A program made the translations under genes and the position numbers. Source: an uncultured archaeon (GTDB lineage Archaea; Aenigmatarchaeota; Aenigmatarchaeia; GW2011-AR5). From it: a DNA stretch of 64,000 nt. The DNA lies in contig CAYJVT010000002.1 in NCBI GenBank assembly GCA_964373695.1, forward strand, positions 9,448 to 73,447, given 5' to 3'. The number at the start of each line of letters is the position of its first letter. Within the stretch, counting starts at the first letter, position 1. The notes below the pieces were generated by a model. That model saw only the letters and a list, made by a program, of their open reading frames with translations, was not told the origin of the DNA and made no database searches. Below are positions 1 to 64,000 of the stretch, piece after piece.

Positions 1-909
1 TTCGGCGCCCCTCGCTTCCGCCGTCTTCAGCAGGCTGTCTCTTTCCCTCACGACCTTGTCCGACACAAGGAGGAGCGAGACGGCCCCCATTTCCACGGCA
101 TTTTCCACCTCTTTCGGGCCGTACAGGACCTTTCCGTCTGCGGCCAGGTCAGAAAAAAACTTCTCTACGAGCCGCGTCTGTTCCGCGACGGCCGAAGATT
201 TCACTATCTTCTCGACAGTGCCGCGGCGCAGGAGCTCCTTGACGCCGGACTCCCCTGTATGCGCTATGCCGTCCGTCACTATCTTCGTCGCCAGGCCGCC
301 GCCGGATTCCTTTATGAGATTCATCAGGTCATCCTTCGCGAATCCAGGGCCGGCCAGTATTATCCTGAAGCAATCCTTGTCCTGCATGTACTCCATGAGC
401 TCGTCGTAGTACTTCTCCTTCCTTTCATGGCCGTATGTCTTCCCGGTGACCCCCCTGAACGACGCAAGCGGCTGGAGCTTCTCCGTGAGAATGAAGAAAT
501 CCGCCTCGCTGTCGTCCATGACGCATATGAGAACCTTGGGATGCTTCACCTTCGCGTCCTCGAGCCTCTGGAGCTCGTACTTCTTCCATTCCCTCTCTAT
601 GGAGACGCTCTCGTTGGGCATTATTTCGAAGGCGTGCCAGCCGCGCTCCCCTTCCGAGCATTCCACTATCTTCCCGGCGGCCCTGAGCTGGTCGCCCTCG
701 AAATCGACCTTCTCCACCGAAACCCGCACGAATATGCTCTTCCTTACCGATGTGTGGGTGTCGCCGCGCTCTATCTTTATGGAACGAAGGGTTTTGCCGC
801 CGACTATGTCGCCCTTTCCGAGAATTTCCGACAAAAGCCATAGGTCGTCCGGATTCTCCGGCACCAGGACGACGATGTTGTGCCGGAGGTCCTTCTTTAG
901 GAGCTTCAT
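1..909 (-). CDS. pelA: Pelota/Dom34 mRNA surveillance protein, 3' end runs off the window
   Basis: Manual translation from ATG at 909: MKLLKKDLRHNIVVLVPENPDDLWLL...GKIVECSEG...HAFEI...IILAGPGFAKDDL...LYGPKEVENAVEMGAVSLLLVSD. Absent from the ORF track because no stop lies in the window. Confidence 0.92.
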   Translation of the reverse strand, partial: MKLLKKDLRHNIVVLVPENPDDLWLLSEILGKGDIVGGKTLRSIKIERGDTHTSVRKSIFVRVSVEKVDFEGDQLRAAGKIVECSEGERGWHAFEIMPNESVSIEREWKKYELQRLEDAKVKHPKVLICVMDDSEADFFILTEKLQPLASFRGVTGKTYGHERKEKYYDELMEYMQDKDCFRIILAGPGFAKDDLMNLIKESGGGLATKIVTDGIAHTGESGVKELLRRGTVEKIVKSSAVAEQTRLVEKFFSDLAADGKVLYGPKEVENAVEMGAVSLLLVSDKVVRERDSLLKTAEARGAE

Positions 910-955
910 AGATAAACATGGTAAATTAATATTTTAAGTTCCATAATAACATGCA

Positions 956-1669
956 ATGGAATCTGTCAGATATGCAATCATGCCCGGTGATGAAACTGAA
1001 CCGTTCTCATTCTTCTTGCTCAATGCATGGCTCCAGTCAAGAATCGGCACAGGCAATGAAACCGACGGCGACGAGGACGTTAACATTTACATTTCAGGCG
1101 TTCTTGCCAGAGATGCATTCGGCAGATACAATACCGACAATCCTGAAACGGGTCTGAGAAGGAAAGGCATTGATGTCGAATTCGCCGCCGAGTCAGCCGA
1201 GACACAAAGGAGAAGATTCGAGATTTACGCAAGGAATGCTGACCTCAGGCTGCTGAATGCCGGCATATACCAAGACCCAGAAATAACAGGCTGCGGGGAC
1301 GTGTTTTATGAAAATGCGGCATCTGCCCTGGCGGGAACCAGAATACGAAGCATGATGAAATTATTCCTGGACAAACTGGCGTCCGGATACGACACTTACG
1401 TCGAGGTCCTGCGCCACATGAAAGCCGTGCATCTCGGCCTGATAGAAAGACTGTCCATAGAGGAAATGGCTGCGTTCCAGAGCGGGGCGCAGGAAGCGGC
1501 AATGCCGTACATGAAGAGGCTGGCATATGGATGGTTCGCAGACGCCTACGCCGATGCAAGGAATGCAACAGAACCGGCAGCCCGCGCCGAGGCCGAAGGA
1601 CGCGCCAACTCGATAGCCGCCCAGCTGAGAGCGATAGATCCGGGCTTCAGGTTCGACGGCTTCCAATAA
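956..1669 (+). CDS. Hypothetical protein (237 aa)
   Basis: Long ORF divergent from pelota, host-like codon usage, no recognisable motif. Confidence 0.7.
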   Translation: MESVRYAIMPGDETEPFSFFLLNAWLQSRIGTGNETDGDEDVNIYISGVLARDAFGRYNTDNPETGLRRKGIDVEFAAESAETQRRRFEIYARNADLRLLNAGIYQDPEITGCGDVFYENAASALAGTRIRSMMKLFLDKLASGYDTYVEVLRHMKAVHLGLIERLSIEEMAAFQSGAQEAAMPYMKRLAYGWFADAYADARNATEPAARAEAEGRANSIAAQLRAIDPGFRFDGFQ

Positions 1670-1714
1670 GGCTTTAAAGCTTTCTGTAATTACTTACTTC
1701 TAAGTGACAAATAT

Positions 1715-2854
1715 ATGGCAGATGAATTTCCAACAATGTTTGTAGCCGGCATCACGATACTTGCGGTGCTGCTCATCATATTCAACGTCAACACGTTCGT
1801 CCAGCCGTCGATATCAGGAACTGGATTCCTGACTAAGGAGAGTTTTGACGAGAAGGACCTGAAAGGCGCGTTCTTCGCCGGGACCAACTTCACGAACCAG
1901 TTCGCGGCTTTCAACTTCGACTTTGCCGTGGACAACCTTGCAGGCGCCAAGACGGCAAGCATAGGCCAGAGAGAAGTGTCCAACGGCATATTGTTCGGCG
2001 AGAAGTCAGTCAGATATACACTGGAGAAAGGCGAATCCGTGACGGTAAAGTTCAGGATAGAAAGCACAAACGCCCTGACACCGCTCATTTTCAGGCTTAA
2101 CGGCAATGAATACAAGTATGACCTCAAGGAAGGCATCCATGAAGTGACGATAGACGAGCCCTTCGAAGACGGAAGCGTGCTTGAAATAACTGCTGCAAGC
2201 TCCAGCTGGAAAATATGGGCCCCGTCCCTCTACCGCCTGGATGGAATAAGCATAAACGTGAAGGCGTTCAAGGAGGATGTCGACCAGTACATATTCAACG
2301 TAGGCGACGAGTTCGAGACGCTGCAGGGCGGAAGGATGGACCTGTACCTGAAGGAGAACGCAGGCATACTCAAGATAGAGCTTAACGGCAAGGTTATATT
2401 TGACGGAATAGCGAGGGATTTCCAGCCAATACGCTTCTCCAGCAACGACATAATGAAAGGGCAGAACATACTCACATTCACGGCCACTCCCGAATCGAAG
2501 TTCTCAGGTGAGGCCACGATGGTCCTGTTCTACAAGCATGGCGAGCAGAAGGAAGTGAAGGCGATAATCAACCTGACCGAGGCCGAGCAGAAGGCCGTAA
2601 AGCGCGGAACTGTAAGGTTCAAGATAGTCGACGTCAGCAAAAACGGCGGCGTCGCCATCCGGATAACGCATGGCGGCGAGACAACGTTCAGCACTTTCGC
2701 CCGCGCAGAGACCGGCACATACTCATTCGAGTTCACGAAAGACGAGGTCAGGCAGGGCATAAGCGTCGTCTCGATAGAGGCGATAGACGGGGCCTCCTTC
2801 CTGGTGAAGGGGCTTGACGTCAAGATAGAGAAGGGTCTTTTTATCAGCTTATGA
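1715..2854 (+). CDS. N-terminally anchored, beta-rich secreted/surface protein (379 aa)
   Basis: One N-terminal hydrophobic helix (FVAGITILAVLLIIF) followed by alternating beta-strand patterns. Confidence 0.75.
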   Translation: MADEFPTMFVAGITILAVLLIIFNVNTFVQPSISGTGFLTKESFDEKDLKGAFFAGTNFTNQFAAFNFDFAVDNLAGAKTASIGQREVSNGILFGEKSVRYTLEKGESVTVKFRIESTNALTPLIFRLNGNEYKYDLKEGIHEVTIDEPFEDGSVLEITAASSSWKIWAPSLYRLDGISINVKAFKEDVDQYIFNVGDEFETLQGGRMDLYLKENAGILKIELNGKVIFDGIARDFQPIRFSSNDIMKGQNILTFTATPESKFSGEATMVLFYKHGEQKEVKAIINLTEAEQKAVKRGTVRFKIVDVSKNGGVAIRITHGGETTFSTFARAETGTYSFEFTKDEVRQGISVVSIEAIDGASFLVKGLDVKIEKGLFISL

Positions 2855-2865
2855 GTTGAACGAAC

Positions 2866-3180
2866 ATGATTGGCGACACGCACAGAATGCTCAAGAGAAT
2901 AAGAAGGGAGACACCTTATGAAGTCCGTGAAGGGAGGGATTCTGAAGGAAATTTATTGTGGAATATTCATTCCCTTAACTATAATCATGATCCAAACGGC
3001 GAAGGCAGCGAGCCGCAAAGAGAATATTTGGGTAATGTAACATCAAAAAATCCAAGACCTTTCCTCAGATTATGCTTTGGCAGACCCTATTTCTTTGCCA
3101 GAGGCAGCGAAGACGATGCCAGCGAGGAAACTAAAAGAGTAACCAAGATAGCTGGAAAAAACTCAGTTTTCTACGAGTAA
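2866..3180 (+). CDS. Small hypothetical protein (104 aa)
   Basis: ORF co-oriented with neighbours, AT-richer than flanks. Confidence 0.5.
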   Translation: MIGDTHRMLKRIRRETPYEVREGRDSEGNLLWNIHSLNYNHDPNGEGSEPQREYLGNVTSKNPRPFLRLCFGRPYFFARGSEDDASEETKRVTKIAGKNSVFYE

Positions 3181-3225
3181 TAAGTTTCTGATTTCCTTTT
3201 ATTTCTGCGATCCTATATATCATCT

Positions 3226-3435
3226 ATGCAGGACATCCTCGGCGAAATCAAGTCTCTTGAAAACGAGATAAAACGCATAAAACTTATGCACTCTATTGGC
3301 AAAATATCGCTTGCGGAGTCGAAGAAGGAGATACGCATCCTCGACAGCAGGCTCAAATCCCTCATGAACGGCCTGCCGGAGAAAGACCGCAGTGAAATCC
3401 TTTTCAGGAAGGAATACCATTCTGTGCATTACTGA
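3226..3435 (+). CDS. Small helical/coiled-coil hypothetical protein (69 aa)
   Basis: Heptad-like LENEIKRIKL and IRILDSRLKSL pattern. Confidence 0.55.
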   Translation: MQDILGEIKSLENEIKRIKLMHSIGKISLAESKKEIRILDSRLKSLMNGLPEKDRSEILFRKEYHSVHY

Positions 3436-3521
3436 CGGTTTCTAACCTTTTTACCACCCTTTTTCCAATAATATTCAGAGAAACAGATAGAATTACTTAG
3501 ATTAATCTAGAGCGTGGAAAA

Positions 3522-6500
3522 ATGGCAGAACAAGATCGTACAATAGAAGATATAAAAAACGATATTTTGAGTGAAAAAAGAAATATCAAGAGGAGACTAC
3601 AAAGTGATGAAGACCCTAGACAAATTGCAGAACAACTCATCTCTAGATACGCATTACGCAATCCACATATTACCAATAGGGATTGGATTCATGATGGTGT
3701 AGTTTCTGCTATTAATGAGATAATAGGAGAAACTACTGGCACTACAATTGGTGGTGGCCACCCAAAATATAACCCCTTACAACATCGTGGCCCTCATTAT
3801 ATAGAAGAAAAACACTTTGTGGTAAAGATACTTCAACCGAATCCGCATAATCCTAGGGAAAATAATATAGAACTTCATCAAGAGCCTACAACAGGACAGC
3901 AGTTTCATGAAAAAATTGTCTTCGATGCAGAGGTTACAGGCGGCAAAGGACCCTTTAGATATAAATGGGAAGTCCAGGTATCTGGACAGGGATTTACTAC
4001 TTGGATTCACTTCTGGCCTTACGATAAAAATGGAATTGCTTATGACTGGAGTGATGAAGTTGACAGCAGGGATTATAAATTCTTCAAGGGCGGCCTAGAT
4101 ACCATAAGGAACAACTTCCACTATGCCCAGCCGCTTCATGCCACCCATATGGATGACCCGTGGGCAAGCCTGCCTCCAGGAACTTATAGGGTGCGCGTAA
4201 CAGTCAGGGATAGCACAAGAAAAGAAGCCCAGGCGGAAACGACTTTCACCGTCGGCGGCCTGATACCGGATAAAAATTACATAAAAGCCCATATAACAAG
4301 CCCTGCGGAATCCGGACACATCAAGGAAATAGAACTGCATACGGACGTGTCAACAGGGGACCGGTGGCACGAGGCTGTAACATTCAACTGCGAGGTCACG
4401 CACGGCATCACGCCCTACACGTATGAATGGAAGATAGACAACCATACCGTATGGCAGGGCACGAACGACATGTTCAAAACGTTCCAGAGAGGCGGGCAGA
4501 AAAATCCTGTCGCAGAGCCCAATAACTCGGATGCAAACCTTGACATACCGGCCGCAAGCCTCACGGAAGGCAGGCATGAAATCGTGCTGACAGTCACCGA
4601 CAGAAGGAGAAATACCGCGACAGCAAAATGTTTCCTGATAGTCACATCAAAGCCAAGGGGGAAAATGCGTGCTGTAATAACACAGCCGAGAGATGAAGAC
4701 CCAAAAAAAACTTTCGGCAAAGAGCTCAAGGGGGAAAAGGAAGAATCATATCACGAGCCTATAACATTCGACTGCGAAGTTTCCGGCGGCTCCGGCAACT
4801 ACGACTACAAGTGGACTGCCACTTCAATGGATCAGGATCTCAACGAAACTTCGGCTGAAGTCCCGCTAAATTTCGTGAGCCGGAAAACTTTCACGAGAGG
4901 CGGGCAAACGCATCCTGTAAATAATGAAAACGACCCGCAGGCAAGCCTTAGCGAAGGCCTGTACCAGATAACACTCAAGGTCACCGACATAAACAACACG
5001 AACGAAACTGCAGAAGCAACAACATGGATACGCATCGGCGAGGAGGAAGGCACTCATGCGCGCTCCCTTTCATCGTACGTCGGGATGAGGCCGGCAGCGG
5101 CGCGCATAGGGGGCGGCTGGGCGGGCGGGCCCAGGGGTGCTTACACGAGGCGGCAGGCCATGACAGGAATAGGAGAACGGGCCATGCACAGGGTGCAGCA
5201 TCCCATGTCGGGCTCGGGCAGAGCCCTCGGTTTCATCAGAAGCGAGAAGAAGGAAGGGACAGGAACATGGGGCAAAGAGGGCATCCGCGGAGCTATAAGG
5301 TCCAATATTGCAGTGCAATCGGCAGTAAACCAGGGAAAGCGCGAGCTCAACAGGTGGGCCAGGCAGATGTTCAGCCCGGAATTCCAGAGGCTTCAGCGCG
5401 AACTAAGAACCCTCACGGATACATGGAGGAGAAGGAGAAGGGAATGGGTTGATGTAAGAAACCAGGCAAGAAGGCAGTATGGCAGGTGGAGGGATTATCT
5501 TAAAGGGCAGGGGGGAGCTGATGCCCTGACAAATTCAGTCACTATCGCCCAGCAGCGCGGACAGGTAAACGAGGTCCAGGCCAGGCTCCTCATAGACCAG
5601 ATAAACCAGGCTTACAACAGGTTCACGAAATCCGAGGAGGAGCTGCTGAATTTCAGCCACAGCAAAGCCAGTGAATTGCAGACAACCATAAATAACAGGA
5701 TGGAAAAGGTTGCAGAACAGGTTGCAGGCCGCATCATCTACAGGTTCAAGATAAAAGACGGGGCCGCACAGGACGATATAAAAAGTGAGCTGAAAGGAGA
5801 GGCCCAGAAAATCGCAACAAGCATGGTGGAGAAGGGCAGGGACACCCTATCGGGGCCGCTTGGAATGATAAGAAGCGCCTCCATGGGAGCAAAAACGGTA
5901 GGCGCCTCCTACTACAGCTTCTGGGAATTCTGGAGGGAAATACTGACAGCACCTTTCATATGGGGAACGCTGTTCGCAGTCGTCCAGTATTTCTTCATAC
6001 TTACATATGTAGGCTACAATCCGACATACCTTCTGATATATCCGATAATAACGGCTTTATTCACTTTTCTAGTTTACTTCGGGGACCTTTTCGAGGGCGG
6101 GGCGCGGCCTTTTGACCTGTTCAACCATTTAGCATCGGGTGCCATCATCGGGTACACGGCAGTGCTGCTGATGCTGGCCTTCGGATTCCAGACTTTTGTC
6201 AGCACCGGATGGTTCTGGGGGATATGGATATTCTTCAGCCTTATCGGCATCTTCCAGTTCTACCATTCAGGCGGATTCAGGATAGTGCTCCAGGGCGGCG
6301 TCATAATCCTCCTCTTCGCGTACATAGCGATGGGGCCGTACTCGGGATACTATCAACAGGTCATAGACCAGGTAAGAGGGCCTGTTGTCGTCGCGTACGA
6401 TGCGGTGGAGAAGACGGTCGGCGACGTCTACCTGCTGGCAACGAACCCGACGGAGTGGTACGCCAGGCAGCAGGTCCAGAATGTAAGGCCGGAGAAGTCA

Positions 6501-8606
6501 ACTGTCGCGGCGCGGGGACTGGAGATCACGCTGTTCGACGCGCTGCCTGCGAGCGTGCCGGCCGGGCAGCAGTTCGCAGTTACAGCTGTCCTGAAGCACG
6601 AAGGCGTGCTGGACAACGTCACCGACATGAAAGTGGCGTTCTCGTGCAATCAGTGGTGCCTAATTGACGGCGTCACTGCCACTGATAAAGGCGTAAGCAG
6701 GACAAGCAAAGGGGCTTTCATGATAAATAATGCCGTGAATGGCCAGAGCATCCTGCTGAAGGGCGAATCAATGGTGGCATCGTTCTCCGGCTTCATTTCA
6801 AAATCAGTGACCAACAGGGAGAACGAGTACAGGCTGGCAAAGGTCACGATGAACGTTTCGTACAAATACTCAACAACAAGCTCGCTCTTCGTCGAGGTGG
6901 TAAACAGCGAGGAGCTCAACAAGAGGACCAACGAGGGAAAGAACTTCAGGAACGTGGTCGCGATAGGCAAGAACGGCCCGGCGCAGCTTTCGCTGAACGT
7001 GGGACCGCAGCCCCTGATTGCCGGGAAGAACGCTCTGCTGCTTGTGTCCGTATCGAATTCGCGCGACGACAGTTCCGTAATACTGAATGAAGGAAGCGAA
7101 ATCACGATAAGGATGCCGCGTTCAGTCGGCAGCGGACTGAACTGCGACGGATTTGTCCATGAAGAGACGGACGGATATCCGGACATTACCGGCGTGGAGG
7201 TCGTGAGGTACAAAGTCTCGCCGAAGACAGCCGACAGGGTGGAGATAAAGGCCTCGGACTTCAATTCCATATTCCCGTTCATATGCAGCTTCACGGCAAA
7301 TGAAGTACGCGGCGCCGGCCCGCTCACGCAGACAGGGCTCGTGACGGCAGAACTGCCTTCATACGAGTTCACGGTCATAAAGGAGAAGGAAGTGCCGGTA
7401 ACAGTGCCGCTAGGCATCCTGTTCGACTCCAATGAAAGGATTTGCCGTGGAGCCTCAGGCCAAGCCGAATGCATCTCGCTTGACAAATGCTATTATGAGG
7501 ATAAGGGAGCCGCAGAAAGCTCCCTGCTCAGCGACTTGTGCCACTCTTGCGCTCAGGAGCCTACATGCGACCAGTTCATGTCGCAGGAAAGCTGCGAGCA
7601 ACAGTCAGTATCGCAGTGCGGCCTCTCCAACTGCGGCTGGGATGCCGACGCGAGGAACGAGATAGGCGTGACGACAGGCAAGTGCTTCCAGAAGCCCAAC
7701 CAAATAAACGGTAACGTGAGGAACGCAATACTTTCAGGCACAATAATTGAAAAAATAATACAGGCGTCGAAAGCCGCCGGATTTGACAGGGAAGATACGA
7801 AGAGGGTGCTTGCCGTGGCGGCGCAGGAGAGCGGATTCAGGATGGTCTCCGGAGACGGCGGCGATTCGGCAGGAGTTTTCCAGCTGAATAAAAGAGCACA
7901 TCCGACATGGTTCGACCCCCTGCTGTCCGGATGTCCAGACGGCCAAACCGCCTTAGATGAGGACTGCAACATCAAGCTTGGCGTTGACTTCATCAAGAGC
8001 CTGCACATCCAGTATTTCAACGACAACCCAAGAACTTATGCCTGTGAGAGAGTATACAGCGGTTGGAACGCAGTTTTCAGATATTATAATGGATGGAACT
8101 CGCCATCCACATGCAATGATTTGACAGTAAGTTATGTAGAGAAAGTAAACGGGTGGCTCACATGCAGGGACAAGGCAAGCTGTGTTGAAAATGCGATAGT
8201 CAGGAATATCGATGATGTACGCGGATATGAGAACTTGATGGAAGCCGTATTCGCAGGGAAAGGGAGTGTGGATTTCTGCAGGGAAGCCAGAATCGATATA
8301 AACAACAAGGCAAACAGCTGGTCATATGGACAGGGATTGTGTATAGAAGGGGAGGGAGGATGCGAAGGGGACGGGCAGTGCGGCAAGCTGTTTAAAGACG
8401 TCAGAATAGACACCTCAGGCGTCTGCGTGAAGCCTGGCCATGATAATTATGACGATGTTGCGCATCAATTCGTGAATGCAGGAAAACTCCAGAGCGGCGC
8501 CGGCATCTGCTGCTATTCAGATGAAAGCGGCAACATAAATGCAAACAGGTGCAAAGCCGCTTACAGCCAGTGGTTCGGCTCATCGCCGTTATTCTCCACT
8601 GTATAA
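3522..8606 (+). CDS. Giant multidomain membrane protein (1694 aa): 3 PKD/Ig-like repeats, Arg-rich helical region, 5 TM helices, lipoprotein-like outer module, Cys-rich segments, SLT/lysozyme-like domain
   Basis: Repeats with F(D/N)xEVxxGxxxxxYxW (~3813-5040); TM cluster aa ~810-940; SLT motifs AVAAQESGF (Glu ~aa1436), SAGVFQLN, NIKLGVDFIKSL, AVFRYYNG. Confidence 0.85.
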   Translation: MAEQDRTIEDIKNDILSEKRNIKRRLQSDEDPRQIAEQLISRYALRNPHITNRDWIHDGVVSAINEIIGETTGTTIGGGHPKYNPLQHRGPHYIEEKHFVVKILQPNPHNPRENNIELHQEPTTGQQFHEKIVFDAEVTGGKGPFRYKWEVQVSGQGFTTWIHFWPYDKNGIAYDWSDEVDSRDYKFFKGGLDTIRNNFHYAQPLHATHMDDPWASLPPGTYRVRVTVRDSTRKEAQAETTFTVGGLIPDKNYIKAHITSPAESGHIKEIELHTDVSTGDRWHEAVTFNCEVTHGITPYTYEWKIDNHTVWQGTNDMFKTFQRGGQKNPVAEPNNSDANLDIPAASLTEGRHEIVLTVTDRRRNTATAKCFLIVTSKPRGKMRAVITQPRDEDPKKTFGKELKGEKEESYHEPITFDCEVSGGSGNYDYKWTATSMDQDLNETSAEVPLNFVSRKTFTRGGQTHPVNNENDPQASLSEGLYQITLKVTDINNTNETAEATTWIRIGEEEGTHARSLSSYVGMRPAAARIGGGWAGGPRGAYTRRQAMTGIGERAMHRVQHPMSGSGRALGFIRSEKKEGTGTWGKEGIRGAIRSNIAVQSAVNQGKRELNRWARQMFSPEFQRLQRELRTLTDTWRRRRREWVDVRNQARRQYGRWRDYLKGQGGADALTNSVTIAQQRGQVNEVQARLLIDQINQAYNRFTKSEEELLNFSHSKASELQTTINNRMEKVAEQVAGRIIYRFKIKDGAAQDDIKSELKGEAQKIATSMVEKGRDTLSGPLGMIRSASMGAKTVGASYYSFWEFWREILTAPFIWGTLFAVVQYFFILTYVGYNPTYLLIYPIITALFTFLVYFGDLFEGGARPFDLFNHLASGAIIGYTAVLLMLAFGFQTFVSTGWFWGIWIFFSLIGIFQFYHSGGFRIVLQGGVIILLFAYIAMGPYSGYYQQVIDQVRGPVVVAYDAVEKTVGDVYLLATNPTEWYARQQVQNVRPEKSTVAARGLEITLFDALPASVPAGQQFAVTAVLKHEGVLDNVTDMKVAFSCNQWCLIDGVTATDKGVSRTSKGAFMINNAVNGQSILLKGESMVASFSGFISKSVTNRENEYRLAKVTMNVSYKYSTTSSLFVEVVNSEELNKRTNEGKNFRNVVAIGKNGPAQLSLNVGPQPLIAGKNALLLVSVSNSRDDSSVILNEGSEITIRMPRSVGSGLNCDGFVHEETDGYPDITGVEVVRYKVSPKTADRVEIKASDFNSIFPFICSFTANEVRGAGPLTQTGLVTAELPSYEFTVIKEKEVPVTVPLGILFDSNERICRGASGQAECISLDKCYYEDKGAAESSLLSDLCHSCAQEPTCDQFMSQESCEQQSVSQCGLSNCGWDADARNEIGVTTGKCFQKPNQINGNVRNAILSGTIIEKIIQASKAAGFDREDTKRVLAVAAQESGFRMVSGDGGDSAGVFQLNKRAHPTWFDPLLSGCPDGQTALDEDCNIKLGVDFIKSLHIQYFNDNPRTYACERVYSGWNAVFRYYNGWNSPSTCNDLTVSYVEKVNGWLTCRDKASCVENAIVRNIDDVRGYENLMEAVFAGKGSVDFCREARIDINNKANSWSYGQGLCIEGEGGCEGDGQCGKLFKDVRIDTSGVCVKPGHDNYDDVAHQFVNAGKLQSGAGICCYSDESGNINANRCKAAYSQWFGSSPLFSTV

Positions 8607-8643
8607 CGGGCACAGCCGCCGGATGAAATCATATCCTGTTTAT

Positions 8644-8755
8644 TTGCTTGTTTCACTATAAGGGAAGAATACATCTTCGGCCGTGATGCCTTGCTTGTTT
8701 CACATATAGTGCCAAAGAAAAGTATATATTGAATCTTTTCTTTGAGCACTATAAG
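8644..8755. repeat. Direct repeat (TTGCTTGTTTCAC x2) plus bulged hairpin element, copy 1
   Basis: Arms TATAGTGCCAAAGAAAAG (8705-8722) and CTTTTCTTTGAGCACTATA (8735-8753); second copy at 44117-44170. Confidence 0.8.
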
Positions 8756-8812
8756 CATTGTATGAATTTTTATTCAAAGCCACAGTCTTATATCCCTTCA
8801 AATTGACAATAT

Positions 8813-8849
8813 AAACAAAAAGAGAGGCGCCATGCGCAAACGCCTCTCT
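8813..8849 (-). terminator. Bacterial-style intrinsic terminator downstream of the 573-aa ORF
   Basis: 9-bp stem AGAGAGGCG/CGCCTCTCT followed by a U-rich tract on the minus strand. Confidence 0.5.
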
Positions 8850-8900
8850 CCGGCCTGCATGAAAGCGCGGCCTTGCAGCCCTCCGCGAGGAGTTGGAGGA

Positions 8901-10622
8901 CTACTTCCCGATGCCGCGGTCTTTGCGGAACTTCTTCGGGTTCCGCGCGAGGTCAACGATGTCCTTCTGCACATTATCAATCTCGAGGAAGAGCGAGTCG
9001 ATGCTGCTCTTGACGGACGGCATGTCTCTCACTGCATCATGCAGAGAGGCGATGCGCTCTTCCATCGCCTTGATGCTGTCACTGCTGGCCGCCGCGTTGC
9101 GCTGCACGGCGCACAGCATATCGCGAAGGTCGCCGACCTGCTGAGCCAGGGTATCGCAGACCGCCTTCTTCCCGGCTGGCGCAGCAGGCCCGCCGAGACG
9201 CTGCCGGATGCGGGCGTCGATGCGGCTCCGGTCGCCGGGCCAGGTGACTTTCCCAGGCTCGAGGAGACCGACCGCCGGAGCTGTCGGGAAGCCTTCCCCG
9301 CGGAGGACAACCATGTCGTTGAACTTGATGCCTTCGGGCACAGTGACGATGTACGGCTCGCCCCAGTCATCGTACTGTACGAGCGGGTATTTGGTCGAGA
9401 TAGAGGTCGTAGACCTGTAGCCTGCTGTGTAGGCCGTCGGCGGCTTCATGTCGAAAGATGCCGGCAGCTCAACCACATCCGCGTAGTCGACCAACCAGAA
9501 GGTCACCAGGCCTGCCTTCATGTTCTTGAGGAACTCACGCGCCGGAGCTTCCTCCCTCTTCCGTATCTCGACGACAACCTGGTTCTTCCCGCCCGAAAAC
9601 TCCGGCGCGTCGTACTGCACCCGGAGCTTGGTGATGACCTCGCCGGCGCGCAGCGTGGCGATGTCACGCAGCACGCTCTGCCAGAGGAAAGGCTGACCGT
9701 CCTGCACGATGACCATATCCTGCCGCTTCGGGATGCGGAACGCCGACGTCCGACGCCTCAGCTCCAGCGGCCCGCCAGGAGTGTACTCGAGCTCGTCGCC
9801 CGGGATGAACATTCCAGCGATATTGCGACACTCCTCCTTTGTTCCTGCGAAGCGCAGCTCCTCTCCTTTCGTTGTTGTGGGGCGGTACTCGGCCGTCCCG
9901 TCTGGATTCACTACAACCTTCTCGCTGGCCAGCACGAAGGTCACGACATTGACTTGTGAAGGACCGGGGTATACTGCAGGCGCCTGGACGGCGGCTTCTG
10001 GCTCTTCGTCGTTTGGAGTAACTTTTGGAGTAACTTTTGGAGTAAACCACGTGCCCGGGTTCCACCAGTCGGCGGCGGCGGGGGAGGCGGCGAAGATGAC
10101 GGCCAGAACCACCATGCCTTTGAGTAACTCTCTGGCATGGATGATGTGTCCTCTGACGCCGTCCCCTTCGTCGTCATCGGGTGTAACCCTTGAGATTCCG
10201 TCCAATTCTAACATAATCTTCCTGATGTTATTCCGACGGCGCCCGCGCTTGCGCATCATGCAGACGGCGAGTGGGATGCCGCCGACGAAGAAGATGATGT
10301 TGAGGAACAGTACCCAGCCTGCCAATGCATTCATCTTGCTCTCCCTCTTGTTGCGCACGTGCACTTCATCACGTGAAGTTGTGGGTGAGGACTGCTTGTT
10401 GTGAGTGGGTTCGGCTGTGACAGCGGCCTGATTATGGCCTTCAGGACTGCCGGAAATCACGGCCGCGAAAACAGAGGCCACTACCACGAGAACCAGTATT
10501 GTGACACCGGCCATGATTGCCGCTCCGAACCAGCTGAGGCCGAGTCTCACGCAGATACGAAGCAGGTACAGAACTGCCAGTATCAAAGCCAGTACGGCTA
10601 CTGCATAGGGGATGATGCTCAT
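8901..10622 (-). CDS. GC-rich hypothetical membrane protein (573 aa) with C-terminal coiled coil; possibly a fusion of several genes
   Basis: Strong SD (AAGGAG) before the ATG; three N-terminal hydrophobic segments; internal signal-peptide-like LAVIFAASPAAA-DWW; heptads at the C-terminus. Confidence 0.7.
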   Translation of the reverse strand: MSIIPYAVAVLALILAVLYLLRICVRLGLSWFGAAIMAGVTILVLVVVASVFAAVISGSPEGHNQAAVTAEPTHNKQSSPTTSRDEVHVRNKRESKMNALAGWVLFLNIIFFVGGIPLAVCMMRKRGRRRNNIRKIMLELDGISRVTPDDDEGDGVRGHIIHARELLKGMVVLAVIFAASPAAADWWNPGTWFTPKVTPKVTPNDEEPEAAVQAPAVYPGPSQVNVVTFVLASEKVVVNPDGTAEYRPTTTKGEELRFAGTKEECRNIAGMFIPGDELEYTPGGPLELRRRTSAFRIPKRQDMVIVQDGQPFLWQSVLRDIATLRAGEVITKLRVQYDAPEFSGGKNQVVVEIRKREEAPAREFLKNMKAGLVTFWLVDYADVVELPASFDMKPPTAYTAGYRSTTSISTKYPLVQYDDWGEPYIVTVPEGIKFNDMVVLRGEGFPTAPAVGLLEPGKVTWPGDRSRIDARIRQRLGGPAAPAGKKAVCDTLAQQVGDLRDMLCAVQRNAAASSDSIKAMEERIASLHDAVRDMPSVKSSIDSLFLEIDNVQKDIVDLARNPKKFRKDRGIGK

Positions 10623-11393
10623 CTCTTCTCCTTCCCTTGCGCGTTAAGCTGTTGTAATGGGAGTGGGTGGATGTGAACGTTAGCCTTTTTTTCATAGTCT
10701 CTCCTTCCGGAAATCGAGGCAGGATTCATCAGGGCTAGCTGTTTCCGGCTTTCATCCATGCGGAGACTTTGGCTTCCACCGCCCTGATTTTCTCTAAGGC
10801 AACCTTCAAGTCTTCCGCGTTTTCGATGCCGGCGGACTTCAGAACGAATATGATGATCGGAATCAACTACAATCTGCCCTCGCAGATTGTCCTGAATGAC
10901 GGGCATCCTCAGACCTGCCGTTGGGGTTGACGTATCTATGCGCGACATCTGTTCATGAATCACACAGCTGCTGGACGATGCCCTCTTTGCTGCTGCCGCA
11001 TGCTGCGCATATCGCCATCATCTGTCCTTTCTGCTATGATGTCTTCCGACATCCTTAGATAAAATTAAGTCGTGTAGAATTCTAGGTTTGGCTACTTTTT
11101 TCCTGCCGTGTTTTCCCTCGCCCAGACGGGCGGCTGAAGGAATGCTCCCGTCCTTTTCAGGTGGGGAACATTCCAAAGGCTGACATGACTCGACAGAAGC
11201 GTGTTCTGGATCGATGTCAGACCTGATTTTTTTGTGTATTTGGTTTGAAGGCCGTGAAGCGGATTTTCACCACTTAACAGCCGTGACATTTATTTAAAAG
11301 ACTACCGCAGAAAAGTATTTAAAGGTTTTGTTACTTTTGGGTGGTTTTAAAATCGATATGGCAATGCCGATTAATTAAAATTCGATTCGGGAT

Positions 11394-12206
11394 TTAAACG
11401 CCCATAACGAGGCGCGAGAAATTGCGGAGGCCGGGGCCCAGGCCGAGGACGAGGACTACTATCTTCAGGAAAGTCCTTTTCTGCACCTCGTTGGAGAGCT
11501 CCTTGTCAAGGGCGTACAGCACGAGGGGCACGACGACAAGCTTCAGAATGAACATGGAGGCGGGGCCCAAAAGGCCTATAATAAAGCCAGGCAGGACGTG
11601 CTGCTCAAAGTAGTTTGGAAAGAACTGGAGCGCCACGAAGGTCGTGGTGGCGTCGAACATATGCACGGCAATTAGGAATGAATTCTCTTCAGAGAGAAAG
11701 TTCCTGATTCTTGCGCTGCCAAGCTTTCTTCCTGCAAAAATCGCTGCTGCCCATGCTGCTGTGATGCCTAGCATGGCGTACAATGCAAAGGCGCTTTGCA
11801 GCGTCATCTGCGATACTGCAATAATGACAAAAATCATGCCGAGCGAAAACCATATCTTGTAATAAGGCGTTTTTGTCCATCTTTCCATGAGCTTTGAAAA
11901 GAGCAAGGCAGCCAGAGCAATGACAAAAATTGAAATATATATCAATGGAGTTATGAGGAATATGTTCTTGGCAAGGCCGGCGAATTCGCGGTAATCCTCA
12001 AGGGCGCGCAGGAAGCCTCCCAGCATCACGAAGGGCACTATGCTGAAAAAGAACTTCCTGTCTATCTCTATTCGAAGGCGCCGGAGCAATCTGTAGGTTA
12101 AAAACGCCGCCGCTATCAGCAAGACAGCGTACACAGCAGTGTTATAAACATTGTATCCGCTGCCGTTCAGTATTGGGTCGACAAAATATTCCTTGAAGAA
12201 ACCCAT
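11394..12206 (-). CDS. DUF63 family archaeal membrane protein
   Basis: YNVYNTAVY, GGFLRALED, HMFDATTTFVA and YFEQHVLP motifs; multiple TMs. Confidence 0.85.
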   Translation of the reverse strand: MGFFKEYFVDPILNGSGYNVYNTAVYAVLLIAAAFLTYRLLRRLRIEIDRKFFFSIVPFVMLGGFLRALEDYREFAGLAKNIFLITPLIYISIFVIALAALLFSKLMERWTKTPYYKIWFSLGMIFVIIAVSQMTLQSAFALYAMLGITAAWAAAIFAGRKLGSARIRNFLSEENSFLIAVHMFDATTTFVALQFFPNYFEQHVLPGFIIGLLGPASMFILKLVVVPLVLYALDKELSNEVQKRTFLKIVVLVLGLGPGLRNFSRLVMGV

Positions 12207-12242
12207 ACTAACTTTAATTATGGGAAAACCTAATAAATCAAT

Positions 12243-13301
12243 ATGAAATCGGCGTATATAGCTGTTCTCTTGCTCGTTTTTACAGCCGGATGCACCGGAC
12301 TGTCCGGCGTGTTCGGGGGCGACATACTCAACATAAAGCAGAACCTCATCCAGGAGGGGCAGAAGGACATAATCGTCATAAAGGATGTCTCGACGATACC
12401 CAAATCCCCCATGCTCCCTGAACAGTCGTTCGTGCTTACGATGCTTCTGGAGAACGTCGACAAGACCGAGGACGCCACGAATGTCGTGGTGGACCTCTTC
12501 AACGCACCGACCGTGAAAAGCGACAAAGAGGAGTCCCGGGGAAGCGTATGCAATGCCGGAAGCGGAAGCGTATGCCTCCCGGACAAGTGCAAGAGTAGTG
12601 AAAACGGAAAATGCATTGTCGAGACAACAATGCTTCCTGGAGAACAGATTCCGGTCAATTTCTACCTGAAGACGCCAACTGAGGATGAAATAGTAGGCAT
12701 AGAGACCAAGCCGGCCCTCGACTACAGGGTCACATACGACTTCGAGTCGTCATCGTTATATATAATGCCGTCAGTCAACCTGGACGAGATAATAAAGAAC
12801 CAGAGGAGCAACGACAAGGTCAATGTCCAGGTGACGAAGTCCTACGGCACCGGCCCTGTCAGGATTGACATGGACCTCTTCGGCACGCCGTACATACTTT
12901 CGGGACAGTCGGCGACATTCATATTCAAGATAACGAATACAGGAGTGGGCAACGTCATAGGCTCCCAGATAGACGCCGGAAATTTTGAGGTAAGCATACC
13001 GAAGAGCCTGATAGGAAGCGGCAGCCTTATGCTTCCTGGAGGCGGCGTCTTCGAGTCCGGCCAGTATACGCAGACGACAGAGAGGTTCTCGTGTAGTGGT
13101 GATGAAACGTACGTGACATGCACGAACGCCGACGCCATACAGATGTACAAGGACCAGACGCGCGGCTCGCTGCGCTTCGAGGTGCAGGGAGTGGCCGACA
13201 TAAACCAGCCCTTCGTATCGTACGACATAAGGGCGTCTGTGAAATACAGGTACGAGTTGCGCGGCACCCAAGAGATAACTGTAAAGCCGTTTGAAAGCTG
13301 A
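12243..13301 (+). CDS. Lipoprotein paralog 1 (two beta-sandwich domains)
   Basis: Lipobox FTAG-C; shares the module with paralogs 2-4. Confidence 0.85.
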   Translation: MKSAYIAVLLLVFTAGCTGLSGVFGGDILNIKQNLIQEGQKDIIVIKDVSTIPKSPMLPEQSFVLTMLLENVDKTEDATNVVVDLFNAPTVKSDKEESRGSVCNAGSGSVCLPDKCKSSENGKCIVETTMLPGEQIPVNFYLKTPTEDEIVGIETKPALDYRVTYDFESSSLYIMPSVNLDEIIKNQRSNDKVNVQVTKSYGTGPVRIDMDLFGTPYILSGQSATFIFKITNTGVGNVIGSQIDAGNFEVSIPKSLIGSGSLMLPGGGVFESGQYTQTTERFSCSGDETYVTCTNADAIQMYKDQTRGSLRFEVQGVADINQPFVSYDIRASVKYRYELRGTQEITVKPFES

Positions 13302-13306
13302 TTTTT

Positions 13307-14176
13307 ATGAGATATGCAATAATCCTTGCATTCCTGATAGCCGCGAGCGGATGCGTCTCCCAGAGCGCCTCCTATGGCGGGCTGGTTGTCAGCATGTTCG
13401 CTGACCCGCCGCAGGTATTCCAGAACCAGGCCACAACGCTTTTCATCGACATAGACAATAGGGACGTGAAGAAGGTCAACAATGTCGTCTTCGAGGTGTT
13501 TGACACAGGCATCATGCGCATCATGGATGGCACAACCGTTTCGGCATGCAGGAAATCCTTCCCCAAGCTAGTGCCGAAGGAATTCCAGACTTTCTCATGC
13601 AGGCTGGCAGCAGGGAGCGTTGGCGAGACCATTGTCAACAGAATAAGCGCCAAAACCACTTTCAGCGCCGAGCTGAACGCGGTGCAGCTCATAGAAATGA
13701 TATCCAGGCAGGAATACGAGAGGAGGAAGGCGGCCGGCACCTTCATCACAGCGCCAAGGAAATATACTTATTCCGACAGCAACGTGGCGCTTGACATAGA
13801 ATTCAGCGAGGATATGCCGGTGATAGAAAGGAGCGGAAAGAGGTACTTCATACACATGACCGTCAGGAATACAGGGAACGGCTACATAAGGGAGCTGGAG
13901 CCCGGTGATTTCATAGTCACCCAGAAAACGTCTGAAAGTTTGCAGATACTTCCAGACATAGAAACCGTGAGTGTTATCAACACCCAAGCCGACAACCTCG
14001 TCAGGTGCGACGACTTCGGGGAGAAGCTTTCACCAATAGGCGACAAGTTCCCCAGAGTGACGTGCGAGTTCGTGCCTCCCAAAAAAATAGGCGTCATAGG
14101 CAATTACCCAATGGAAGTGAAGATAAACTACGATTACGAGACGAGGCAGAATCTCAACATAAGAATAATAAAATAA
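13307..14176 (+). CDS. Lipoprotein paralog 2
   Basis: Lipobox AASG-C; VRNTGNG motif; C-terminal YDYETRQNLNIRI. Confidence 0.85.
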   Translation: MRYAIILAFLIAASGCVSQSASYGGLVVSMFADPPQVFQNQATTLFIDIDNRDVKKVNNVVFEVFDTGIMRIMDGTTVSACRKSFPKLVPKEFQTFSCRLAAGSVGETIVNRISAKTTFSAELNAVQLIEMISRQEYERRKAAGTFITAPRKYTYSDSNVALDIEFSEDMPVIERSGKRYFIHMTVRNTGNGYIRELEPGDFIVTQKTSESLQILPDIETVSVINTQADNLVRCDDFGEKLSPIGDKFPRVTCEFVPPKKIGVIGNYPMEVKINYDYETRQNLNIRIIK

Positions 14177-14230
14177 AGCCCAAAAAATCTTTTTAAAGAG
14201 GTGTAATCATAACTATAAAGAGGTATAAAA

Positions 14231-15205
14231 ATGAAGATTGGACTTTTCGCCGTTCTTGCTCTTATATTTGTGGTCGGATGCGTCGGCGGCGGCACGAGGC
14301 CGACCACTATCAGCGACACAGAAGGCGTCCGCATCTCGTCATTCACGGCAACGCCCTCTGTAACCGATGTTTTGTCGGGCGACACAGTCATATTCGATGT
14401 CGAGGTTGAGAACATCGGCGGGACAACAGCTTCTGATGTCGAGGTCACCCTGTCCGGCATAGAGAACCAGTGGAGGACGACCGGCGGCGTCCCGGCACCA
14501 CAGGTCATAGCAAAGTCATTCTCATCATTGAGACCGCCGCAGGCGGAAAGGAACATAGCCGGCGACTTCCGCATCGCGCAATGGGAATACATGACGCCAA
14601 GAATACCCGAAGGTCTCAGGACGCCGCTGAACATAGAGTCACGCGTCACTTATAAGTATAATACAAATGGCTTCCTCCAGCTTACCGCTGTGAACGACGA
14701 GGAATTCAGGAGGCAGCAGGTCATAGGCTCCTCGATAGACCCACCTGTAGTGCAGAACAGCGCAGGACCGCTGAAACTGTCGGTGCCGTCGACTGAGAAA
14801 AGCAGCTTCGTGATAGTTGACACAGCCTCGACCGAGCCCGAATTCATATACCCGCTCAAGATAGAATTCAGGAACGTCGGCGCCGGATTCCCCCTGGGAA
14901 CTGATTCAACCAACCAGGGCAGGCTGACCGGAACCATAAAGCTTCTCGGGCCTGGCGTGGAGTTTTCCAGCTGCCTCGGTGTTACGAGCGGCCGCGAAGT
15001 CGCCCTCCAGGACAGCGGCGTCAATGACGTCATAGTCAAGCTCAGGGACACCCAGAATGTTCCTATCGTCTGCAACCTGAAATTTACAAAATCGGAATGG
15101 CAAAACACGCCCACCGACAAGGTGAGCCTTGTCTTCAACATAGACTACACGTATTTCACCAAGCAGACTGCCACAGTGAACGTTCTGGGAAGAAGAACGG
15201 AGTAA
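14231..15205 (+). CDS. Lipoprotein paralog 3
   Basis: Lipobox FVVG-C; VENIGGTTA, AGPLKL and FRNVGAG motifs. Confidence 0.85.
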   Translation: MKIGLFAVLALIFVVGCVGGGTRPTTISDTEGVRISSFTATPSVTDVLSGDTVIFDVEVENIGGTTASDVEVTLSGIENQWRTTGGVPAPQVIAKSFSSLRPPQAERNIAGDFRIAQWEYMTPRIPEGLRTPLNIESRVTYKYNTNGFLQLTAVNDEEFRRQQVIGSSIDPPVVQNSAGPLKLSVPSTEKSSFVIVDTASTEPEFIYPLKIEFRNVGAGFPLGTDSTNQGRLTGTIKLLGPGVEFSSCLGVTSGREVALQDSGVNDVIVKLRDTQNVPIVCNLKFTKSEWQNTPTDKVSLVFNIDYTYFTKQTATVNVLGRRTE

Positions 15206-15257
15206 TTTTTTCTTTTGATTAAAGTATTTTATATACAGAAGTTTCTATAATTATTAC

Positions 15258-16517
15258 ATGAAGGTCTATCTTCTTATGATTCTCGGCCTTGTGCTCGCGG
15301 CCGGGTGCGTTTCGCAGGCGAAGAACCCGAACAACGGTATCATTATAAACGAGTTCACGGCCGACCCGAAGATTGCGGAATACGGCGACACCGTGAGATT
15401 CTTCCTGGACGGCGAGAACATCGGGGGCACTACGGCCCAGTGCGTGACGACAGAGCTTTACGGGCTTGAGGGAGGATGGACGGACCTTACAGGACAGCTG
15501 TTCGCCATTCCGTATGTAGGGCAGACGATAAACGCCGGGCAGCCAGGCATCACAATAGGCTTCGAGTCGTGGGGATTCAACATACACAGGGTTAACGACC
15601 GGTGGGGAGGCTCCATTTTCTACAACGACCTAAGCGTCGAAGGCGGAAGGAGAATAGTCGCGTCCATTGAAGGCGGCGACTTCTCGGTCAGCGGCGGCTT
15701 TTACAGCATAACGACGGCTATAGACACGTCTTTCAGGAGATTCGCAGCAGATTATTGTACTTACATAGGCGGAAGGTTCCCTGGCAAGATAAAGTTTGAG
15801 CCAGTCCTCTCTCCGCCTCTTCCGGAAAGGAACAAGCCTGGGCAATCTTTCACTGCGGACTGGATTCTGAAGCCCCCTCTGATACCTGAGGGCCTGTCTG
15901 TCGACTATCCTGTAACAGCCAGGACGTCATTCTTCTACACGTCGAACGCGCAGGTTAACATACCAGCTTACAGCAAGGCCGAATACAAGAGAAGGCAGGA
16001 CATAGGGGAAGCCGTCGACCAGCCGCTCAATGTCGTCAACACCCATGCGGCCCCGATACAGGTCGGTATAACCAGGGGCGCAAGTCCCATGGTTGTCAAC
16101 ACCGACACTACATTTTCGGCCCTGCCGGAAGAGACTTTCAATTATCTCATTGAACTGCGGAACGTAGGACAGGGATATCCCCTGCCTTTCAGCGACGTGC
16201 AGACAACCGTAGGGAACGACATAAGCGTCGAGAGCGGATTTGTCATCGCGACGATGAGCATAGCAGGCCCTGGCGCGCGTTTCGAGGACTGCCTGGGCCA
16301 GAGCGGACAGGAAGTTCTGATAGGCCCTGATATAGTCGCGAACCTGGTGAAGCTGCGCTCCGACGGAAAGGCCCCCTTCGGATGCAAGGTGGCGATAAAC
16401 AAGGGCGCATGGCAGACGACGCCCGTCGGCACGGTCAGCATAACGTTCAACATAATGTACAGGTATTATGTGGACAAGCACGCAACAGTGACCGTGATAG
16501 GGCCGTCAAGGTCTTAG
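15258..16517 (+). CDS. Lipoprotein paralog 4 (with ~95-aa insertion)
   Basis: Lipobox LAAG-C; ENIGGTTA and LRNVGQG motifs. Confidence 0.85.
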   Translation: MKVYLLMILGLVLAAGCVSQAKNPNNGIIINEFTADPKIAEYGDTVRFFLDGENIGGTTAQCVTTELYGLEGGWTDLTGQLFAIPYVGQTINAGQPGITIGFESWGFNIHRVNDRWGGSIFYNDLSVEGGRRIVASIEGGDFSVSGGFYSITTAIDTSFRRFAADYCTYIGGRFPGKIKFEPVLSPPLPERNKPGQSFTADWILKPPLIPEGLSVDYPVTARTSFFYTSNAQVNIPAYSKAEYKRRQDIGEAVDQPLNVVNTHAAPIQVGITRGASPMVVNTDTTFSALPEETFNYLIELRNVGQGYPLPFSDVQTTVGNDISVESGFVIATMSIAGPGARFEDCLGQSGQEVLIGPDIVANLVKLRSDGKAPFGCKVAINKGAWQTTPVGTVSITFNIMYRYYVDKHATVTVIGPSRS

Positions 16518-17726
16518 GAAGCGTGCAAGGCTTTCCTTCTCTTCATCTATCCTGCCGTATACGCCGTCATATCCCGGCACTATCTTCAACAAGCCTTCAC
16601 GGTTGCGCATGATAAGGGACGCGAGCTTCTCGTCACAATATTTTGCAACGTCATCGCGTCCTGCATCAAGAAGTATGGAGAACTCATTTCCAACCCCACC
16701 TGTAAGCCTGTTGTAGACGTCCCACACTTTTTTCGTCTCAATACCGGAATTCACGGAATGAGCAATAAGCTCGTGGAGAGGCAGCAATCGCTTGAATGGT
16801 ACAGAACCCTTTAGCTCATGACCTTCTGGCCTGTCGGCAAGCTCTTCGATGCGGCTCAGAACTCCTATTGTCAGCCTCTTGCCGCATTTCGGGCATAATC
16901 CGCCAAGTTTTTTTGTCTCTGACGGAGAGCATGAGAAATTGCAGGACCTGTGACCATCTATATGATATTTCCCGTATTCCGGCGGCGTTTCCACCGTGAA
17001 CATGAAATTCTTCCGCGTTCTTATAGATTCTATCACATCGCCGTATGAAAAATCATTCTTCATGTCGAAGACGTTTGCCTCCCGGCCAAGACGCCACGGG
17101 TAGGGGGAATGCGAGTCGCTGTTGCTGACAAGCGTTATGCCGTCAAGCTGCGACAGCCTCCAGTTCATCGACGGGTCGGAGCTCATCCCCGTTTCCAGTG
17201 CATGTATATATCTTGTCTGGTCGCCAAAGCATTCTTCGAGGGAATCGTATCCGGATATGGAACCGAAAAGGGAGAACCACGGCGTCCATGCATGAGCCGG
17301 TATTACTTCTATATCCTTGCTTATCTGCATCATGGACTCGGCAAATTCCTGGCAGGAGAAGCCGAAGACGGGCCTGCCGTCGTAGTCACGCCTGCCTTTC
17401 CTGTCCAGCCATTCGTTTATCTGGTCAACGACATCAAACGAGGGCGCGTGCAGAAGGAGATGAACCCTCCTTTGCTTCCCATTATGGGAATATATGAGCG
17501 ATATTTCCCCCGTGAGCATGAACTTCATGCCGTCGTAATCGTAGATGCCGCTGCCGTCAAGCGTCTCCTTGAGCGTTTTAAGCCATATTGGATGCGTCAT
17601 GTCGCCGGTTCCGACAAGGCCAAGCCCTTTCGTTCTGGACCATTTTGATATCTCGCCTATCGTCATGCTCGGCGAAGTCGCCCTGGAATATTTCGAGTGT
17701 ATCTGCAGGTCTGCAATGACTCTCAT
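16506..17726 (-). CDS. Endonuclease Q family (PHP domain plus Zn finger) DNA repair protein
   Basis: ADLQIHSKYSRAT, GTGDMTHP, IPAHAWTP, NSDSHS, GKYHIDGHRSC and CPKCG motifs. Confidence 0.88.
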   Translation of the reverse strand: MRVIADLQIHSKYSRATSPSMTIGEISKWSRTKGLGLVGTGDMTHPIWLKTLKETLDGSGIYDYDGMKFMLTGEISLIYSHNGKQRRVHLLLHAPSFDVVDQINEWLDRKGRRDYDGRPVFGFSCQEFAESMMQISKDIEVIPAHAWTPWFSLFGSISGYDSLEECFGDQTRYIHALETGMSSDPSMNWRLSQLDGITLVSNSDSHSPYPWRLGREANVFDMKNDFSYGDVIESIRTRKNFMFTVETPPEYGKYHIDGHRSCNFSCSPSETKKLGGLCPKCGKRLTIGVLSRIEELADRPEGHELKGSVPFKRLLPLHELIAHSVNSGIETKKVWDVYNRLTGGVGNEFSILLDAGRDDVAKYCDEKLASLIMRNREGLLKIVPGYDGVYGRIDEEKESLARFLRP

Positions 17727-18081
17727 GATATTTTAATGTGCAGAAATTATTAATCACTAATGAGGATATCTTCAGGGAAAAGGACGTTTTCAGTGAAGGA
17801 TTGCCGCGGCCTGTCATGTATATGGGGCCTCATGTTTGACGATATGAAGAACATTGACGGCGCACTCGTCCGCGGCGGCAGCATATGGATGCCTTTCGTG
17901 AAGCATGAGCTGGAGCTGTTTTTCCTTGACAGAAACATGATAATATCTAAAATTCAAAAGGCCGTGCCAATGACACTGAAGCCAAAAACATGGAAATCGT
18001 ACTCATGCGCCGGCGCAAAATACTGCCTGGAGATGAGGAAAGGCGCGTGCAAAGCAAAATTAGGGATGAAAATCAAGATGA

Positions 18082-18167
18082 TGGGCTCGGCAGGAATTGA
18101 ACCTGCGGCCTCCTGCGTGTGAAGCAGGCGTCATACCAATGTCCGCGATGCTCTAGACTACAAGCCC
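18082..18167 (-). tRNA. tRNA-Val(CAC) with 14-nt D-loop intron (15/16)
   Basis: Acceptor stem GGGCTTG/CGAGCCC; anticodon arm CCTGC-TT CAC AC-GCAGG; BHB around intron 18139-18152. Confidence 0.9.
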
Positions 18168-18304
18168 TTAATATTTCTGTCGAGAAATGAATAAAAAATA
18201 AGGCAAATCACAATTAAAGCGCATATGAATGGCAAAAATCTTCCGTAAAAATGAAAAAAAATCCCGCGTCATGTTTTTATAGTTATCAAGACATTTTTTA
18301 TTCA

Positions 18305-18772
18305 ATGAATCAGGAAATTATTGACAAATACAGGAAGATGCAGGAAGAATTCAGCCTCCCGCAACTCGACGAACTGACGGAAAAGTTCAAGATAGACGTC
18401 GAGGAAGACGAGAAGATATTCGACCAGATAAGGAACGATATGTCGGAGAAGCTTTTCATGTTCAGCGAGAGGATAATAGAACCGGTGATAGGCGGCCTGG
18501 ACTCATTTTCATGCATGTTCGAGCAGAACATGATCACTGAAGCCGAGAGACGCGACCTTTTCGAGCTTTACAAAAAGATACAGATGCTCAAATGGGAAAA
18601 CAACATACTTCTCATATCGCCAGACGACAAAAAGATAGCGGAATGGATAAAAAAGACGTGGGATTTCTGGAACTCCGACATGCAGGAAAAGATGCTCAAG
18701 TTCTCCGTCAAAATGTCGTCAGCCTGGGGCGATCTGAAATTCAAGAAGGACAGGTCCATTTACCTTGGGTAA
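18305..18772 (+). CDS. Hypothetical helical protein
   Basis: ORF 18251..18772; the ATG at 18305 is the more plausible start. Confidence 0.75.
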   Translation: MNQEIIDKYRKMQEEFSLPQLDELTEKFKIDVEEDEKIFDQIRNDMSEKLFMFSERIIEPVIGGLDSFSCMFEQNMITEAERRDLFELYKKIQMLKWENNILLISPDDKKIAEWIKKTWDFWNSDMQEKMLKFSVKMSSAWGDLKFKKDRSIYLG

Positions 18773-18780
18773 ATTATTAA

Positions 18781-18940
18781 TGGGCCGGATGAGATTTGAA
18801 CTCACGACTTCAGTCGGCGGAACCTTCCGGATGCCGCCGTCTCCTGTTGGCTTAGAGCAATATTTTGTTCTTGATGCACGCATGTTTTAACAAAATACGT
18901 CATATAAGACAGGTGCTCTACCAGCCTAAGCTACCGGCCC
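18781..18940 (-). tRNA. tRNA-Ile(UAU) with two introns (37/38, 54 nt; 45/46, 32 nt)
   Basis: Anticodon arm CCTGT-CT TAT A|A-ACAGG; perfect BHB for intron 18849-18902; second intron 18809-18840 restores the AGGTC variable loop. Confidence 0.9.
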
Positions 18941-18993
18941 CTTTAAGACACTCTGTAGTCAAATCTTATAAACCTTGGCGGAGTTAATCAATT

Positions 18994-19872
18994 ATGCTTA
19001 TTCACAAAGTCGAAAACATCCTGGACAGGAACGGCTACGACTACTGCGAGTACAGGGGATGTTTCGACATAGCGGCAAGAAAGAAGGGCATGCTTTTACT
19101 GAAGGTCTTGAGTAATATAGACTCCTTCCAGGAAATCCAGGCCAAGAACCTCAAGATACTGACGAGAGAAATAGACGCCGGCGCAATGATAGTCGGCTCA
19201 ACCACCAGAAGGGAGGTTCTTTCCGACAATATAGTATATGAGAGATTCGAAATACCGGCGATAAGCATAACGACATTTGAAAGCTTTGTAGAAAACGAAG
19301 CCCCGGTTTTATACAGAAGAAGGGGCGGGCTTTTCGTCGACATAAATCCGGAGACGATGAGAAAAAGAAGGCATGAGAGCGGCATGACCCAGGAAGTCCT
19401 GGCTTCCAGAATGGACGTCACAAAAAAAAGCGTATACGAGCACGAAAGGTCCATGATGAAGATGTCCTACGAGAGCGCCGTGCGGATGGAGGGCATCCTC
19501 GGGAAAGGCATAATAGAAAAGGCCAAAATTACCGTAAAAAGCGCCGGCGAGAGAAACTATCCTGAAAGCAGGTTCGAGTCTTTCGTGTCCAAAAACCTCG
19601 AAAAGAAAGGATTCAGGACAGGAATAATAAGGCGGTCGCCTGTCAACATCGTGGCCGAGGAAGGAAAATTCTCCATAATATCCGAGGCCGACGAGGTCCC
19701 TGAGAGAATAGAAAAAAATGCGGCTTCGCTGAAAAAATTCTCCGAGCTTTCGGGCAAGCCGGTGATAGCCATAAGCAAAACCGAGATGGAAACAGACATA
19801 CCTTCAATCGACAAGAAGTCCCTTGCAAGCATGGACGCCAGGGAATTGAAGAGATTTATAAGGAAATGGTAG
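18994..19872 (+). CDS. Archaeal Cro/C1-type HTH transcriptional regulator (COG1395-like)
   Basis: FDIAARK...LLKVLSNID N-terminal domain; HTH RHESGMTQEVLASRMDVTKKSVYEHER. Confidence 0.85.
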   Translation: MLIHKVENILDRNGYDYCEYRGCFDIAARKKGMLLLKVLSNIDSFQEIQAKNLKILTREIDAGAMIVGSTTRREVLSDNIVYERFEIPAISITTFESFVENEAPVLYRRRGGLFVDINPETMRKRRHESGMTQEVLASRMDVTKKSVYEHERSMMKMSYESAVRMEGILGKGIIEKAKITVKSAGERNYPESRFESFVSKNLEKKGFRTGIIRRSPVNIVAEEGKFSIISEADEVPERIEKNAASLKKFSELSGKPVIAISKTEMETDIPSIDKKSLASMDARELKRFIRKW

Positions 19873-19988
19873 CTTTTCTACTCAAAATCGAAGGCTTTTT
19901 AAAGACTTATATTGTATACTTTCATGCACATATAAACCATGTGTATATTTGACCGCTAAAATGCGGTATATTCGGAGGTAGATTAAAT

Positions 19989-21635
19989 ATGCAAGGACTA
20001 AGTGGACAACCTATTTTCATTCTCCCTGAGGGAACTCTCAGGAATACCGGAAGGGATGCGCAATCGCGCAACATAGCTGCGGCCAAAGTAGTCGCTGAAA
20101 GCATCAGGACAACGCTGGGCCCGAAGGGTATGGACAAGATGCTGGTGGACAGCATAGGCGATGTCACCATAACAAATGACGGAGCCACGATTCTCGGAGA
20201 GATGGACATAGAGCATCCTGCCGCAAAGATGATAGTTGAAGTGTCCAAGACCCAGGAGGACGAGGTGGGGGACGGAACCACAACGGCCGTTGTCATAACA
20301 GGGGAGCTCCTGAAGAAGGCCGAGAACCTGATAGAAGAGGGGATACACCCTACCATGATAATAAGAGGCTTCAGGATGGCGAAAAACAAGGCGCTTGATG
20401 TCCTGAACGCATATGCAGACAACATAACACTGGACAACACAAAAGAGCTCGAGAAAATAGCAATGACGGCCATGACAGGAAAGGGAGGCGAATCCGCAAA
20501 GGAAAGCCTCGCAAAAATCGCCGTTGACGCAGTGAAAATTGTCGCGGAAAAAATTGGCGGGAAGGTCGTCATAGAAAAGGAAAACATAAAAATAGAGAAA
20601 AAGCAGGGCGGCAGCATCGAGGATGCGGAACTTATAAGGGGCATAGTCATAGACAAGGAAGTAGTTCATCCAAACATGCCTAAAACCGTGAAGAACGCCA
20701 AGATAGCCCTTATTGACTGCGCTCTGGAGGTCAAGGACACGGAAACCAATGCGGAGATAAGAATAACATCTCCCGACCAGCTCCAGGCGTTCCTGGACCA
20801 GGAGTCCAAGATGCTTAAGGACATGGTCAAGAAAATCGTGGCAAGCGGGTGCAATGTCGTTCTGTGCCAGAAAGGCATAGATGACCTTGCACAGCATTAC
20901 CTCGCGAAAGAGGGCATCATGGCCGCGAGGCGCGTGAAGAAGAGCGACATGGAAAAGCTCGCAAGGGCTACGGGAGGCAAGATAGTCTCCAGCGTAGACG
21001 AAGTGTCCAAGGACGACTTCGGCTTCGCCGGAATCGTCGAGGAGAAGAAGATGGCAGGAGAACAGATGATTTTCGTAAGAGAATGCAAGGATCCGAAGGC
21101 AGTCTCCATACTCGTGCGCGGCGGCACGGAGCATGTCGTTGAAGAGGTAAAGAGGGCAATGGACGACGCAGTCCTCGGAATATCGGCGGCAGTGGAAGTA
21201 GGCAAGGTGGTTCCAGGCGGCGGCGCCACTGAAATAGAGGTTTCGCGCCTGCTAAAGGAATATGCCGAGACTGTCGGAGGCAGGGAACAGCTCGCAATAA
21301 CCGCCTTTGCAGAAGCGGTGGAAATCATACCAAGGACCCTGGCCGAAAGCACCGGGAAGGACCCGATAGACATACTGGTCGCGCTCAGGATGGAGCACGA
21401 GAAAGGCATGAAAAACCGCGGTGTTGACGTGTTCAACGGCGGTACCATGGACATGAAGGAGGCCGGCGTCATAGAGCCTCTGAAGATAAAGACACAGGCA
21501 CTGAAGTCGGCGTCGGAAGCGACCGAGATGATACTCAGGATAGACGACGTCATAACGGCGAAGTCCGGCGGAGGCGGAATGCCACCGGGCGGGCCGCCTG
21601 GCGGCGGAATGGGTGACATGGGCGACATGGATTAA
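19989..21635 (+). CDS. ths: Thermosome (group II chaperonin) subunit
   Basis: [26 protein letters not shown] motifs; GGM-rich tail. Confidence 0.98.
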
Positions 21636-21742
21636 GCCCACAATTTTATTTTTTATATCCAAAATCCTTTTCTTCTGACAATTCACTCTCATCCAAAAGA
21701 GTTCAATAAAACTTTTTATACCGCCTCTTACAGATATTTATC

Positions 21743-22165
21743 ATGCACGAGGAAGAATACGAACTCATACCGCTCAGCCCTATACGCAAGCTTGAGAAAA
21801 GGCTCGACAAGATGGAGAAGGGCGGCGCCGGCGGCGATATGATGAAAGAACTCGTGGATGTGGTCAAAACAAATCAGGCGATAGTGGAGGACATTGTAAA
21901 AGTTAATTCCGAGATGATGGCCAAGGTTTCGGAACTTTCTAACAACATCACGCAATTGACATCGAGGCTGAACGATTTTATGAACAAGATAGAAGTCGTC
22001 AGCGAAGAGCCGGAGCAGAAACCTGCCGATGACGAGATGGGGAGGAAGCTGGAGAAGATAGAAAAACGCCTGAATGCAATAGCACTCTCCAATATCGCCA
22101 AGATGCGAATGCAAAAACCTGTAGAGAGAAGGCCTGTGCCGAGCATGGCAAGGCCCGGTATGTGA
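21743..22165 (+). CDS. Coiled-coil hypothetical protein
   Basis: Heptad-rich; lies between ths and the pilin genes. Confidence 0.75.
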   Translation: MHEEEYELIPLSPIRKLEKRLDKMEKGGAGGDMMKELVDVVKTNQAIVEDIVKVNSEMMAKVSELSNNITQLTSRLNDFMNKIEVVSEEPEQKPADDEMGRKLEKIEKRLNAIALSNIAKMRMQKPVERRPVPSMARPGM

Positions 22166-22203
22166 AAACAAATTTTTATACTGCCAGTCACCATAATTGT
22201 CTT

Positions 22204-22794
22204 ATGAAAGGCCAAACCCAGGTTATATCTCTCGTTCTTATATCCGGAATACTGATAGGCGTCGTGAGTTCCGTATACTTCTGGGGACTGCCTCTCATAC
22301 AAAAGAACCAGGATATATCAATATTACAGAACTCCGAACAGTTCATGAAGGCGCTTAACGATAAGATAAAGAACGTCGCAAACAACGGAGGGAGGGACAA
22401 GCTCACCATAACAGTTTCCGGGATATTCAGGTTCGACCCGGCCGATTCCGGCTTGTTCTCGTATTCAGTAGAAACCGACGGGACTATATACGCGACGAAT
22501 GCCGAGATACCGCTTTCCAGAAATCTCTGCAGCGCCCAGAACGGCGAGTGGGGAAAGAAAGACTCAGAGGTCCTCTGCGTGAAAAGCATAGGAGATGCCA
22601 GATACACCACCACGTATACGCTGAGGTACATAAGGCTTGATTCTGGCTCCAGATCGTTCAGAATAAGGCTGGATGGTGAAAGGGCGGCGGCCGGCGAAAC
22701 GCACGACGTGATTATTGAGAACGTTGGAGCCGAGGAAACCAGCGAAGACGGGAGAAACGTCGTGAACACGCTCATTCAGGTCAGAATCGTCTGA
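22204..22794 (+). CDS. Type IV pilin-like protein (class III signal peptide)
   Basis: MKG|QTQVISLVLISGILIGVV. Confidence 0.75.
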   Translation: MKGQTQVISLVLISGILIGVVSSVYFWGLPLIQKNQDISILQNSEQFMKALNDKIKNVANNGGRDKLTITVSGIFRFDPADSGLFSYSVETDGTIYATNAEIPLSRNLCSAQNGEWGKKDSEVLCVKSIGDARYTTTYTLRYIRLDSGSRSFRIRLDGERAAAGETHDVIIENVGAEETSEDGRNVVNTLIQVRIV

Positions 22795-22826
22795 GATATT
22801 AATCCAGAAAACGACAAGTTATTACA

Positions 22827-23267
22827 ATGAAGGGCCAGAACCAAATAATAAATGAAGTGCTTCTTTTTGCCATAGGAATGTCAATAGCGGCCGCTGTCAT
22901 AATAAACTTCCAGACGGTCCAGAGAACGTCAAGCGAAACGACAATATACAGCAACTTTGAAAACGTTGCCAACACCGTGATAAACGGGATAACCGAGGTC
23001 ATAAAAAGCGAAAGGGGCAAAGTCGTGGTCGCCATACCAGACACCATAGCCTCGATCCAGTACAAGATAAAGGTATCGTCCGACTACCTAATAATATCCA
23101 GCATAAATGACCCGAAAATTAATATCACGAAGAGGCTATTTAATATATCCAGCAGCCATATTATACAGGGCGAGGTTCCCAGCGCTTCAAGATACATCGA
23201 AATAACGTACGAAACTACGCCATTCACCAAGCTCGTGAGGATAAAAAGGGCGGAAAAATATGTCTAA
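22827..23267 (+). CDS. Type IV pilin-like protein
   Basis: MKG|QNQIINEVLLFAIG. Confidence 0.75.
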   Translation: MKGQNQIINEVLLFAIGMSIAAAVIINFQTVQRTSSETTIYSNFENVANTVINGITEVIKSERGKVVVAIPDTIASIQYKIKVSSDYLIISSINDPKINITKRLFNISSSHIIQGEVPSASRYIEITYETTPFTKLVRIKRAEKYV

Positions 23268-25242
23268 GACAATAACCATAAACGGCAGGAAAGTCAGACT
23301 GAATGGCCGCCAAGACAGCAGCTACGGCATGAAGGTTTCTGGCCACAAAGTTGTCATAAAACATAGAATAGAGAAAGGTCATGAAGAAATAGAAGAACTG
23401 AAAAATAAGATAAAGACCCTAGAGAAAAAGATAGAGGAAAAGAACAGAAGATTACCGGTAAGGATAGAGTTGAGGAAAGAGGAACAGAAGAACGAAATTT
23501 CCCCGGACGAAATAAGGAATCTCATAAAAGAAGAACTCTCGTACATGTCGCCGAAGGAGCAGCCCGTTCTAGCACAGAAAAGGAAAATACGCGTCAGGCT
23601 GGCCGGCATGATGCCGTCGGTGACTCCGGCCTCGTCAGCACAAATATCCGGAAAAATATCAGTGGAAACTCCGTCTACCAGAACAGAAACCGTCGAAGGT
23701 ATAGAAATACCAGACATCGTCTCAGAAAGATACGACACCGACGAGGCATTCGACCCATCATCCGTGTCCATGAAATATCCGCTTATCCCGAAGAACCCGA
23801 AACAGGGGGGAAGGGTCTATTCCTACGCCGAGATATTCTTCGACAAGATGTCCGGGGAGATGATATACAAACTCCACGAGCCGGAGCTCAATGACGGGAC
23901 TAAAATTTTCCTGAACGATATAAAGGACTACATACAGGAAAAGATAGACGTGAATTTCGGCCATATAAAGAAGGAAGACGCAGTCGGATATATGATGAAT
24001 GTCTTTGACAAGGCCATCCGGTTCCTCAGAATAAAGACCGACGAAAGGACGCTGGACGACATAAGATACTATATTGTAAGGGATTTCATAGGACTTGAGA
24101 AGATAGAACCCCTTCTCCAGGACTCGCAGATAGAGGACATCTCATGCGACGGCATAGGCATACCTATATTCGTGTACCATAGGAACAGCAAAATAGGCTC
24201 CATAAAAACCAACATCAAGTTTGACGACATGGAATCTCTGGACTCCTTCATCAACAAACTGGCCGAAAGGTGCGGCAAATCAGTCTCCGTGGCAAAGCCC
24301 CTGCTTGACGGATCGCTCCCTGACGGGAGCAGAATCCAGGCCACGCTTGGAAGCGATATCGCCAGGCATGGAAGCAATTTCACCATAAGGATGTTCACTG
24401 AAAAGCCGATAACCCCGATAGACATCATAAAAACCGGGATGTGCGACCCCAAAATCATGGCAGCCATGTGGTTTGCAGTGGAATACCAATCGTCCATCCT
24501 CGTATCCGGCGGGACTGCCACTGGAAAGACCTCCCTCCTGAACGCATTCTCGCTTTTCATAAAACCCCAGATGAAAATAGTCAGCATAGAAGACACGGCT
24601 GAACTGAGGCTTCCACATTCCCACTGGGTGCCGGAAGTCGCAAGGGTATCCATATCTTCCGGCAGGGAGGTCGACATGTTCGAGCTCCTCAAGGAATCGC
24701 TAAGGCAGAGGCCTGACTACATAATAGTAGGCGAGGTCAGGGGAAAGGAAGCCTACGTCCTTTTCCAGCAAATGGCCACGGGACATGCGGGCTTCTCGAC
24801 AATACACGCGGACAACTTCCAGAAACTTGTGGACAGGCTGACAACGCCCCCGATAGAGCTGCCCCCGAATCTCCTCGAGAATCTGGACTTCGTGGTGTTC
24901 ATAAGCAGGTTCAAGCACGGCAACAAATACAAGAGGAGAATCAGCTCAATAACAGAGATCACCGGAATAGACAATATCAAGAAAGCGCCTATCGTAAACG
25001 AAATCGTAAAATGGAACCCCAGAAACGACCTGTTTGATATAAAAAGCGGTAGCACCGTTCTCAAGAAAATATCCGAGAGGTCCAATATGACACCGAAGGA
25101 TGTGCAGGAAGAAATAAGGAGAAGGGCGCAGATACTCGAATGGATGGCAAAAAAGAACATAAATGATTACAGGAAAGTATCATCCATCATAAACCTGTAC
25201 TATCTTTCCCCCGAATTCGTTATGAAGAAAATGGGTGTCTGA
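23260..25242 (+). CDS. Type IV pilus assembly ATPase (VirB11/FlaI/TadA family)
   Basis: IEDISCDG, Walker A GGTATGKT, SIEDTAEL, LRQRPDYIIVGEVRG, GHAGFSTIHA. Confidence 0.95.
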   Translation: MSKTITINGRKVRLNGRQDSSYGMKVSGHKVVIKHRIEKGHEEIEELKNKIKTLEKKIEEKNRRLPVRIELRKEEQKNEISPDEIRNLIKEELSYMSPKEQPVLAQKRKIRVRLAGMMPSVTPASSAQISGKISVETPSTRTETVEGIEIPDIVSERYDTDEAFDPSSVSMKYPLIPKNPKQGGRVYSYAEIFFDKMSGEMIYKLHEPELNDGTKIFLNDIKDYIQEKIDVNFGHIKKEDAVGYMMNVFDKAIRFLRIKTDERTLDDIRYYIVRDFIGLEKIEPLLQDSQIEDISCDGIGIPIFVYHRNSKIGSIKTNIKFDDMESLDSFINKLAERCGKSVSVAKPLLDGSLPDGSRIQATLGSDIARHGSNFTIRMFTEKPITPIDIIKTGMCDPKIMAAMWFAVEYQSSILVSGGTATGKTSLLNAFSLFIKPQMKIVSIEDTAELRLPHSHWVPEVARVSISSGREVDMFELLKESLRQRPDYIIVGEVRGKEAYVLFQQMATGHAGFSTIHADNFQKLVDRLTTPPIELPPNLLENLDFVVFISRFKHGNKYKRRISSITEITGIDNIKKAPIVNEIVKWNPRNDLFDIKSGSTVLKKISERSNMTPKDVQEEIRRRAQILEWMAKKNINDYRKVSSIINLYYLSPEFVMKKMGV

Positions 25243-25243
25243 A

Positions 25244-26101
25244 ATGTTCTATTTTGAAATAGCCGGGAAAATGTTCGGAGAAACGTCAAAGAAACTGAAG
25301 CCGTATTTTCTAGACCTCAGGGACGACCTGCAGAGGGCCGGCATAATGTACACAGTGGAAGAATACATATCAACAGCTATTTTTGTGTTCTTTATGACGT
25401 TCTTCTTCGAGGCCATCTTCCTGTCTTTCATATTCGCAATATTTTTCGATATATTTATAGCTCTCATGCTTGGATTCATGATGTCAATGGGAATCTCGAG
25501 CTTCATCTTCTTCCTTTTCTATTCGTATCCGGCAACAATCTCCAAATCCAAAGAAAAGAGCATAAAGAAATCCCTGCCTTTCGCAGTATCATATATGTCT
25601 TCAATAGCAAGTTCCAAACAAAACCCTGTAATTATGTTCAAATCGATGAGGGAGTTCAAGGAATACGGAGAGATAACCAAGCTATGCTCCAATATAGCCA
25701 GGGATATAGAATTCTTCGGCCTAACGGTCTCGTCGGCGCTGAAGAAATGGGCCAAAAGGACGCCGTCGAAGGACCTGAGGGACCTCCTGTGGAGCATGAA
25801 CACGATAATGATATCGGGCGGCGACCTGTCGCTTTTCCTCAAGCAGAAGAGCGACGACCTCATGGCAGACTACAGGAGGAGGATAAGAAAGTACTCCCAG
25901 GATTTGTCTCTGTATGTGGAGATATACCTCACGCTCATAATAACAGGTTCCATTTTCTTCATAGTGCTGTCGGCCATAATAGCCACCCTTTCCAGCGACT
26001 CGTCGACGACCCTCATACAGAGCTTCGTGGTTTTCGGCCTCCTTCCGGCGCTGTCGTCCGGCTTTATAGTGATAATAAAATCCATGTCCCCGCTGGAATA
26101 A
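25244..26101 (+). CDS. TadC/FlaJ-like pilus platform membrane protein
   Basis: LPFAVSYMSSIASS T2SSF-like segment with TMs; follows the ATPase. Confidence 0.88.
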   Translation: MFYFEIAGKMFGETSKKLKPYFLDLRDDLQRAGIMYTVEEYISTAIFVFFMTFFFEAIFLSFIFAIFFDIFIALMLGFMMSMGISSFIFFLFYSYPATISKSKEKSIKKSLPFAVSYMSSIASSKQNPVIMFKSMREFKEYGEITKLCSNIARDIEFFGLTVSSALKKWAKRTPSKDLRDLLWSMNTIMISGGDLSLFLKQKSDDLMADYRRRIRKYSQDLSLYVEIYLTLIITGSIFFIVLSAIIATLSSDSSTTLIQSFVVFGLLPALSSGFIVIIKSMSPLE

Positions 26102-26262
26102 CCTATGAACAAAGATAGTTACACTGCCGTCTTTAGATGGCAATTTCCCTATCTTTGTCATCCCAGAAGCCTCTTTGTGATATTATCCCATAACTAAAGT
26201 TATAGAGTTTATAGAGGCTTCTGCGGATAAACACTAAATACTCGGCCCTGGATTATAATTAT

Positions 26263-27201
26263 ATGGACATTCAGAACAAAATACTTGCCGCGTCTGGCGC
26301 CGGCGGAGCCGTCATCATACTGACGGCCATAATCCTGTCGACAAGCGCTGCCATTTCGCTGAACCTTGTTCTGGCAGCCATACTCGTCCTTCTCATCCCA
26401 TATAGCATCTTCAAGTTCGTAGAACTGAAAAGGATAAGGGCTTACGAGAACGAATTCCCGACTTTTCTTAGGGACATCGCGGAATCCCAGAGAGCCGGCC
26501 TAAGTATAATAGAAGCATTGAAATCAGCATCCAAGTCCGAATATGGGTCCCTGACAAATGAGATAAGGAAGATGAACAACCAGCTCAGCTGGAACATACC
26601 TCTGGAAAAGGTCCTGAAGAAATTTTCCCATAACATGAAAAAAAGCGAGACTGTAGTCAGGGCCATAATAATAATAGACCAGGCCAACAAATCCGGGGGA
26701 AATATAGAGGAGGTCATGGAATCTCTAGCGTCAAATATGGAATCGATACGGGAAGTCCAGCAGGAAAAATCACTCCTCCTCAACCAGCAGGTCATAATGA
26801 TGTACGCCATATTCTTCATTTTCCTGGGTATAACGCTGGCTCTCATAAAATTCCTTATACCCCTCCTCCAGACCCAGAGTCAGGTAGGGGGATTTTCCAT
26901 TCTTGAGAACTTCAATGCCAACCCATGCGGCTTCTGCCTCCAAAGCACGGATGCGGTCTGCATAGGATGCCAGACATTCTTCACCGTATCAGACGCTTTC
27001 GAGCTCGGTAAAAGGGAGGACGCTGCATCGTACTACAAGTCATTATTTCTGACGATGATAATGATACAGGGGCTTTTCACCGGCCTCATAGCGGGCCAGA
27101 TATCTAACGACTCCATAGTGGCCGGGTTCAAGCACAGCCTCGTCATGCTGATATCAGGCTTTTCTATATTTATGATAATAACCAGGCTGGGGCTCGTATA
27201 G
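26263..27201 (+). CDS. Second TadB/TadC/FlaJ-like platform protein
   Basis: FPTFLRDIAESQRAG, YGSLTNEI and QLSWNIPLEKVL motifs. Confidence 0.88.
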   Translation: MDIQNKILAASGAGGAVIILTAIILSTSAAISLNLVLAAILVLLIPYSIFKFVELKRIRAYENEFPTFLRDIAESQRAGLSIIEALKSASKSEYGSLTNEIRKMNNQLSWNIPLEKVLKKFSHNMKKSETVVRAIIIIDQANKSGGNIEEVMESLASNMESIREVQQEKSLLLNQQVIMMYAIFFIFLGITLALIKFLIPLLQTQSQVGGFSILENFNANPCGFCLQSTDAVCIGCQTFFTVSDAFELGKREDAASYYKSLFLTMIMIQGLFTGLIAGQISNDSIVAGFKHSLVMLISGFSIFMIITRLGLV

Positions 27202-27202
27202 G

Positions 27203-27691
27203 ATGAAAGGCCAGATAAACTTCGAATTTATAATATCCGTCGTCGTATTCATAAGCATAATGAGCTTCATAACTCTACAGATAATAAACAGCGTCTCGGC
27301 GATGAGGTCCGATCTAGAAGTGGAGGACATGAAATCATCGGCATACCAGATATCAAATCTCGTCATGTTCGACAGAGGATGGCCGGACAACTGGAATCCA
27401 GACAACGTACAGAGACTTGGTCTGTCATCGGGATTTTATTCGCTCGACGCCTCAAAAGTTGACAGCCTCAACCAGATATGCGAATCTGAAGATGGGTACA
27501 GAAAATTCCTATCCCTCGTGGGACTTGAGAGATCAAAGGATATATACCTCAACATTTCCATGACATCCGGGGAAACGGTCGTTCTATGCTCACCCAATGT
27601 AGAAAGCCAGATAAGAAACAGGGTAGAGACGGTAAGAACTTCATCGCTGAGCGGGAACATAGTCAAGGTCATCATAAGGGTGGTGCAGTGA
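27203..27691 (+). CDS. Type IV pilin-like protein
   Basis: MKG|QINFEFIISVVVF (Glu at +5). Confidence 0.8.
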   Translation: MKGQINFEFIISVVVFISIMSFITLQIINSVSAMRSDLEVEDMKSSAYQISNLVMFDRGWPDNWNPDNVQRLGLSSGFYSLDASKVDSLNQICESEDGYRKFLSLVGLERSKDIYLNISMTSGETVVLCSPNVESQIRNRVETVRTSSLSGNIVKVIIRVVQ

Positions 27692-28713
27692 AGGGATTTA
27701 TCAGAATTCTTGAGTCAATAATAGCGTCCATCATAATACTTTCCTCACTGACGTTTTTCTTCACACCTTCAGTAGAAAAGCTTGGATGGGAAGACAGCTT
27801 CATCCATATGGAAATGCATGATTCTGTTGAGAGCATCTACAAATCCGGCAGACTGACCGACTACGTCAGAAGAAATGACGCTCATGGGCTGAGTTCCGAA
27901 ATTTCGTCGCTGATGAAAAGAAACATAGACTTCTCGGTGTCAATAAAAGGCGTACCAAACAGCGACATACTGGTCAGCTGCCTGTGTTCTGATGACGAAG
28001 AGATGGTTCTGGAGGACATCCTTGAGCCAAGAGAATTTTCGTACAATGGGAGGTCTATAAGGATCGGTATCGAAAAGGCCGAGATTTCGCAGAATACCAT
28101 ACTCATGAGGAGAGAAACAAACGTGCTCTTCATCTTCAATTATATGGATATGACGCCTTTCAGGGACCAGCTGAAGAACTTCCTTGGCTCCGGAGGGGGC
28201 ATATTCATGATTGCCAACGTCAACGAAAACCAGGTAAATGACGGCTTCATGAACACGACATTCGGCCTCCGTTGGATGGATTTCGGAGGGGCATCCGGAA
28301 ACGGCGTCTTCTACGGAAAAGACTCGCCGTCCAATGCTTCATTCAAGATATACAAATATTTTACGAGGCTTAACGGGGACGAAGGTTCTATGGACAAGTT
28401 CGATAAGGGACCTGAAATAAACAAGATAGGCGTCAATGACAGCACCATCCTGATAGATACAAACGGCAAATATTCCCACGCAAAAGCCGAGAGAACTACA
28501 GAGCGTGGGAGAGCCGTATGGTTTGCAGACTACGACAGGGGGGATAGAAATACGAGCCTGGCCGTCAAGTCATCCATAATGTGGTTGAGCGGGGAATTCT
28601 ACAGGCTGGATCCAACAGAGAAGAACATACCACAAGTTACTTCAAAGGCCAGCATAGAGGTTTACGACGGAGACCCATACGAATTTGGCGTCGAGTACTG
28701 GAATATATTCTAG
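27688..28713 (+). CDS. Large pilin-like protein (GTG start)
   Basis: MKG|FIRILESIIASIII; GTG overlaps the previous stop codon. Confidence 0.7.
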   Translation: MKGFIRILESIIASIIILSSLTFFFTPSVEKLGWEDSFIHMEMHDSVESIYKSGRLTDYVRRNDAHGLSSEISSLMKRNIDFSVSIKGVPNSDILVSCLCSDDEEMVLEDILEPREFSYNGRSIRIGIEKAEISQNTILMRRETNVLFIFNYMDMTPFRDQLKNFLGSGGGIFMIANVNENQVNDGFMNTTFGLRWMDFGGASGNGVFYGKDSPSNASFKIYKYFTRLNGDEGSMDKFDKGPEINKIGVNDSTILIDTNGKYSHAKAERTTERGRAVWFADYDRGDRNTSLAVKSSIMWLSGEFYRLDPTEKNIPQVTSKASIEVYDGDPYEFGVEYWNIF

Positions 28714-28785
28714 GCATACGTGAAACAAGTTTATACACGGCCTTCGCTTGCTCCACTATATAAGGATTGCGCCAAACTTAATCTC

Positions 28786-29400
28786 ATGTTTTGCATCAAG
28801 TGCGGCAAGGAAGCGTCGAAGGGTAATTTCTGCAAAACCTGCTTCCTCGGAATGAACAGCCTGTTCGAGATAGGCAGCGGAATTCTGTACTCGTGCGAGA
28901 TGTGCAATTCATACCACATAAAAAAATCCAAGACTTCCATCGAAGGCTTCATAACAAGTCTCATAAAAACCAAGAATACCCTGAAGAGAGTAAGTATATC
29001 CGGAAAAGAAGTTGGAAACAGAATTATAGCGGATGTAGTATGCAGCGGCTATATATCAGGCATCCCAAAAACCGAACGAAAAAAAACAACCGTCACAATA
29101 AAAAGGCACAAATGCGAGGACTGTATAAAGATATCCGGAAACTATCATGAGGCCGTTATCCAGGCGAGGGGGGAAAGGAGCGACAGTATCCTCAAGAAAG
29201 TAAGCTCTATGGCTGAGCCCCAGATCATAGCAAACATCTCCAGGGCCTCCACAGGATACGACATAAGAATCACCAGCAAGAAGAAGACATCGAAGATAAT
29301 CCAGGCCCTCATGAAAAAATTTGACGTAAAAGCTTCCTACAAGCTGGTTGGTGAAAAGAAGAGTATAAAGCTTTACAGGAACTATTATGCTGTGAGATGA
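28786..29400 (+). CDS. nmd3: NMD3 family ribosome biogenesis protein (short form)
   Basis: MFCIKCG...FCKTC, CEMC, CEDC...GNYHEAVIQAR. Confidence 0.88.
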   Translation: MFCIKCGKEASKGNFCKTCFLGMNSLFEIGSGILYSCEMCNSYHIKKSKTSIEGFITSLIKTKNTLKRVSISGKEVGNRIIADVVCSGYISGIPKTERKKTTVTIKRHKCEDCIKISGNYHEAVIQARGERSDSILKKVSSMAEPQIIANISRASTGYDIRITSKKKTSKIIQALMKKFDVKASYKLVGEKKSIKLYRNYYAVR

Positions 29401-29690
29401 TTTGGATGGAGCAGGAAGATATAAGAGTAAGGAGACCGGGGAGGGGAGAGGTTATGGGAAGGGTTGAAACCCTCATGGGCTCGAACAAGCTCAAGGTAAT
29501 GTGTCAGGACAACAAAATAAGACTGTGCAGAATACCCGGCAAAATGAGAAAACGCATATGGATGAGGGAAGGTGACGCGGTCCTGGTGAAAATATGGGAG
29601 ATACAGGGCGACACTCACGGAGACATCGTATACAAGTACAACCCGACACAGGCCGGGTGGCTGAGGCGAAAAGGAATACTTCTGATATAA
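29397..29690 (+). CDS. eif1a: Translation initiation factor aIF-1A
   Basis: LCRIPGKMRKRIWMREGD...GDIVYKY. Confidence 0.96.
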   Translation: MIWMEQEDIRVRRPGRGEVMGRVETLMGSNKLKVMCQDNKIRLCRIPGKMRKRIWMREGDAVLVKIWEIQGDTHGDIVYKYNPTQAGWLRRKGILLI

Positions 29691-29731
29691 TCATGTATGA
29701 CTTAAAAGCATGGTGTTCATACTCTTTGCAG

Positions 29732-30229
29732 ATGATAAAGAAAATCAGAATACCGGATGAAAGGATACCGGTTCTCATAGGGAAGAATGGAAAAACTAAA
29801 GCCATGATACAGAGACTGACGCACACAAAAATCGACATTGGGGAAGAAGCGACAGTGGAAGGCGAGGCTGTGGATGTCATGACCGCAGAGAGCATCATAA
29901 AAGCCATCGGCAGAGGATTCTCACCGGAAGCTTCAGAAATCCTGTGCAGGGAAGACAGCACGCTGGAGATAATCCAGCTCCCGAAAGAGAGAAAAGAATT
30001 AAATAGGATAAAATCAAGATTAATAGGAACCAAAGGGAAGTGTAGGAGGAACATAGAAAACCTTACCAAAACCCGCATATCGGTCTTCGGAAAGACAGTT
30101 TCGGTCATAGGTCCGTACGATAACGTGAGGTTTGTGGTAGAGGCGCTTCAAAGACTTATAAAAGGCGACACACACAGTTCCGTTTACAGGTTTCTGGAAG
30201 AGAACCAGGAAAAAATGAATTTTGAGTAA
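29732..30229 (+). CDS. KH-domain pre-rRNA processing protein Dim2/Pno1
   Basis: RIPVLIGKNG, IKAIGRGFSPE and RLIGTKGK KH GxxG loops. Confidence 0.92.
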   Translation: MIKKIRIPDERIPVLIGKNGKTKAMIQRLTHTKIDIGEEATVEGEAVDVMTAESIIKAIGRGFSPEASEILCREDSTLEIIQLPKERKELNRIKSRLIGTKGKCRRNIENLTKTRISVFGKTVSVIGPYDNVRFVVEALQRLIKGDTHSSVYRFLEENQEKMNFE

Positions 30230-33200
30230 GCCGGTGATGATCATGTCAAAGAAAACCGCGGAAGACTTCGCGAAGCAACAGAAGGAAATAAGCATATCAG
30301 AATTCTTTGAAAAGAACAAGCATCTTCTTGGCTTTGACAATCCGACAAAAGCCCTTCTCATGGCTGTGAAAGAAGCTGTCGACAATTCTCTTGATGCATG
30401 TGAAGAGGCCGAGATACTTCCTGACATAACCGTGAAAATAAAAAACCTGAAAGAAGATGTATACAAAGTATCGGTTCAGGACAACGGTCCGGGAATAGTG
30501 AAAGAACAGGTTCCGAGGATATTCGGCAAATTGCTCTATGGCTCTAAATTTCACCGATTGCGCCAGTCCAGAGGTCAGCAAGGAATTGGGATATGCACAA
30601 CACCAGATACTTTAATACCTCTTGCAGACGGGCGCATAAAAAGGATAGAAGATATCGTAGAGTCGGAATTAGAAGAGGAAATATTTACACTCGCACCGGA
30701 CATGAAACTAGTGCCAAACAAAATGAAAAAATTCTGGAAATTACCTGCGCCGGAAAAAATGATAAAAATAAAAATGCTCGGGGGCGGGAGCCTGACACTA
30801 ACAAGAGAGAATCCTGTGCTAATAAAGACAGATTTCGGCTTAAACTGGAAACCCGCTGAGCTTGTAGCGCCAAGAGATTATATTGCTATGGCAAGAAATC
30901 TCTCTATAAATCATAATGAAAAAAAGATTCCACTTATCAGTTTGCTGGATGAAAATGTGCGTGTTGACAACTACGAATTTCTTAGTGAAGTGCTGAGTAT
31001 TTTGAAAAAAAGACATGGTACATGGTCTAAATTAGGAAATATATACGGCCTGCAAAAGGATCTTCTGAAGGGGTGGAAAAAGATGGGCATCAGAAGACGT
31101 CCAACACTAAAACAATATATTATGCTAGCTAAAGATGCAGGCTTCTCTGAAGATTATATAACAGAGAGCATAATACGGGTTGGCAGGCTTGGGACTTATA
31201 TAAAAATTTTTCGATATATGACCCCTGAACTAGCACGTCTCGCTGGCTTGGTGGCTGGCGATGGTAATATCCAGGCAAAGAGAAAAAACAGATGGGGTAC
31301 AAACATATCTTTCTGGAATAATGATACAAAACTTATAGAAGAGTTCTGCAGCATAGTTTACAATTTTTTTGGTATAAGACCGAATGTTTATGCCCATACA
31401 AAAGGCCGCGGGACAGGGGCACAATTCTCGTCCTCAATAGTTGCTGATATTTTAGAAAAACTCGGTGTCCCAAGAGGTAGAAAAAGCGAGAAATTTGAAA
31501 TCCCTGATTTGATACGACAAAACGGAGATCTGTCTGCTGCTTATCTTGGGGGGTTGTTTGATGCAGAAGGCTCTGTCAGCAGCGACAGAAAATGCATAAC
31601 TCTTATGCTGAGTAACAAAAATGTAATCAATGTCATACGTCTTATGCTTCTTAGATTTGGCATAGTAAGCAGGATTAATAAAGCAGGAAAACATACAAGA
31701 TTAATTATATCATCTGCGAAAAATGTAGAAAAATTCAAGAATATAATAGGCTTTACAATTAAGACAAATAAAGCAAAATTAGATTCATTAAAATTCTATA
31801 ATGACAGAAAATGCAATCTTGAAGTCATACCGCATGTTAAGTATGCTGTTAAAAATTCTGTAAAAGAGATCGGTACCAGTTATTATGCTTTAAGAAGCCC
31901 AAATGAAATTTCTTCTATAAGAAGAGGCAGTGCAGTAAGCCATGAAACTCTTAATTCTTTATGTGAAGTGCTTGTTGAAAATTCCGGGGAAAGACTACCG
32001 CTTCCAGTACAAGAACTTGTAGGAATGGCGAATGCTGATGTAACATGGGCAAAGGTAATAGAAACAAAAGAAATTGACTCTCCATGTGAATATGTTTATG
32101 ACATAACTATGGGCATAGGTAATAATTTCGTAGCAAATGGGTTTGTAATACATAATTCAGCCGTTGTCCTGTATTCGCAGCTTACCACAGGAAGCCCTAC
32201 ACGAGTTCTTTCAAAGACCGATGAAAAGAAAAAAACCCAGGCGTTTGAACTCATAATAGATACCAAAAAAAACGAGCCTGAGATAGTAAAACATGAGGAA
32301 AAAGAAGACGGCATACAAGGCACCGGCATAAGGGTTGAGATGGATGTAGTCGGCAGGTACAGGAAGTCACAGGGAGTGGATGACTATCTTAAGCAGACTT
32401 CGATATCGAACCCGTTTGCAAAAATCTCATACAATGCGCCAGACGGGACGAAGATGCTATTTTCGAGGACTGTCAACGAGCTTCCCGTCCCGCCGAAGGA
32501 AATAAAGATACATCCATACGGCGTCGAGTTCGGCATTCTGCAGAGATTCCTCAACCAGACGAATTCGCGCACTTTGCAGGCATTCCTCGTGAACGAATTT
32601 TCATCCGTTGGCCAGCAGACAGCGAAAGAAATGTGCAATATAGCAAAGCTTGACCCTAATATGAAACCCATTGACCTGTCAAGAGAGCATATCGAAAAGC
32701 TCCTTGGCGCGATGCAAAAAGCAAAGGTGCAGAGGCCGCCTCTCGACTGCCTTTCCCCCATAGGGGAGAAGGAGCTTGAAAAGAGCCTGAAAAAAGAATA
32801 TCCGGATGCTGAATTCATAACAACCCTAACCAGGTCGCCTGAAGTCTACAGAGGCAACCCTTTCCAGATAGAAGTCGGCATAGTCTACGGCGGGCCTGAT
32901 ATAAAATCTGACGGGCCGATAGAAGTTATAAGGCTCGCGAACAGGGTGCCGCTGCTGTATCAGGCCGGTGCATGCGCCACGATGGAAGCCATAAAGGAAG
33001 TCGACTGGAAGAGATACGGCCTCCAGCAGTCTGGCAATAATTTGCCGATAGGGCCGGTGATACTTGTCGTTCACATGTGCTCCGCGTGGGTACCGTTCAT
33101 ATCCGAGAGCAAGGAGGCGATAGCATCCTATCCCGACATAATAAAAGAGATGAAACTCGCTGTACAGGATGCCGGCAGGAATCTCTCAAGGTACCTCTCC

Positions 33201-33383
33201 GGGAAAAGGCGAGCTGGCGATGCCAAGAGGAGAATACAGATATTTGAAAGGTACAGCGCCGAAGTTGCATCTGCGGTGTCTCTGCTTACAAAAAAATCCG
33301 AGAAAGACATAGAGAAAAAACTAAAAAACATGATAGCCCAGAGGACGCATATAAAAGATGAGGAAGAGAAGCAAGAAATATAG
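30222..33383 (+). CDS. top6B: DNA topoisomerase VI subunit B, intein-containing
   Basis: KEAVDNSLDA, VQDNGPGI, SRGQQGIGI[intein]SAVVLYSQLT, RLANRVPLLYQ. Confidence 0.97.
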   Translation: MSKPVMIMSKKTAEDFAKQQKEISISEFFEKNKHLLGFDNPTKALLMAVKEAVDNSLDACEEAEILPDITVKIKNLKEDVYKVSVQDNGPGIVKEQVPRIFGKLLYGSKFHRLRQSRGQQGIGICTTPDTLIPLADGRIKRIEDIVESELEEEIFTLAPDMKLVPNKMKKFWKLPAPEKMIKIKMLGGGSLTLTRENPVLIKTDFGLNWKPAELVAPRDYIAMARNLSINHNEKKIPLISLLDENVRVDNYEFLSEVLSILKKRHGTWSKLGNIYGLQKDLLKGWKKMGIRRRPTLKQYIMLAKDAGFSEDYITESIIRVGRLGTYIKIFRYMTPELARLAGLVAGDGNIQAKRKNRWGTNISFWNNDTKLIEEFCSIVYNFFGIRPNVYAHTKGRGTGAQFSSSIVADILEKLGVPRGRKSEKFEIPDLIRQNGDLSAAYLGGLFDAEGSVSSDRKCITLMLSNKNVINVIRLMLLRFGIVSRINKAGKHTRLIISSAKNVEKFKNIIGFTIKTNKAKLDSLKFYNDRKCNLEVIPHVKYAVKNSVKEIGTSYYALRSPNEISSIRRGSAVSHETLNSLCEVLVENSGERLPLPVQELVGMANADVTWAKVIETKEIDSPCEYVYDITMGIGNNFVANGFVIHNSAVVLYSQLTTGSPTRVLSKTDEKKKTQAFELIIDTKKNEPEIVKHEEKEDGIQGTGIRVEMDVVGRYRKSQGVDDYLKQTSISNPFAKISYNAPDGTKMLFSRTVNELPVPPKEIKIHPYGVEFGILQRFLNQTNSRTLQAFLVNEFSSVGQQTAKEMCNIAKLDPNMKPIDLSREHIEKLLGAMQKAKVQRPPLDCLSPIGEKELEKSLKKEYPDAEFITTLTRSPEVYRGNPFQIEVGIVYGGPDIKSDGPIEVIRLANRVPLLYQAGACATMEAIKEVDWKRYGLQQSGNNLPIGPVILVVHMCSAWVPFISESKEAIASYPDIIKEMKLAVQDAGRNLSRYLSGKRRAGDAKRRIQIFERYSAEVASAVSLLTKKSEKDIEKKLKNMIAQRTHIKDEEEKQEI
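30594..32156 (+). mobile_element. 521-aa intein with LAGLIDADG homing endonuclease in Top6B
   Basis: Starts CTTPDT, ends FVANGFVIHN with +1 Ser; blocks LAGLVAGDG and LGGLFDAEG; AT-richer than exteins. Confidence 0.95.
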
Positions 33384-33393
33384 GTAGTATATA

Positions 33394-36078
33394 ATGCCGC
33401 AAAAAAACGTGGGCGCGGAGCTGAAGAAACTCGGCGAATCCGTGCTAAACCATATAGAGAAAGGCGAGAACCCGAACATAGACATACCGCTAAGAACATT
33501 GTCCAACGTGATATTCGACAAAAAATTAGGGCAGCTTACCCTCGGCGGCAAGAGCGCCAAAAGGTACTTCTTCAATGTTGCCCACTCAAAAAAGTTCATG
33601 CAGACCCTTATGGTGGCAGGATTCTGCAATTCCCTTCTCGAAGAAGGCATACATACCAGCATAAGAGACATGTACTACAACCTCAAGCGGACGCTTCCGC
33701 AGAGCGATGAGAATACTTTCGATGAGCAGAGCGAGAGTATTTGCCCTGATGAGCCCCTGCTTGTCAAAATGGACGGAGACCTCAGAATTTTGAGCGGAGA
33801 AGACCTCATGAGACATGCGGAAAAATCCGGGAAGGTAATATACGACAAAAACGGCAAGAAAAGAATCGTCGGGTTAGACCTCTATACCTATGCGTTTGAT
33901 GAAAACCAGAAAATAAGAGAACAGAAGGTATCAATGGTCATAAAGCATCCCTCAAATAAAATCAAGAAAATAAAAACCTCCTCCGGAAGGGAAGTAAAAG
34001 TAACAAAGTCTCACAGCTTATTTACTCTTAAAGACGGGAAAGTAACTGAAATAAAAACAAATGAACTCAAAGAGGGCGACATGATAGCCCTTCCGAGAAA
34101 AATTTCTATAAAAGAAAACAACAAGCCAATAAATGTCATCGATAGCCTTCTTAGAAATGCTCCAGATGATGTTGTAAAGCTGTTCTATGTGAAGTCAGAC
34201 AAAGACACAATAAATGAAGTAATAAAGAGGGTGGGAAAGGAGAGAATACGAATTTTTTCTTCGAATAATTATAAAAATATATGGAGCGATGTAAAAGCTA
34301 ACTGGAAGCATTGGAACACAGTCCCTATAGAGATTTTAAGGGACGTAGATTTGTCCGACATATTATCTAAATTAAAAATCGGCGGCAGGGGATCTAGGCA
34401 CTATTATAATGTACTGATAAACAAGGATTCCAGCTTGGGCTTTGTTCTTGGATTTCTCATTAGCGAGGGCTCTCATTCTATATTTGAGGGTAGGAATTCA
34501 AGATACGTATCCATAAGCAATAAATCAAAGATGCACCTGCAAAATTTCTGGGATGCATTCAAGCACTCGTTTGGAGAGACAACGGATGGTAATATCATAT
34601 TGGGCAAAGATGATGTGTATAAGCTAAACATAGGGTATGATACACTTAGCTATATCCTTGAGTATGTTATAGGCTATAAACCTGTGAGGGCGTGGGAAAA
34701 AGAGGTTCCACATGTTATTCTCGATGCACCTCAAGATTGCATAAAGGAATTTCTGAGAAGCTTTAGGCTTGGAGATGGAAGCGTATTCGAAGGCAAAATG
34801 CTTGTAAATGGCTTGGTTTTTCTGCTGCTAAGGCATGGAATATTCCCCAGAATATATCACTATAAAATATCTGAAAAAAATCCGAACCATAAAGATGCAT
34901 ATGAAATCAGAATTGGCCCGAGGGAATATGTCAAAAATATGGCTCAGATAACACATGATTTCATGGGTATAGACATAGAAAAAACAAGAGATTTCTCTTC
35001 AGACATGATACCAAACGTAGGGAGCCTTCTTCTAAAGACCAGAAAATCCTGTGACAGGCAAGGCATAGTTTACAGAGAAAGAAATATAGGATGGAATTAT
35101 ATCGAGAACAAAAACAGCGTAAGCAGACTTCTTTTAAATAAAATGTCAAAGATATTGGATTCTTACGGCGCTTCGCAGCATTATTTAGATGAACTAAATG
35201 AACATGTAGAAAGCGACATATATTGGGATAGTATAATATCAATAGAAGACGACGAAATGCCGCCTTACACGCTGGATCTGGCTGTTCCGCCACATGAAAA
35301 TTTCATAGGCGGGAACGGTCTTCTGATGCTTCACAATTCCGACCCGCTTATAGTCGATCTGGAAGTAGCACTGGACGTCTTAAGAGAGCAGCTGCACCTG
35401 ACAACCGACAGGAAGGGAATAGTCGCAGGCAATGTCGTGATAGAGGACAGAGGCGACAGCATAGACTGGTCAAAGCTCGGGAGCGGCGGATGGTCGATAC
35501 CGAGCACAGTTGACGAAATCAAACTCAAAAAGGTGGACGCAAAATTTGTTCTTGTTTGTGAAAAAAATGCCGGCTTCGAGCGCCTGCACGAGGACAAGTT
35601 CTGGCAGAAGCAGAAATGCATATTGGTCGGGACAGGAGGCCAGCCGTCAAGAGGCGCCAGACTTCTGATACAGAGATTGAATTCTGAATATGACCTGCCT
35701 GTTTATGTATTTTGCGATAACGACGCCTACGGCTTTTATATTTATTCAGTGATAAAATCCGGCTCGATAAGCCTTGCGCACGTTTCAGACAGAATATCGA
35801 CACCGGAAGCTAAATTCATTGGGCTGACAACATCTGACATCTATGATTATAACCTCAAGAAATGCACGATAAAACTCAAGGAAGTTGACATAAAGCGCGC
35901 CAAGGAGCTGCTGGAATATGAATGGTTCAAGAAGAACCCCAAGTGGCAGAAAGAAATAAACCTCATGCTTGAAAAAGGCGTGAAAGCCGAGATAGAGGCG
36001 CTCTCTCACAGGGGTCTTAAATTCATGTCAGAGGAATACCTGCCGGACAAAATCAAGAAAGGCGATTTTCTCGATTAA
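33394..36078 (+). CDS. top6A: DNA topoisomerase VI subunit A, intein-containing
   Basis: SIRDMYY (catalytic Tyr), DEQSE[intein]SDPLIVDLE, TOPRIM VCEK and GQPSR...DNDAYG. Confidence 0.97.
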   Translation: MPQKNVGAELKKLGESVLNHIEKGENPNIDIPLRTLSNVIFDKKLGQLTLGGKSAKRYFFNVAHSKKFMQTLMVAGFCNSLLEEGIHTSIRDMYYNLKRTLPQSDENTFDEQSESICPDEPLLVKMDGDLRILSGEDLMRHAEKSGKVIYDKNGKKRIVGLDLYTYAFDENQKIREQKVSMVIKHPSNKIKKIKTSSGREVKVTKSHSLFTLKDGKVTEIKTNELKEGDMIALPRKISIKENNKPINVIDSLLRNAPDDVVKLFYVKSDKDTINEVIKRVGKERIRIFSSNNYKNIWSDVKANWKHWNTVPIEILRDVDLSDILSKLKIGGRGSRHYYNVLINKDSSLGFVLGFLISEGSHSIFEGRNSRYVSISNKSKMHLQNFWDAFKHSFGETTDGNIILGKDDVYKLNIGYDTLSYILEYVIGYKPVRAWEKEVPHVILDAPQDCIKEFLRSFRLGDGSVFEGKMLVNGLVFLLLRHGIFPRIYHYKISEKNPNHKDAYEIRIGPREYVKNMAQITHDFMGIDIEKTRDFSSDMIPNVGSLLLKTRKSCDRQGIVYRERNIGWNYIENKNSVSRLLLNKMSKILDSYGASQHYLDELNEHVESDIYWDSIISIEDDEMPPYTLDLAVPPHENFIGGNGLLMLHNSDPLIVDLEVALDVLREQLHLTTDRKGIVAGNVVIEDRGDSIDWSKLGSGGWSIPSTVDEIKLKKVDAKFVLVCEKNAGFERLHEDKFWQKQKCILVGTGGQPSRGARLLIQRLNSEYDLPVYVFCDNDAYGFYIYSVIKSGSISLAHVSDRISTPEAKFIGLTTSDIYDYNLKKCTIKLKEVDIKRAKELLEYEWFKKNPKWQKEINLMLEKGVKAEIEALSHRGLKFMSEEYLPDKIKKGDFLD
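33736..35337 (+). mobile_element. 534-aa intein (Ser1) with probably degenerate LAGLIDADG endonuclease in Top6A
   Basis: Starts SICPDEPLL, ends ENFIGGNGLLMLHN with +1 Ser; blocks VLGFLISEG and FLRSFRLGDG. Confidence 0.93.
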
Positions 36079-36098
36079 TTTTATTCTTTTTAAATGTC

Positions 36099-36173
36099 TA
36101 AAATTCCACCATCTATCGTATAAATATGGTGGAATTTTAACATGCAAATCCACTGTTTTCAAACAGTGGATTT
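36099..36173. repeat. Two adjacent inverted repeats between top6A and tRNA-Asn
   Basis: TAAAATTCCACCAT/ATGGTGGAATTTTA and AAATCCACTGTTT/AAACAGTGGATTT. Confidence 0.7.
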
Positions 36174-36204
36174 TTAAACATTCCATAAAATGTTATTCTA
36201 CACT

Positions 36205-36361
36205 GCCTCGGTAGCTCAGTACAAATCCCTTCTTTGTAAAGAAGGTCTTGGTGAACCCCAAGAAACTATTATACAATGGATAGGGAGAAAGGTAAGCAGT
36301 CTCTACAAAGAGCATTTGGCTGTTAACCAAAGGGTCGACGGTTCGAGTCCGTCCCGAGGCG
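36205..36361 (+). tRNA. tRNA-Asn(GUU) with ~84-nt D-loop insertion (one or more introns)
   Basis: GCCTCGG/CCGAGGC acceptor; TTTGG-CT GTT AA-CCAAA anticodon arm; TTCGAGT T-loop. Confidence 0.88.
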
Positions 36362-36451
36362 CTTTTTAATTAATGAAAATAAGGGGAAAAGAGGTGAATA
36401 AAAGATTCAAAAACCGTTTTAATAAAAGAAATGAGTTTTCGTGTCTGGGTT

Positions 36452-36583
36452 GGGAAGGTAATCTTAATTGCTAATTAATTAAGACCTTAAGTTCAGCCTG
36501 GGAGAACACACAGAATATGTAAAGTATTCTGGTTCAAACGGCTGAAGACCGTGACGTCGAGGGTTCAAATCCCTCCCTTCCCA
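36452..36583 (+). tRNA. tRNA-Phe(GAA) with introns at 9/10 (30 nt) and 27/28 (28 nt)
   Basis: GGGAAGG/CCTTCCC acceptor; both introns (36461-36490, 36510-36537) form canonical BHB motifs. Confidence 0.9.
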
Positions 36584-36713
36584 TACAAGTCAAGCTTTTA
36601 AGCATCACGCCAATATTCAACACAGAAGAGGGTATAGAGGAACAGGGAACTGTTTCTCGTCCTGCTTCTTAAAAGACCCAAGAGCCCTTCTCTTGGACTG
36701 AAGAGGTGTTTTC

Positions 36714-37298
36714 ATGTCAAAAGAAGATAAAGAAGAGGCCGCTAGCGAGCTGCCGCCGGAGAAGGTAAAGAACATACCCACGACCTTGGAAGAGAGCAAG
36801 GTCATATCCACCAAGGACTGGCAACAGGTATACGAGCCCGGATACTACGGAAAGCAGATAGGCGAGCGTCTTGAGCTTGCTCTGGTGGAAGCCGTGCTCC
36901 TGCTTAAAAGAGGCAGGATAGAGGTGTTCAGGGAAGGCAAGAGCATGAGCTTCAAGGAACTCTATGAACATGCCGCATCTCTTGACAAGAGGTTTGTTGA
37001 AAGATACCGCGTATATGAAGACCTGAGGGAAAGGGGGCTCTTGGTCAGGACAGGCTTCAAGTTTGGCTGCGATTTCCGCGTGTACGAAAGGGGAGTGCAG
37101 CTGAAGAAAGGCCCGAAAAGCGCCAAGGAGCACACCAAATGGATAGTATTCTGCGTGCCGGAGGATTTCACGATGTCTTTCCAAGAGCTTTCCAGGTCTG
37201 TAAGACTTGCCCATAATATAAGAGCAAGAATGCTCTGGGCAATTGTCGACAATGAAGGGGACTGCACATATTACATCATCCAGAGAATGAAGCCCTAG
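36714..37298 (+). CDS. endA: tRNA-splicing endonuclease alpha-type subunit
   Basis: LELALVEA, YRVYEDLRERG, GFKFGCDFRVY...EH, VRLAH motifs. Confidence 0.93.
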   Translation: MSKEDKEEAASELPPEKVKNIPTTLEESKVISTKDWQQVYEPGYYGKQIGERLELALVEAVLLLKRGRIEVFREGKSMSFKELYEHAASLDKRFVERYRVYEDLRERGLLVRTGFKFGCDFRVYERGVQLKKGPKSAKEHTKWIVFCVPEDFTMSFQELSRSVRLAHNIRARMLWAIVDNEGDCTYYIIQRMKP

Positions 37299-37389
37299 AC
37301 CAAACGTATGGCCTGTTCTTCCCAATAAATCTACTGGATAATTTTCCTTTTTTAATTCTTGAAATACATATGATAGGAAGGCATTCCGA

Positions 37390-38505
37390 ATGAAAGTAAG
37401 AGATATAATGGTAAAAGATGTAGTTTTTGCGGACTCTGAAGACTTCGTCAGCAGCGCACTGGCCAAGATGAAGTCCAAAAAGATAAGCCAGATAGTCGTC
37501 AACACGAAGGGTATGTTCGCCGGCATCATAGAGCTGAAGAACATCGTGACGAAGGATATAGACATATCAAAAACTAAGGTCGGGACCTTGATGAAGAAGT
37601 CGGGCTTCGTCAAGCCCGATGACGATGTTCTGGATGCGGCGAAGTCTATCATTTCTAACGGCACAAGAGCCCTTCCGGTCATGGAAGGCGGAAGAGTTTC
37701 CGGCATAATCTCGGAGACAGACATAGTCGGCGTCGCTGATAAGTTCATGAATACAGAATCAGCGATAACCGGCATAGTTTCCAAATCGGTTTATGCGCGG
37801 AAGGACGACAACATTGGCAGAATAAGGCACCTGATGCTGAATGAAAACGTGTCTAGAGTGCCTATAGTCGAAGGCGGGAGGGTTGTCGGCGTTGTAGGAA
37901 CCCTCGACCTTGTGAAGGCCGTCGAAGCTAAGAGGGGCTTCGAGGCCAGATCGAAGACGCGGGATACTGGATTCAAGGAAAAGACACGGATAGAGGAGAT
38001 AAAGGCGGCAACCATAATGTCGGAAGCCATGACCGTCAGAGGAGACGAGAAGATAAAAAACGTCATAAAGCTCCTTCAAAGAAACGAGCAGGTGATAATG
38101 GAGAACGGCAAAACGTGCATAATCACCCCGAAAGACATCATAGAACTTTTCCTTTCCGCGCCGACAAAGCGCGTTTACGTTCAGGTGACCGGGATGCAGG
38201 AAGAAGGTATGGAATTCCAGTCAGAGATGGACTCCATAACCACGAAATTCGTGCAGAAAGTCGGAAAAAGTTTCCGCGACATCCAGGGCTTGATCGTTCA
38301 TGTCGAGACCTACCATAAACAGGGGCCAAAATCCAAATACTCCATACGAGCTAGATTAATAACCGAGAATGGTATATTCATTTCTCATTCTCTCGGATGG
38401 AATCCGATAGATGCAATACAAGAAGCGTTCAAAAAGCTTGAGAATGAGATAAGACACTATATGGGAAAGAAAACCAGAAACTTCAAGAGCAAGACATCGC
38501 TATAA
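37390..38505 (+). CDS. Four-CBS-domain protein with C-terminal HPF/RaiA-like domain (putative ribosome hibernation factor)
   Basis: Two CBS pairs (SQIVV, RALPV, SRVPIV...VVGVV); C-terminal IVHVETYHKQG...YSIRARL...DAIQEAFKKLENEI. Confidence 0.8.
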   Translation: MKVRDIMVKDVVFADSEDFVSSALAKMKSKKISQIVVNTKGMFAGIIELKNIVTKDIDISKTKVGTLMKKSGFVKPDDDVLDAAKSIISNGTRALPVMEGGRVSGIISETDIVGVADKFMNTESAITGIVSKSVYARKDDNIGRIRHLMLNENVSRVPIVEGGRVVGVVGTLDLVKAVEAKRGFEARSKTRDTGFKEKTRIEEIKAATIMSEAMTVRGDEKIKNVIKLLQRNEQVIMENGKTCIITPKDIIELFLSAPTKRVYVQVTGMQEEGMEFQSEMDSITTKFVQKVGKSFRDIQGLIVHVETYHKQGPKSKYSIRARLITENGIFISHSLGWNPIDAIQEAFKKLENEIRHYMGKKTRNFKSKTSL

Positions 38506-40014
38506 TTTCTTAACTGGATCCCCGAGGGACTCCACTGGCTCTCCCGATATATACATCCTCATCTTTCCTGGCAGATCGCTGACCTTTATCCTGACCTGTT
38601 TCATGGTATCCCTGTCGCGAAGTGTCACGGTGCCGGATGAAATCGTGTCTGAATCCACCGTTATGCAGGCGGCGACCCCTATCTCGTCCATTCTTCTGTA
38701 TCTGCGGCCAATGCTGCCGGAATCATCGTAAAAAACATCCATGCCGGCGGTCACGAGGGTTTTCCTTATTTCCGTGGCCTTGGCGTCCATCCCGTCCCTT
38801 TTTACAAGCGGCAGGACGGCACAATCAAAAGGCGACAAAACCCTCGGCAGCCTGAATATAGTCCTTTCCTCCTGGCCCACAGTCTCTTCGACGAATCCCA
38901 TGTCAAGAACGGCATATACGTTCCTGTCGACCCCGAAGGAAAGCTCCAGCACGTGCGGAATGAACTTCTTGCCGTCGTGAAAAATATCCATGTTGCGGCC
39001 CGACACCTTCTGGTGGCCCGCAAGATCGTGGTCGGTCCTGTAGTGTATGCCCCCGACCTCCCTGAACCCTTCCATGCTCTCGATATCGAGCTCAATGTCC
39101 CAGTGGTACTTATTGTAAAAGGCTTTCTCCTCGTCACTGAGCTCCCTGAACCTGAACTTTTCCGGCGCTATTCCGAGAACTTCGAGATAGAATTTTTGTA
39201 TCATTGCCATATAGTAAACGTAGAACTTCGGCAGCTTTACAGAGGCATTGCTGCAGGAAATCTCATGGACTATGCCCGACTTCCTGGAATCAACCGAAAG
39301 AAGCCTTAGATTGTACGAAGAGACTTCATCGAACCTTTCGTGGCCGTTTATCATGTCCGGGTTGAAAAATATCTGCAGCTCGGCCTGGTCGAATTCCCTC
39401 ATACGTATCAACAGATTCCTGGGACTTATCTCGTTCCTGTAGGCACGGCCCAGTATCGCAAGGCCCAACGGGAGCCGCTTCCTCAAGACCTCAAACTCCC
39501 TTGGGAAGCTCACGTAAGCCCCCTGAGCTGTTTCTGGCCTCAGATAACCGAGAGACGAGCCTATCATAACAGGGAACATCATGTTCAGAATCCCGACCTC
39601 TTCCAGCTCCCCTCCGCATTTCGGGCATTTTATCCAGTGTTCCCTAATGAGCTTTGTGAGTCCATTGGCTGACAACCCCTCAAAACTTTCTTTAAGGATG
39701 GATTCTACAAGGTGGTCCGCCCGCTCCAGACTGCCGCATTTACTGCATTTTGTTATCGGGTCGACGAAGGAATCCACATGTCCCGAGGCCTTGAAGACCC
39801 TGTCGGGCATCATGTTCCTGCAGTCTATCTCGAAGAAATTCCAGTCCAGCCCAAGGAAATATTTCCTCCATAAATTCTCCCATTTTCTCTTTATCAGAGT
39901 CCCTATATGGCCGTAGTCATAGAGTCCTGAAACGCCTCCGTATATGTCCGAAGAGACCCAGAAAATTCCCCTGCGCCTTGCTATCTCCTCTATTTTGTTT
40001 TCTTTCTTCGCCAT
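38500..40014 (-). CDS. glyS: Glycyl-tRNA synthetase (archaeal/eukaryotic type)
   Basis: YLRPETAQG, AYRNEISPR, HVLELSFGVDR motifs. Confidence 0.97.
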   Translation of the reverse strand: MAKKENKIEEIARRRGIFWVSSDIYGGVSGLYDYGHIGTLIKRKWENLWRKYFLGLDWNFFEIDCRNMMPDRVFKASGHVDSFVDPITKCSKCGSLERADHLVESILKESFEGLSANGLTKLIREHWIKCPKCGGELEEVGILNMMFPVMIGSSLGYLRPETAQGAYVSFPREFEVLRKRLPLGLAILGRAYRNEISPRNLLIRMREFDQAELQIFFNPDMINGHERFDEVSSYNLRLLSVDSRKSGIVHEISCSNASVKLPKFYVYYMAMIQKFYLEVLGIAPEKFRFRELSDEEKAFYNKYHWDIELDIESMEGFREVGGIHYRTDHDLAGHQKVSGRNMDIFHDGKKFIPHVLELSFGVDRNVYAVLDMGFVEETVGQEERTIFRLPRVLSPFDCAVLPLVKRDGMDAKATEIRKTLVTAGMDVFYDDSGSIGRRYRRMDEIGVAACITVDSDTISSGTVTLRDRDTMKQVRIKVSDLPGKMRMYISGEPVESLGDPVKKL

Positions 40015-40067
40015 AGATTAATCTAGCGGCTGAATCATTTATATCTTTAGTCCGTGAATATTCTATC

Positions 40068-41321
40068 ATGGGGCGATACGTTCTCACCGAGGAGGGCAGA
40101 AAATACCTGGAAACCGGCATGCCGGAGATGAACCTTGTAAAGCTCCTGGAATCCGGAAACATTGAAATTAAGGAAGCACAAAAGCTTGAAAACTTTTCAA
40201 TAGCATTGCAATGGGCAAAAAAGAACGGCTGGGTCGAGATAAGACAGGACTTTCTGGTTCTTACAAAATGCCCCGAATCGTACGAAATCGAAACGGCATT
40301 GAAAAGCATCGCCTCCAACAAAGAAATCTCAAATAATATGGCTCAAATACTTCTGCAAAGGAACCTGCTGCAGGAAGAAAAGGAGGATGCATACAAAAGA
40401 GCTGAAAAATACAAAGGGACGGAAGTATCAGCTCTCAACGAGGACATAATAAAAACTGGTTATTGGAGTGAAACAATAATCAGAGCGTACAATGTAGAAG
40501 CTTTGGGGAAGAAAATCTATCCCGGAAAGAAGCAGCCTTATGCCGCGTTTCTGGACTGGGTGAAAAACAAGATGATTGGCCTTGGCTTCGAAGAAATGTC
40601 AGGGCCCATAGTCGAAACGGAATTCTGGAATATGGACGCATTGTATATGCCGCAGTTCCATGCGGCAAGGGACATACATGATGCGTATTTCCTAAAAGAA
40701 CCAAAATATGCCAGAGCCATTGATAAAAACATCCTAAATGCAGTTAAAAAAACGCATGAAAAAGGCACATCGGAGTCGAGGGGGTGGGAATACCAGTACG
40801 ATATCAAGAGAGCCCACAGGCTTGTGTTAAGAACTCATGACACGGCAATTTCTCCCAGAACCCTCTCATCTCCGGAGCTTAAAGTTCCAGGAAAATACTT
40901 TCACGTAGCAAGATGTTTCAGATATGATGTAGTAGACGCCACTCACCTGCCGGATTTTTACCAGCTAGGTGGTTTTGTAATAGACAAAGACCTTAATTTG
41001 AGGCACCTAATAGGCCTGTTGAAACTTTTTTCAAGGGAATTCGCAAACACCGACAAAATAAAGATAATGCCCAGCTATTTCCCTTTTACAGAACCGAGCG
41101 TTCAACTCATGGCAAAGCATCCCAAATTCGGGTGGCTTGAACTTGTAGGTGCTGGGATATTCAGGCATGAGATGGCAATACCTCTTGGAATAAAGCATCC
41201 TGTCATCGCGTGGGGAGCCGGTCTTGACAGGATATTCATGATGAGTTCCGGGATAAACGACATAAGGGACCTGTTCAGCTACGACCTTAATTACTTGAGA
41301 AAAAGCCCTGTAACATATTGA
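40068..41321 (+). CDS. pheS: Phenylalanyl-tRNA synthetase alpha subunit
   Basis: FWNMDALYMPQFHAARDIHD, VLRTHDT, YFPFTEPS, AWGAGLDR. Confidence 0.97.
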   Translation: MGRYVLTEEGRKYLETGMPEMNLVKLLESGNIEIKEAQKLENFSIALQWAKKNGWVEIRQDFLVLTKCPESYEIETALKSIASNKEISNNMAQILLQRNLLQEEKEDAYKRAEKYKGTEVSALNEDIIKTGYWSETIIRAYNVEALGKKIYPGKKQPYAAFLDWVKNKMIGLGFEEMSGPIVETEFWNMDALYMPQFHAARDIHDAYFLKEPKYARAIDKNILNAVKKTHEKGTSESRGWEYQYDIKRAHRLVLRTHDTAISPRTLSSPELKVPGKYFHVARCFRYDVVDATHLPDFYQLGGFVIDKDLNLRHLIGLLKLFSREFANTDKIKIMPSYFPFTEPSVQLMAKHPKFGWLELVGAGIFRHEMAIPLGIKHPVIAWGAGLDRIFMMSSGINDIRDLFSYDLNYLRKSPVTY

Positions 41322-41331
41322 AGGTGAAAAA

Positions 41332-42990
41332 ATGCCTACTATAGAAGTTTCGATGAAAGCCCTGGAAAAGCTTGCCGGAAGAAAAGTGAAGGAAAAAGAT
41401 CTTGAGGCCGTGAAAGGGGAAATAGAAGAAACCGAAGGCGGCAAGGCAAAGATAGAAATAGGCGATACAAACAGGCCTGATTTGTGGTGCGTCGAAGGGA
41501 TAGCAAGGGTTCTCAGGGGAAAACGCTTCCAGAAACTTCCCGTCAAAAACAGCGGGAAAGAAATCATAGTCGACAGGAAAATTCTTGGCATAAGACCTTT
41601 CATATCGGGCTTTGTCGTTAAAGGCGTGAATGTTGATGAGGAACTGCTTCTGGATATGATACAACTCCAGGACAAACTTGATGAAAACTATGGGAAGAAG
41701 AGGAAAAAGATATCCATCGGCATATACAATTATGACATGATAAAATTCCCTGCGCATTACAAGGCCGTCAGCCCATCTCACAAGTTCGTGCCTCTTGGCC
41801 TTGACAAGCCTCTCACCATGAGAGATATATTGTCCAAACACCCCAAAGGTAGGGATTATGGATATATTGTTCGCGAGCACAAATTGTATCCGCTGCTTAT
41901 CGACATGAAGGAAGATGTCCTCTCATTCCCACCAATAATAAACAGCAACTATCTCGGAAAGGTCAAGTTGGGAATGCAAAATCTTATGGTAGAAGTCACA
42001 GGAACCGACCAGAAATCCGTCCTTCTTGCTGCCAATATCTTTGCATATTCGCTTTATGACAGAGGAGCTAATATAGAGTCGATAACGACCAGATATCCGT
42101 CCACAACAAAGTTCGGGAGGTCAGTTACTTGTCCGTATGATTTCTGCCAGAAAATGTCATTCAACAGGAAAAATGTGGAGAGTGTCCTTGGGATTGACCT
42201 GAAAAGCACGGAAATAAAGTCTCTGCTGGAGAAAATGCAATACGATGCTGAAATCTCCAATGATAAAGTAATTGTTGTCATCCCCCCCTACAGAAATGAC
42301 GTGATGCACTATACAGACGTGATAGAAGATATAGCAATAGCATACGGATACGGGAACTTCAAGGAATCTGGAATTGAAAGCTTTACTGTCGGCAATCTAA
42401 TGAAAGAGACACTTTTCACCGAGAATGTAAGAAGGGTTATGATAGGTATCGGATTTCAGGAAATAATGTCCGCGATACTTTCCAGCAAATCTGCCCTGTG
42501 TGATAAGATGAACACATCCTCAGAGCCACTGAAAATAGAAAATGTCATGTCAGAAAACTATTCGCATGTGAGGAGCTGGGTTCTACCAAGCATTCTTGCA
42601 TGCCTGACGAAAAACATGCATAACGAATACCCGCAGAAGGTATTCGAGGTCGGGGAATGTGTGATTCGGGACAAGAAATCATATACAGGAACAGTAACAA
42701 TACAAAAAATAGCTGGCGCGATTTCAAGCGGAATTGCAGGCTATGAAGACATATCCTCGTGCATAGATGCTCTGCTTTGCGGCATCGGAGCAAAATACGA
42801 ACTGAAGCTTTCGGTGCATCCCAGCTTTATAGAGGGCAGATGTGCCGACATATTAATCGGAGGGGATAAAGCCGGCATCGTAGGCGAAATACACCCCAAA
42901 GTGCTGAATAACTGGTCCATAGAAAAGCCGGTCGCGGCTTTTGAAGCTGATGTCAACTCCTTACTGAAAGCTTCCACTTCACGGGACTGA
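41332..42990 (+). CDS. pheT: Phenylalanyl-tRNA synthetase beta subunit
   Basis: NRPDLWCVEG, SFPPIINS, YRNDVMHYTDVIEDIAIAYGY. Confidence 0.96.
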   Translation: MPTIEVSMKALEKLAGRKVKEKDLEAVKGEIEETEGGKAKIEIGDTNRPDLWCVEGIARVLRGKRFQKLPVKNSGKEIIVDRKILGIRPFISGFVVKGVNVDEELLLDMIQLQDKLDENYGKKRKKISIGIYNYDMIKFPAHYKAVSPSHKFVPLGLDKPLTMRDILSKHPKGRDYGYIVREHKLYPLLIDMKEDVLSFPPIINSNYLGKVKLGMQNLMVEVTGTDQKSVLLAANIFAYSLYDRGANIESITTRYPSTTKFGRSVTCPYDFCQKMSFNRKNVESVLGIDLKSTEIKSLLEKMQYDAEISNDKVIVVIPPYRNDVMHYTDVIEDIAIAYGYGNFKESGIESFTVGNLMKETLFTENVRRVMIGIGFQEIMSAILSSKSALCDKMNTSSEPLKIENVMSENYSHVRSWVLPSILACLTKNMHNEYPQKVFEVGECVIRDKKSYTGTVTIQKIAGAISSGIAGYEDISSCIDALLCGIGAKYELKLSVHPSFIEGRCADILIGGDKAGIVGEIHPKVLNNWSIEKPVAAFEADVNSLLKASTSRD

Positions 42991-43032
42991 TATCGTTCTC
43001 GCCGCGCCTTTTCTTCCTTTTCCTTGTAGGTG

Positions 43033-43785
43033 TCATCTTAACACGAACCTATACCAAGGCCTGTTTTCTTTGTATTCAACGCCGGCAATGCGTCCGGCGA
43101 GCCTTCTTATTTCCCTGCTTGCAGGGGATTTCGGCGAGTCCAGAACTACAGGCTTGCGCCTTGCGATGGACTTCTGGACTTCAATGCGCTCAGGAATCCT
43201 TGCCAGTATATCTGTATCTTCCAGCATATTCTTTATGTCTTCCATGCGCATCTCGTGCGGCTTGTTCTTCACTCTGTTTACGACCGCACCTGTTATCTTG
43301 GTTCCGAGCTGTTCCGCCAGTTTATACGCTTTGAGAGCGTCTGTAACTGACGTCAATTCGGGGTTCGTTATGAGAACCATTTCGTCTGCTGCCTCCATGC
43401 TGGAAAGAGTCTCCTTGCCCAGTCCGGCGGCGGAATCCAGCAGGACTATATCAGCGGTCCCCAGAAGATCCAAAAGAACATTCGGCAGGTCCCTTGAATC
43501 AGTCCCCCTCAGGTCCCTGAGCGAGAGCCCTGCGGGGATTATCCTGACGCCACTGTCGTGGTAATAAATGGCATCCTTTATCGGGACGGAGCCCTTCAGA
43601 ACATCATGGAGTGTGGTAGGATAAAGCGGCATACCGAAATGTATCCCTATGTTGGGCGTCGTCAGGTTGGCATCCACGACCACGACGCTCTTTCCCATGG
43701 ATGACATTGCAACGCCGAGATTCGAAACTAGGGTGGTTTTTCCGACTCCGCCCTTCCCGGAAACGCAAGCTATTATTCTTGTCAT
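43033..43785 (-). CDS. minD: MinD/ParA family ATPase
   Basis: Deviant Walker A SGKGGVGKTT, VDAN, LLDSAAG. Confidence 0.92.
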   Translation of the reverse strand: MTRIIACVSGKGGVGKTTLVSNLGVAMSSMGKSVVVVDANLTTPNIGIHFGMPLYPTTLHDVLKGSVPIKDAIYYHDSGVRIIPAGLSLRDLRGTDSRDLPNVLLDLLGTADIVLLDSAAGLGKETLSSMEAADEMVLITNPELTSVTDALKAYKLAEQLGTKITGAVVNRVKNKPHEMRMEDIKNMLEDTDILARIPERIEVQKSIARRKPVVLDSPKSPASREIRRLAGRIAGVEYKENRPWYRFVLR

Positions 43786-43939
43786 ACCACACCTAGAGAT
43801 AATTATTGCCTCGGCGGTTTAAAAGCTTGAAAATGCTGCGTTTCAGATTTCACTCTACCTTACAAAAAAACGTCTCTGGCCGCATTGCGGGACAAGCCGG
43901 TCTGTTATTTATCTGTTTTACTGTATAAAACATTTACAA

Positions 43940-44073
43940 GGGCGCGTAGCTCAGCTTGGATAGAGCACCTTTTATGAAAGGCCTTCTTTCATAAGTGTCG
44001 GCCTTCTAAGCAGGGGGTCGCGGGTTCGAAAGCTGAAGCGCTAAGGCGTTGGCCGATTTTCCCGTCGCGCCCA
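43940..44073 (+). tRNA. tRNA-Arg(UCU) with introns at 29/30 (30 nt) and 59/60 (29 nt)
   Basis: GGGCGCG/CGCGCCC acceptor; CCT|GC-CT TCT AA-GCAGG anticodon arm; BHB-like motifs for 43971-44000 and 44031-44059. Confidence 0.9.
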
Positions 44074-44116
44074 TTATAGTGAACCAAATAAATAAACATG
44101 ATATGACTTATTTAGT

Positions 44117-44170
44117 TCACATATAGTGCCCAAGAAAACTAATTCTGAATGTTTTCTTGGAGCACTATAA
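44117..44170. repeat. Bulged hairpin element, copy 2
   Basis: Arms TATAGTGCCCAAGAAAAC (44122-44139) and GTTTTCTTGGAGCACTATA (44151-44169). Confidence 0.8.
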
Positions 44171-44206
44171 ATACAGAAACGTTGAAAAATAAGTCAGGTG
44201 CCGTCG

Positions 44207-47020
44207 ATGGATTTTGCAAAAATAGAAAGGAAATGGCAGCAGAAATGGAAGAAATCTGGGATATTCAAAACCAACCCCGAGAAGAAGAAGAAATTCTTCA
44301 CTTCCATCATCATACCATACGTCAACGGCAGGATGCATATAGGCCACAGCTATACATACACAAGGACCGACGCTTACGCCAGATTCAAGAGGATGCAGGG
44401 GTACAATACGCTTCTTGCCCAGGGCTTTCATGCTACCGGTGAGCCGATAGTAGGTGCAGTCGAAAGGCTGAAGAACGGCGACAAAAGCCAGGCAGAAACA
44501 TTCAGGATATTCGGTGCCACCGAAAAAAACATCTCGGACTTCAAAAAGCGCGGTCCAGAATTTGTTGCAAAATTCTGGATGAAAAAATTCACGGAAGACT
44601 CCGATTCAATGGGATATTCGATAGACTGGAGAAGAAGCTTCGTAACGACGTCCATAAGCCCTCAGTTCTCCAGGTTCATAGAATGGCAGTACAACACGCT
44701 AAGAAAAAAAGGATACGTAGTGCAGGGCACCCATCCAGTGATATGGTGCCCCCACGACCAGTCCCCGACAGGCGACCACGACAGGCTTGAGGGTGAAGGA
44801 GAAAGCCCTGTAGAATATGTAGGGATTAAATTCAGAATGGAAGACGCCTTCCTAGTTTGCGCCACCCTGAGGCCTGAAACCGTGTACGGGGTGACAAACA
44901 TATGGGTGAATCCGGACGCCACCTATGTAAAAATAAAGGCCGGCGGCGAGAAGTGGATCGTGAGCAGGGAGTGCTTCTACAAGCTGAAAGACCAGATAAA
45001 ACATGTGGAAAAGGTATGTGAAGTCACTCTTGCCGGGAAGAGGTGCACCGACATTGTCGGCAACAGGGAAATACCGATACTGCCGTCGCATTTCATCGAC
45101 TCCGAGTCAGCGACGGGTATAGTGATGAGCGTTCCTGCCCATGCGCCTTACGACTGGATGGCGCTTAAGGAGCTCATTGACAAAAACGAGCTCGAAGTTT
45201 ACGGGCTGTCAAAGTCCGACATCGAACCAATAATAGCAGTAGACTCGGGTTCGGAGAATGCAATGGAGCTGTGCACCAAGATGAAAATAATAGGCCCGGG
45301 CCAGAAGGATCTTCTGGAAGACGCCACAAAGAGCCTGTACAAGAAGGAATTCCATGGCGGCGTGCTCAACGACAAGTGCGGGCCTTACACAGGATTGAAG
45401 GTGTCCGAAGCGAAGGAAAAAATAATCTCGGACTTCATATCCAAAGGCATCGCGCATCCTATATGGGATTGTCCGAAGGTTGTGTGCAGATGCACCACAC
45501 GATGTCATGTCAAAATACTGGAAAACCAGTGGTTCCTGAAATATTCCGACAACGCATGGAAGGACATGGCCAGAAAATGTCTGGCTGGTATGAGGATAGT
45601 CCCGGAGGAATCAAGGCAGAACTTCGAGAATACAATAGACTGGCTGAAGGACAAGGCATGCGCAAGGAAATCCGGACTCGGCACGCCTCTCCCATGGGAC
45701 AAGGCCTGGATAGTCGAGACTCTTAGCGACTCCACCATCTACATGGCCTACTATACGATAGCCGACATCATAAACAAAAACAGAATAAGCGCCAAAAGTC
45801 TTACCGACGAAGTCTTTGACTGCATCTTCCTGGGAAAAGGCGACCTGAAAGCCGTGGCAAAAATGAGCAAAATACCGGCTAAAACGCTTGCATCAATGAA
45901 GGAAGAGTTTGAATACTTCTATCCGCTCGATATAAGGAACAGCGCAAAGGACCTGATACAAAACCACCTGACATTCTACATAATGCATCATGTGGCGTTG
46001 TGGAGAAATCGGTACTGGCCTAGGGGCATCTCAACGAACGGATACGTCAGTGTAGAAGGGCAGAAGATGAGCAAGTCTAGGGGGAACTTTATAGTACTGA
46101 AGGATGTCATAAAAAACTTCGGGGCTGACATGGCTAGAATCAATATAGCGTGCTCCAGTGAGGGTCTGGAGGACGCAGACTGGAGGGTTGAGAACATAAA
46201 AACATACAGGTCCCGGATAGAATTCATATTTGATGCAATAAAGAACATCGAAAAATCCGGCACCATGAAAAACAGGAGCATAGACGATTACCTCATCAGC
46301 AGGCTGCAAAAGCATAAAAAAGACGCAACAGAGGCGTTCTCTGAGCTCAGACTGAGGTCGGCGTGCCAGAGCACCCTTTTTGAAACAACGAACGACCTCA
46401 AATGGTACCTGAGAAGGGTTGGCGGCATGAAGCACGCCAACAAGAAGACCATGAAAATTTTCATGTCCGACTTAATAAGGCTGCTTGCGCCGCTGGTGCC
46501 GCACATATCAGAAGAGATGTGGAGGGTGGTGGGCGGCAGAGGATTCGTTTCGCTGTCCTCATGGCCGGCTGATGACAAAGGCTTGTCAAACAACAGGGCC
46601 GAGCTATGGGAAAATACCATGATGCAGACATTGTCTGACATAGAAGAGATAAAGGGCATCATAGGCAAGGAAGTGAAGAAATGCACATTATTCGTTGCCG
46701 AAGACTGGAAATTCAAGACTCTGAATAAAATAATAAAGAATAAAAGCAGGCCTCTTGACGACATAACACGCGAAATAATGCAGAGCGATGCCAGGAGATA
46801 CGGAAAGGCTACGCTTTCCTTCATACAATCTGCCTATTCCAAATCAAATGAAATCTCTGAGGTGATAGGAAGAGACGACCAATTAAAATTGCTTAACGAA
46901 TCAAAAGGGTTCCTTAAGAGCGAGACTGGTCTGGAAATATCCATAGAAGACGCCAAAAAAAGCCAGAACCAGAAAGCCCGCAACTCAACGCCATACAAGT
47001 TTGGCATACTTCTTGATTAG
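44207..47020 (+). CDS. leuS: Leucyl-tRNA synthetase (archaeal type)
   Basis: PYVNGRMHIGH (HIGH), ATLRPET editing domain, KMSKS. Confidence 0.97.
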   Translation: MDFAKIERKWQQKWKKSGIFKTNPEKKKKFFTSIIIPYVNGRMHIGHSYTYTRTDAYARFKRMQGYNTLLAQGFHATGEPIVGAVERLKNGDKSQAETFRIFGATEKNISDFKKRGPEFVAKFWMKKFTEDSDSMGYSIDWRRSFVTTSISPQFSRFIEWQYNTLRKKGYVVQGTHPVIWCPHDQSPTGDHDRLEGEGESPVEYVGIKFRMEDAFLVCATLRPETVYGVTNIWVNPDATYVKIKAGGEKWIVSRECFYKLKDQIKHVEKVCEVTLAGKRCTDIVGNREIPILPSHFIDSESATGIVMSVPAHAPYDWMALKELIDKNELEVYGLSKSDIEPIIAVDSGSENAMELCTKMKIIGPGQKDLLEDATKSLYKKEFHGGVLNDKCGPYTGLKVSEAKEKIISDFISKGIAHPIWDCPKVVCRCTTRCHVKILENQWFLKYSDNAWKDMARKCLAGMRIVPEESRQNFENTIDWLKDKACARKSGLGTPLPWDKAWIVETLSDSTIYMAYYTIADIINKNRISAKSLTDEVFDCIFLGKGDLKAVAKMSKIPAKTLASMKEEFEYFYPLDIRNSAKDLIQNHLTFYIMHHVALWRNRYWPRGISTNGYVSVEGQKMSKSRGNFIVLKDVIKNFGADMARINIACSSEGLEDADWRVENIKTYRSRIEFIFDAIKNIEKSGTMKNRSIDDYLISRLQKHKKDATEAFSELRLRSACQSTLFETTNDLKWYLRRVGGMKHANKKTMKIFMSDLIRLLAPLVPHISEEMWRVVGGRGFVSLSSWPADDKGLSNNRAELWENTMMQTLSDIEEIKGIIGKEVKKCTLFVAEDWKFKTLNKIIKNKSRPLDDITREIMQSDARRYGKATLSFIQSAYSKSNEISEVIGRDDQLKLLNESKGFLKSETGLEISIEDAKKSQNQKARNSTPYKFGILLD

Positions 47021-47304
47021 AACCTTTCCAGGCTTTCCACTAGCTCAAGCTTCTCCCTTTCGTGCTTCCTGCTCTTCTCGAATATGCTGTCAAATATCTC
47101 TTCCATCCTGGTCAGGCGCTTCTGGAGAATTATGTTTTCCTTCCTCATCTCCAGAAGGGCGCACCACATCTGCGCCATCTTGATGTCGTCGGAGTTCTTG
47201 TAGGCTCCCTTGTGGCGGGATGCCTTCATGAGAATATTATTGAGGTGCTCCTCGTCCTCAATCCCAAGGTATTTCTTCCAGTTATCATCTGCCTTGAAAA
47301 GCAT
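47017..47304 (-). CDS. Small helical hypothetical protein
   Basis: HKGAYKNSDDIKMAQMWCALLE followed by a coiled coil. Confidence 0.7.
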   Translation of the reverse strand: MLFKADDNWKKYLGIEDEEHLNNILMKASRHKGAYKNSDDIKMAQMWCALLEMRKENIILQKRLTRMEEIFDSIFEKSRKHEREKLELVESLERF

Positions 47305-47416
47305 AATTGTAATTCAATTCAATCTTTAAATTCGTTGCACGGGATTTCGGCGTGATTCCAGCGTAATTGCGCTGCAGTTCGCTCCGCTTAAATAGTTTTT
47401 GAAAATAGCTTATAGG

Positions 47417-48061
47417 ATGCAAAAAGGGGACTTCATAAGAATCAATTACATCGGAAGGCTGGAAAGCGGCGAGATATTTGACATTACAGACGAAGGCACG
47501 GCAAAGAAGGAAAAAGTCTATAATGACAAAATGAAATACGGCCCTCTGCCGGTGGTTGTAGGCGCCAATTTCCTGATATCAGGCCTCGATAAGGCTATAG
47601 AAGGCATGAACGTCGGCGACAAAAAAGACGTAATGATACAGCCAGAAGATGCGTTCGGCCAGCGCGACCCGAAGCTTGTGAAGACGGTCAACGCAAGGGT
47701 ATTCCGGGACAGCAAAACAGATCCGCAGCCTGGCATGATAGTGAATTTCTCTGGTATGAAAGGAAGGATACAGAGCGTTTCTGGCGGACGCGTCCGCATA
47801 GACTTCAACAATCCCCTGTCTGGAAAGACACTTCTTTATCATGTTGAAATTATTGAAAAGATAGATGATAATGAGAAGAAAATAGAATCTGTTCTTGAGT
47901 TCTTCGGCATCAAAAGTGCCTCGATAAAAATAGATGGCAGCAGTGTCGAGATAAGCGCAAGAATTCCGGACAAGATGAAGGAAACCATTTCAGATATCAT
48001 AACCAATAATGTTGAAGGCATCGAGAAGATAAAATTCTCCGAGACATTCGAAAAGAAATAA
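47417..48061 (+). CDS. slyD: FKBP-type peptidyl-prolyl isomerase (SlyD-like)
   Basis: GDFIRINYIG, PEDAFG and DFNNPLSGKTL motifs. Confidence 0.93.
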   Translation: MQKGDFIRINYIGRLESGEIFDITDEGTAKKEKVYNDKMKYGPLPVVVGANFLISGLDKAIEGMNVGDKKDVMIQPEDAFGQRDPKLVKTVNARVFRDSKTDPQPGMIVNFSGMKGRIQSVSGGRVRIDFNNPLSGKTLLYHVEIIEKIDDNEKKIESVLEFFGIKSASIKIDGSSVEISARIPDKMKETISDIITNNVEGIEKIKFSETFEKK

Positions 48062-48362
48062 CTCCAAACTCCATGATGATTGGAATATTTGCTGCAAAAG
48101 TGTCCCAGAAGCATTGATTATTTCTTCACTACTATAGGCTTGTGGTAGTAAGTGCTGTACTTACACCTCGGACACGCCACAGGTACCCTGTCATTTCTCG
48201 TAACCCACAAATGATCGCACTTTGTGCACTGGAGCTTCATAATTACTACTACAACTACTACTATTTAAATACGTATGTAATGCCAAGAAATTACGAATTT
48301 TTTGCCGCGATTTTCGTGGAATCTTTAAATATCCTCCAGCATATTTTATAGAAAGTGATACA

Positions 48363-49442
48363 ATGGGCATACTGAGTTCTAAGGATATTGGGACAGCGCC
48401 GGCTGACGAGGAACTGAGGAAGATTCTAGAAGCGAAAAAGGCTGAGATAAAGGTTTTCGGAGCGGGAGGCGGAGGCGGAAACACAATCTCAAGGCTGATG
48501 CAGATAGGAATAGTCGGGGCTGAGACGATAGCCATAAACACCGATGCGCAGGACCTCCTTTACACTGATGCGGACACAAAAATACTCATAGGAAAGGAAA
48601 TAACTGGCGGCCTCGGGGCCGGGGCTGATCCGAAGATAGGCGAGGAATCCGCAAAGGAAAGCAAGAATGAGATAAAGAAGTCCCTTGAGGGGGCGGACCT
48701 TGTTTTCATCACCTGTGGCCTCGGAGGCGGCACTGGAACAGGCTCATCCCCCGTGGTGGCGGACCTTTCAAAGAAACAGGGCTCGCTGACGGTAGGAATA
48801 GTCACACTGCCTTTCACTATGGAAGGCAAGCAAAGGATGAAAAACGCCAGGGAAGGTCTGGAGAAACTGGAGAAAAATGTCGATACGCTCATAGTCATAC
48901 CGAACGACAAGCTTCTTGAAATCGTACCGGATGTATCGCTAAGCACGGCCTTCAAAGTCGCGGATGAAATACTAGTGAATGCAGTAAAAGGTATAACAGA
49001 GCTTATCACAAGGCCCGGACTTGTTAACCTCGATTTCGCCGACATAAGGGCTGTGATGAGTGGTGGCGGCCTGGCAATGATAGGCATGGGCGACAGCGAT
49101 TCCGAAAACAGGGCTGTGGAGGCTGTGGAAAGAGCCCTCAACAATCCGCTTCTTGACATAGAGATCGACGGTGCCAAAGGAGCCCTCATAAACGTTTCTG
49201 GCGGCTCCGACATAACAATAAGGGAATGCCAGAAGATAGTCGAGTCGGTTTCAGTTAGGCTCAGCCAAGATGCCAAAATAATATGGGGGGCCCAGATAGT
49301 GAAGGAACTCGGGGACTCGATAAGGACCATGCTTATAATAACCGGCGTCAACTCTCCCTCCAGGAACGTTGCCCAATCCCAGGTCAGGGAAAAAAGACGT
49401 GATGTCGAGAAGATGTTCGGCATAGACTTTATCGACAAGTAG
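48363..49442 (+). CDS. ftsZ: Cell division protein FtsZ
   Basis: [23 protein letters not shown] motifs. Confidence 0.98.
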
Positions 49443-49542
49443 GCATTCCATAATTCCAGCCGATAAATACGGCATATTCCTCAGGTTTTAAGCCTTTGTA
49501 TTATAAATTAATGTCTATAAACACTCTTTAGAGCGTGAACCT

Positions 49543-49707
49543 ATGAGAGAAATAATAGAGCGGATAAGAAGGATACTGCTCATATCGAGCAAGCCCGACA
49601 AGACCGAGTACAGGCAATCGGCCAAGATAACTGGCCTCGGCTTCGTAGTCATAGGTATAATAGGGTTTTCAATATTCCTCATATTCAGCCTGATAGGCGG
49701 ATTATAA
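49543..49707 (+). CDS. secE: Protein translocase subunit SecE/Sec61-gamma (not in ORF track)
   Basis: MREIIERIRRILLISSKPDKTEYRQSAKITGLGFVVIGIIGF; conserved position between ftsZ and spt5. Confidence 0.93.
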   Translation: MREIIERIRRILLISSKPDKTEYRQSAKITGLGFVVIGIIGFSIFLIFSLIGGL

Positions 49708-50147
49708 TGATGCTGACTATAAGAACCACAACCGGGCGGGAGAATGTTGTGATAGATTCGCTGTCGACAAAGATAAAGAACCACAACATTCCAATAAAAT
49801 CCCTGATGCATCCTGAAGACCTGCGGGGATACATATTCGCCGAAGGCGCGCAGGAAGATGTGGAAAATCTCATCAAGAATGTCCCTCATATAAGAGGGAT
49901 AATAAACAAGGAAGTCAATGTAGAAGAAGTCGAAAGGTTCATGATAGCCGAGAAGAGCGAGGTCAAGTTTGAGGTTGAAGATATTGTGGAAATAGTCGGT
50001 TCACCGTTCAAAGGCGAGCTGGCAAAAATAACCAGGGTAGACGAGACAAAAAATGAGATAACTGTAGAGCTTTTGGAAGCCGCCATACCCATACCGGTGA
50101 CCATATCGGTAAATTCTGTCAGAATGCACGAGAAGAAAAAGGTGTGA
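49707..50147 (+). CDS. spt5: Transcription elongation factor Spt5/NusG
   Basis: RTTTGRE, LRGYIFAE, KOW domain GSPFKGELAKI. Confidence 0.96.
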   Translation: MMLTIRTTTGRENVVIDSLSTKIKNHNIPIKSLMHPEDLRGYIFAEGAQEDVENLIKNVPHIRGIINKEVNVEEVERFMIAEKSEVKFEVEDIVEIVGSPFKGELAKITRVDETKNEITVELLEAAIPIPVTISVNSVRMHEKKKV

Positions 50148-50152
50148 TAATT

Positions 50153-50626
50153 ATGCCAAAAGAAACTGTGGATGTTCTGGTCGAAGGTGGAAAAGCCACG
50201 GCAGCACCGCCCATAGGGCCGACGCTTTCGCAGCTTAAACTTAACGTTTCGGACGTGGTCAAGCAGATAAACGACAAGACGAAGGATTTCGGCGGCATGC
50301 AGGTTCCGGTCAAGATAGTGGTTGACACTGAAACAAAAAAATTCGAGATATCAATCGGGACGCCGCCCGTGAGCTCCATGCTTAGAAAAGAGCTCGGTGT
50401 CCAGAGGCTGGCAACCGTCAACGAAGACAAAACCCGGAAAATGGCCGGGGATATCAAGATAGACGCCATAGTAAAGATAGCAAAAAACAAGGACTCCATT
50501 TCAGGCGGCATGAAGGAAAAGGTAAAACAGATTCTGGGTACCTGCCTCAGCTGTGGCATTACTGTAGAAGGACGCGACCCTCGTGAGGTCATAAAAGACA
50601 TAAATGAAGGCAAGATAAGCGCCTAA
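50153..50626 (+). CDS. rpl11: 50S ribosomal protein uL11
   Basis: GGKATAAPPIGPTL, GTPPVS motifs. Confidence 0.96.
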   Translation: MPKETVDVLVEGGKATAAPPIGPTLSQLKLNVSDVVKQINDKTKDFGGMQVPVKIVVDTETKKFEISIGTPPVSSMLRKELGVQRLATVNEDKTRKMAGDIKIDAIVKIAKNKDSISGGMKEKVKQILGTCLSCGITVEGRDPREVIKDINEGKISA

Positions 50627-50829
50627 ACCTTCACAAGCGTTCCTTCTTCAATCATTTTTTTGAGTCGCTCAAATTCCTTTGTCCAATAACAGCCGCGATT
50701 ACCATTTCTCTCCGATTCGGCCATTGCAAAAACATATCCCATGTTGCGGTAACATACTATACGACTATTTACCCTCAGGGCATACCAAGAAGACGTTTTC
50801 TCATACAATTCGGGCATCAAACCCTTCAC
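50623..50829 (-). CDS. Possible small orphan ORF antisense within the r-protein cluster
   Basis: 68-aa ORF with no motif. Confidence 0.3.
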   Translation of the reverse strand: MKGLMPELYEKTSSWYALRVNSRIVCYRNMGYVFAMAESERNGNRGCYWTKEFERLKKMIEEGTLVKV

Positions 50830-50916
50830 TACTTCTTCCTATAAGAATAAAAAACGCACAGTGCCATGAAAATGCGCTTTAAAAGTTTGGCATGTTCATA
50901 ACTTTATAGTGGTCAT

Positions 50917-51375
50917 ATGGATTTTCATGAGAAGCTCTTATTAGTCCTATATGCAGCAATAACGGTCTTCGTGGCCGTTGAATTCTTCGACCTATGGAAC
51001 CTTGCAGTAGTGCTACTCGGCATAGTGGCGGCCATGGTAGTGCAGAAGATATCCTCCGACAAGAAGATAAGGAGCGTCGAAGGAAGTAGGGGAAGGTTGA
51101 TAGACGTCATATCACAGAGAATAGACGTCTTTTCAGGCGGTATAGATTCGCTGAAAAGGGATTTTTCCAAGAACATAGAGTTCCTTGACAACAAAATAAA
51201 CGTAGTCAACGACATTTACCAAGGTGAGATGAAAAAGGGATATTCAGAGATTTCAGGCCGAATTTCCATTCTGGAGCAGAAACTGGAGAGGGTGAGGGAA
51301 GCGATTGACAGCTCCTACATGAGCCTTGATTCCAGGCTTGCCGAAGTTGAAAGAAGGCATGATGAAGGTGCTTAA
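50917..51375 (+). CDS. Two-TM plus coiled-coil hypothetical protein
   Basis: Two N-terminal hydrophobic helices then heptads. Confidence 0.75.
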   Translation: MDFHEKLLLVLYAAITVFVAVEFFDLWNLAVVLLGIVAAMVVQKISSDKKIRSVEGSRGRLIDVISQRIDVFSGGIDSLKRDFSKNIEFLDNKINVVNDIYQGEMKKGYSEISGRISILEQKLERVREAIDSSYMSLDSRLAEVERRHDEGA

Positions 51376-51443
51376 ATATTTTGCTCCAATACTGTTATGA
51401 CCCACATTTACTATAGGTGGTTCTGCCTATAGGAGGGAGACTA

Positions 51444-52067
51444 ATGGAAACCAGGTCATTCAGAAGTATCGAAGACTCGATAAAGCATATAAGAGAAAAC
51501 AACCCGAAGAGGGATTTCGAGCAGACATTCGACCTGGTAGTCAATATAAGGAATATAGACCTCAAAAAGACCGAGAATAAATTCTCGAAGGATGTCGTAC
51601 TCCCACACGGACGCGGGAAAGATGTTGAAGTTGGTATAATTTCCGATACGATACAGGAAGCCACCATCAGGAAGGACGATATAGAGAAACTTGCATCCGA
51701 CAAGAGGGGCATGAAAAACGTGCTGAGAAAATATGAGTTTTTTGTGTGCGAGGCTCCTCTGATGCCCCTCGTAGGTAAGACCCTCGGGAAGTTTCTGGGA
51801 CCGAAGGGGAAGATGCCCAAGCTCCTGCCTCCCGGGCCAAACTACAGAGACATCGTCGAGGAAACCAAGAAATCCGTGAGGGTGAAATTAAGGGATTCCC
51901 CGACAATCCAGACGTGTGTAGGCTCGGAAAATATGAAGGACTCCGAAATAAAGGAAAACCTGGAAAGGGTAGTGGAAGAGGTAAAGAAATCCATACCGCC
52001 GAAATCCCAGATAAAGAATGTTTACCTGAAACTAACGATGGGGAAGCCGGTAAAATTAGAGGTATGA
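51444..52067 (+). CDS. rpl1: 50S ribosomal protein uL1
   Basis: KRDFEQTFDLVVN, LGPKGKMP, YLKLTMGKPV. Confidence 0.97.
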   Translation: METRSFRSIEDSIKHIRENNPKRDFEQTFDLVVNIRNIDLKKTENKFSKDVVLPHGRGKDVEVGIISDTIQEATIRKDDIEKLASDKRGMKNVLRKYEFFVCEAPLMPLVGKTLGKFLGPKGKMPKLLPPGPNYRDIVEETKKSVRVKLRDSPTIQTCVGSENMKDSEIKENLERVVEEVKKSIPPKSQIKNVYLKLTMGKPVKLEV

Positions 52068-52906
52068 TTATGAAAAAGGAAAATGAAGTGAAAGAGCTTG
52101 CAGACATCATGAACGGCCATTCTGTGATAGGCATACTGGATATGCACAAAATGCCCGCCAGGCAGCTGCAGATGATACGCAACAAGCTGAAAGGAAAGGC
52201 TATCATAAGAATGAGCAAGAAGTCCCTTATCAGGCTTGCAATAGAAAATGTGCAGAAGAAAGACATCAAGCCCCTGCAAGGCATACTTGATACCTGCGGC
52301 TTTGAGCCGGCCATACTGGCCACCAATGAAAATCCTTTCAGAATATACAAATTCCTAAAGGACAACAGGAGCCCGGCTTCGGCCAAGGGAGGGGACAAAG
52401 CGACAAAGGACATAGTAATACAAAAAGGCGCCACCAGCCTGCCGCCCGGGCCTGCCATATCAACCCTTCAGAAAGTCGGCCTCAAGGCATCGGTACAGGG
52501 AGGCAAGATAGCGGTTCTCCAGGACAAGGTCGTATGCAAGGAAGGCGATATCATCAGCGACGATTTGGCGGGAGTTCTTTCACTACTCAAGATAGAACCC
52601 ATGGAAATAGGCCTCAAGATTTCTCATGTTTACGAGGACGGGACGCTCTACGAGAAGTCAGTCCTCAACATAGACATGGACGACTACTTAAAAACCCTGC
52701 AGAACTGCATTCATGAGGCTATAAACCTTTCCGTCAACATTGGATATCCAACAAAGGAAACAATAAGAATCATGATACAGAAGGCTTTCATCGAGAGCAA
52801 ATCGCTATGCATCGAAGCGAACGCTCTGGAGAAGGATTTCATTGACGAAGTCCTGATGAAGGCAGTGAGGCAAGCGATGACACTTAATTCGACAATGGAG
52901 GTATGA
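52064..52906 (+). CDS. rpl10: 50S ribosomal protein uL10 (P0)
   Basis: MPARQLQMIR, KGATSLPPGP, LKIEPMEIGL. Confidence 0.96.
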   Translation: MIMKKENEVKELADIMNGHSVIGILDMHKMPARQLQMIRNKLKGKAIIRMSKKSLIRLAIENVQKKDIKPLQGILDTCGFEPAILATNENPFRIYKFLKDNRSPASAKGGDKATKDIVIQKGATSLPPGPAISTLQKVGLKASVQGGKIAVLQDKVVCKEGDIISDDLAGVLSLLKIEPMEIGLKISHVYEDGTLYEKSVLNIDMDDYLKTLQNCIHEAINLSVNIGYPTKETIRIMIQKAFIESKSLCIEANALEKDFIDEVLMKAVRQAMTLNSTMEV

Positions 52907-52909
52907 AAA

Positions 52910-53215
52910 ATGAATTACATATACGGAGCTCTGCTGCTCCACAGCGCTGGCAAACCAGTGAACGAGGAAAACGTAAAGAAAGTGGTGACAGCGGCCGGGG
53001 GAAACGCTGACGAGGCGAAAGTGAAGGCTTTGGTGGCCGCCCTTGAGGGCGTCAACATAGAAGAAGTAATAAGCAAAGCCGCAATGCCTGTAGCCGCGCC
53101 AGTAGCAGCATCTGCATCACCTGCAAAGTCCGAGAAGAACGAGGAAAAGAACGAGGAAGAGCAGGAAAAGAAAGCAGAGAGCGCCGCAGAGGGACTTTCA
53201 GCGCTATTCGGATAA
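52910..53215 (+). CDS. rpl12: Ribosomal stalk protein P1/L12
   Basis: [11 protein letters not shown]...[12 protein letters not shown]...EGLSALFG. Confidence 0.97.
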
Positions 53216-53229
53216 ATTTTATTTTGTTT

Positions 53230-53566
53230 TTACGGTGTTTCAGGCCGGGGTGTGTTTTTTATCCGTTCTTTGATAGATTTTACTATGTTCAAAAAACTTC
53301 CTGAAAAATACATAAAAAGAAAATTTGCGGGCCCCCTGGAACTGGTGTCTTCCCGCGGCACAGTAGCCCGTGTCTCCAAGAATTCGCCCAGGCCGGGTGA
53401 GAAAGATGGCTCAACATACACGTAACCGCGTCCGACGAGAATAAAACGGTAAGCGGTCATCTAACAGAAGGGACTATATTCACCATGGCAGAAGTTCCTT
53501 GGAGAGCTCAGCAAGCAGATAGAGAGATGTCATGATGAATATACAGGCCTGAAAGAGCTTGAATAA
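53230..53566 (+). pseudogene. Frameshifted, 5'-truncated PPC/DUF296 family gene
   Basis: Frame 2 FAGPLELVSSRGTV; frame 1 NIHVTASDENKTVSGHLTEGTIFTMAE; frame 2 FLGELSKQIERCHDEYTGLKELE*. Confidence 0.72.
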
Positions 53567-53582
53567 TGAATCGGTGTTAAAG

Positions 53583-56246
53583 ATGAAAGATGCCCTTAGG
53601 AAAAAATTCTCCGACGACCATGAAAAATACTATAAAGTAAAACTCTTCTCCGACTTAGGTTTCGAAAGGAAGAAATGCAGATGCGGCTCGCATTTCTGGA
53701 CGCTGAACACAGAACGCAATACATGCCCCTCTCACGATGACTATGACTTCATAGGAAATTCGCCGATGAAGAGAATGGATTATATAGAAACGTGGAAGTC
53801 CATAGAAAAATTCTTCGTTGAAAACGGCCATGCAAGCATTCCGTCGTATCCTGTCGTATGCAGATGGTTTCCTGGACTTTACTTTACCATAGCAAGCATA
53901 GTTGCATTCCAGAGATCCGTCGGCGGCAAGACGGTTTTTGAGCTGCCGCAGAATCCCCTCATAATACCACAGAACTGCCTCAGATTCAATGACATACCAA
54001 ACGTGGGCGTCACTGGTAGGCACGGAACCAACTTTGTCATGATAGGCCAGCATTCGCTGCATAAAGGAAATGAAGGTTATTGGAAAGATAGATGCATAGA
54101 ACTCGATTTCAAGCTCCTGACAGATGCATTGAGAATACCGGAAAAGGACGTGACATTTGTAGAGGACATCTGGCTTGGCCCTAACGCTTTCGGATACTCA
54201 CTCGAATATTTCGTCCGCGGACTGGAGCTGGGAAATGCTGTATTCACGGAATTTCTCGGAACTCCAGAAAAATACACACATATGGCGGATAAAATAGTTG
54301 ACATGGGCGCCGGCCTGGAGAGGTTTGCATGGCTCTCGCAGGGGACGCCAACATGCTACGACGCCATTTTCGGTCCCGTGACAGAAAAACTCCTCTCGAT
54401 GACCGACTATGATAGAGATTTCTACGTAAGATATTCAAAGGTCTCCGGCTCTCTCAACCTTGACGAAGTTCCGGACATAACAAAGGCGAAGAAGAAAATA
54501 TCGGACGGGCTTGGGATGTCGGTCAAGGAACTCATTAGGAAAACGTCCCCCGTCGAAGCTGCATATGCAATAGCAGACCATGCAAAGACTCTCCTGCTTG
54601 CCATATCAGACGGCGCGCTTCCAAGCAACATCGGAGGGGGATATAACCTCAGGATACTTCTCAGAAGGGCAACAGGCTTTATACAGGAATATGGATTTGA
54701 CATTGACCTTGCAGACGTCTGCGAATGGCACGCGGATTACCTGAAAAATATAAACCCAAGACTGGCGAACTCCATTGACGACATAAGAAAAATACTTGAC
54801 ATTGAAAAACAAAGATTCATTTCTACGGAGAAAAAGAACATGGAATTCGCGGAAGCGCTCATCGAAAAAGGAAGTAAAATCGATACCATCAAGCTTGTGG
54901 AGCTTTACGAATCGCGCGGCATAACTCCGGAATTCATGGAAAGCGTCTCGAGGAAGAAGGGAATTGACATGTATATGCCCCAGGACTTTTACGAGAAGAT
55001 ATCGTCAAAGCACATGAAGGAACCCAGGATACATGAGGCCGGCATAAATATAGACGGACTAGAGCCTACGGAGCTCCTGTTTTATAAGAATAGGGAAACC
55101 ATATTCACGGCAAAGGTCACAAAGATAATAGAAAATAAATATGTAATCCTTGACAGGACTGCATTCTTCGGAAGGTCCGGCGGACAGGAGCCTGATCGTG
55201 GCTTCATAAACAAATGTAGAGTTTACGACGTCGAGAAAATAGGTAACGTCATAGTTCATCACGTCGAGAATCCGGATTTTGAAGTCGGTGATATGATAGA
55301 AGGTGAGATAGATAAGGAAAGGAGACAGCAGCTCACAATGAACCATACAGCTGTCCACATAATAAACGGCGCCGCTAGGAAAGTTCTAGGAAATCATGTA
55401 TGGCAGGCCGGCGCCAGCAAGGGCGTCGATAAGGCGCACCTCGACATAACGCATTTCAATTCTCTGACACAGGAAGAAGCCGACAAAATAGAAAATATTG
55501 CCAATGACATCGTAAAAAAGTCTTTGAAAGTAGTCAAAACAAAGGTCCGCAGAGGCGATGCGGAAAAAATGTATGGAATGAGAATATATCAGGGAGGGGT
55601 CATACCTGAAAAGGAGCTTAACATAATAGAGATACCAGGATTCGACACAGAAGGCTGCGGCGGTACGCATGCCGACGATACAGGAGAGATACGCAAAATA
55701 GTCGTTCTATCGACCGAAAGGATACAGGACGGGGTGGTAAGAATAAACATAGCATCTTGGAAAGCCGCCGAAAAATTTGTCGAAGAGCAGAAAGAACTGC
55801 TGGCCGAGGTCGGGAAAATACTTGGAGCCAAAGATGAAGAAGTGATAGAAGTATCGAAGAATCTTTTCGCCCAATGGAAAAAATCCAGAAAAAAACAGAA
55901 AACAGAAAATGTCGAAGAAATGAAATACAAAATTGTGGACAACAGGCTCATAGAGGTCGTGGAGTTTGCAGACATTGGGAAGCTCCAGGCAATCTCCAAG
56001 TCGCTTTCAAACGACGATACTTTCATATTCCTTGCCAGCATGTCGGATAAGATATACGTCTTCTGTTCAGCAGGGAAAAACACGGGACTGGACGCAAGAA
56101 AAATAGTTTTCGAATCGTGCAAAATCCTCAAAGGATCCGGCGGCGGCACAGAACTCATCGCGCAGGGATTCGGCACGGAAATGGATAAAATAGAGGATGT
56201 TATGGAATTTGTGAGGCGAACTGCATGCAAGAAAGGAAAATCCTAA
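53583..56246 (+). CDS. alaS: Alanyl-tRNA synthetase (archaeal type)
   Basis: YFTIASIVAFQ, GLELGNAVF, DMGAGLERF, editing domain HTAVH...CGGTH. Confidence 0.97.
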   Translation: MKDALRKKFSDDHEKYYKVKLFSDLGFERKKCRCGSHFWTLNTERNTCPSHDDYDFIGNSPMKRMDYIETWKSIEKFFVENGHASIPSYPVVCRWFPGLYFTIASIVAFQRSVGGKTVFELPQNPLIIPQNCLRFNDIPNVGVTGRHGTNFVMIGQHSLHKGNEGYWKDRCIELDFKLLTDALRIPEKDVTFVEDIWLGPNAFGYSLEYFVRGLELGNAVFTEFLGTPEKYTHMADKIVDMGAGLERFAWLSQGTPTCYDAIFGPVTEKLLSMTDYDRDFYVRYSKVSGSLNLDEVPDITKAKKKISDGLGMSVKELIRKTSPVEAAYAIADHAKTLLLAISDGALPSNIGGGYNLRILLRRATGFIQEYGFDIDLADVCEWHADYLKNINPRLANSIDDIRKILDIEKQRFISTEKKNMEFAEALIEKGSKIDTIKLVELYESRGITPEFMESVSRKKGIDMYMPQDFYEKISSKHMKEPRIHEAGINIDGLEPTELLFYKNRETIFTAKVTKIIENKYVILDRTAFFGRSGGQEPDRGFINKCRVYDVEKIGNVIVHHVENPDFEVGDMIEGEIDKERRQQLTMNHTAVHIINGAARKVLGNHVWQAGASKGVDKAHLDITHFNSLTQEEADKIENIANDIVKKSLKVVKTKVRRGDAEKMYGMRIYQGGVIPEKELNIIEIPGFDTEGCGGTHADDTGEIRKIVVLSTERIQDGVVRINIASWKAAEKFVEEQKELLAEVGKILGAKDEEVIEVSKNLFAQWKKSRKKQKTENVEEMKYKIVDNRLIEVVEFADIGKLQAISKSLSNDDTFIFLASMSDKIYVFCSAGKNTGLDARKIVFESCKILKGSGGGTELIAQGFGTEMDKIEDVMEFVRRTACKKGKS

Positions 56247-56320
56247 GAGAGATTTCAAGGATTCTTGGAGTGCCTGAGAAGGATATACCAAAGACTCTCA
56301 GAAGATTCAAGAAAGACATG

Positions 56321-56791
56321 TCAGAGAGTTGAATTTATCGACTTCAGGACGCATTCTGGAGGCGTTGAAACAAGATGACTGCACAGCACAGAGAAAATTG
56401 TCCTCGCCGATATGTCCTCTATGTCCTCGGCACCGCCATAAAGGGACTGGATGGAAAGGCTTCTCGAGTCCCCGCTTATGCGTTCGACAACTAACTGTAT
56501 TTTTCCGTCCAATGTCGTCATCGTATCCGGCAAGGTGCCGACATAGTCGTAAACAGCGTCCGGCTCGGTGTAGTAATACCTGAGAAAAGTTATCCCGTTC
56601 TGTATGTACAGCGATTCGATAGAGGGGCTTATCTCATATTCGACGACTGGAGAACTTATAGAATTATCCTTGGTGTCCTCCTGGCCCCCGAAGCTGCTAG
56701 TCACTCCTATAAAGAAGAAAGCTATTGACGACATCCCGAATATGACTATTATGAAAAGAACGACTATCTTCTGCTTCGTTGATTTTTTCAT
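56321..56791 (-). CDS. Membrane-anchored hypothetical protein
   Basis: Basic N-terminus plus one TM (IVVLFIIVIFGMSSIAFFFIG). Confidence 0.75.
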   Translation of the reverse strand: MKKSTKQKIVVLFIIVIFGMSSIAFFFIGVTSSFGGQEDTKDNSISSPVVEYEISPSIESLYIQNGITFLRYYYTEPDAVYDYVGTLPDTMTTLDGKIQLVVERISGDSRSLSIQSLYGGAEDIEDISARTIFSVLCSHLVSTPPECVLKSINSTL

Positions 56792-56795
56792 TTCA

Positions 56796-57140
56796 TCACT
56801 CTGTCGTGTGTATCCTGGCGACTACATTCATTCCCTTTCTGGCCAGGTCAAAAAACTTTTTTATCGCATCCTGAGATGTCATAGCCATCACTTCGACTTT
56901 GTCGCGCCTCGCGGCCGCAAGCACATCCCTGTTGAGCTTCGCCTCACTATTAAACCCCAGCCCGAATATAAGTACTTCAGGGTCGCGAAGCATCATTATT
57001 TCGTAGTCCATAAGCCCTATGTTATGGGTCTTGTCTATCTCCTCATGCCCCTTCAGGTGCAAAAGGAGGTCCATCTCCCCATACATCTTGTCGTCGACAA
57101 GTATCTTTCCGAGCTCTACTTTCTTAACTTTCGGCAGCAT
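56796..57140 (-). CDS. Mth938-like (DUF498) protein
   Basis: PEVLIFGLG...TSQDAIKKF...ARIHTT. Confidence 0.8.
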   Translation of the reverse strand: MLPKVKKVELGKILVDDKMYGEMDLLLHLKGHEEIDKTHNIGLMDYEIMMLRDPEVLIFGLGFNSEAKLNRDVLAAARRDKVEVMAMTSQDAIKKFFDLARKGMNVVARIHTTE

Positions 57141-57153
57141 TTTTCCACCTCGA

Positions 57154-57239
57154 TAGCCCCGCCAGGATTCGAACCTGGGTCTCCCGGTATCTCCGAATGC
57201 TCCAGAGCCGGGAACACTTGGCCTCTATGCTACGGGGCT
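57154..57239 (-). tRNA. tRNA-Gln(CUG) with 13-nt canonical 37/38 intron
   Basis: AGCCCCG/CGGGGCT acceptor; CCCGG-CT CTG G|A-CCGGG anticodon arm; intron 57189-57201 with BHB. Confidence 0.92.
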
Positions 57240-57277
57240 TTCCTGTTAAATATTCAAGCAAAACGTTAAAGAATGAA

Positions 57278-57526
57278 TCAGCTCATGTCATCTATAACTC
57301 TCGTGCCGGTCTGAGTTATGAGATAGCATGTAGAACCTACAGGGCTTATGGCCGTCAGAAGCTTTTTCTCCACCAGGGAACGCGTCACCGTGTCGACAAG
57401 GTTCGAAACGTCCCTGTCAGAATTACCGCTTCCTTTTAGAAAACTCCTAAGCTCTATTTTTGTCATCAAATTATTTTCCGCCACCTTTCTAAGAACTTTT
57501 TTCTCCACTTGATTCAACGAAACCAT
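57278..57526 (-). CDS. Small winged-helix-like hypothetical protein
   Basis: EKKVLRKV...TRSLVEKKLL...CYLITQTG pattern. Confidence 0.65.
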   Translation of the reverse strand: MVSLNQVEKKVLRKVAENNLMTKIELRSFLKGSGNSDRDVSNLVDTVTRSLVEKKLLTAISPVGSTCYLITQTGTRVIDDMS

Positions 57527-57669
57527 TTCATCGCCCCTCTATCATCGAGTATTTTTGCCGAAACTCCAAAAAAATATCATGGAATTTGCAGATTTAATAA
57601 GATTGCGATGTATAAAAAATCATCGTTTAAAAGATGATTTTTATGTTTATAGTGGTGGGGGTTTAAAGA

Positions 57670-58098
57670 ATGCCAATAGTTGGATTCAATTTCAACAAGA
57701 TAAATGCGGAGATAAAAAATGAGAATTACAAGGGTAATATAAACGTCAACATATTATTACCTACCATAAAATCTATAGAAAAGAAGGACGACATTGCCGG
57801 CATGAAGGACATAATCTCAATAGAATTCTTTCTTTCGATGTCTTACGACCCTAAAATCGGCCAGATAGATTTTTCAGGACATGTCCTTTACCAAGGCGAG
57901 AAAGCCGTGAAAGCATTGAAGACCTGGAAAGAAAAGAAAATTCTTGACGAGGAAATCGCCATCGACATATACAACCACGTATTCAGGAGATGCTCAATAA
58001 AGGCGTTCTCGATTGCGGACGACGTAAGGCTTCCACCGCCTATAACCATCCCTCTTCTCACGAAAGGCGAGCCAAAGAAGACAGCGACTGCCGGGTAA
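57670..58098 (+). CDS. Archaeal hypothetical protein (142 aa)
   Basis: MPIVGFNFNKINAE...DVRLPPPI; preceded by a GGTGGGGG RBS-like tract. Confidence 0.8.
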   Translation: MPIVGFNFNKINAEIKNENYKGNINVNILLPTIKSIEKKDDIAGMKDIISIEFFLSMSYDPKIGQIDFSGHVLYQGEKAVKALKTWKEKKILDEEIAIDIYNHVFRRCSIKAFSIADDVRLPPPITIPLLTKGEPKKTATAG

Positions 58099-58459
58099 GT
58101 AATACAAAATATGGTGTGAATATTCCCGTTTCAAATAACTATAATTACAATAACTGACTAGTTTATAATATAGCTACTCTGTTTAACCCTCACAAAACCC
58201 GGCTTGCATGATAAAATATATTTTTAGTTATATATTATTTAATTAATTCTTTATAAAATATATTTATTGCCTTCTATCTCTCACAAAGGAAAATATTTTC
58301 TTTATTATATATTATAAAACTACTTCTTTCTAAAATTTTTTATAGATAATATTTTTTCTATTGTATATATCATAATTTAATTTTCTTCCGTTATCACTCA
58401 CATCAGAAAAACCGAAGATTTTTATGATCTCGAAAAACTTCATTTTTCGCAGAAAAAAA

Positions 58460-59008
58460 TCAGTCTTCGCGTATCATTTCGTTGTTTTTCATTTCCATTT
58501 TTTCTTCTGCTGGTTCCTGTTTTGGCGCTGGCTTTTCATCCTTCTGAAGGCGTGCCATCTCCAACATAAGAAGGTCGTCAAAATCCTTCGCTATCCGGCG
58601 GGTCTTGCGGAAAAAGCTCTTTGTAGCGCTTTCTGCGCGGTCAAGAAGGCGGTTCGCCGTGTTCGATGTCAGCATATAACCCTTGACAAAGCCCTCCCCT
58701 GCCGGCATCTTGACGAATTCTATGAAGCCCAGCGTCCTCCACTTCCTCAATTCCTCATAGGTCTGCGATTGCGAAACCTCGAGTATCTTGGATATTTGCT
58801 CTATGCTCAAAGGTATGCTTTCTTTCTTGTACCTGATCATTTCAAGAAGCAATTTGGAATGTTTGGCCCTTGATTCCTTCCTCTTGATGCCGAGGCGTCT
58901 CACGAGGACGTCGGCAAGGTCTTCCACGGTTAGGTCCAGCTTGCCGTCGGGCGGCGAGACCCTCTGGAATACAATGTCAGAAAGCTTCTTTTTCGGCATT
59001 TTTATCAC
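58460..59008 (-). CDS. Winged-HTH putative transcriptional regulator
   Basis: LSIEQISKILEVSQSQTYEELRKWRTLGFIE HTH. Confidence 0.75.
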   Translation of the reverse strand: MIKMPKKKLSDIVFQRVSPPDGKLDLTVEDLADVLVRRLGIKRKESRAKHSKLLLEMIRYKKESIPLSIEQISKILEVSQSQTYEELRKWRTLGFIEFVKMPAGEGFVKGYMLTSNTANRLLDRAESATKSFFRKTRRIAKDFDDLLMLEMARLQKDEKPAPKQEPAEEKMEMKNNEMIRED

Positions 59009-59487
59009 CGTCTTAATTTGATTACTTCTATTCCAGCTTCTTCGAGTAATTTAGCACCCAAATCATCGGGATATTCCCCTTCCATTACAATCTTCTTTAT
59101 TCCTGCATTAATTAACATTTTAGAGCAGATCGTACACGGCGAATTTGTCGTATAAAGCGCCGCATCCCTTGTCGATACGCCATGAAGGGCCGCCTGCACG
59201 ATCGCATTTTCTTCTGCGTGCGAACATGCGCATTTGTCAAGATGCATGCCGCGGGGAAAATTTTCTTCCGAGCCGTTGCAGCGCTCGCATCCGCCTTCAG
59301 TACAGTTTTTAGTGCCTCGTGGAGTGCCATTATATCCTGTCGATATTATCCTCTTGTCTTTGACCAAAATTGCCCCTACTTGCCTTCTTACGCAGTCAGC
59401 GCGCTGCCTTACAGCATGGGCGACATCCATGAAGTATTCGTCCCAGTCGGGTCGTTTTCCGTCTCTTTTATATACATCTTTGTCCAT
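59005..59487 (-). CDS. dCMP deaminase (ComEB family)
   Basis: RPDWDEYFM, STGYNG, HAEENAI, SPCTIC Zn motifs. Confidence 0.95.
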   Translation of the reverse strand: MDKDVYKRDGKRPDWDEYFMDVAHAVRQRADCVRRQVGAILVKDKRIISTGYNGTPRGTKNCTEGGCERCNGSEENFPRGMHLDKCACSHAEENAIVQAALHGVSTRDAALYTTNSPCTICSKMLINAGIKKIVMEGEYPDDLGAKLLEEAGIEVIKLRR

Positions 59488-59888
59488 TTGGCCACCCTTT
59501 ACACGACAAAAAAGCATCCGGAGGGGGGTATTTTGTCTTCTCTACAGAGGAACATTGTTCCTTTGAGATGTCAAAGAGCTTCGCTCTTTGCACACTAAGT
59601 GAGATATATGTGTTTCCGAAAGTTATATTCCTTTGCAATTTTTCATTTTTTACCCAGACTAGACGTTTTTTGATTCATTCAGAATTAGTATGTAGTAAAT
59701 CGCCGAAACTCTCATATTGGATATGTCTGGTACATAACCTTGCCCACAGGCAAGGCTTGCCTGAGCATGGCAAATATGATTTCTATGGATAGCAGCAAAA
59801 ATTCCGCATGCAGGCTGTAGTAGACTGTTTTTGTCGTTTCTTATGTCAGGGATGGGCTTTTTTTATTCAGAATTAGACCGCAGTGAAT

Positions 59889-60329
59889 TTACACTTGTTC
59901 TAGTTCTCTCCTTCTTTCTTCAGCTTCCCAAAACTTTCCGTCTTCATCTACATCCATGAAAACCATCTCTTCCCCTATTTGCACTGCTTTCCGGACTTTC
60001 AGGGGATGCAAAATACCATAAACACGGGCACCACGATCATATGACGTAGACGGCTCTATATCCTTTCCTATGAAGTTTCGTCCGGCCAAAAGTAATGTAT
60101 CTAAAAACGTATTATAAGTTAGGCCGGAAGATAACATATATGCTGGATCTTTTATATCAGAATAACGAAATATTTGTCGCATCATTCGATTTCCCCACTT
60201 ATCATAGTTATTGGGGCCGCCGATTCTACTATAATCAGGCATGTCTGTCAAGAAATCAACTGCTCTGGCCCGTCTTTCGTAGCCTTTTTTAAAATCTCTT
60301 GCCATTTCTTTCAGTGTCATACGATTCAC
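59889..60329 (-). CDS. AT-rich orphan hypothetical protein
   Basis: 146-aa ORF with no motif. Confidence 0.6.
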   Translation of the reverse strand: MNRMTLKEMARDFKKGYERRARAVDFLTDMPDYSRIGGPNNYDKWGNRMMRQIFRYSDIKDPAYMLSSGLTYNTFLDTLLLAGRNFIGKDIEPSTSYDRGARVYGILHPLKVRKAVQIGEEMVFMDVDEDGKFWEAEERRRELEQV

Positions 60330-60952
60330 CTATATGTATATAGACTTGGTAATATTTAAAGATATACTTACTGTAAAGTAGTTATAATAAATATAAATAG
60401 CGGTACGTGGTTGTAGTAAATTTTTGTGTAATGAACGATAGAAGAAACGGCTGTTTTTGACTTCAGGCAGGTACATTATGTCGCCAGCCACGACCCTACT
60501 GCCGTCATATGCCCTTATTCCGACAACATGGTAGGTTCTGAAACCTAAAATAATAGAAAGGGGGCTTTTCCGGCCCACTGAATCAGTCTTCGTCGTCGAA
60601 TTCCCTTGTCGTATACATAGAACACCCCTCCATGCATCCGTTGCTTTTTCTTATGCACGCCCGTATTTAATGCTGAGGGCGTAACTCCCTCCGAGTGGGC
60701 GTATTTATATGCTAATCTACTCACTAATCTATCTTTTTTATTGAATAGTATACGTACATTACTTCCTTTAGTATATTTCATAAATTCTATATTCTTATGT
60801 GAGAGTTAGAAAAATCTTTAATATAATCTATAAAATATCTTTTTTATACATTATTTCATATAATAATATTTTTATATTTATATATTCTATTACACATATA
60901 GTGATAAAAATATATCCTATAATTAATTAAAAATATAAAATACAAAGAAAAT

Positions 60953-61201
60953 CTATCGCTTCTTTTTAGCAGCACTTGGCTTTTCATCACAGCACGCCTT
61001 CCACTTGCAGTGCTTGGCTGCACCTAGGAAGAGCATCGAAACGAAATATTGTGCTAGGATGTACCACGTCTCCGCACTGTTTGACAAAACGCCCCTGTTC
61101 ACGAACTGCTGGACGACGGCAGAGAAGAACAGGACTGCGAATACAGCGCCGAGGATGGCTGCCAGAACCGCATATCCCCACTGCTTCGGTGTCTTGCACA
61201 T
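60953..61201 (-). CDS. Small two-TM membrane protein
   Basis: Two hydrophobic helices and a basic tail. Confidence 0.7.
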   Translation of the reverse strand: MCKTPKQWGYAVLAAILGAVFAVLFFSAVVQQFVNRGVLSNSAETWYILAQYFVSMLFLGAAKHCKWKACCDEKPSAAKKKR

Positions 61202-61212
61202 CTATATCACTA

Positions 61213-61518
61213 TCACTTTTCCGGCTTTTTTCTCGGCTTGAGTTTCGAGAATCTCCTCATGACGGCCTCGAAATCATTGGCGAGGTCCATCCCATCCTGC
61301 GTGAGCTTCACGTATTTTATCCGGCCCTGCTTGTCAAAATCCACCACACCCATGTCCTTGAATATTTCCAGCAATTTCACTGTGTGCGAGTACGTGCAAT
61401 CGGTTTCCTTCGCCAATATAGATACATATTTTGGCCCGGCACCTATTTTTATGTTTAAGAGAAGGCGAACAGGCTTTTTTCTGATGAAAAATTCTTCAGC
61501 ATCCATTTTCGGCGTCAT
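61213..61518 (-). CDS. MarR-like winged-helix protein
   Basis: YVSILAKETDCTYSHTVKLL...KQGRIKYVKLT. Confidence 0.85.
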   Translation of the reverse strand: MTPKMDAEEFFIRKKPVRLLLNIKIGAGPKYVSILAKETDCTYSHTVKLLEIFKDMGVVDFDKQGRIKYVKLTQDGMDLANDFEAVMRRFSKLKPRKKPEK

Positions 61519-61757
61519 AAGATACCTGATAAGTGTATGGATTTCCTCCTTTATATATTTTATCAGTTACAAATATTTTTTTGAATTAATGTTTCTTGAA
61601 ATATCTTATATATAATATTTTTTAAGATATATATTATATTCCTTACTTTATATCTTTTCGTATATATCGTATCCTATGTTATATATAACATTTTACATGA
61701 TATATATTTTATATAGATTTCTACCCTCTTTTTATTGAAGTCTGATTAATTATTCCA

Positions 61758-61961
61758 ATGGAAATAACTCTCCAGCCCCTGCGAAGGATGCTGAAAAATG
61801 CCGGAGCCAAGCGAGTGTCCGACAAGGCGGCCGAAGAACTCGGCCTCGTTCTAGAAGAAAGGGCCGTGAAAATGCTCGATGTGGCCAGGAAACTGTCAGA
61901 ACATGGAGGAAGGCGAACCGTGATGAAACGCGACATAAAACAGGCAACAAAACATCAATAA
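61758..61961 (+). CDS. Archaeal histone (HMf family)
   Basis: PLRRMLKNAGAKRVSDKAAEEL...HGGRRTVMKRDI. Confidence 0.93.
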   Translation: MEITLQPLRRMLKNAGAKRVSDKAAEELGLVLEERAVKMLDVARKLSEHGGRRTVMKRDIKQATKHQ

Positions 61962-62018
61962 GGGTAATCCATCCGTAATTTATTTTTCGATTAAATAATT
62001 TCACGTATAATTATCATC

Positions 62019-62966
62019 ATGATAACGGACATAATACAAAAAATTTCTTCCGAGACCGGCATACCAGAAAGCGAGGTAAAGGATAAAATAGAGGAAAAGA
62101 AGATAGAGCTTTCCGGCATGATATCGGACGAAGGCGCCGCATACATAGTCGCAAAGGAACTTGGCATAACTGTAAGAAAAATCCAGAGGCTTAAAATAGG
62201 AAACATAATCATGGGCATGCAAAATGTCGATGTCATAGGAAAAATTGTGAGGGTTTCGGAAAAAGAATTCGAAAAAGACGGGAACAAAGGGAAAGTTATG
62301 TCCGTCATCCTTGGCGACGAAACTGGAATCATACGTCTTTCCCTGTGGAACGACGAAATAGACAAATTCTCAGGTTTTGGCCGGGGAGATACAGTGCATG
62401 TGAGAGGGTTCGTAAAAGAAGGCCTTTTCGGTCCAGAGCTTAGACTTGGAAGATACGGCACGCTTTCGGGAAGCGACGAAACCATACCGGACGTTTTGGA
62501 GAAAAAAACCGAGTATGAAAGGTCACCAATATCGGATCTCAGGGAAGGCCAGTACAGGCAGATACTGGCACCTATAGTGCAGGTTTTTGGCGGAAACATA
62601 TTCTATGAGATATGCCCTATATGCAAAGGCAGGGCCAAAGAATGGAAGTGCCAGGAGCATGGGGACATACAGCCCGAATACGGCCTGGTAGTTTCAGGGA
62701 TTACCGACGACGGCACTGGAAACATACGCATAGTGGCATTCAACGACGCTGCGGAGAAGATTATAGGGATGAGCAAATTCGAGGCCAAACGGCTCTTCGA
62801 CATAAAGAAAAAAATGGAAGCCGTCATAGAAAAAATACCTCTCGGCCGGGAGCTCATGATAGACGGGCGCGTGAGCAGGAACGCGCTTTTCGACAGGTTG
62901 GAATTTGTGGTCAACGATGTCAACGGCATCGACATAAAGAAGGAAATAGAGACGCTTTTGGCATAG
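62019..62966 (+). CDS. rpa: Replication protein A / OB-fold ssDNA-binding protein with Zn ribbon
   Basis: LGDETGIIRLSLWN OB fold; CPIC...CQEH; DDGTGNIRIVAF. Confidence 0.9.
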   Translation: MITDIIQKISSETGIPESEVKDKIEEKKIELSGMISDEGAAYIVAKELGITVRKIQRLKIGNIIMGMQNVDVIGKIVRVSEKEFEKDGNKGKVMSVILGDETGIIRLSLWNDEIDKFSGFGRGDTVHVRGFVKEGLFGPELRLGRYGTLSGSDETIPDVLEKKTEYERSPISDLREGQYRQILAPIVQVFGGNIFYEICPICKGRAKEWKCQEHGDIQPEYGLVVSGITDDGTGNIRIVAFNDAAEKIIGMSKFEAKRLFDIKKKMEAVIEKIPLGRELMIDGRVSRNALFDRLEFVVNDVNGIDIKKEIETLLA

Positions 62967-62990
62967 CGAGATTTTTAACGGGGTGTGTGT

Positions 62991-63980
62991 ATGGCGAAAA
63001 AAAATCAAGAGGAAGAAAAAGTTTCTGAAACAGTGGAAACGAAGGAAATAACCATAGAGGACCTTCCAGGCGTCGGGCCAAAAGGCGCTGAGAAGCTCAG
63101 GCAGGCCGGCTATACAGAACTTCTTTCCATAGCATCTGCTTCTGCAGGGGACATAGTTGCCGCATGCGACATAGGCGATGCCACTGCCGACAAGATAATA
63201 GCCGCGGCCAGGCAGATGGCGGACGTAGGTGGATTCAAGTCCGCGTATGAAGTTCTTGACAGAAGAAAGGAGATAGGCAAAATAACCACGGGAAGCAAAT
63301 CCCTCGATGCGCTTCTTGGTGGCGGCGTCGAAACACAGGCAATAACCGAGGCTTACGGAGCATTCGGTTCCGGCAAGTCGCAGCTGGGATTCCAGCTTGC
63401 AATAAACGTGCAGCTGCCGAAGGCGGACGGTGGCCTCAACGGAAAATGCATATTCATAGACACTGAAAGCACATTCAGACCGGAAAGGATTATTCAAATG
63501 GCCGAGATCCGCGGCCTTGAGCCGAAAAAGGTCCTCAAGAATATTTTCGTCGCGAAGGCCTACAATTCGGACCATCAGGTAGTTCTGGCTGAAAAAGCAA
63601 AGGATATGATAAAACAAGATGATATAAAGCTTGTCATAATAGACTCCCTCATGTCGCATTTCAGGTCGGATTACTCGGGACGGGGGGAGCTTGCGCCCAG
63701 GCAGCAAAAACTTAACAGACACCTGCACGCACTGCAGAAAACGGCCGACGTCCACAACATCGCAATATACATAACAAACCAGGTGATGGCGAGGCCTGAC
63801 ATGATGTTCGGCGACCCGACGGCTGCTGTAGGCGGCCACATACTCGGGCATGCCAGTTCTTACCGGATGTATTTGCGAAAAAGCAAAGGCACCAACAGAA
63901 TAGCACGCCTGATAGACAGCCCTTCCTTGCCGGAAGGAGAAGCCGTGTTCACCGTGACCGAAGGCGGACTAGGAGATTGA
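62991..63980 (+). CDS. radA: DNA repair recombinase RadA
   Basis: LPGVGP Hh[10 protein letters not shown] Walker [19 protein letters not shown]. Confidence 0.98.
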
Positions 63981-64000
63981 CATATAAATAATAAAAATTG

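What the first reader, a model, noticed from the sequence alone, without database searches (positions are those of the whole stretch)
12243..16517. Four tandem paralogous lipoproteins whose two-domain body is also embedded in the giant SLT protein
Seen: all four have a lipobox Cys and align by eye with aa ~1000-1290 of the giant protein. Block 1: VSYKYSTTSSLFVEVVNSEELNKR (giant), VTYKYNTNGFLQLTAVNDEEFRRQ, TSFFYTSNAQVNIPAYSKAEYKRR, TTFSAELNAVQLIEMISRQEYERR, VTYDFESSSLYIMPSVNLDEIIKN. Block 2: NGPAQL, AGPLKL, AAPIQV, TGPVRI. All end in a terminal Y-x-Y/F strand. Inference: five paralogous subunits of one hetero-oligomeric surface complex, with the giant protein as the membrane-anchored catalytic member. 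I recognise no named family for this module.
Basis: partly seen in the sequence, partly recalled or inferred. Interest (0 to 1): 0.8.

Follow-up and report, generated by a model that had tools for sequence, protein, structure and literature searches.

The report
Paralogous lipoproteins beside wall-cutting membrane scaffold
In a tiny DPANN archaeon (Aenigmatarchaeota), four neighbouring lipid-anchored surface proteins are ancient copies of a two-domain module that also forms the outer stalk of a large membrane protein carrying a bacterial-cell-wall-cutting enzyme; the set lies beside a lipoprotein-lipidating enzyme gene and is kept together across this archaeal class, so it probably works as one surface system aimed at bacteria.

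Summary
The four tandem ORFs (12243-16517) all begin with a signal peptide and a lipobox Cys. Profile-profile comparison shows they are true, distant paralogs of each other (98-100% probability without signal peptides) and of residues ~1000-1296 of the 1694-aa giant protein (98%, E 1.5e-13). Unrelated neighbour families score 1.2% or less.

The module is two beta-sandwiches tied together by two long strands. It has no Pfam name, and named hits come only from Aenigmatarchaeota.

- The divergent gene at 11394-12206 belongs to PF01889, the AliA/AliB family of archaeal lipoprotein-lipidation enzymes.
- The linkage of core membrane protein, AliA-like gene and an F1-F2-F3(-F4) lipoprotein array is conserved across the order and recurs in other orders of the class.
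- The conserved part of the giant is only its five-helix membrane domain plus the module. Its C-terminus is interchangeable and carries different peptidoglycan hydrolases in different lineages: SLT, glucosaminidase, amidases, M23, VanY, NlpC/P60.

Most likely this is one lipid-anchored envelope system that presents wall-degrading enzymes to bacteria. Physical assembly of the five paralogs is inferred, not shown.

The parts
1715..2854 (+). Conserved upstream neighbour (c6): N-terminal membrane anchor plus a beta-rich ~350-aa body. Not homologous to the module.
   Evidence: Found just upstream of the core gene in 10 of 21 loci. hhalign against F1-F4 and the giant module gives 1.2% or less. No Pfam hit.
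3522..8606 (+). Giant core protein (1694 aa). It has a variable N-terminal region with Ig/PKD-like repeats, a basic coiled-coil region, five membrane helices, the two-sandwich module, a Cys-rich linker and an SLT-like domain.
5940..6332 (+). Five hydrophobic helices (aa 807-937) of the conserved membrane domain. They are followed by a conserved juxtamembrane motif (ATNPTEWYARQQ).
   Evidence: Hydropathy scan. AF2 model, pLDDT 83.7. Consensus of 33 homologues. Found in 59 of 70 genomes of the order.
6519..7409 (+). Two-beta-sandwich module of the giant (aa ~1000-1296), paralogous to the four lipoproteins.
   Evidence: hhalign F1-GM 98.0%, E 1.5e-13; F3-GM 97.9%. HMM cross-hits. Same secondary-structure layout as F1.
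7761..8111 (+). SLT/GH23-like lytic transglycosylase domain (aa ~1414-1530) with E-S, GVFQLN and YYNGW motifs.
   Evidence: Pfam SLT_3 24.8 bits and SLT 16.1 bits, both below cut-off. A profile of 5 orthologues hits MltC at E 0.009, and E121/S122 are invariant. Relatives score above cut-off at the same position.
11394..12206 (-). AliA/AliB-family (PF01889, formerly DUF63) membrane protein, a candidate lipoprotein-lipidating enzyme. It is transcribed divergently from the lipoprotein array.
   Evidence: Pfam 229.6 bits against a cut-off of 25. HVO_2859 is listed as a DUF63 family protein (PMC9426492) and is AliA (PMC12462473). The precomputed Pfam label is 'AliA_AliB'. Adjacent in 18 of 21 loci and in other orders.
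12207..12242 (.). 36-bp divergent intergenic region with two A/T-rich TATA-like boxes. TTTAATTAT (12213-12221) lies ~26 bp upstream of the F1 ATG. TAATAAAT (12231-12238) lies ~28 bp upstream of the aliA-like start.
   Evidence: Read from the sequence. The promoter function is inferred.
12243..13301 (+). F1 lipoprotein (352 aa).
   Evidence: Lipobox FTAGC. AF2 pLDDT 89.5, pTM 0.82. Family found in 53 of 61 related genomes.
13307..14176 (+). F2 lipoprotein (289 aa), starting 5 bp after F1.
   Evidence: Lipobox AASGC. F1-F2 99.6%. F2 clade 18/18, support 0.90.
14231..15205 (+). F3 lipoprotein (324 aa).
   Evidence: Lipobox VVGC. Weak DUF11/CARDB-type signal at aa 39-73, below cut-off. The giant-module HMM hits it at 3e-6.
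15258..16517 (+). F4 lipoprotein (419 aa). It is a duplicate of F3 with a ~100-aa insertion in the first sandwich.
   Evidence: BLASTP F3/F4 2e-42. F3+F4 clade 47/47, support 0.98. F4 is missing in several families of the order.

Best explanation
This is a conserved Aenigmatarchaeota envelope gene cluster.

Its parts are a polytopic membrane protein (the 'core'), an AliA/AliB-type enzyme, and three to four lipoproteins. The core has a cytoplasmic N-terminus, five helices and an extracellular two-beta-sandwich module. The lipoproteins (F1, F2, F3, F4) consist of the same module and little else.

Proposed working:
- The lipoproteins are exported by Sec and lipid-anchored at the lipobox Cys, probably by the neighbouring enzyme.
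- They associate module-to-module with the ectodomain of the core to form a membrane-anchored surface structure.
- In many lineages the core extends this structure with a C-terminal peptidoglycan hydrolase (here SLT/GH23), so the structure presents wall-degrading enzymes to bacteria that the archaeon touches or feeds on.

Shown: paralogy, conserved lipobox, gene linkage, the AliA-family identity of the neighbour, and the interchangeable hydrolase domains.

Inferred: lipidation by this particular paralog, physical co-assembly, and the bacterial target.
For: Paralogy:
- hhalign 98-100% among F1-F4 and 96-98% between F1, F3, F4 and the giant module; controls 1.2% or less.
- Reciprocal HMM hits are restricted to family members among 4,647 genome ORFs.
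- Lipoprotein HMMs hit the minimal core forms at 1e-6 to 8e-10.

Same fold:
- Both AF2 models show sandwich 1, a long strand, a short helix, sandwich 2 and a long terminal strand.
- Their fold-search neighbours overlap.

Lipoprotein nature:
- The lipobox is present in all 65 orthologues.
- A genome scan gives 22 candidates against 4 in a reversed-sequence control, and 6 of the 22 belong to this family.
- The adjacent gene is PF01889 = AliA/AliB.

Linkage:
- The order c6, core, aliA-like, F1-F2-F3(-F4) is kept across the order.
- The core is in 59 of 70 genomes, and in 14 of 14 high-quality ones.
- The same linkage appears in other orders and in a metagenome contig.

Ancient, non-redundant paralogs:
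- GM, F2 and F3+F4 each form one clade, with support 0.90-0.98.
- Within the genus the lipoproteins are 82-95% identical, like EndoQ (87%) and PF01889 (94%), while the giant's termini diverge.

Hydrolase domains on core homologues:
- SLT 13, glucosaminidase 6, Amidase_2 4, M23 2, Amidase_3 1 and NlpC/P60 1 of 31 diverse long homologues.
- VanY in L043, M23+SLT in L044.
- Glucosaminidase plus Amidase_3 in a distant homologue.
- SLT lies in the core reading frame in at least 15 genomes of the order.

Other:
- No Mur ligase or PBP transpeptidase was found in this 91%-complete genome, so the substrate would be foreign.
- A DnaJ domain at the N-terminus of one homologue fits an N-in topology.
Against: - No direct evidence of physical interaction. 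No multimer prediction could be run, and there are no proteomic or imaging data.
- Gene linkage and shared ancestry would also arise for co-regulated but independent surface proteins.
- In family f7 the core gene lies on a different contig from F1 and aliA. In G205 the lipoprotein array lies >100 kb from the core-aliA pair. Adjacency is therefore not obligatory.
- The genome has three PF01889 paralogs, so which one lipidates these proteins is open.
- Minimal cores lack any hydrolase, so wall degradation cannot be the ancestral or universal function.
- The window's own SLT domain is below Pfam's cut-offs.
- The N-terminal Ig/PKD-like repeats would be cytoplasmic under the predicted topology, which is unusual.
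Confidence: 0.55

Rival explanations
1. The paralogs work independently. F1-F4 would be separate lipid-anchored surface proteins, such as binding proteins or adhesins. They arose by duplication of the same module as the core's ectodomain and are merely co-transcribed near it. No complex forms.
For: - The fold is a generic tandem beta-sandwich like those of adhesins, integrin legs and macroglobulin domains.
- The array and the core can be unlinked.
- Copy number varies: F4 is absent in some families, and there is an extra F3/F4 pair on C59.
Against: - Each paralog is an old, separately retained orthologous group kept in a fixed gene order.
- Sequence conservation equals that of housekeeping neighbours rather than fast-evolving adhesins.
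- The proteins carry almost nothing besides the shared module.
Confidence: 0.25
2. The five paralogs are the main envelope lattice (S-layer-like coat or its membrane anchors) of these archaea. The hydrolase domains would be secondary decorations.
For: - The core was found in all 14 high-quality genomes of the order.
- The family accounts for 6 of about 18 net lipobox candidates in a 1-Mb genome.
- The family is under purifying selection.
- Minimal cores have no enzyme domain.
Against: - There are no abundance data.
- Only 108 of 201 sampled genomes of the phylum gave a match.
- No similarity to known S-layer proteins was found.
Confidence: 0.12
3. The core works with the AliA-like enzyme in lipoprotein maturation or sorting. 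Its module would dock the paralogous prolipoproteins as clients rather than as partners.
For: The core and the PF01889 gene stay adjacent even where the lipoprotein array lies elsewhere (L117, L118, L119, L122, L124).
Against: - The core family is confined to Aenigmatarchaeota, while lipoproteins and AliA are widespread.
- The C-terminal wall hydrolases have no place in such a role.
Confidence: 0.05
4. The resemblance is only a shared generic Ig/CARDB-type fold or chance, not specific paralogy.
For: Pairwise BLASTP outside F3/F4 is marginal. There are weak DUF11-type hits.
Against: - Full-length profile matches have E-values of 1e-13 to 1e-25, and negative controls fail.
- The HMMs hit no other protein of the genome.
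- The only non-Aenigmatarchaeota hit seen was a repeat protein that matches one short strand motif.
Confidence: 0.03

Closest known systems
[quoted passage not shown] 2021, PMC8204110; also PMC9723730)
   Same: A very large DPANN membrane/surface protein with an SLT/GH23-type domain, interpreted as acting on bacterial cell walls.
   Different: - Those were described for Woesearchaeota and Pacearchaeota, and as single proteins.
- Here the conserved part is a five-helix membrane domain plus a two-sandwich module.
- The hydrolase is interchangeable.
- The module has 3-4 lipoprotein paralogs and an AliA-family neighbour.
- Whether fam00969 shares the module could not be tested. No named hit outside Aenigmatarchaeota was seen.
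AliA/AliB (PF01889, arCOG02177/02178) archaeal lipoprotein lipidation components of Haloferax volcanii (PMC12462473)
   Same: The neighbouring gene is a full-length PF01889 member. aliB genes of haloarchaea are reported to lie often near predicted lipoproteins.
   Different: - Here one of three paralogs is fixed between a polytopic scaffold gene and an array of paralogous lipoproteins, in a DPANN lineage.
- Activity and the AliA-versus-AliB type (Arg versus His pocket) were not determined.
CARDB / DUF11-type beta-sandwich cell-surface domains
   Same: The strand pattern with an N-x-G motif in both sandwiches. There are weak hits to PF01345 (E 0.0094) and TIGR01451 (E 0.0055) in F3.
   Different: - All scores are below the curated cut-offs.
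- The module is a fixed pair of sandwiches joined by two 21-25-residue strands and a short helix.
- Fold-search matches (Z about 10) cover only one sandwich, at most 142 residues.
Membrane-anchored multi-hydrolase proteins of Gram-positive conjugation systems (PrgK/TcpG type) and phage tape-measure proteins with SLT/M23 domains (my own knowledge, not tested here)
   Same: A long protein with coiled-coil and membrane segments that carries SLT, M23, amidase or NlpC/P60 domains to open a peptidoglycan wall locally.
   Different: - No sequence similarity was found outside the hydrolase domains.
- The gene is chromosomal, and its synteny is conserved across a class of archaea.
- It is accompanied by paralogous lipoproteins, not by secretion or virion genes.
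SusE/SusF-type surface lipoproteins of Bacteroidota (my own knowledge, not tested here)
   Same: Lipid-anchored proteins built of tandem beta-sandwiches and encoded in a row beside a membrane component that handles a glycan.
   Different: No detectable homology, a different domain of life and lipidation pathway, and no glycan-binding evidence here.

Membership tests
Archaeal lipobox lipoproteins | N-terminal signal peptide ending in a lipobox with an invariant Cys | tested here: met
   All four window proteins. 64 of 65 orthologues by pattern, and the last one by eye.
Archaeal lipobox lipoproteins | The genome encodes AliA/AliB-type lipidation components | tested here: met
   Three PF01889 genes, each above cut-off. 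One lies directly beside the array.
Archaeal lipobox lipoproteins | Covalent lipid on the Cys and signal-peptide removal | not testable with these tools
   Needs mass spectrometry or mobility-shift and Triton X-114 assays, as in PMC12462473.
AliA/AliB family (PF01889) for 11394-12206 | Full-length match above Pfam's gathering score | tested here: met
   229.6 bits against a cut-off of 25, profile positions 3-269 of 269.
AliA/AliB family (PF01889) for 11394-12206 | Pocket residues: two conserved Arg in AliA, His in AliB | not tested
SLT / GH23 lytic transglycosylase (giant aa ~1414-1530) | Match above the Pfam gathering score | tested here: inconclusive
   - Window protein: SLT_3 24.8 bits (cut-off 27) and SLT 16.1 bits (cut-off 21.3).
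- Homologues at the same position score 30.9-56.9 bits.
- An orthologue profile hits MltC at E 0.009.
SLT / GH23 lytic transglycosylase (giant aa ~1414-1530) | Catalytic Glu in an E-S motif, followed by G-x-x-Q and Y-N-G motifs | tested here: met
   E121, S122, Q139 and Y207-N208-G209 are invariant in the 5-sequence alignment.
CARDB / DUF11 domain | Match above the curated cut-off | tested here: not met
   PF01345 16.7 bits against 24.6; TIGR01451 16.7 bits against 24. None of 35 F1 members hit it.
DPANN fam00969 giant transglycosylase proteins | Sequence membership in the published protein cluster | not testable with these tools
   The cluster's sequences are not held here. Only the description could be compared.
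Arrestin-like or fusexin/HAP2 domain III folds (leads from the fold search) | A structural match that stands above generic beta-sandwiches and covers both lobes | tested here: inconclusive
   TXNIP, ARRDC3, Spo0M and Fsx1 give Z 7.7-9.9 over about 105-115 residues, tied with dozens of unrelated sandwiches.

The most novel reading that the evidence does not exclude
The five paralogs build a dedicated, class-specific hetero-oligomeric envelope machine. It would consist of one polytopic subunit plus three to four lipid-anchored subunits, matured by its own AliA-type enzyme, and its polytopic subunit would carry swappable peptidoglycan-hydrolase 'warheads'. This would be the first defined molecular apparatus by which a DPANN lineage attaches to, breaches or feeds on bacterial cells. 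It would also be the first multi-subunit lipoprotein complex tied to the newly found archaeal lipidation pathway.
Probability: 0.3. Interest if true: 0.85.

Novelty: new variant of a known kind. Interest (0 to 1): 0.62.

Why it matters
- Hosts and lifestyles of most DPANN archaea are unknown. A conserved surface system whose variable end is always a bacterial-wall hydrolase, in an organism where no murein synthesis genes were found, is concrete genomic evidence that Aenigmatarchaeota deal physically with bacteria. It also names the proteins to look for.
- It gives the recently discovered AliA/AliB lipidation pathway a defined, conserved set of candidate client proteins in a DPANN lineage.
- It defines an unnamed protein module and a membrane domain that could be turned into family models for annotation.

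Tried and rejected
- **Named families for the lipoproteins.** Pfam and NCBIfam gave nothing above cut-off.
- **Sequence searches of the PDB.** Profiles of F1 and of the core gave nothing significant.
- **Fold searches.** Foldseek and VIA-align on both models gave only generic one-sandwich matches. These were integrin legs, MSCRAMM adhesins, macroglobulin domains, transglutaminase barrels, the AglB/STT3 C-terminal domain, HAP2/Fsx1 domain III and arrestin-like proteins (Z at most 10.2, TM at most 0.27). No match covered both sandwiches or the membrane domain.
- **ESM Atlas.** F1 gave only unnamed Aenigmatarchaeota clusters, and the membrane domain gave nothing.
- **c6 (1715-2854) as a sixth paralog.** Rejected: hhalign 1.2% or less.
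- **Link to the type IV pilus-like ATPase and T2SSF genes at 23260-27201.** Rejected: thermosome, EndoQ and tRNA genes lie between them and the array, and they are not syntenic with the cluster in relatives.
- **Flanking conserved genes.** EndoQ-like, dCTP deaminase and an MscS-like channel are housekeeping genes and not part of the system.
- **The search for related loci.** The F1 alignment was too divergent for pattern design. The single-protein scan found only the same-genus relative.
- **Prophage or mobile-element origin of the giant.** Not supported, because the chromosomal synteny holds across the class.

Full report
**Setting.** The window is contig C2:9448-73447 of a 1.02-Mb, 91%-complete archaeal genome. 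It carries thermosome, topoisomerase VI and NMD3 genes. The same-genus relative is recorded as a Candidatus Aenigmatarchaeota MAG from groundwater. Every named homologue found is from Aenigmatarchaeota.

**Observation.**
- Each begins with a short basic N-terminus, a hydrophobic stretch and [AS]GC or VGC. The same signal is present in all 65 orthologues collected.
- Pairwise BLASTP proves only the F3/F4 relationship (2e-42). F3 against the giant, F1 against F3 and F2 against F3 are marginal.
- I therefore built family alignments from 21 syntenic loci of related genomes and compared profiles.
- F1, F2, F3 and F4 match each other over their whole length at 99.0-100% probability. F1 matches giant residues 1000-1296 at 98.0% (E 1.5e-13, 276 columns). 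F3 matches at 97.9%, F4 at 95.8% and F2 at 90.4%.
- Removing the signal peptides leaves 98.1-100%. Three unrelated neighbour families give 1.2% or less.
- The five HMMs hit only the five window proteins and a second F3/F4 pair on contig C59 among 4,647 ORFs of the genome. This is specific paralogy, not a generic Ig-fold resemblance.

**Structure.** AF2 models of F1 (pLDDT 89.5, pTM 0.82) and of giant residues 780-1320 (pLDDT 83.7) show the same layout.
- Each has a first beta-sandwich, then a 21-24-residue strand (block 1) and a short helix. A second sandwich follows, and a 21-26-residue C-terminal strand carries Y-x-Y/F.
- Fold searches return only one-sandwich matches of the Ig, macroglobulin or adhesin kind. 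Their aligned ranges run from the first sandwich to the last strand, which suggests that the terminal strand returns to the first sandwich. This last point is an inference, because coordinates could not be inspected.
- No named family fits.

**Context.**
- The gene at 11394-12206, divergent from F1 across 36 bp, is a full-length PF01889 member (229.6 bits).
- HVO_2859 of Haloferax volcanii is annotated as a DUF63 family protein (PMC9426492). It is AliA, shown to be needed for lipoprotein lipidation (PMC12462473). The collection's current Pfam label for PF01889 is 'AliA_AliB'.
- Across the order the gene order is c6, core, aliA-like, F1, F2, F3 and optionally F4, followed by housekeeping genes.
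- F1 was found in 53 of 61 genomes. The core was found in 59 of 70, including all 14 high-quality ones.
- In other orders of the class the same parts recur. Some loci have the core, the aliA-like gene and F1/F3-like lipoproteins together (L108, L109, L114, L125). Others have the core directly followed by lipoproteins (L116, L121), or the core beside the aliA-like gene alone (L117-L119, L122, L124). A metagenome contig shows the same arrangement.
- A tree of 122 modules gives single clades for the core module (24/24, support 0.93), F2 (18/18, 0.90) and F3+F4 (47/47, 0.98), and a near-single clade for F1 (26/33, 0.95). The duplications therefore predate the split of these orders. The labels of the out-of-order sequences came from best HMM hits, which is partly circular.

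**What the giant contributes.**
- Only the region from about residue 780 to 1310 is conserved. It holds five hydrophobic helices (807-937), a conserved juxtamembrane motif and the module.
- Family f7 has minimal forms of 548-588 aa.
- The N-terminus is hypervariable even within the genus.
- The C-terminus carries different peptidoglycan hydrolases in different lineages. Of 31 diverse long homologues, 13 have SLT, 6 glucosaminidase, 4 Amidase_2, 2 M23, 1 Amidase_3 and 1 NlpC/P60. VanY, M23+SLT, and glucosaminidase plus Amidase_3 were seen in individual homologues.
- The window's own SLT domain is below Pfam's cut-offs. It keeps the E-S, G-x-x-Q and Y-N-G motifs, and its orthologue profile finds MltC (E 0.009).
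- No Mur ligase or PBP transpeptidase was found in the genome, so the substrate is presumably bacterial.
- A J-domain at the N-terminus of one homologue and the five helices fit an N-in, C-out topology. The Ig-like N-terminal repeats of the window protein are unexplained under that topology.

**Interpretation.**
- Shown: a new, Aenigmatarchaeota-restricted module family (448 hits at E <= 1e-3 among 1.84 billion representatives); universally conserved lipoboxes; linkage to an AliA-family gene and to a membrane scaffold with swappable wall hydrolases; and old, separately retained paralogs that are as conserved as housekeeping neighbours (82-95% against 87-94% within the genus).
- Inferred: the paralogs assemble with the core ectodomain into one lipid-anchored surface structure that presents the hydrolases to bacteria.
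- The main rival is that they are independent surface proteins that share ancestry and regulation. The occasional unlinking of core and array keeps that open.

**Known or new.**
- Large DPANN proteins with transglycosylase domains have been reported (PMC8204110, PMC9723730).
- I found no description of the paralogous lipoproteins, of the conserved core behind the variable enzyme domains, or of the AliA-family linkage.
- I rate it a new variant of a known kind, with a moderate chance that it is a distinct multi-subunit machine.

Noticed in passing
window 30222-36078: Both topoisomerase VI subunit genes (B at 30222-33383, A at 33394-36078) are interrupted by inteins with LAGLIDADG endonuclease domains.
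   Followed up: no
window 8772-11092: A stretch present in this genus but absent from most relatives, where the core gene abuts the PF01889 gene. It carries a 573-aa membrane/coiled-coil ORF on the minus strand (8901-10622), shadowed by an Arg-rich + strand ORF. An earlier scan note calls it a GC-rich old foreign cassette.
   Followed up: partly
G000 contig C59 (loci L002, L004): A second, diverged F3/F4 pair with lipoboxes (47% and about 35-38% identity) lies on a 2.7-kb contig of the same bin. It is either an extra paralog pair or a fragment of a co-binned relative.
   Followed up: partly
G000:C6:45367-46149 and C21:8006-8788 (L127, L128): Two further PF01889 (AliA/AliB-family) paralogs in a 1-Mb genome. 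Neither is next to a lipobox gene.
   Followed up: partly
window 23260-27201: An archaeal type IV pilus-like assembly ATPase (T2SSE plus PilB3_C) followed by two T2SSF membrane-protein genes.
   Followed up: no
window 18082-18167 and 57154-57239: ARAGORN calls two 86-nt tRNAs (Cys with an odd anticodon position, and Ser). They are probably intron-bearing genes. The ORF at 17760-18122 overlaps the first one.
   Followed up: no
giant aa ~970-995 (window ~6430-6510): A very strongly conserved juxtamembrane motif (LLATNPTEWYARQQ..NVRPE) lies between the last membrane helix and the module. It is invariant or nearly so across 33 homologues and has no known counterpart.
   Followed up: no
P0049 and one other core homologue: Some core homologues end in a putative esterase (PF00756), and one carries an AIG2/gamma-glutamyl cyclotransferase-like domain instead of a classical wall hydrolase.
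   Followed up: no
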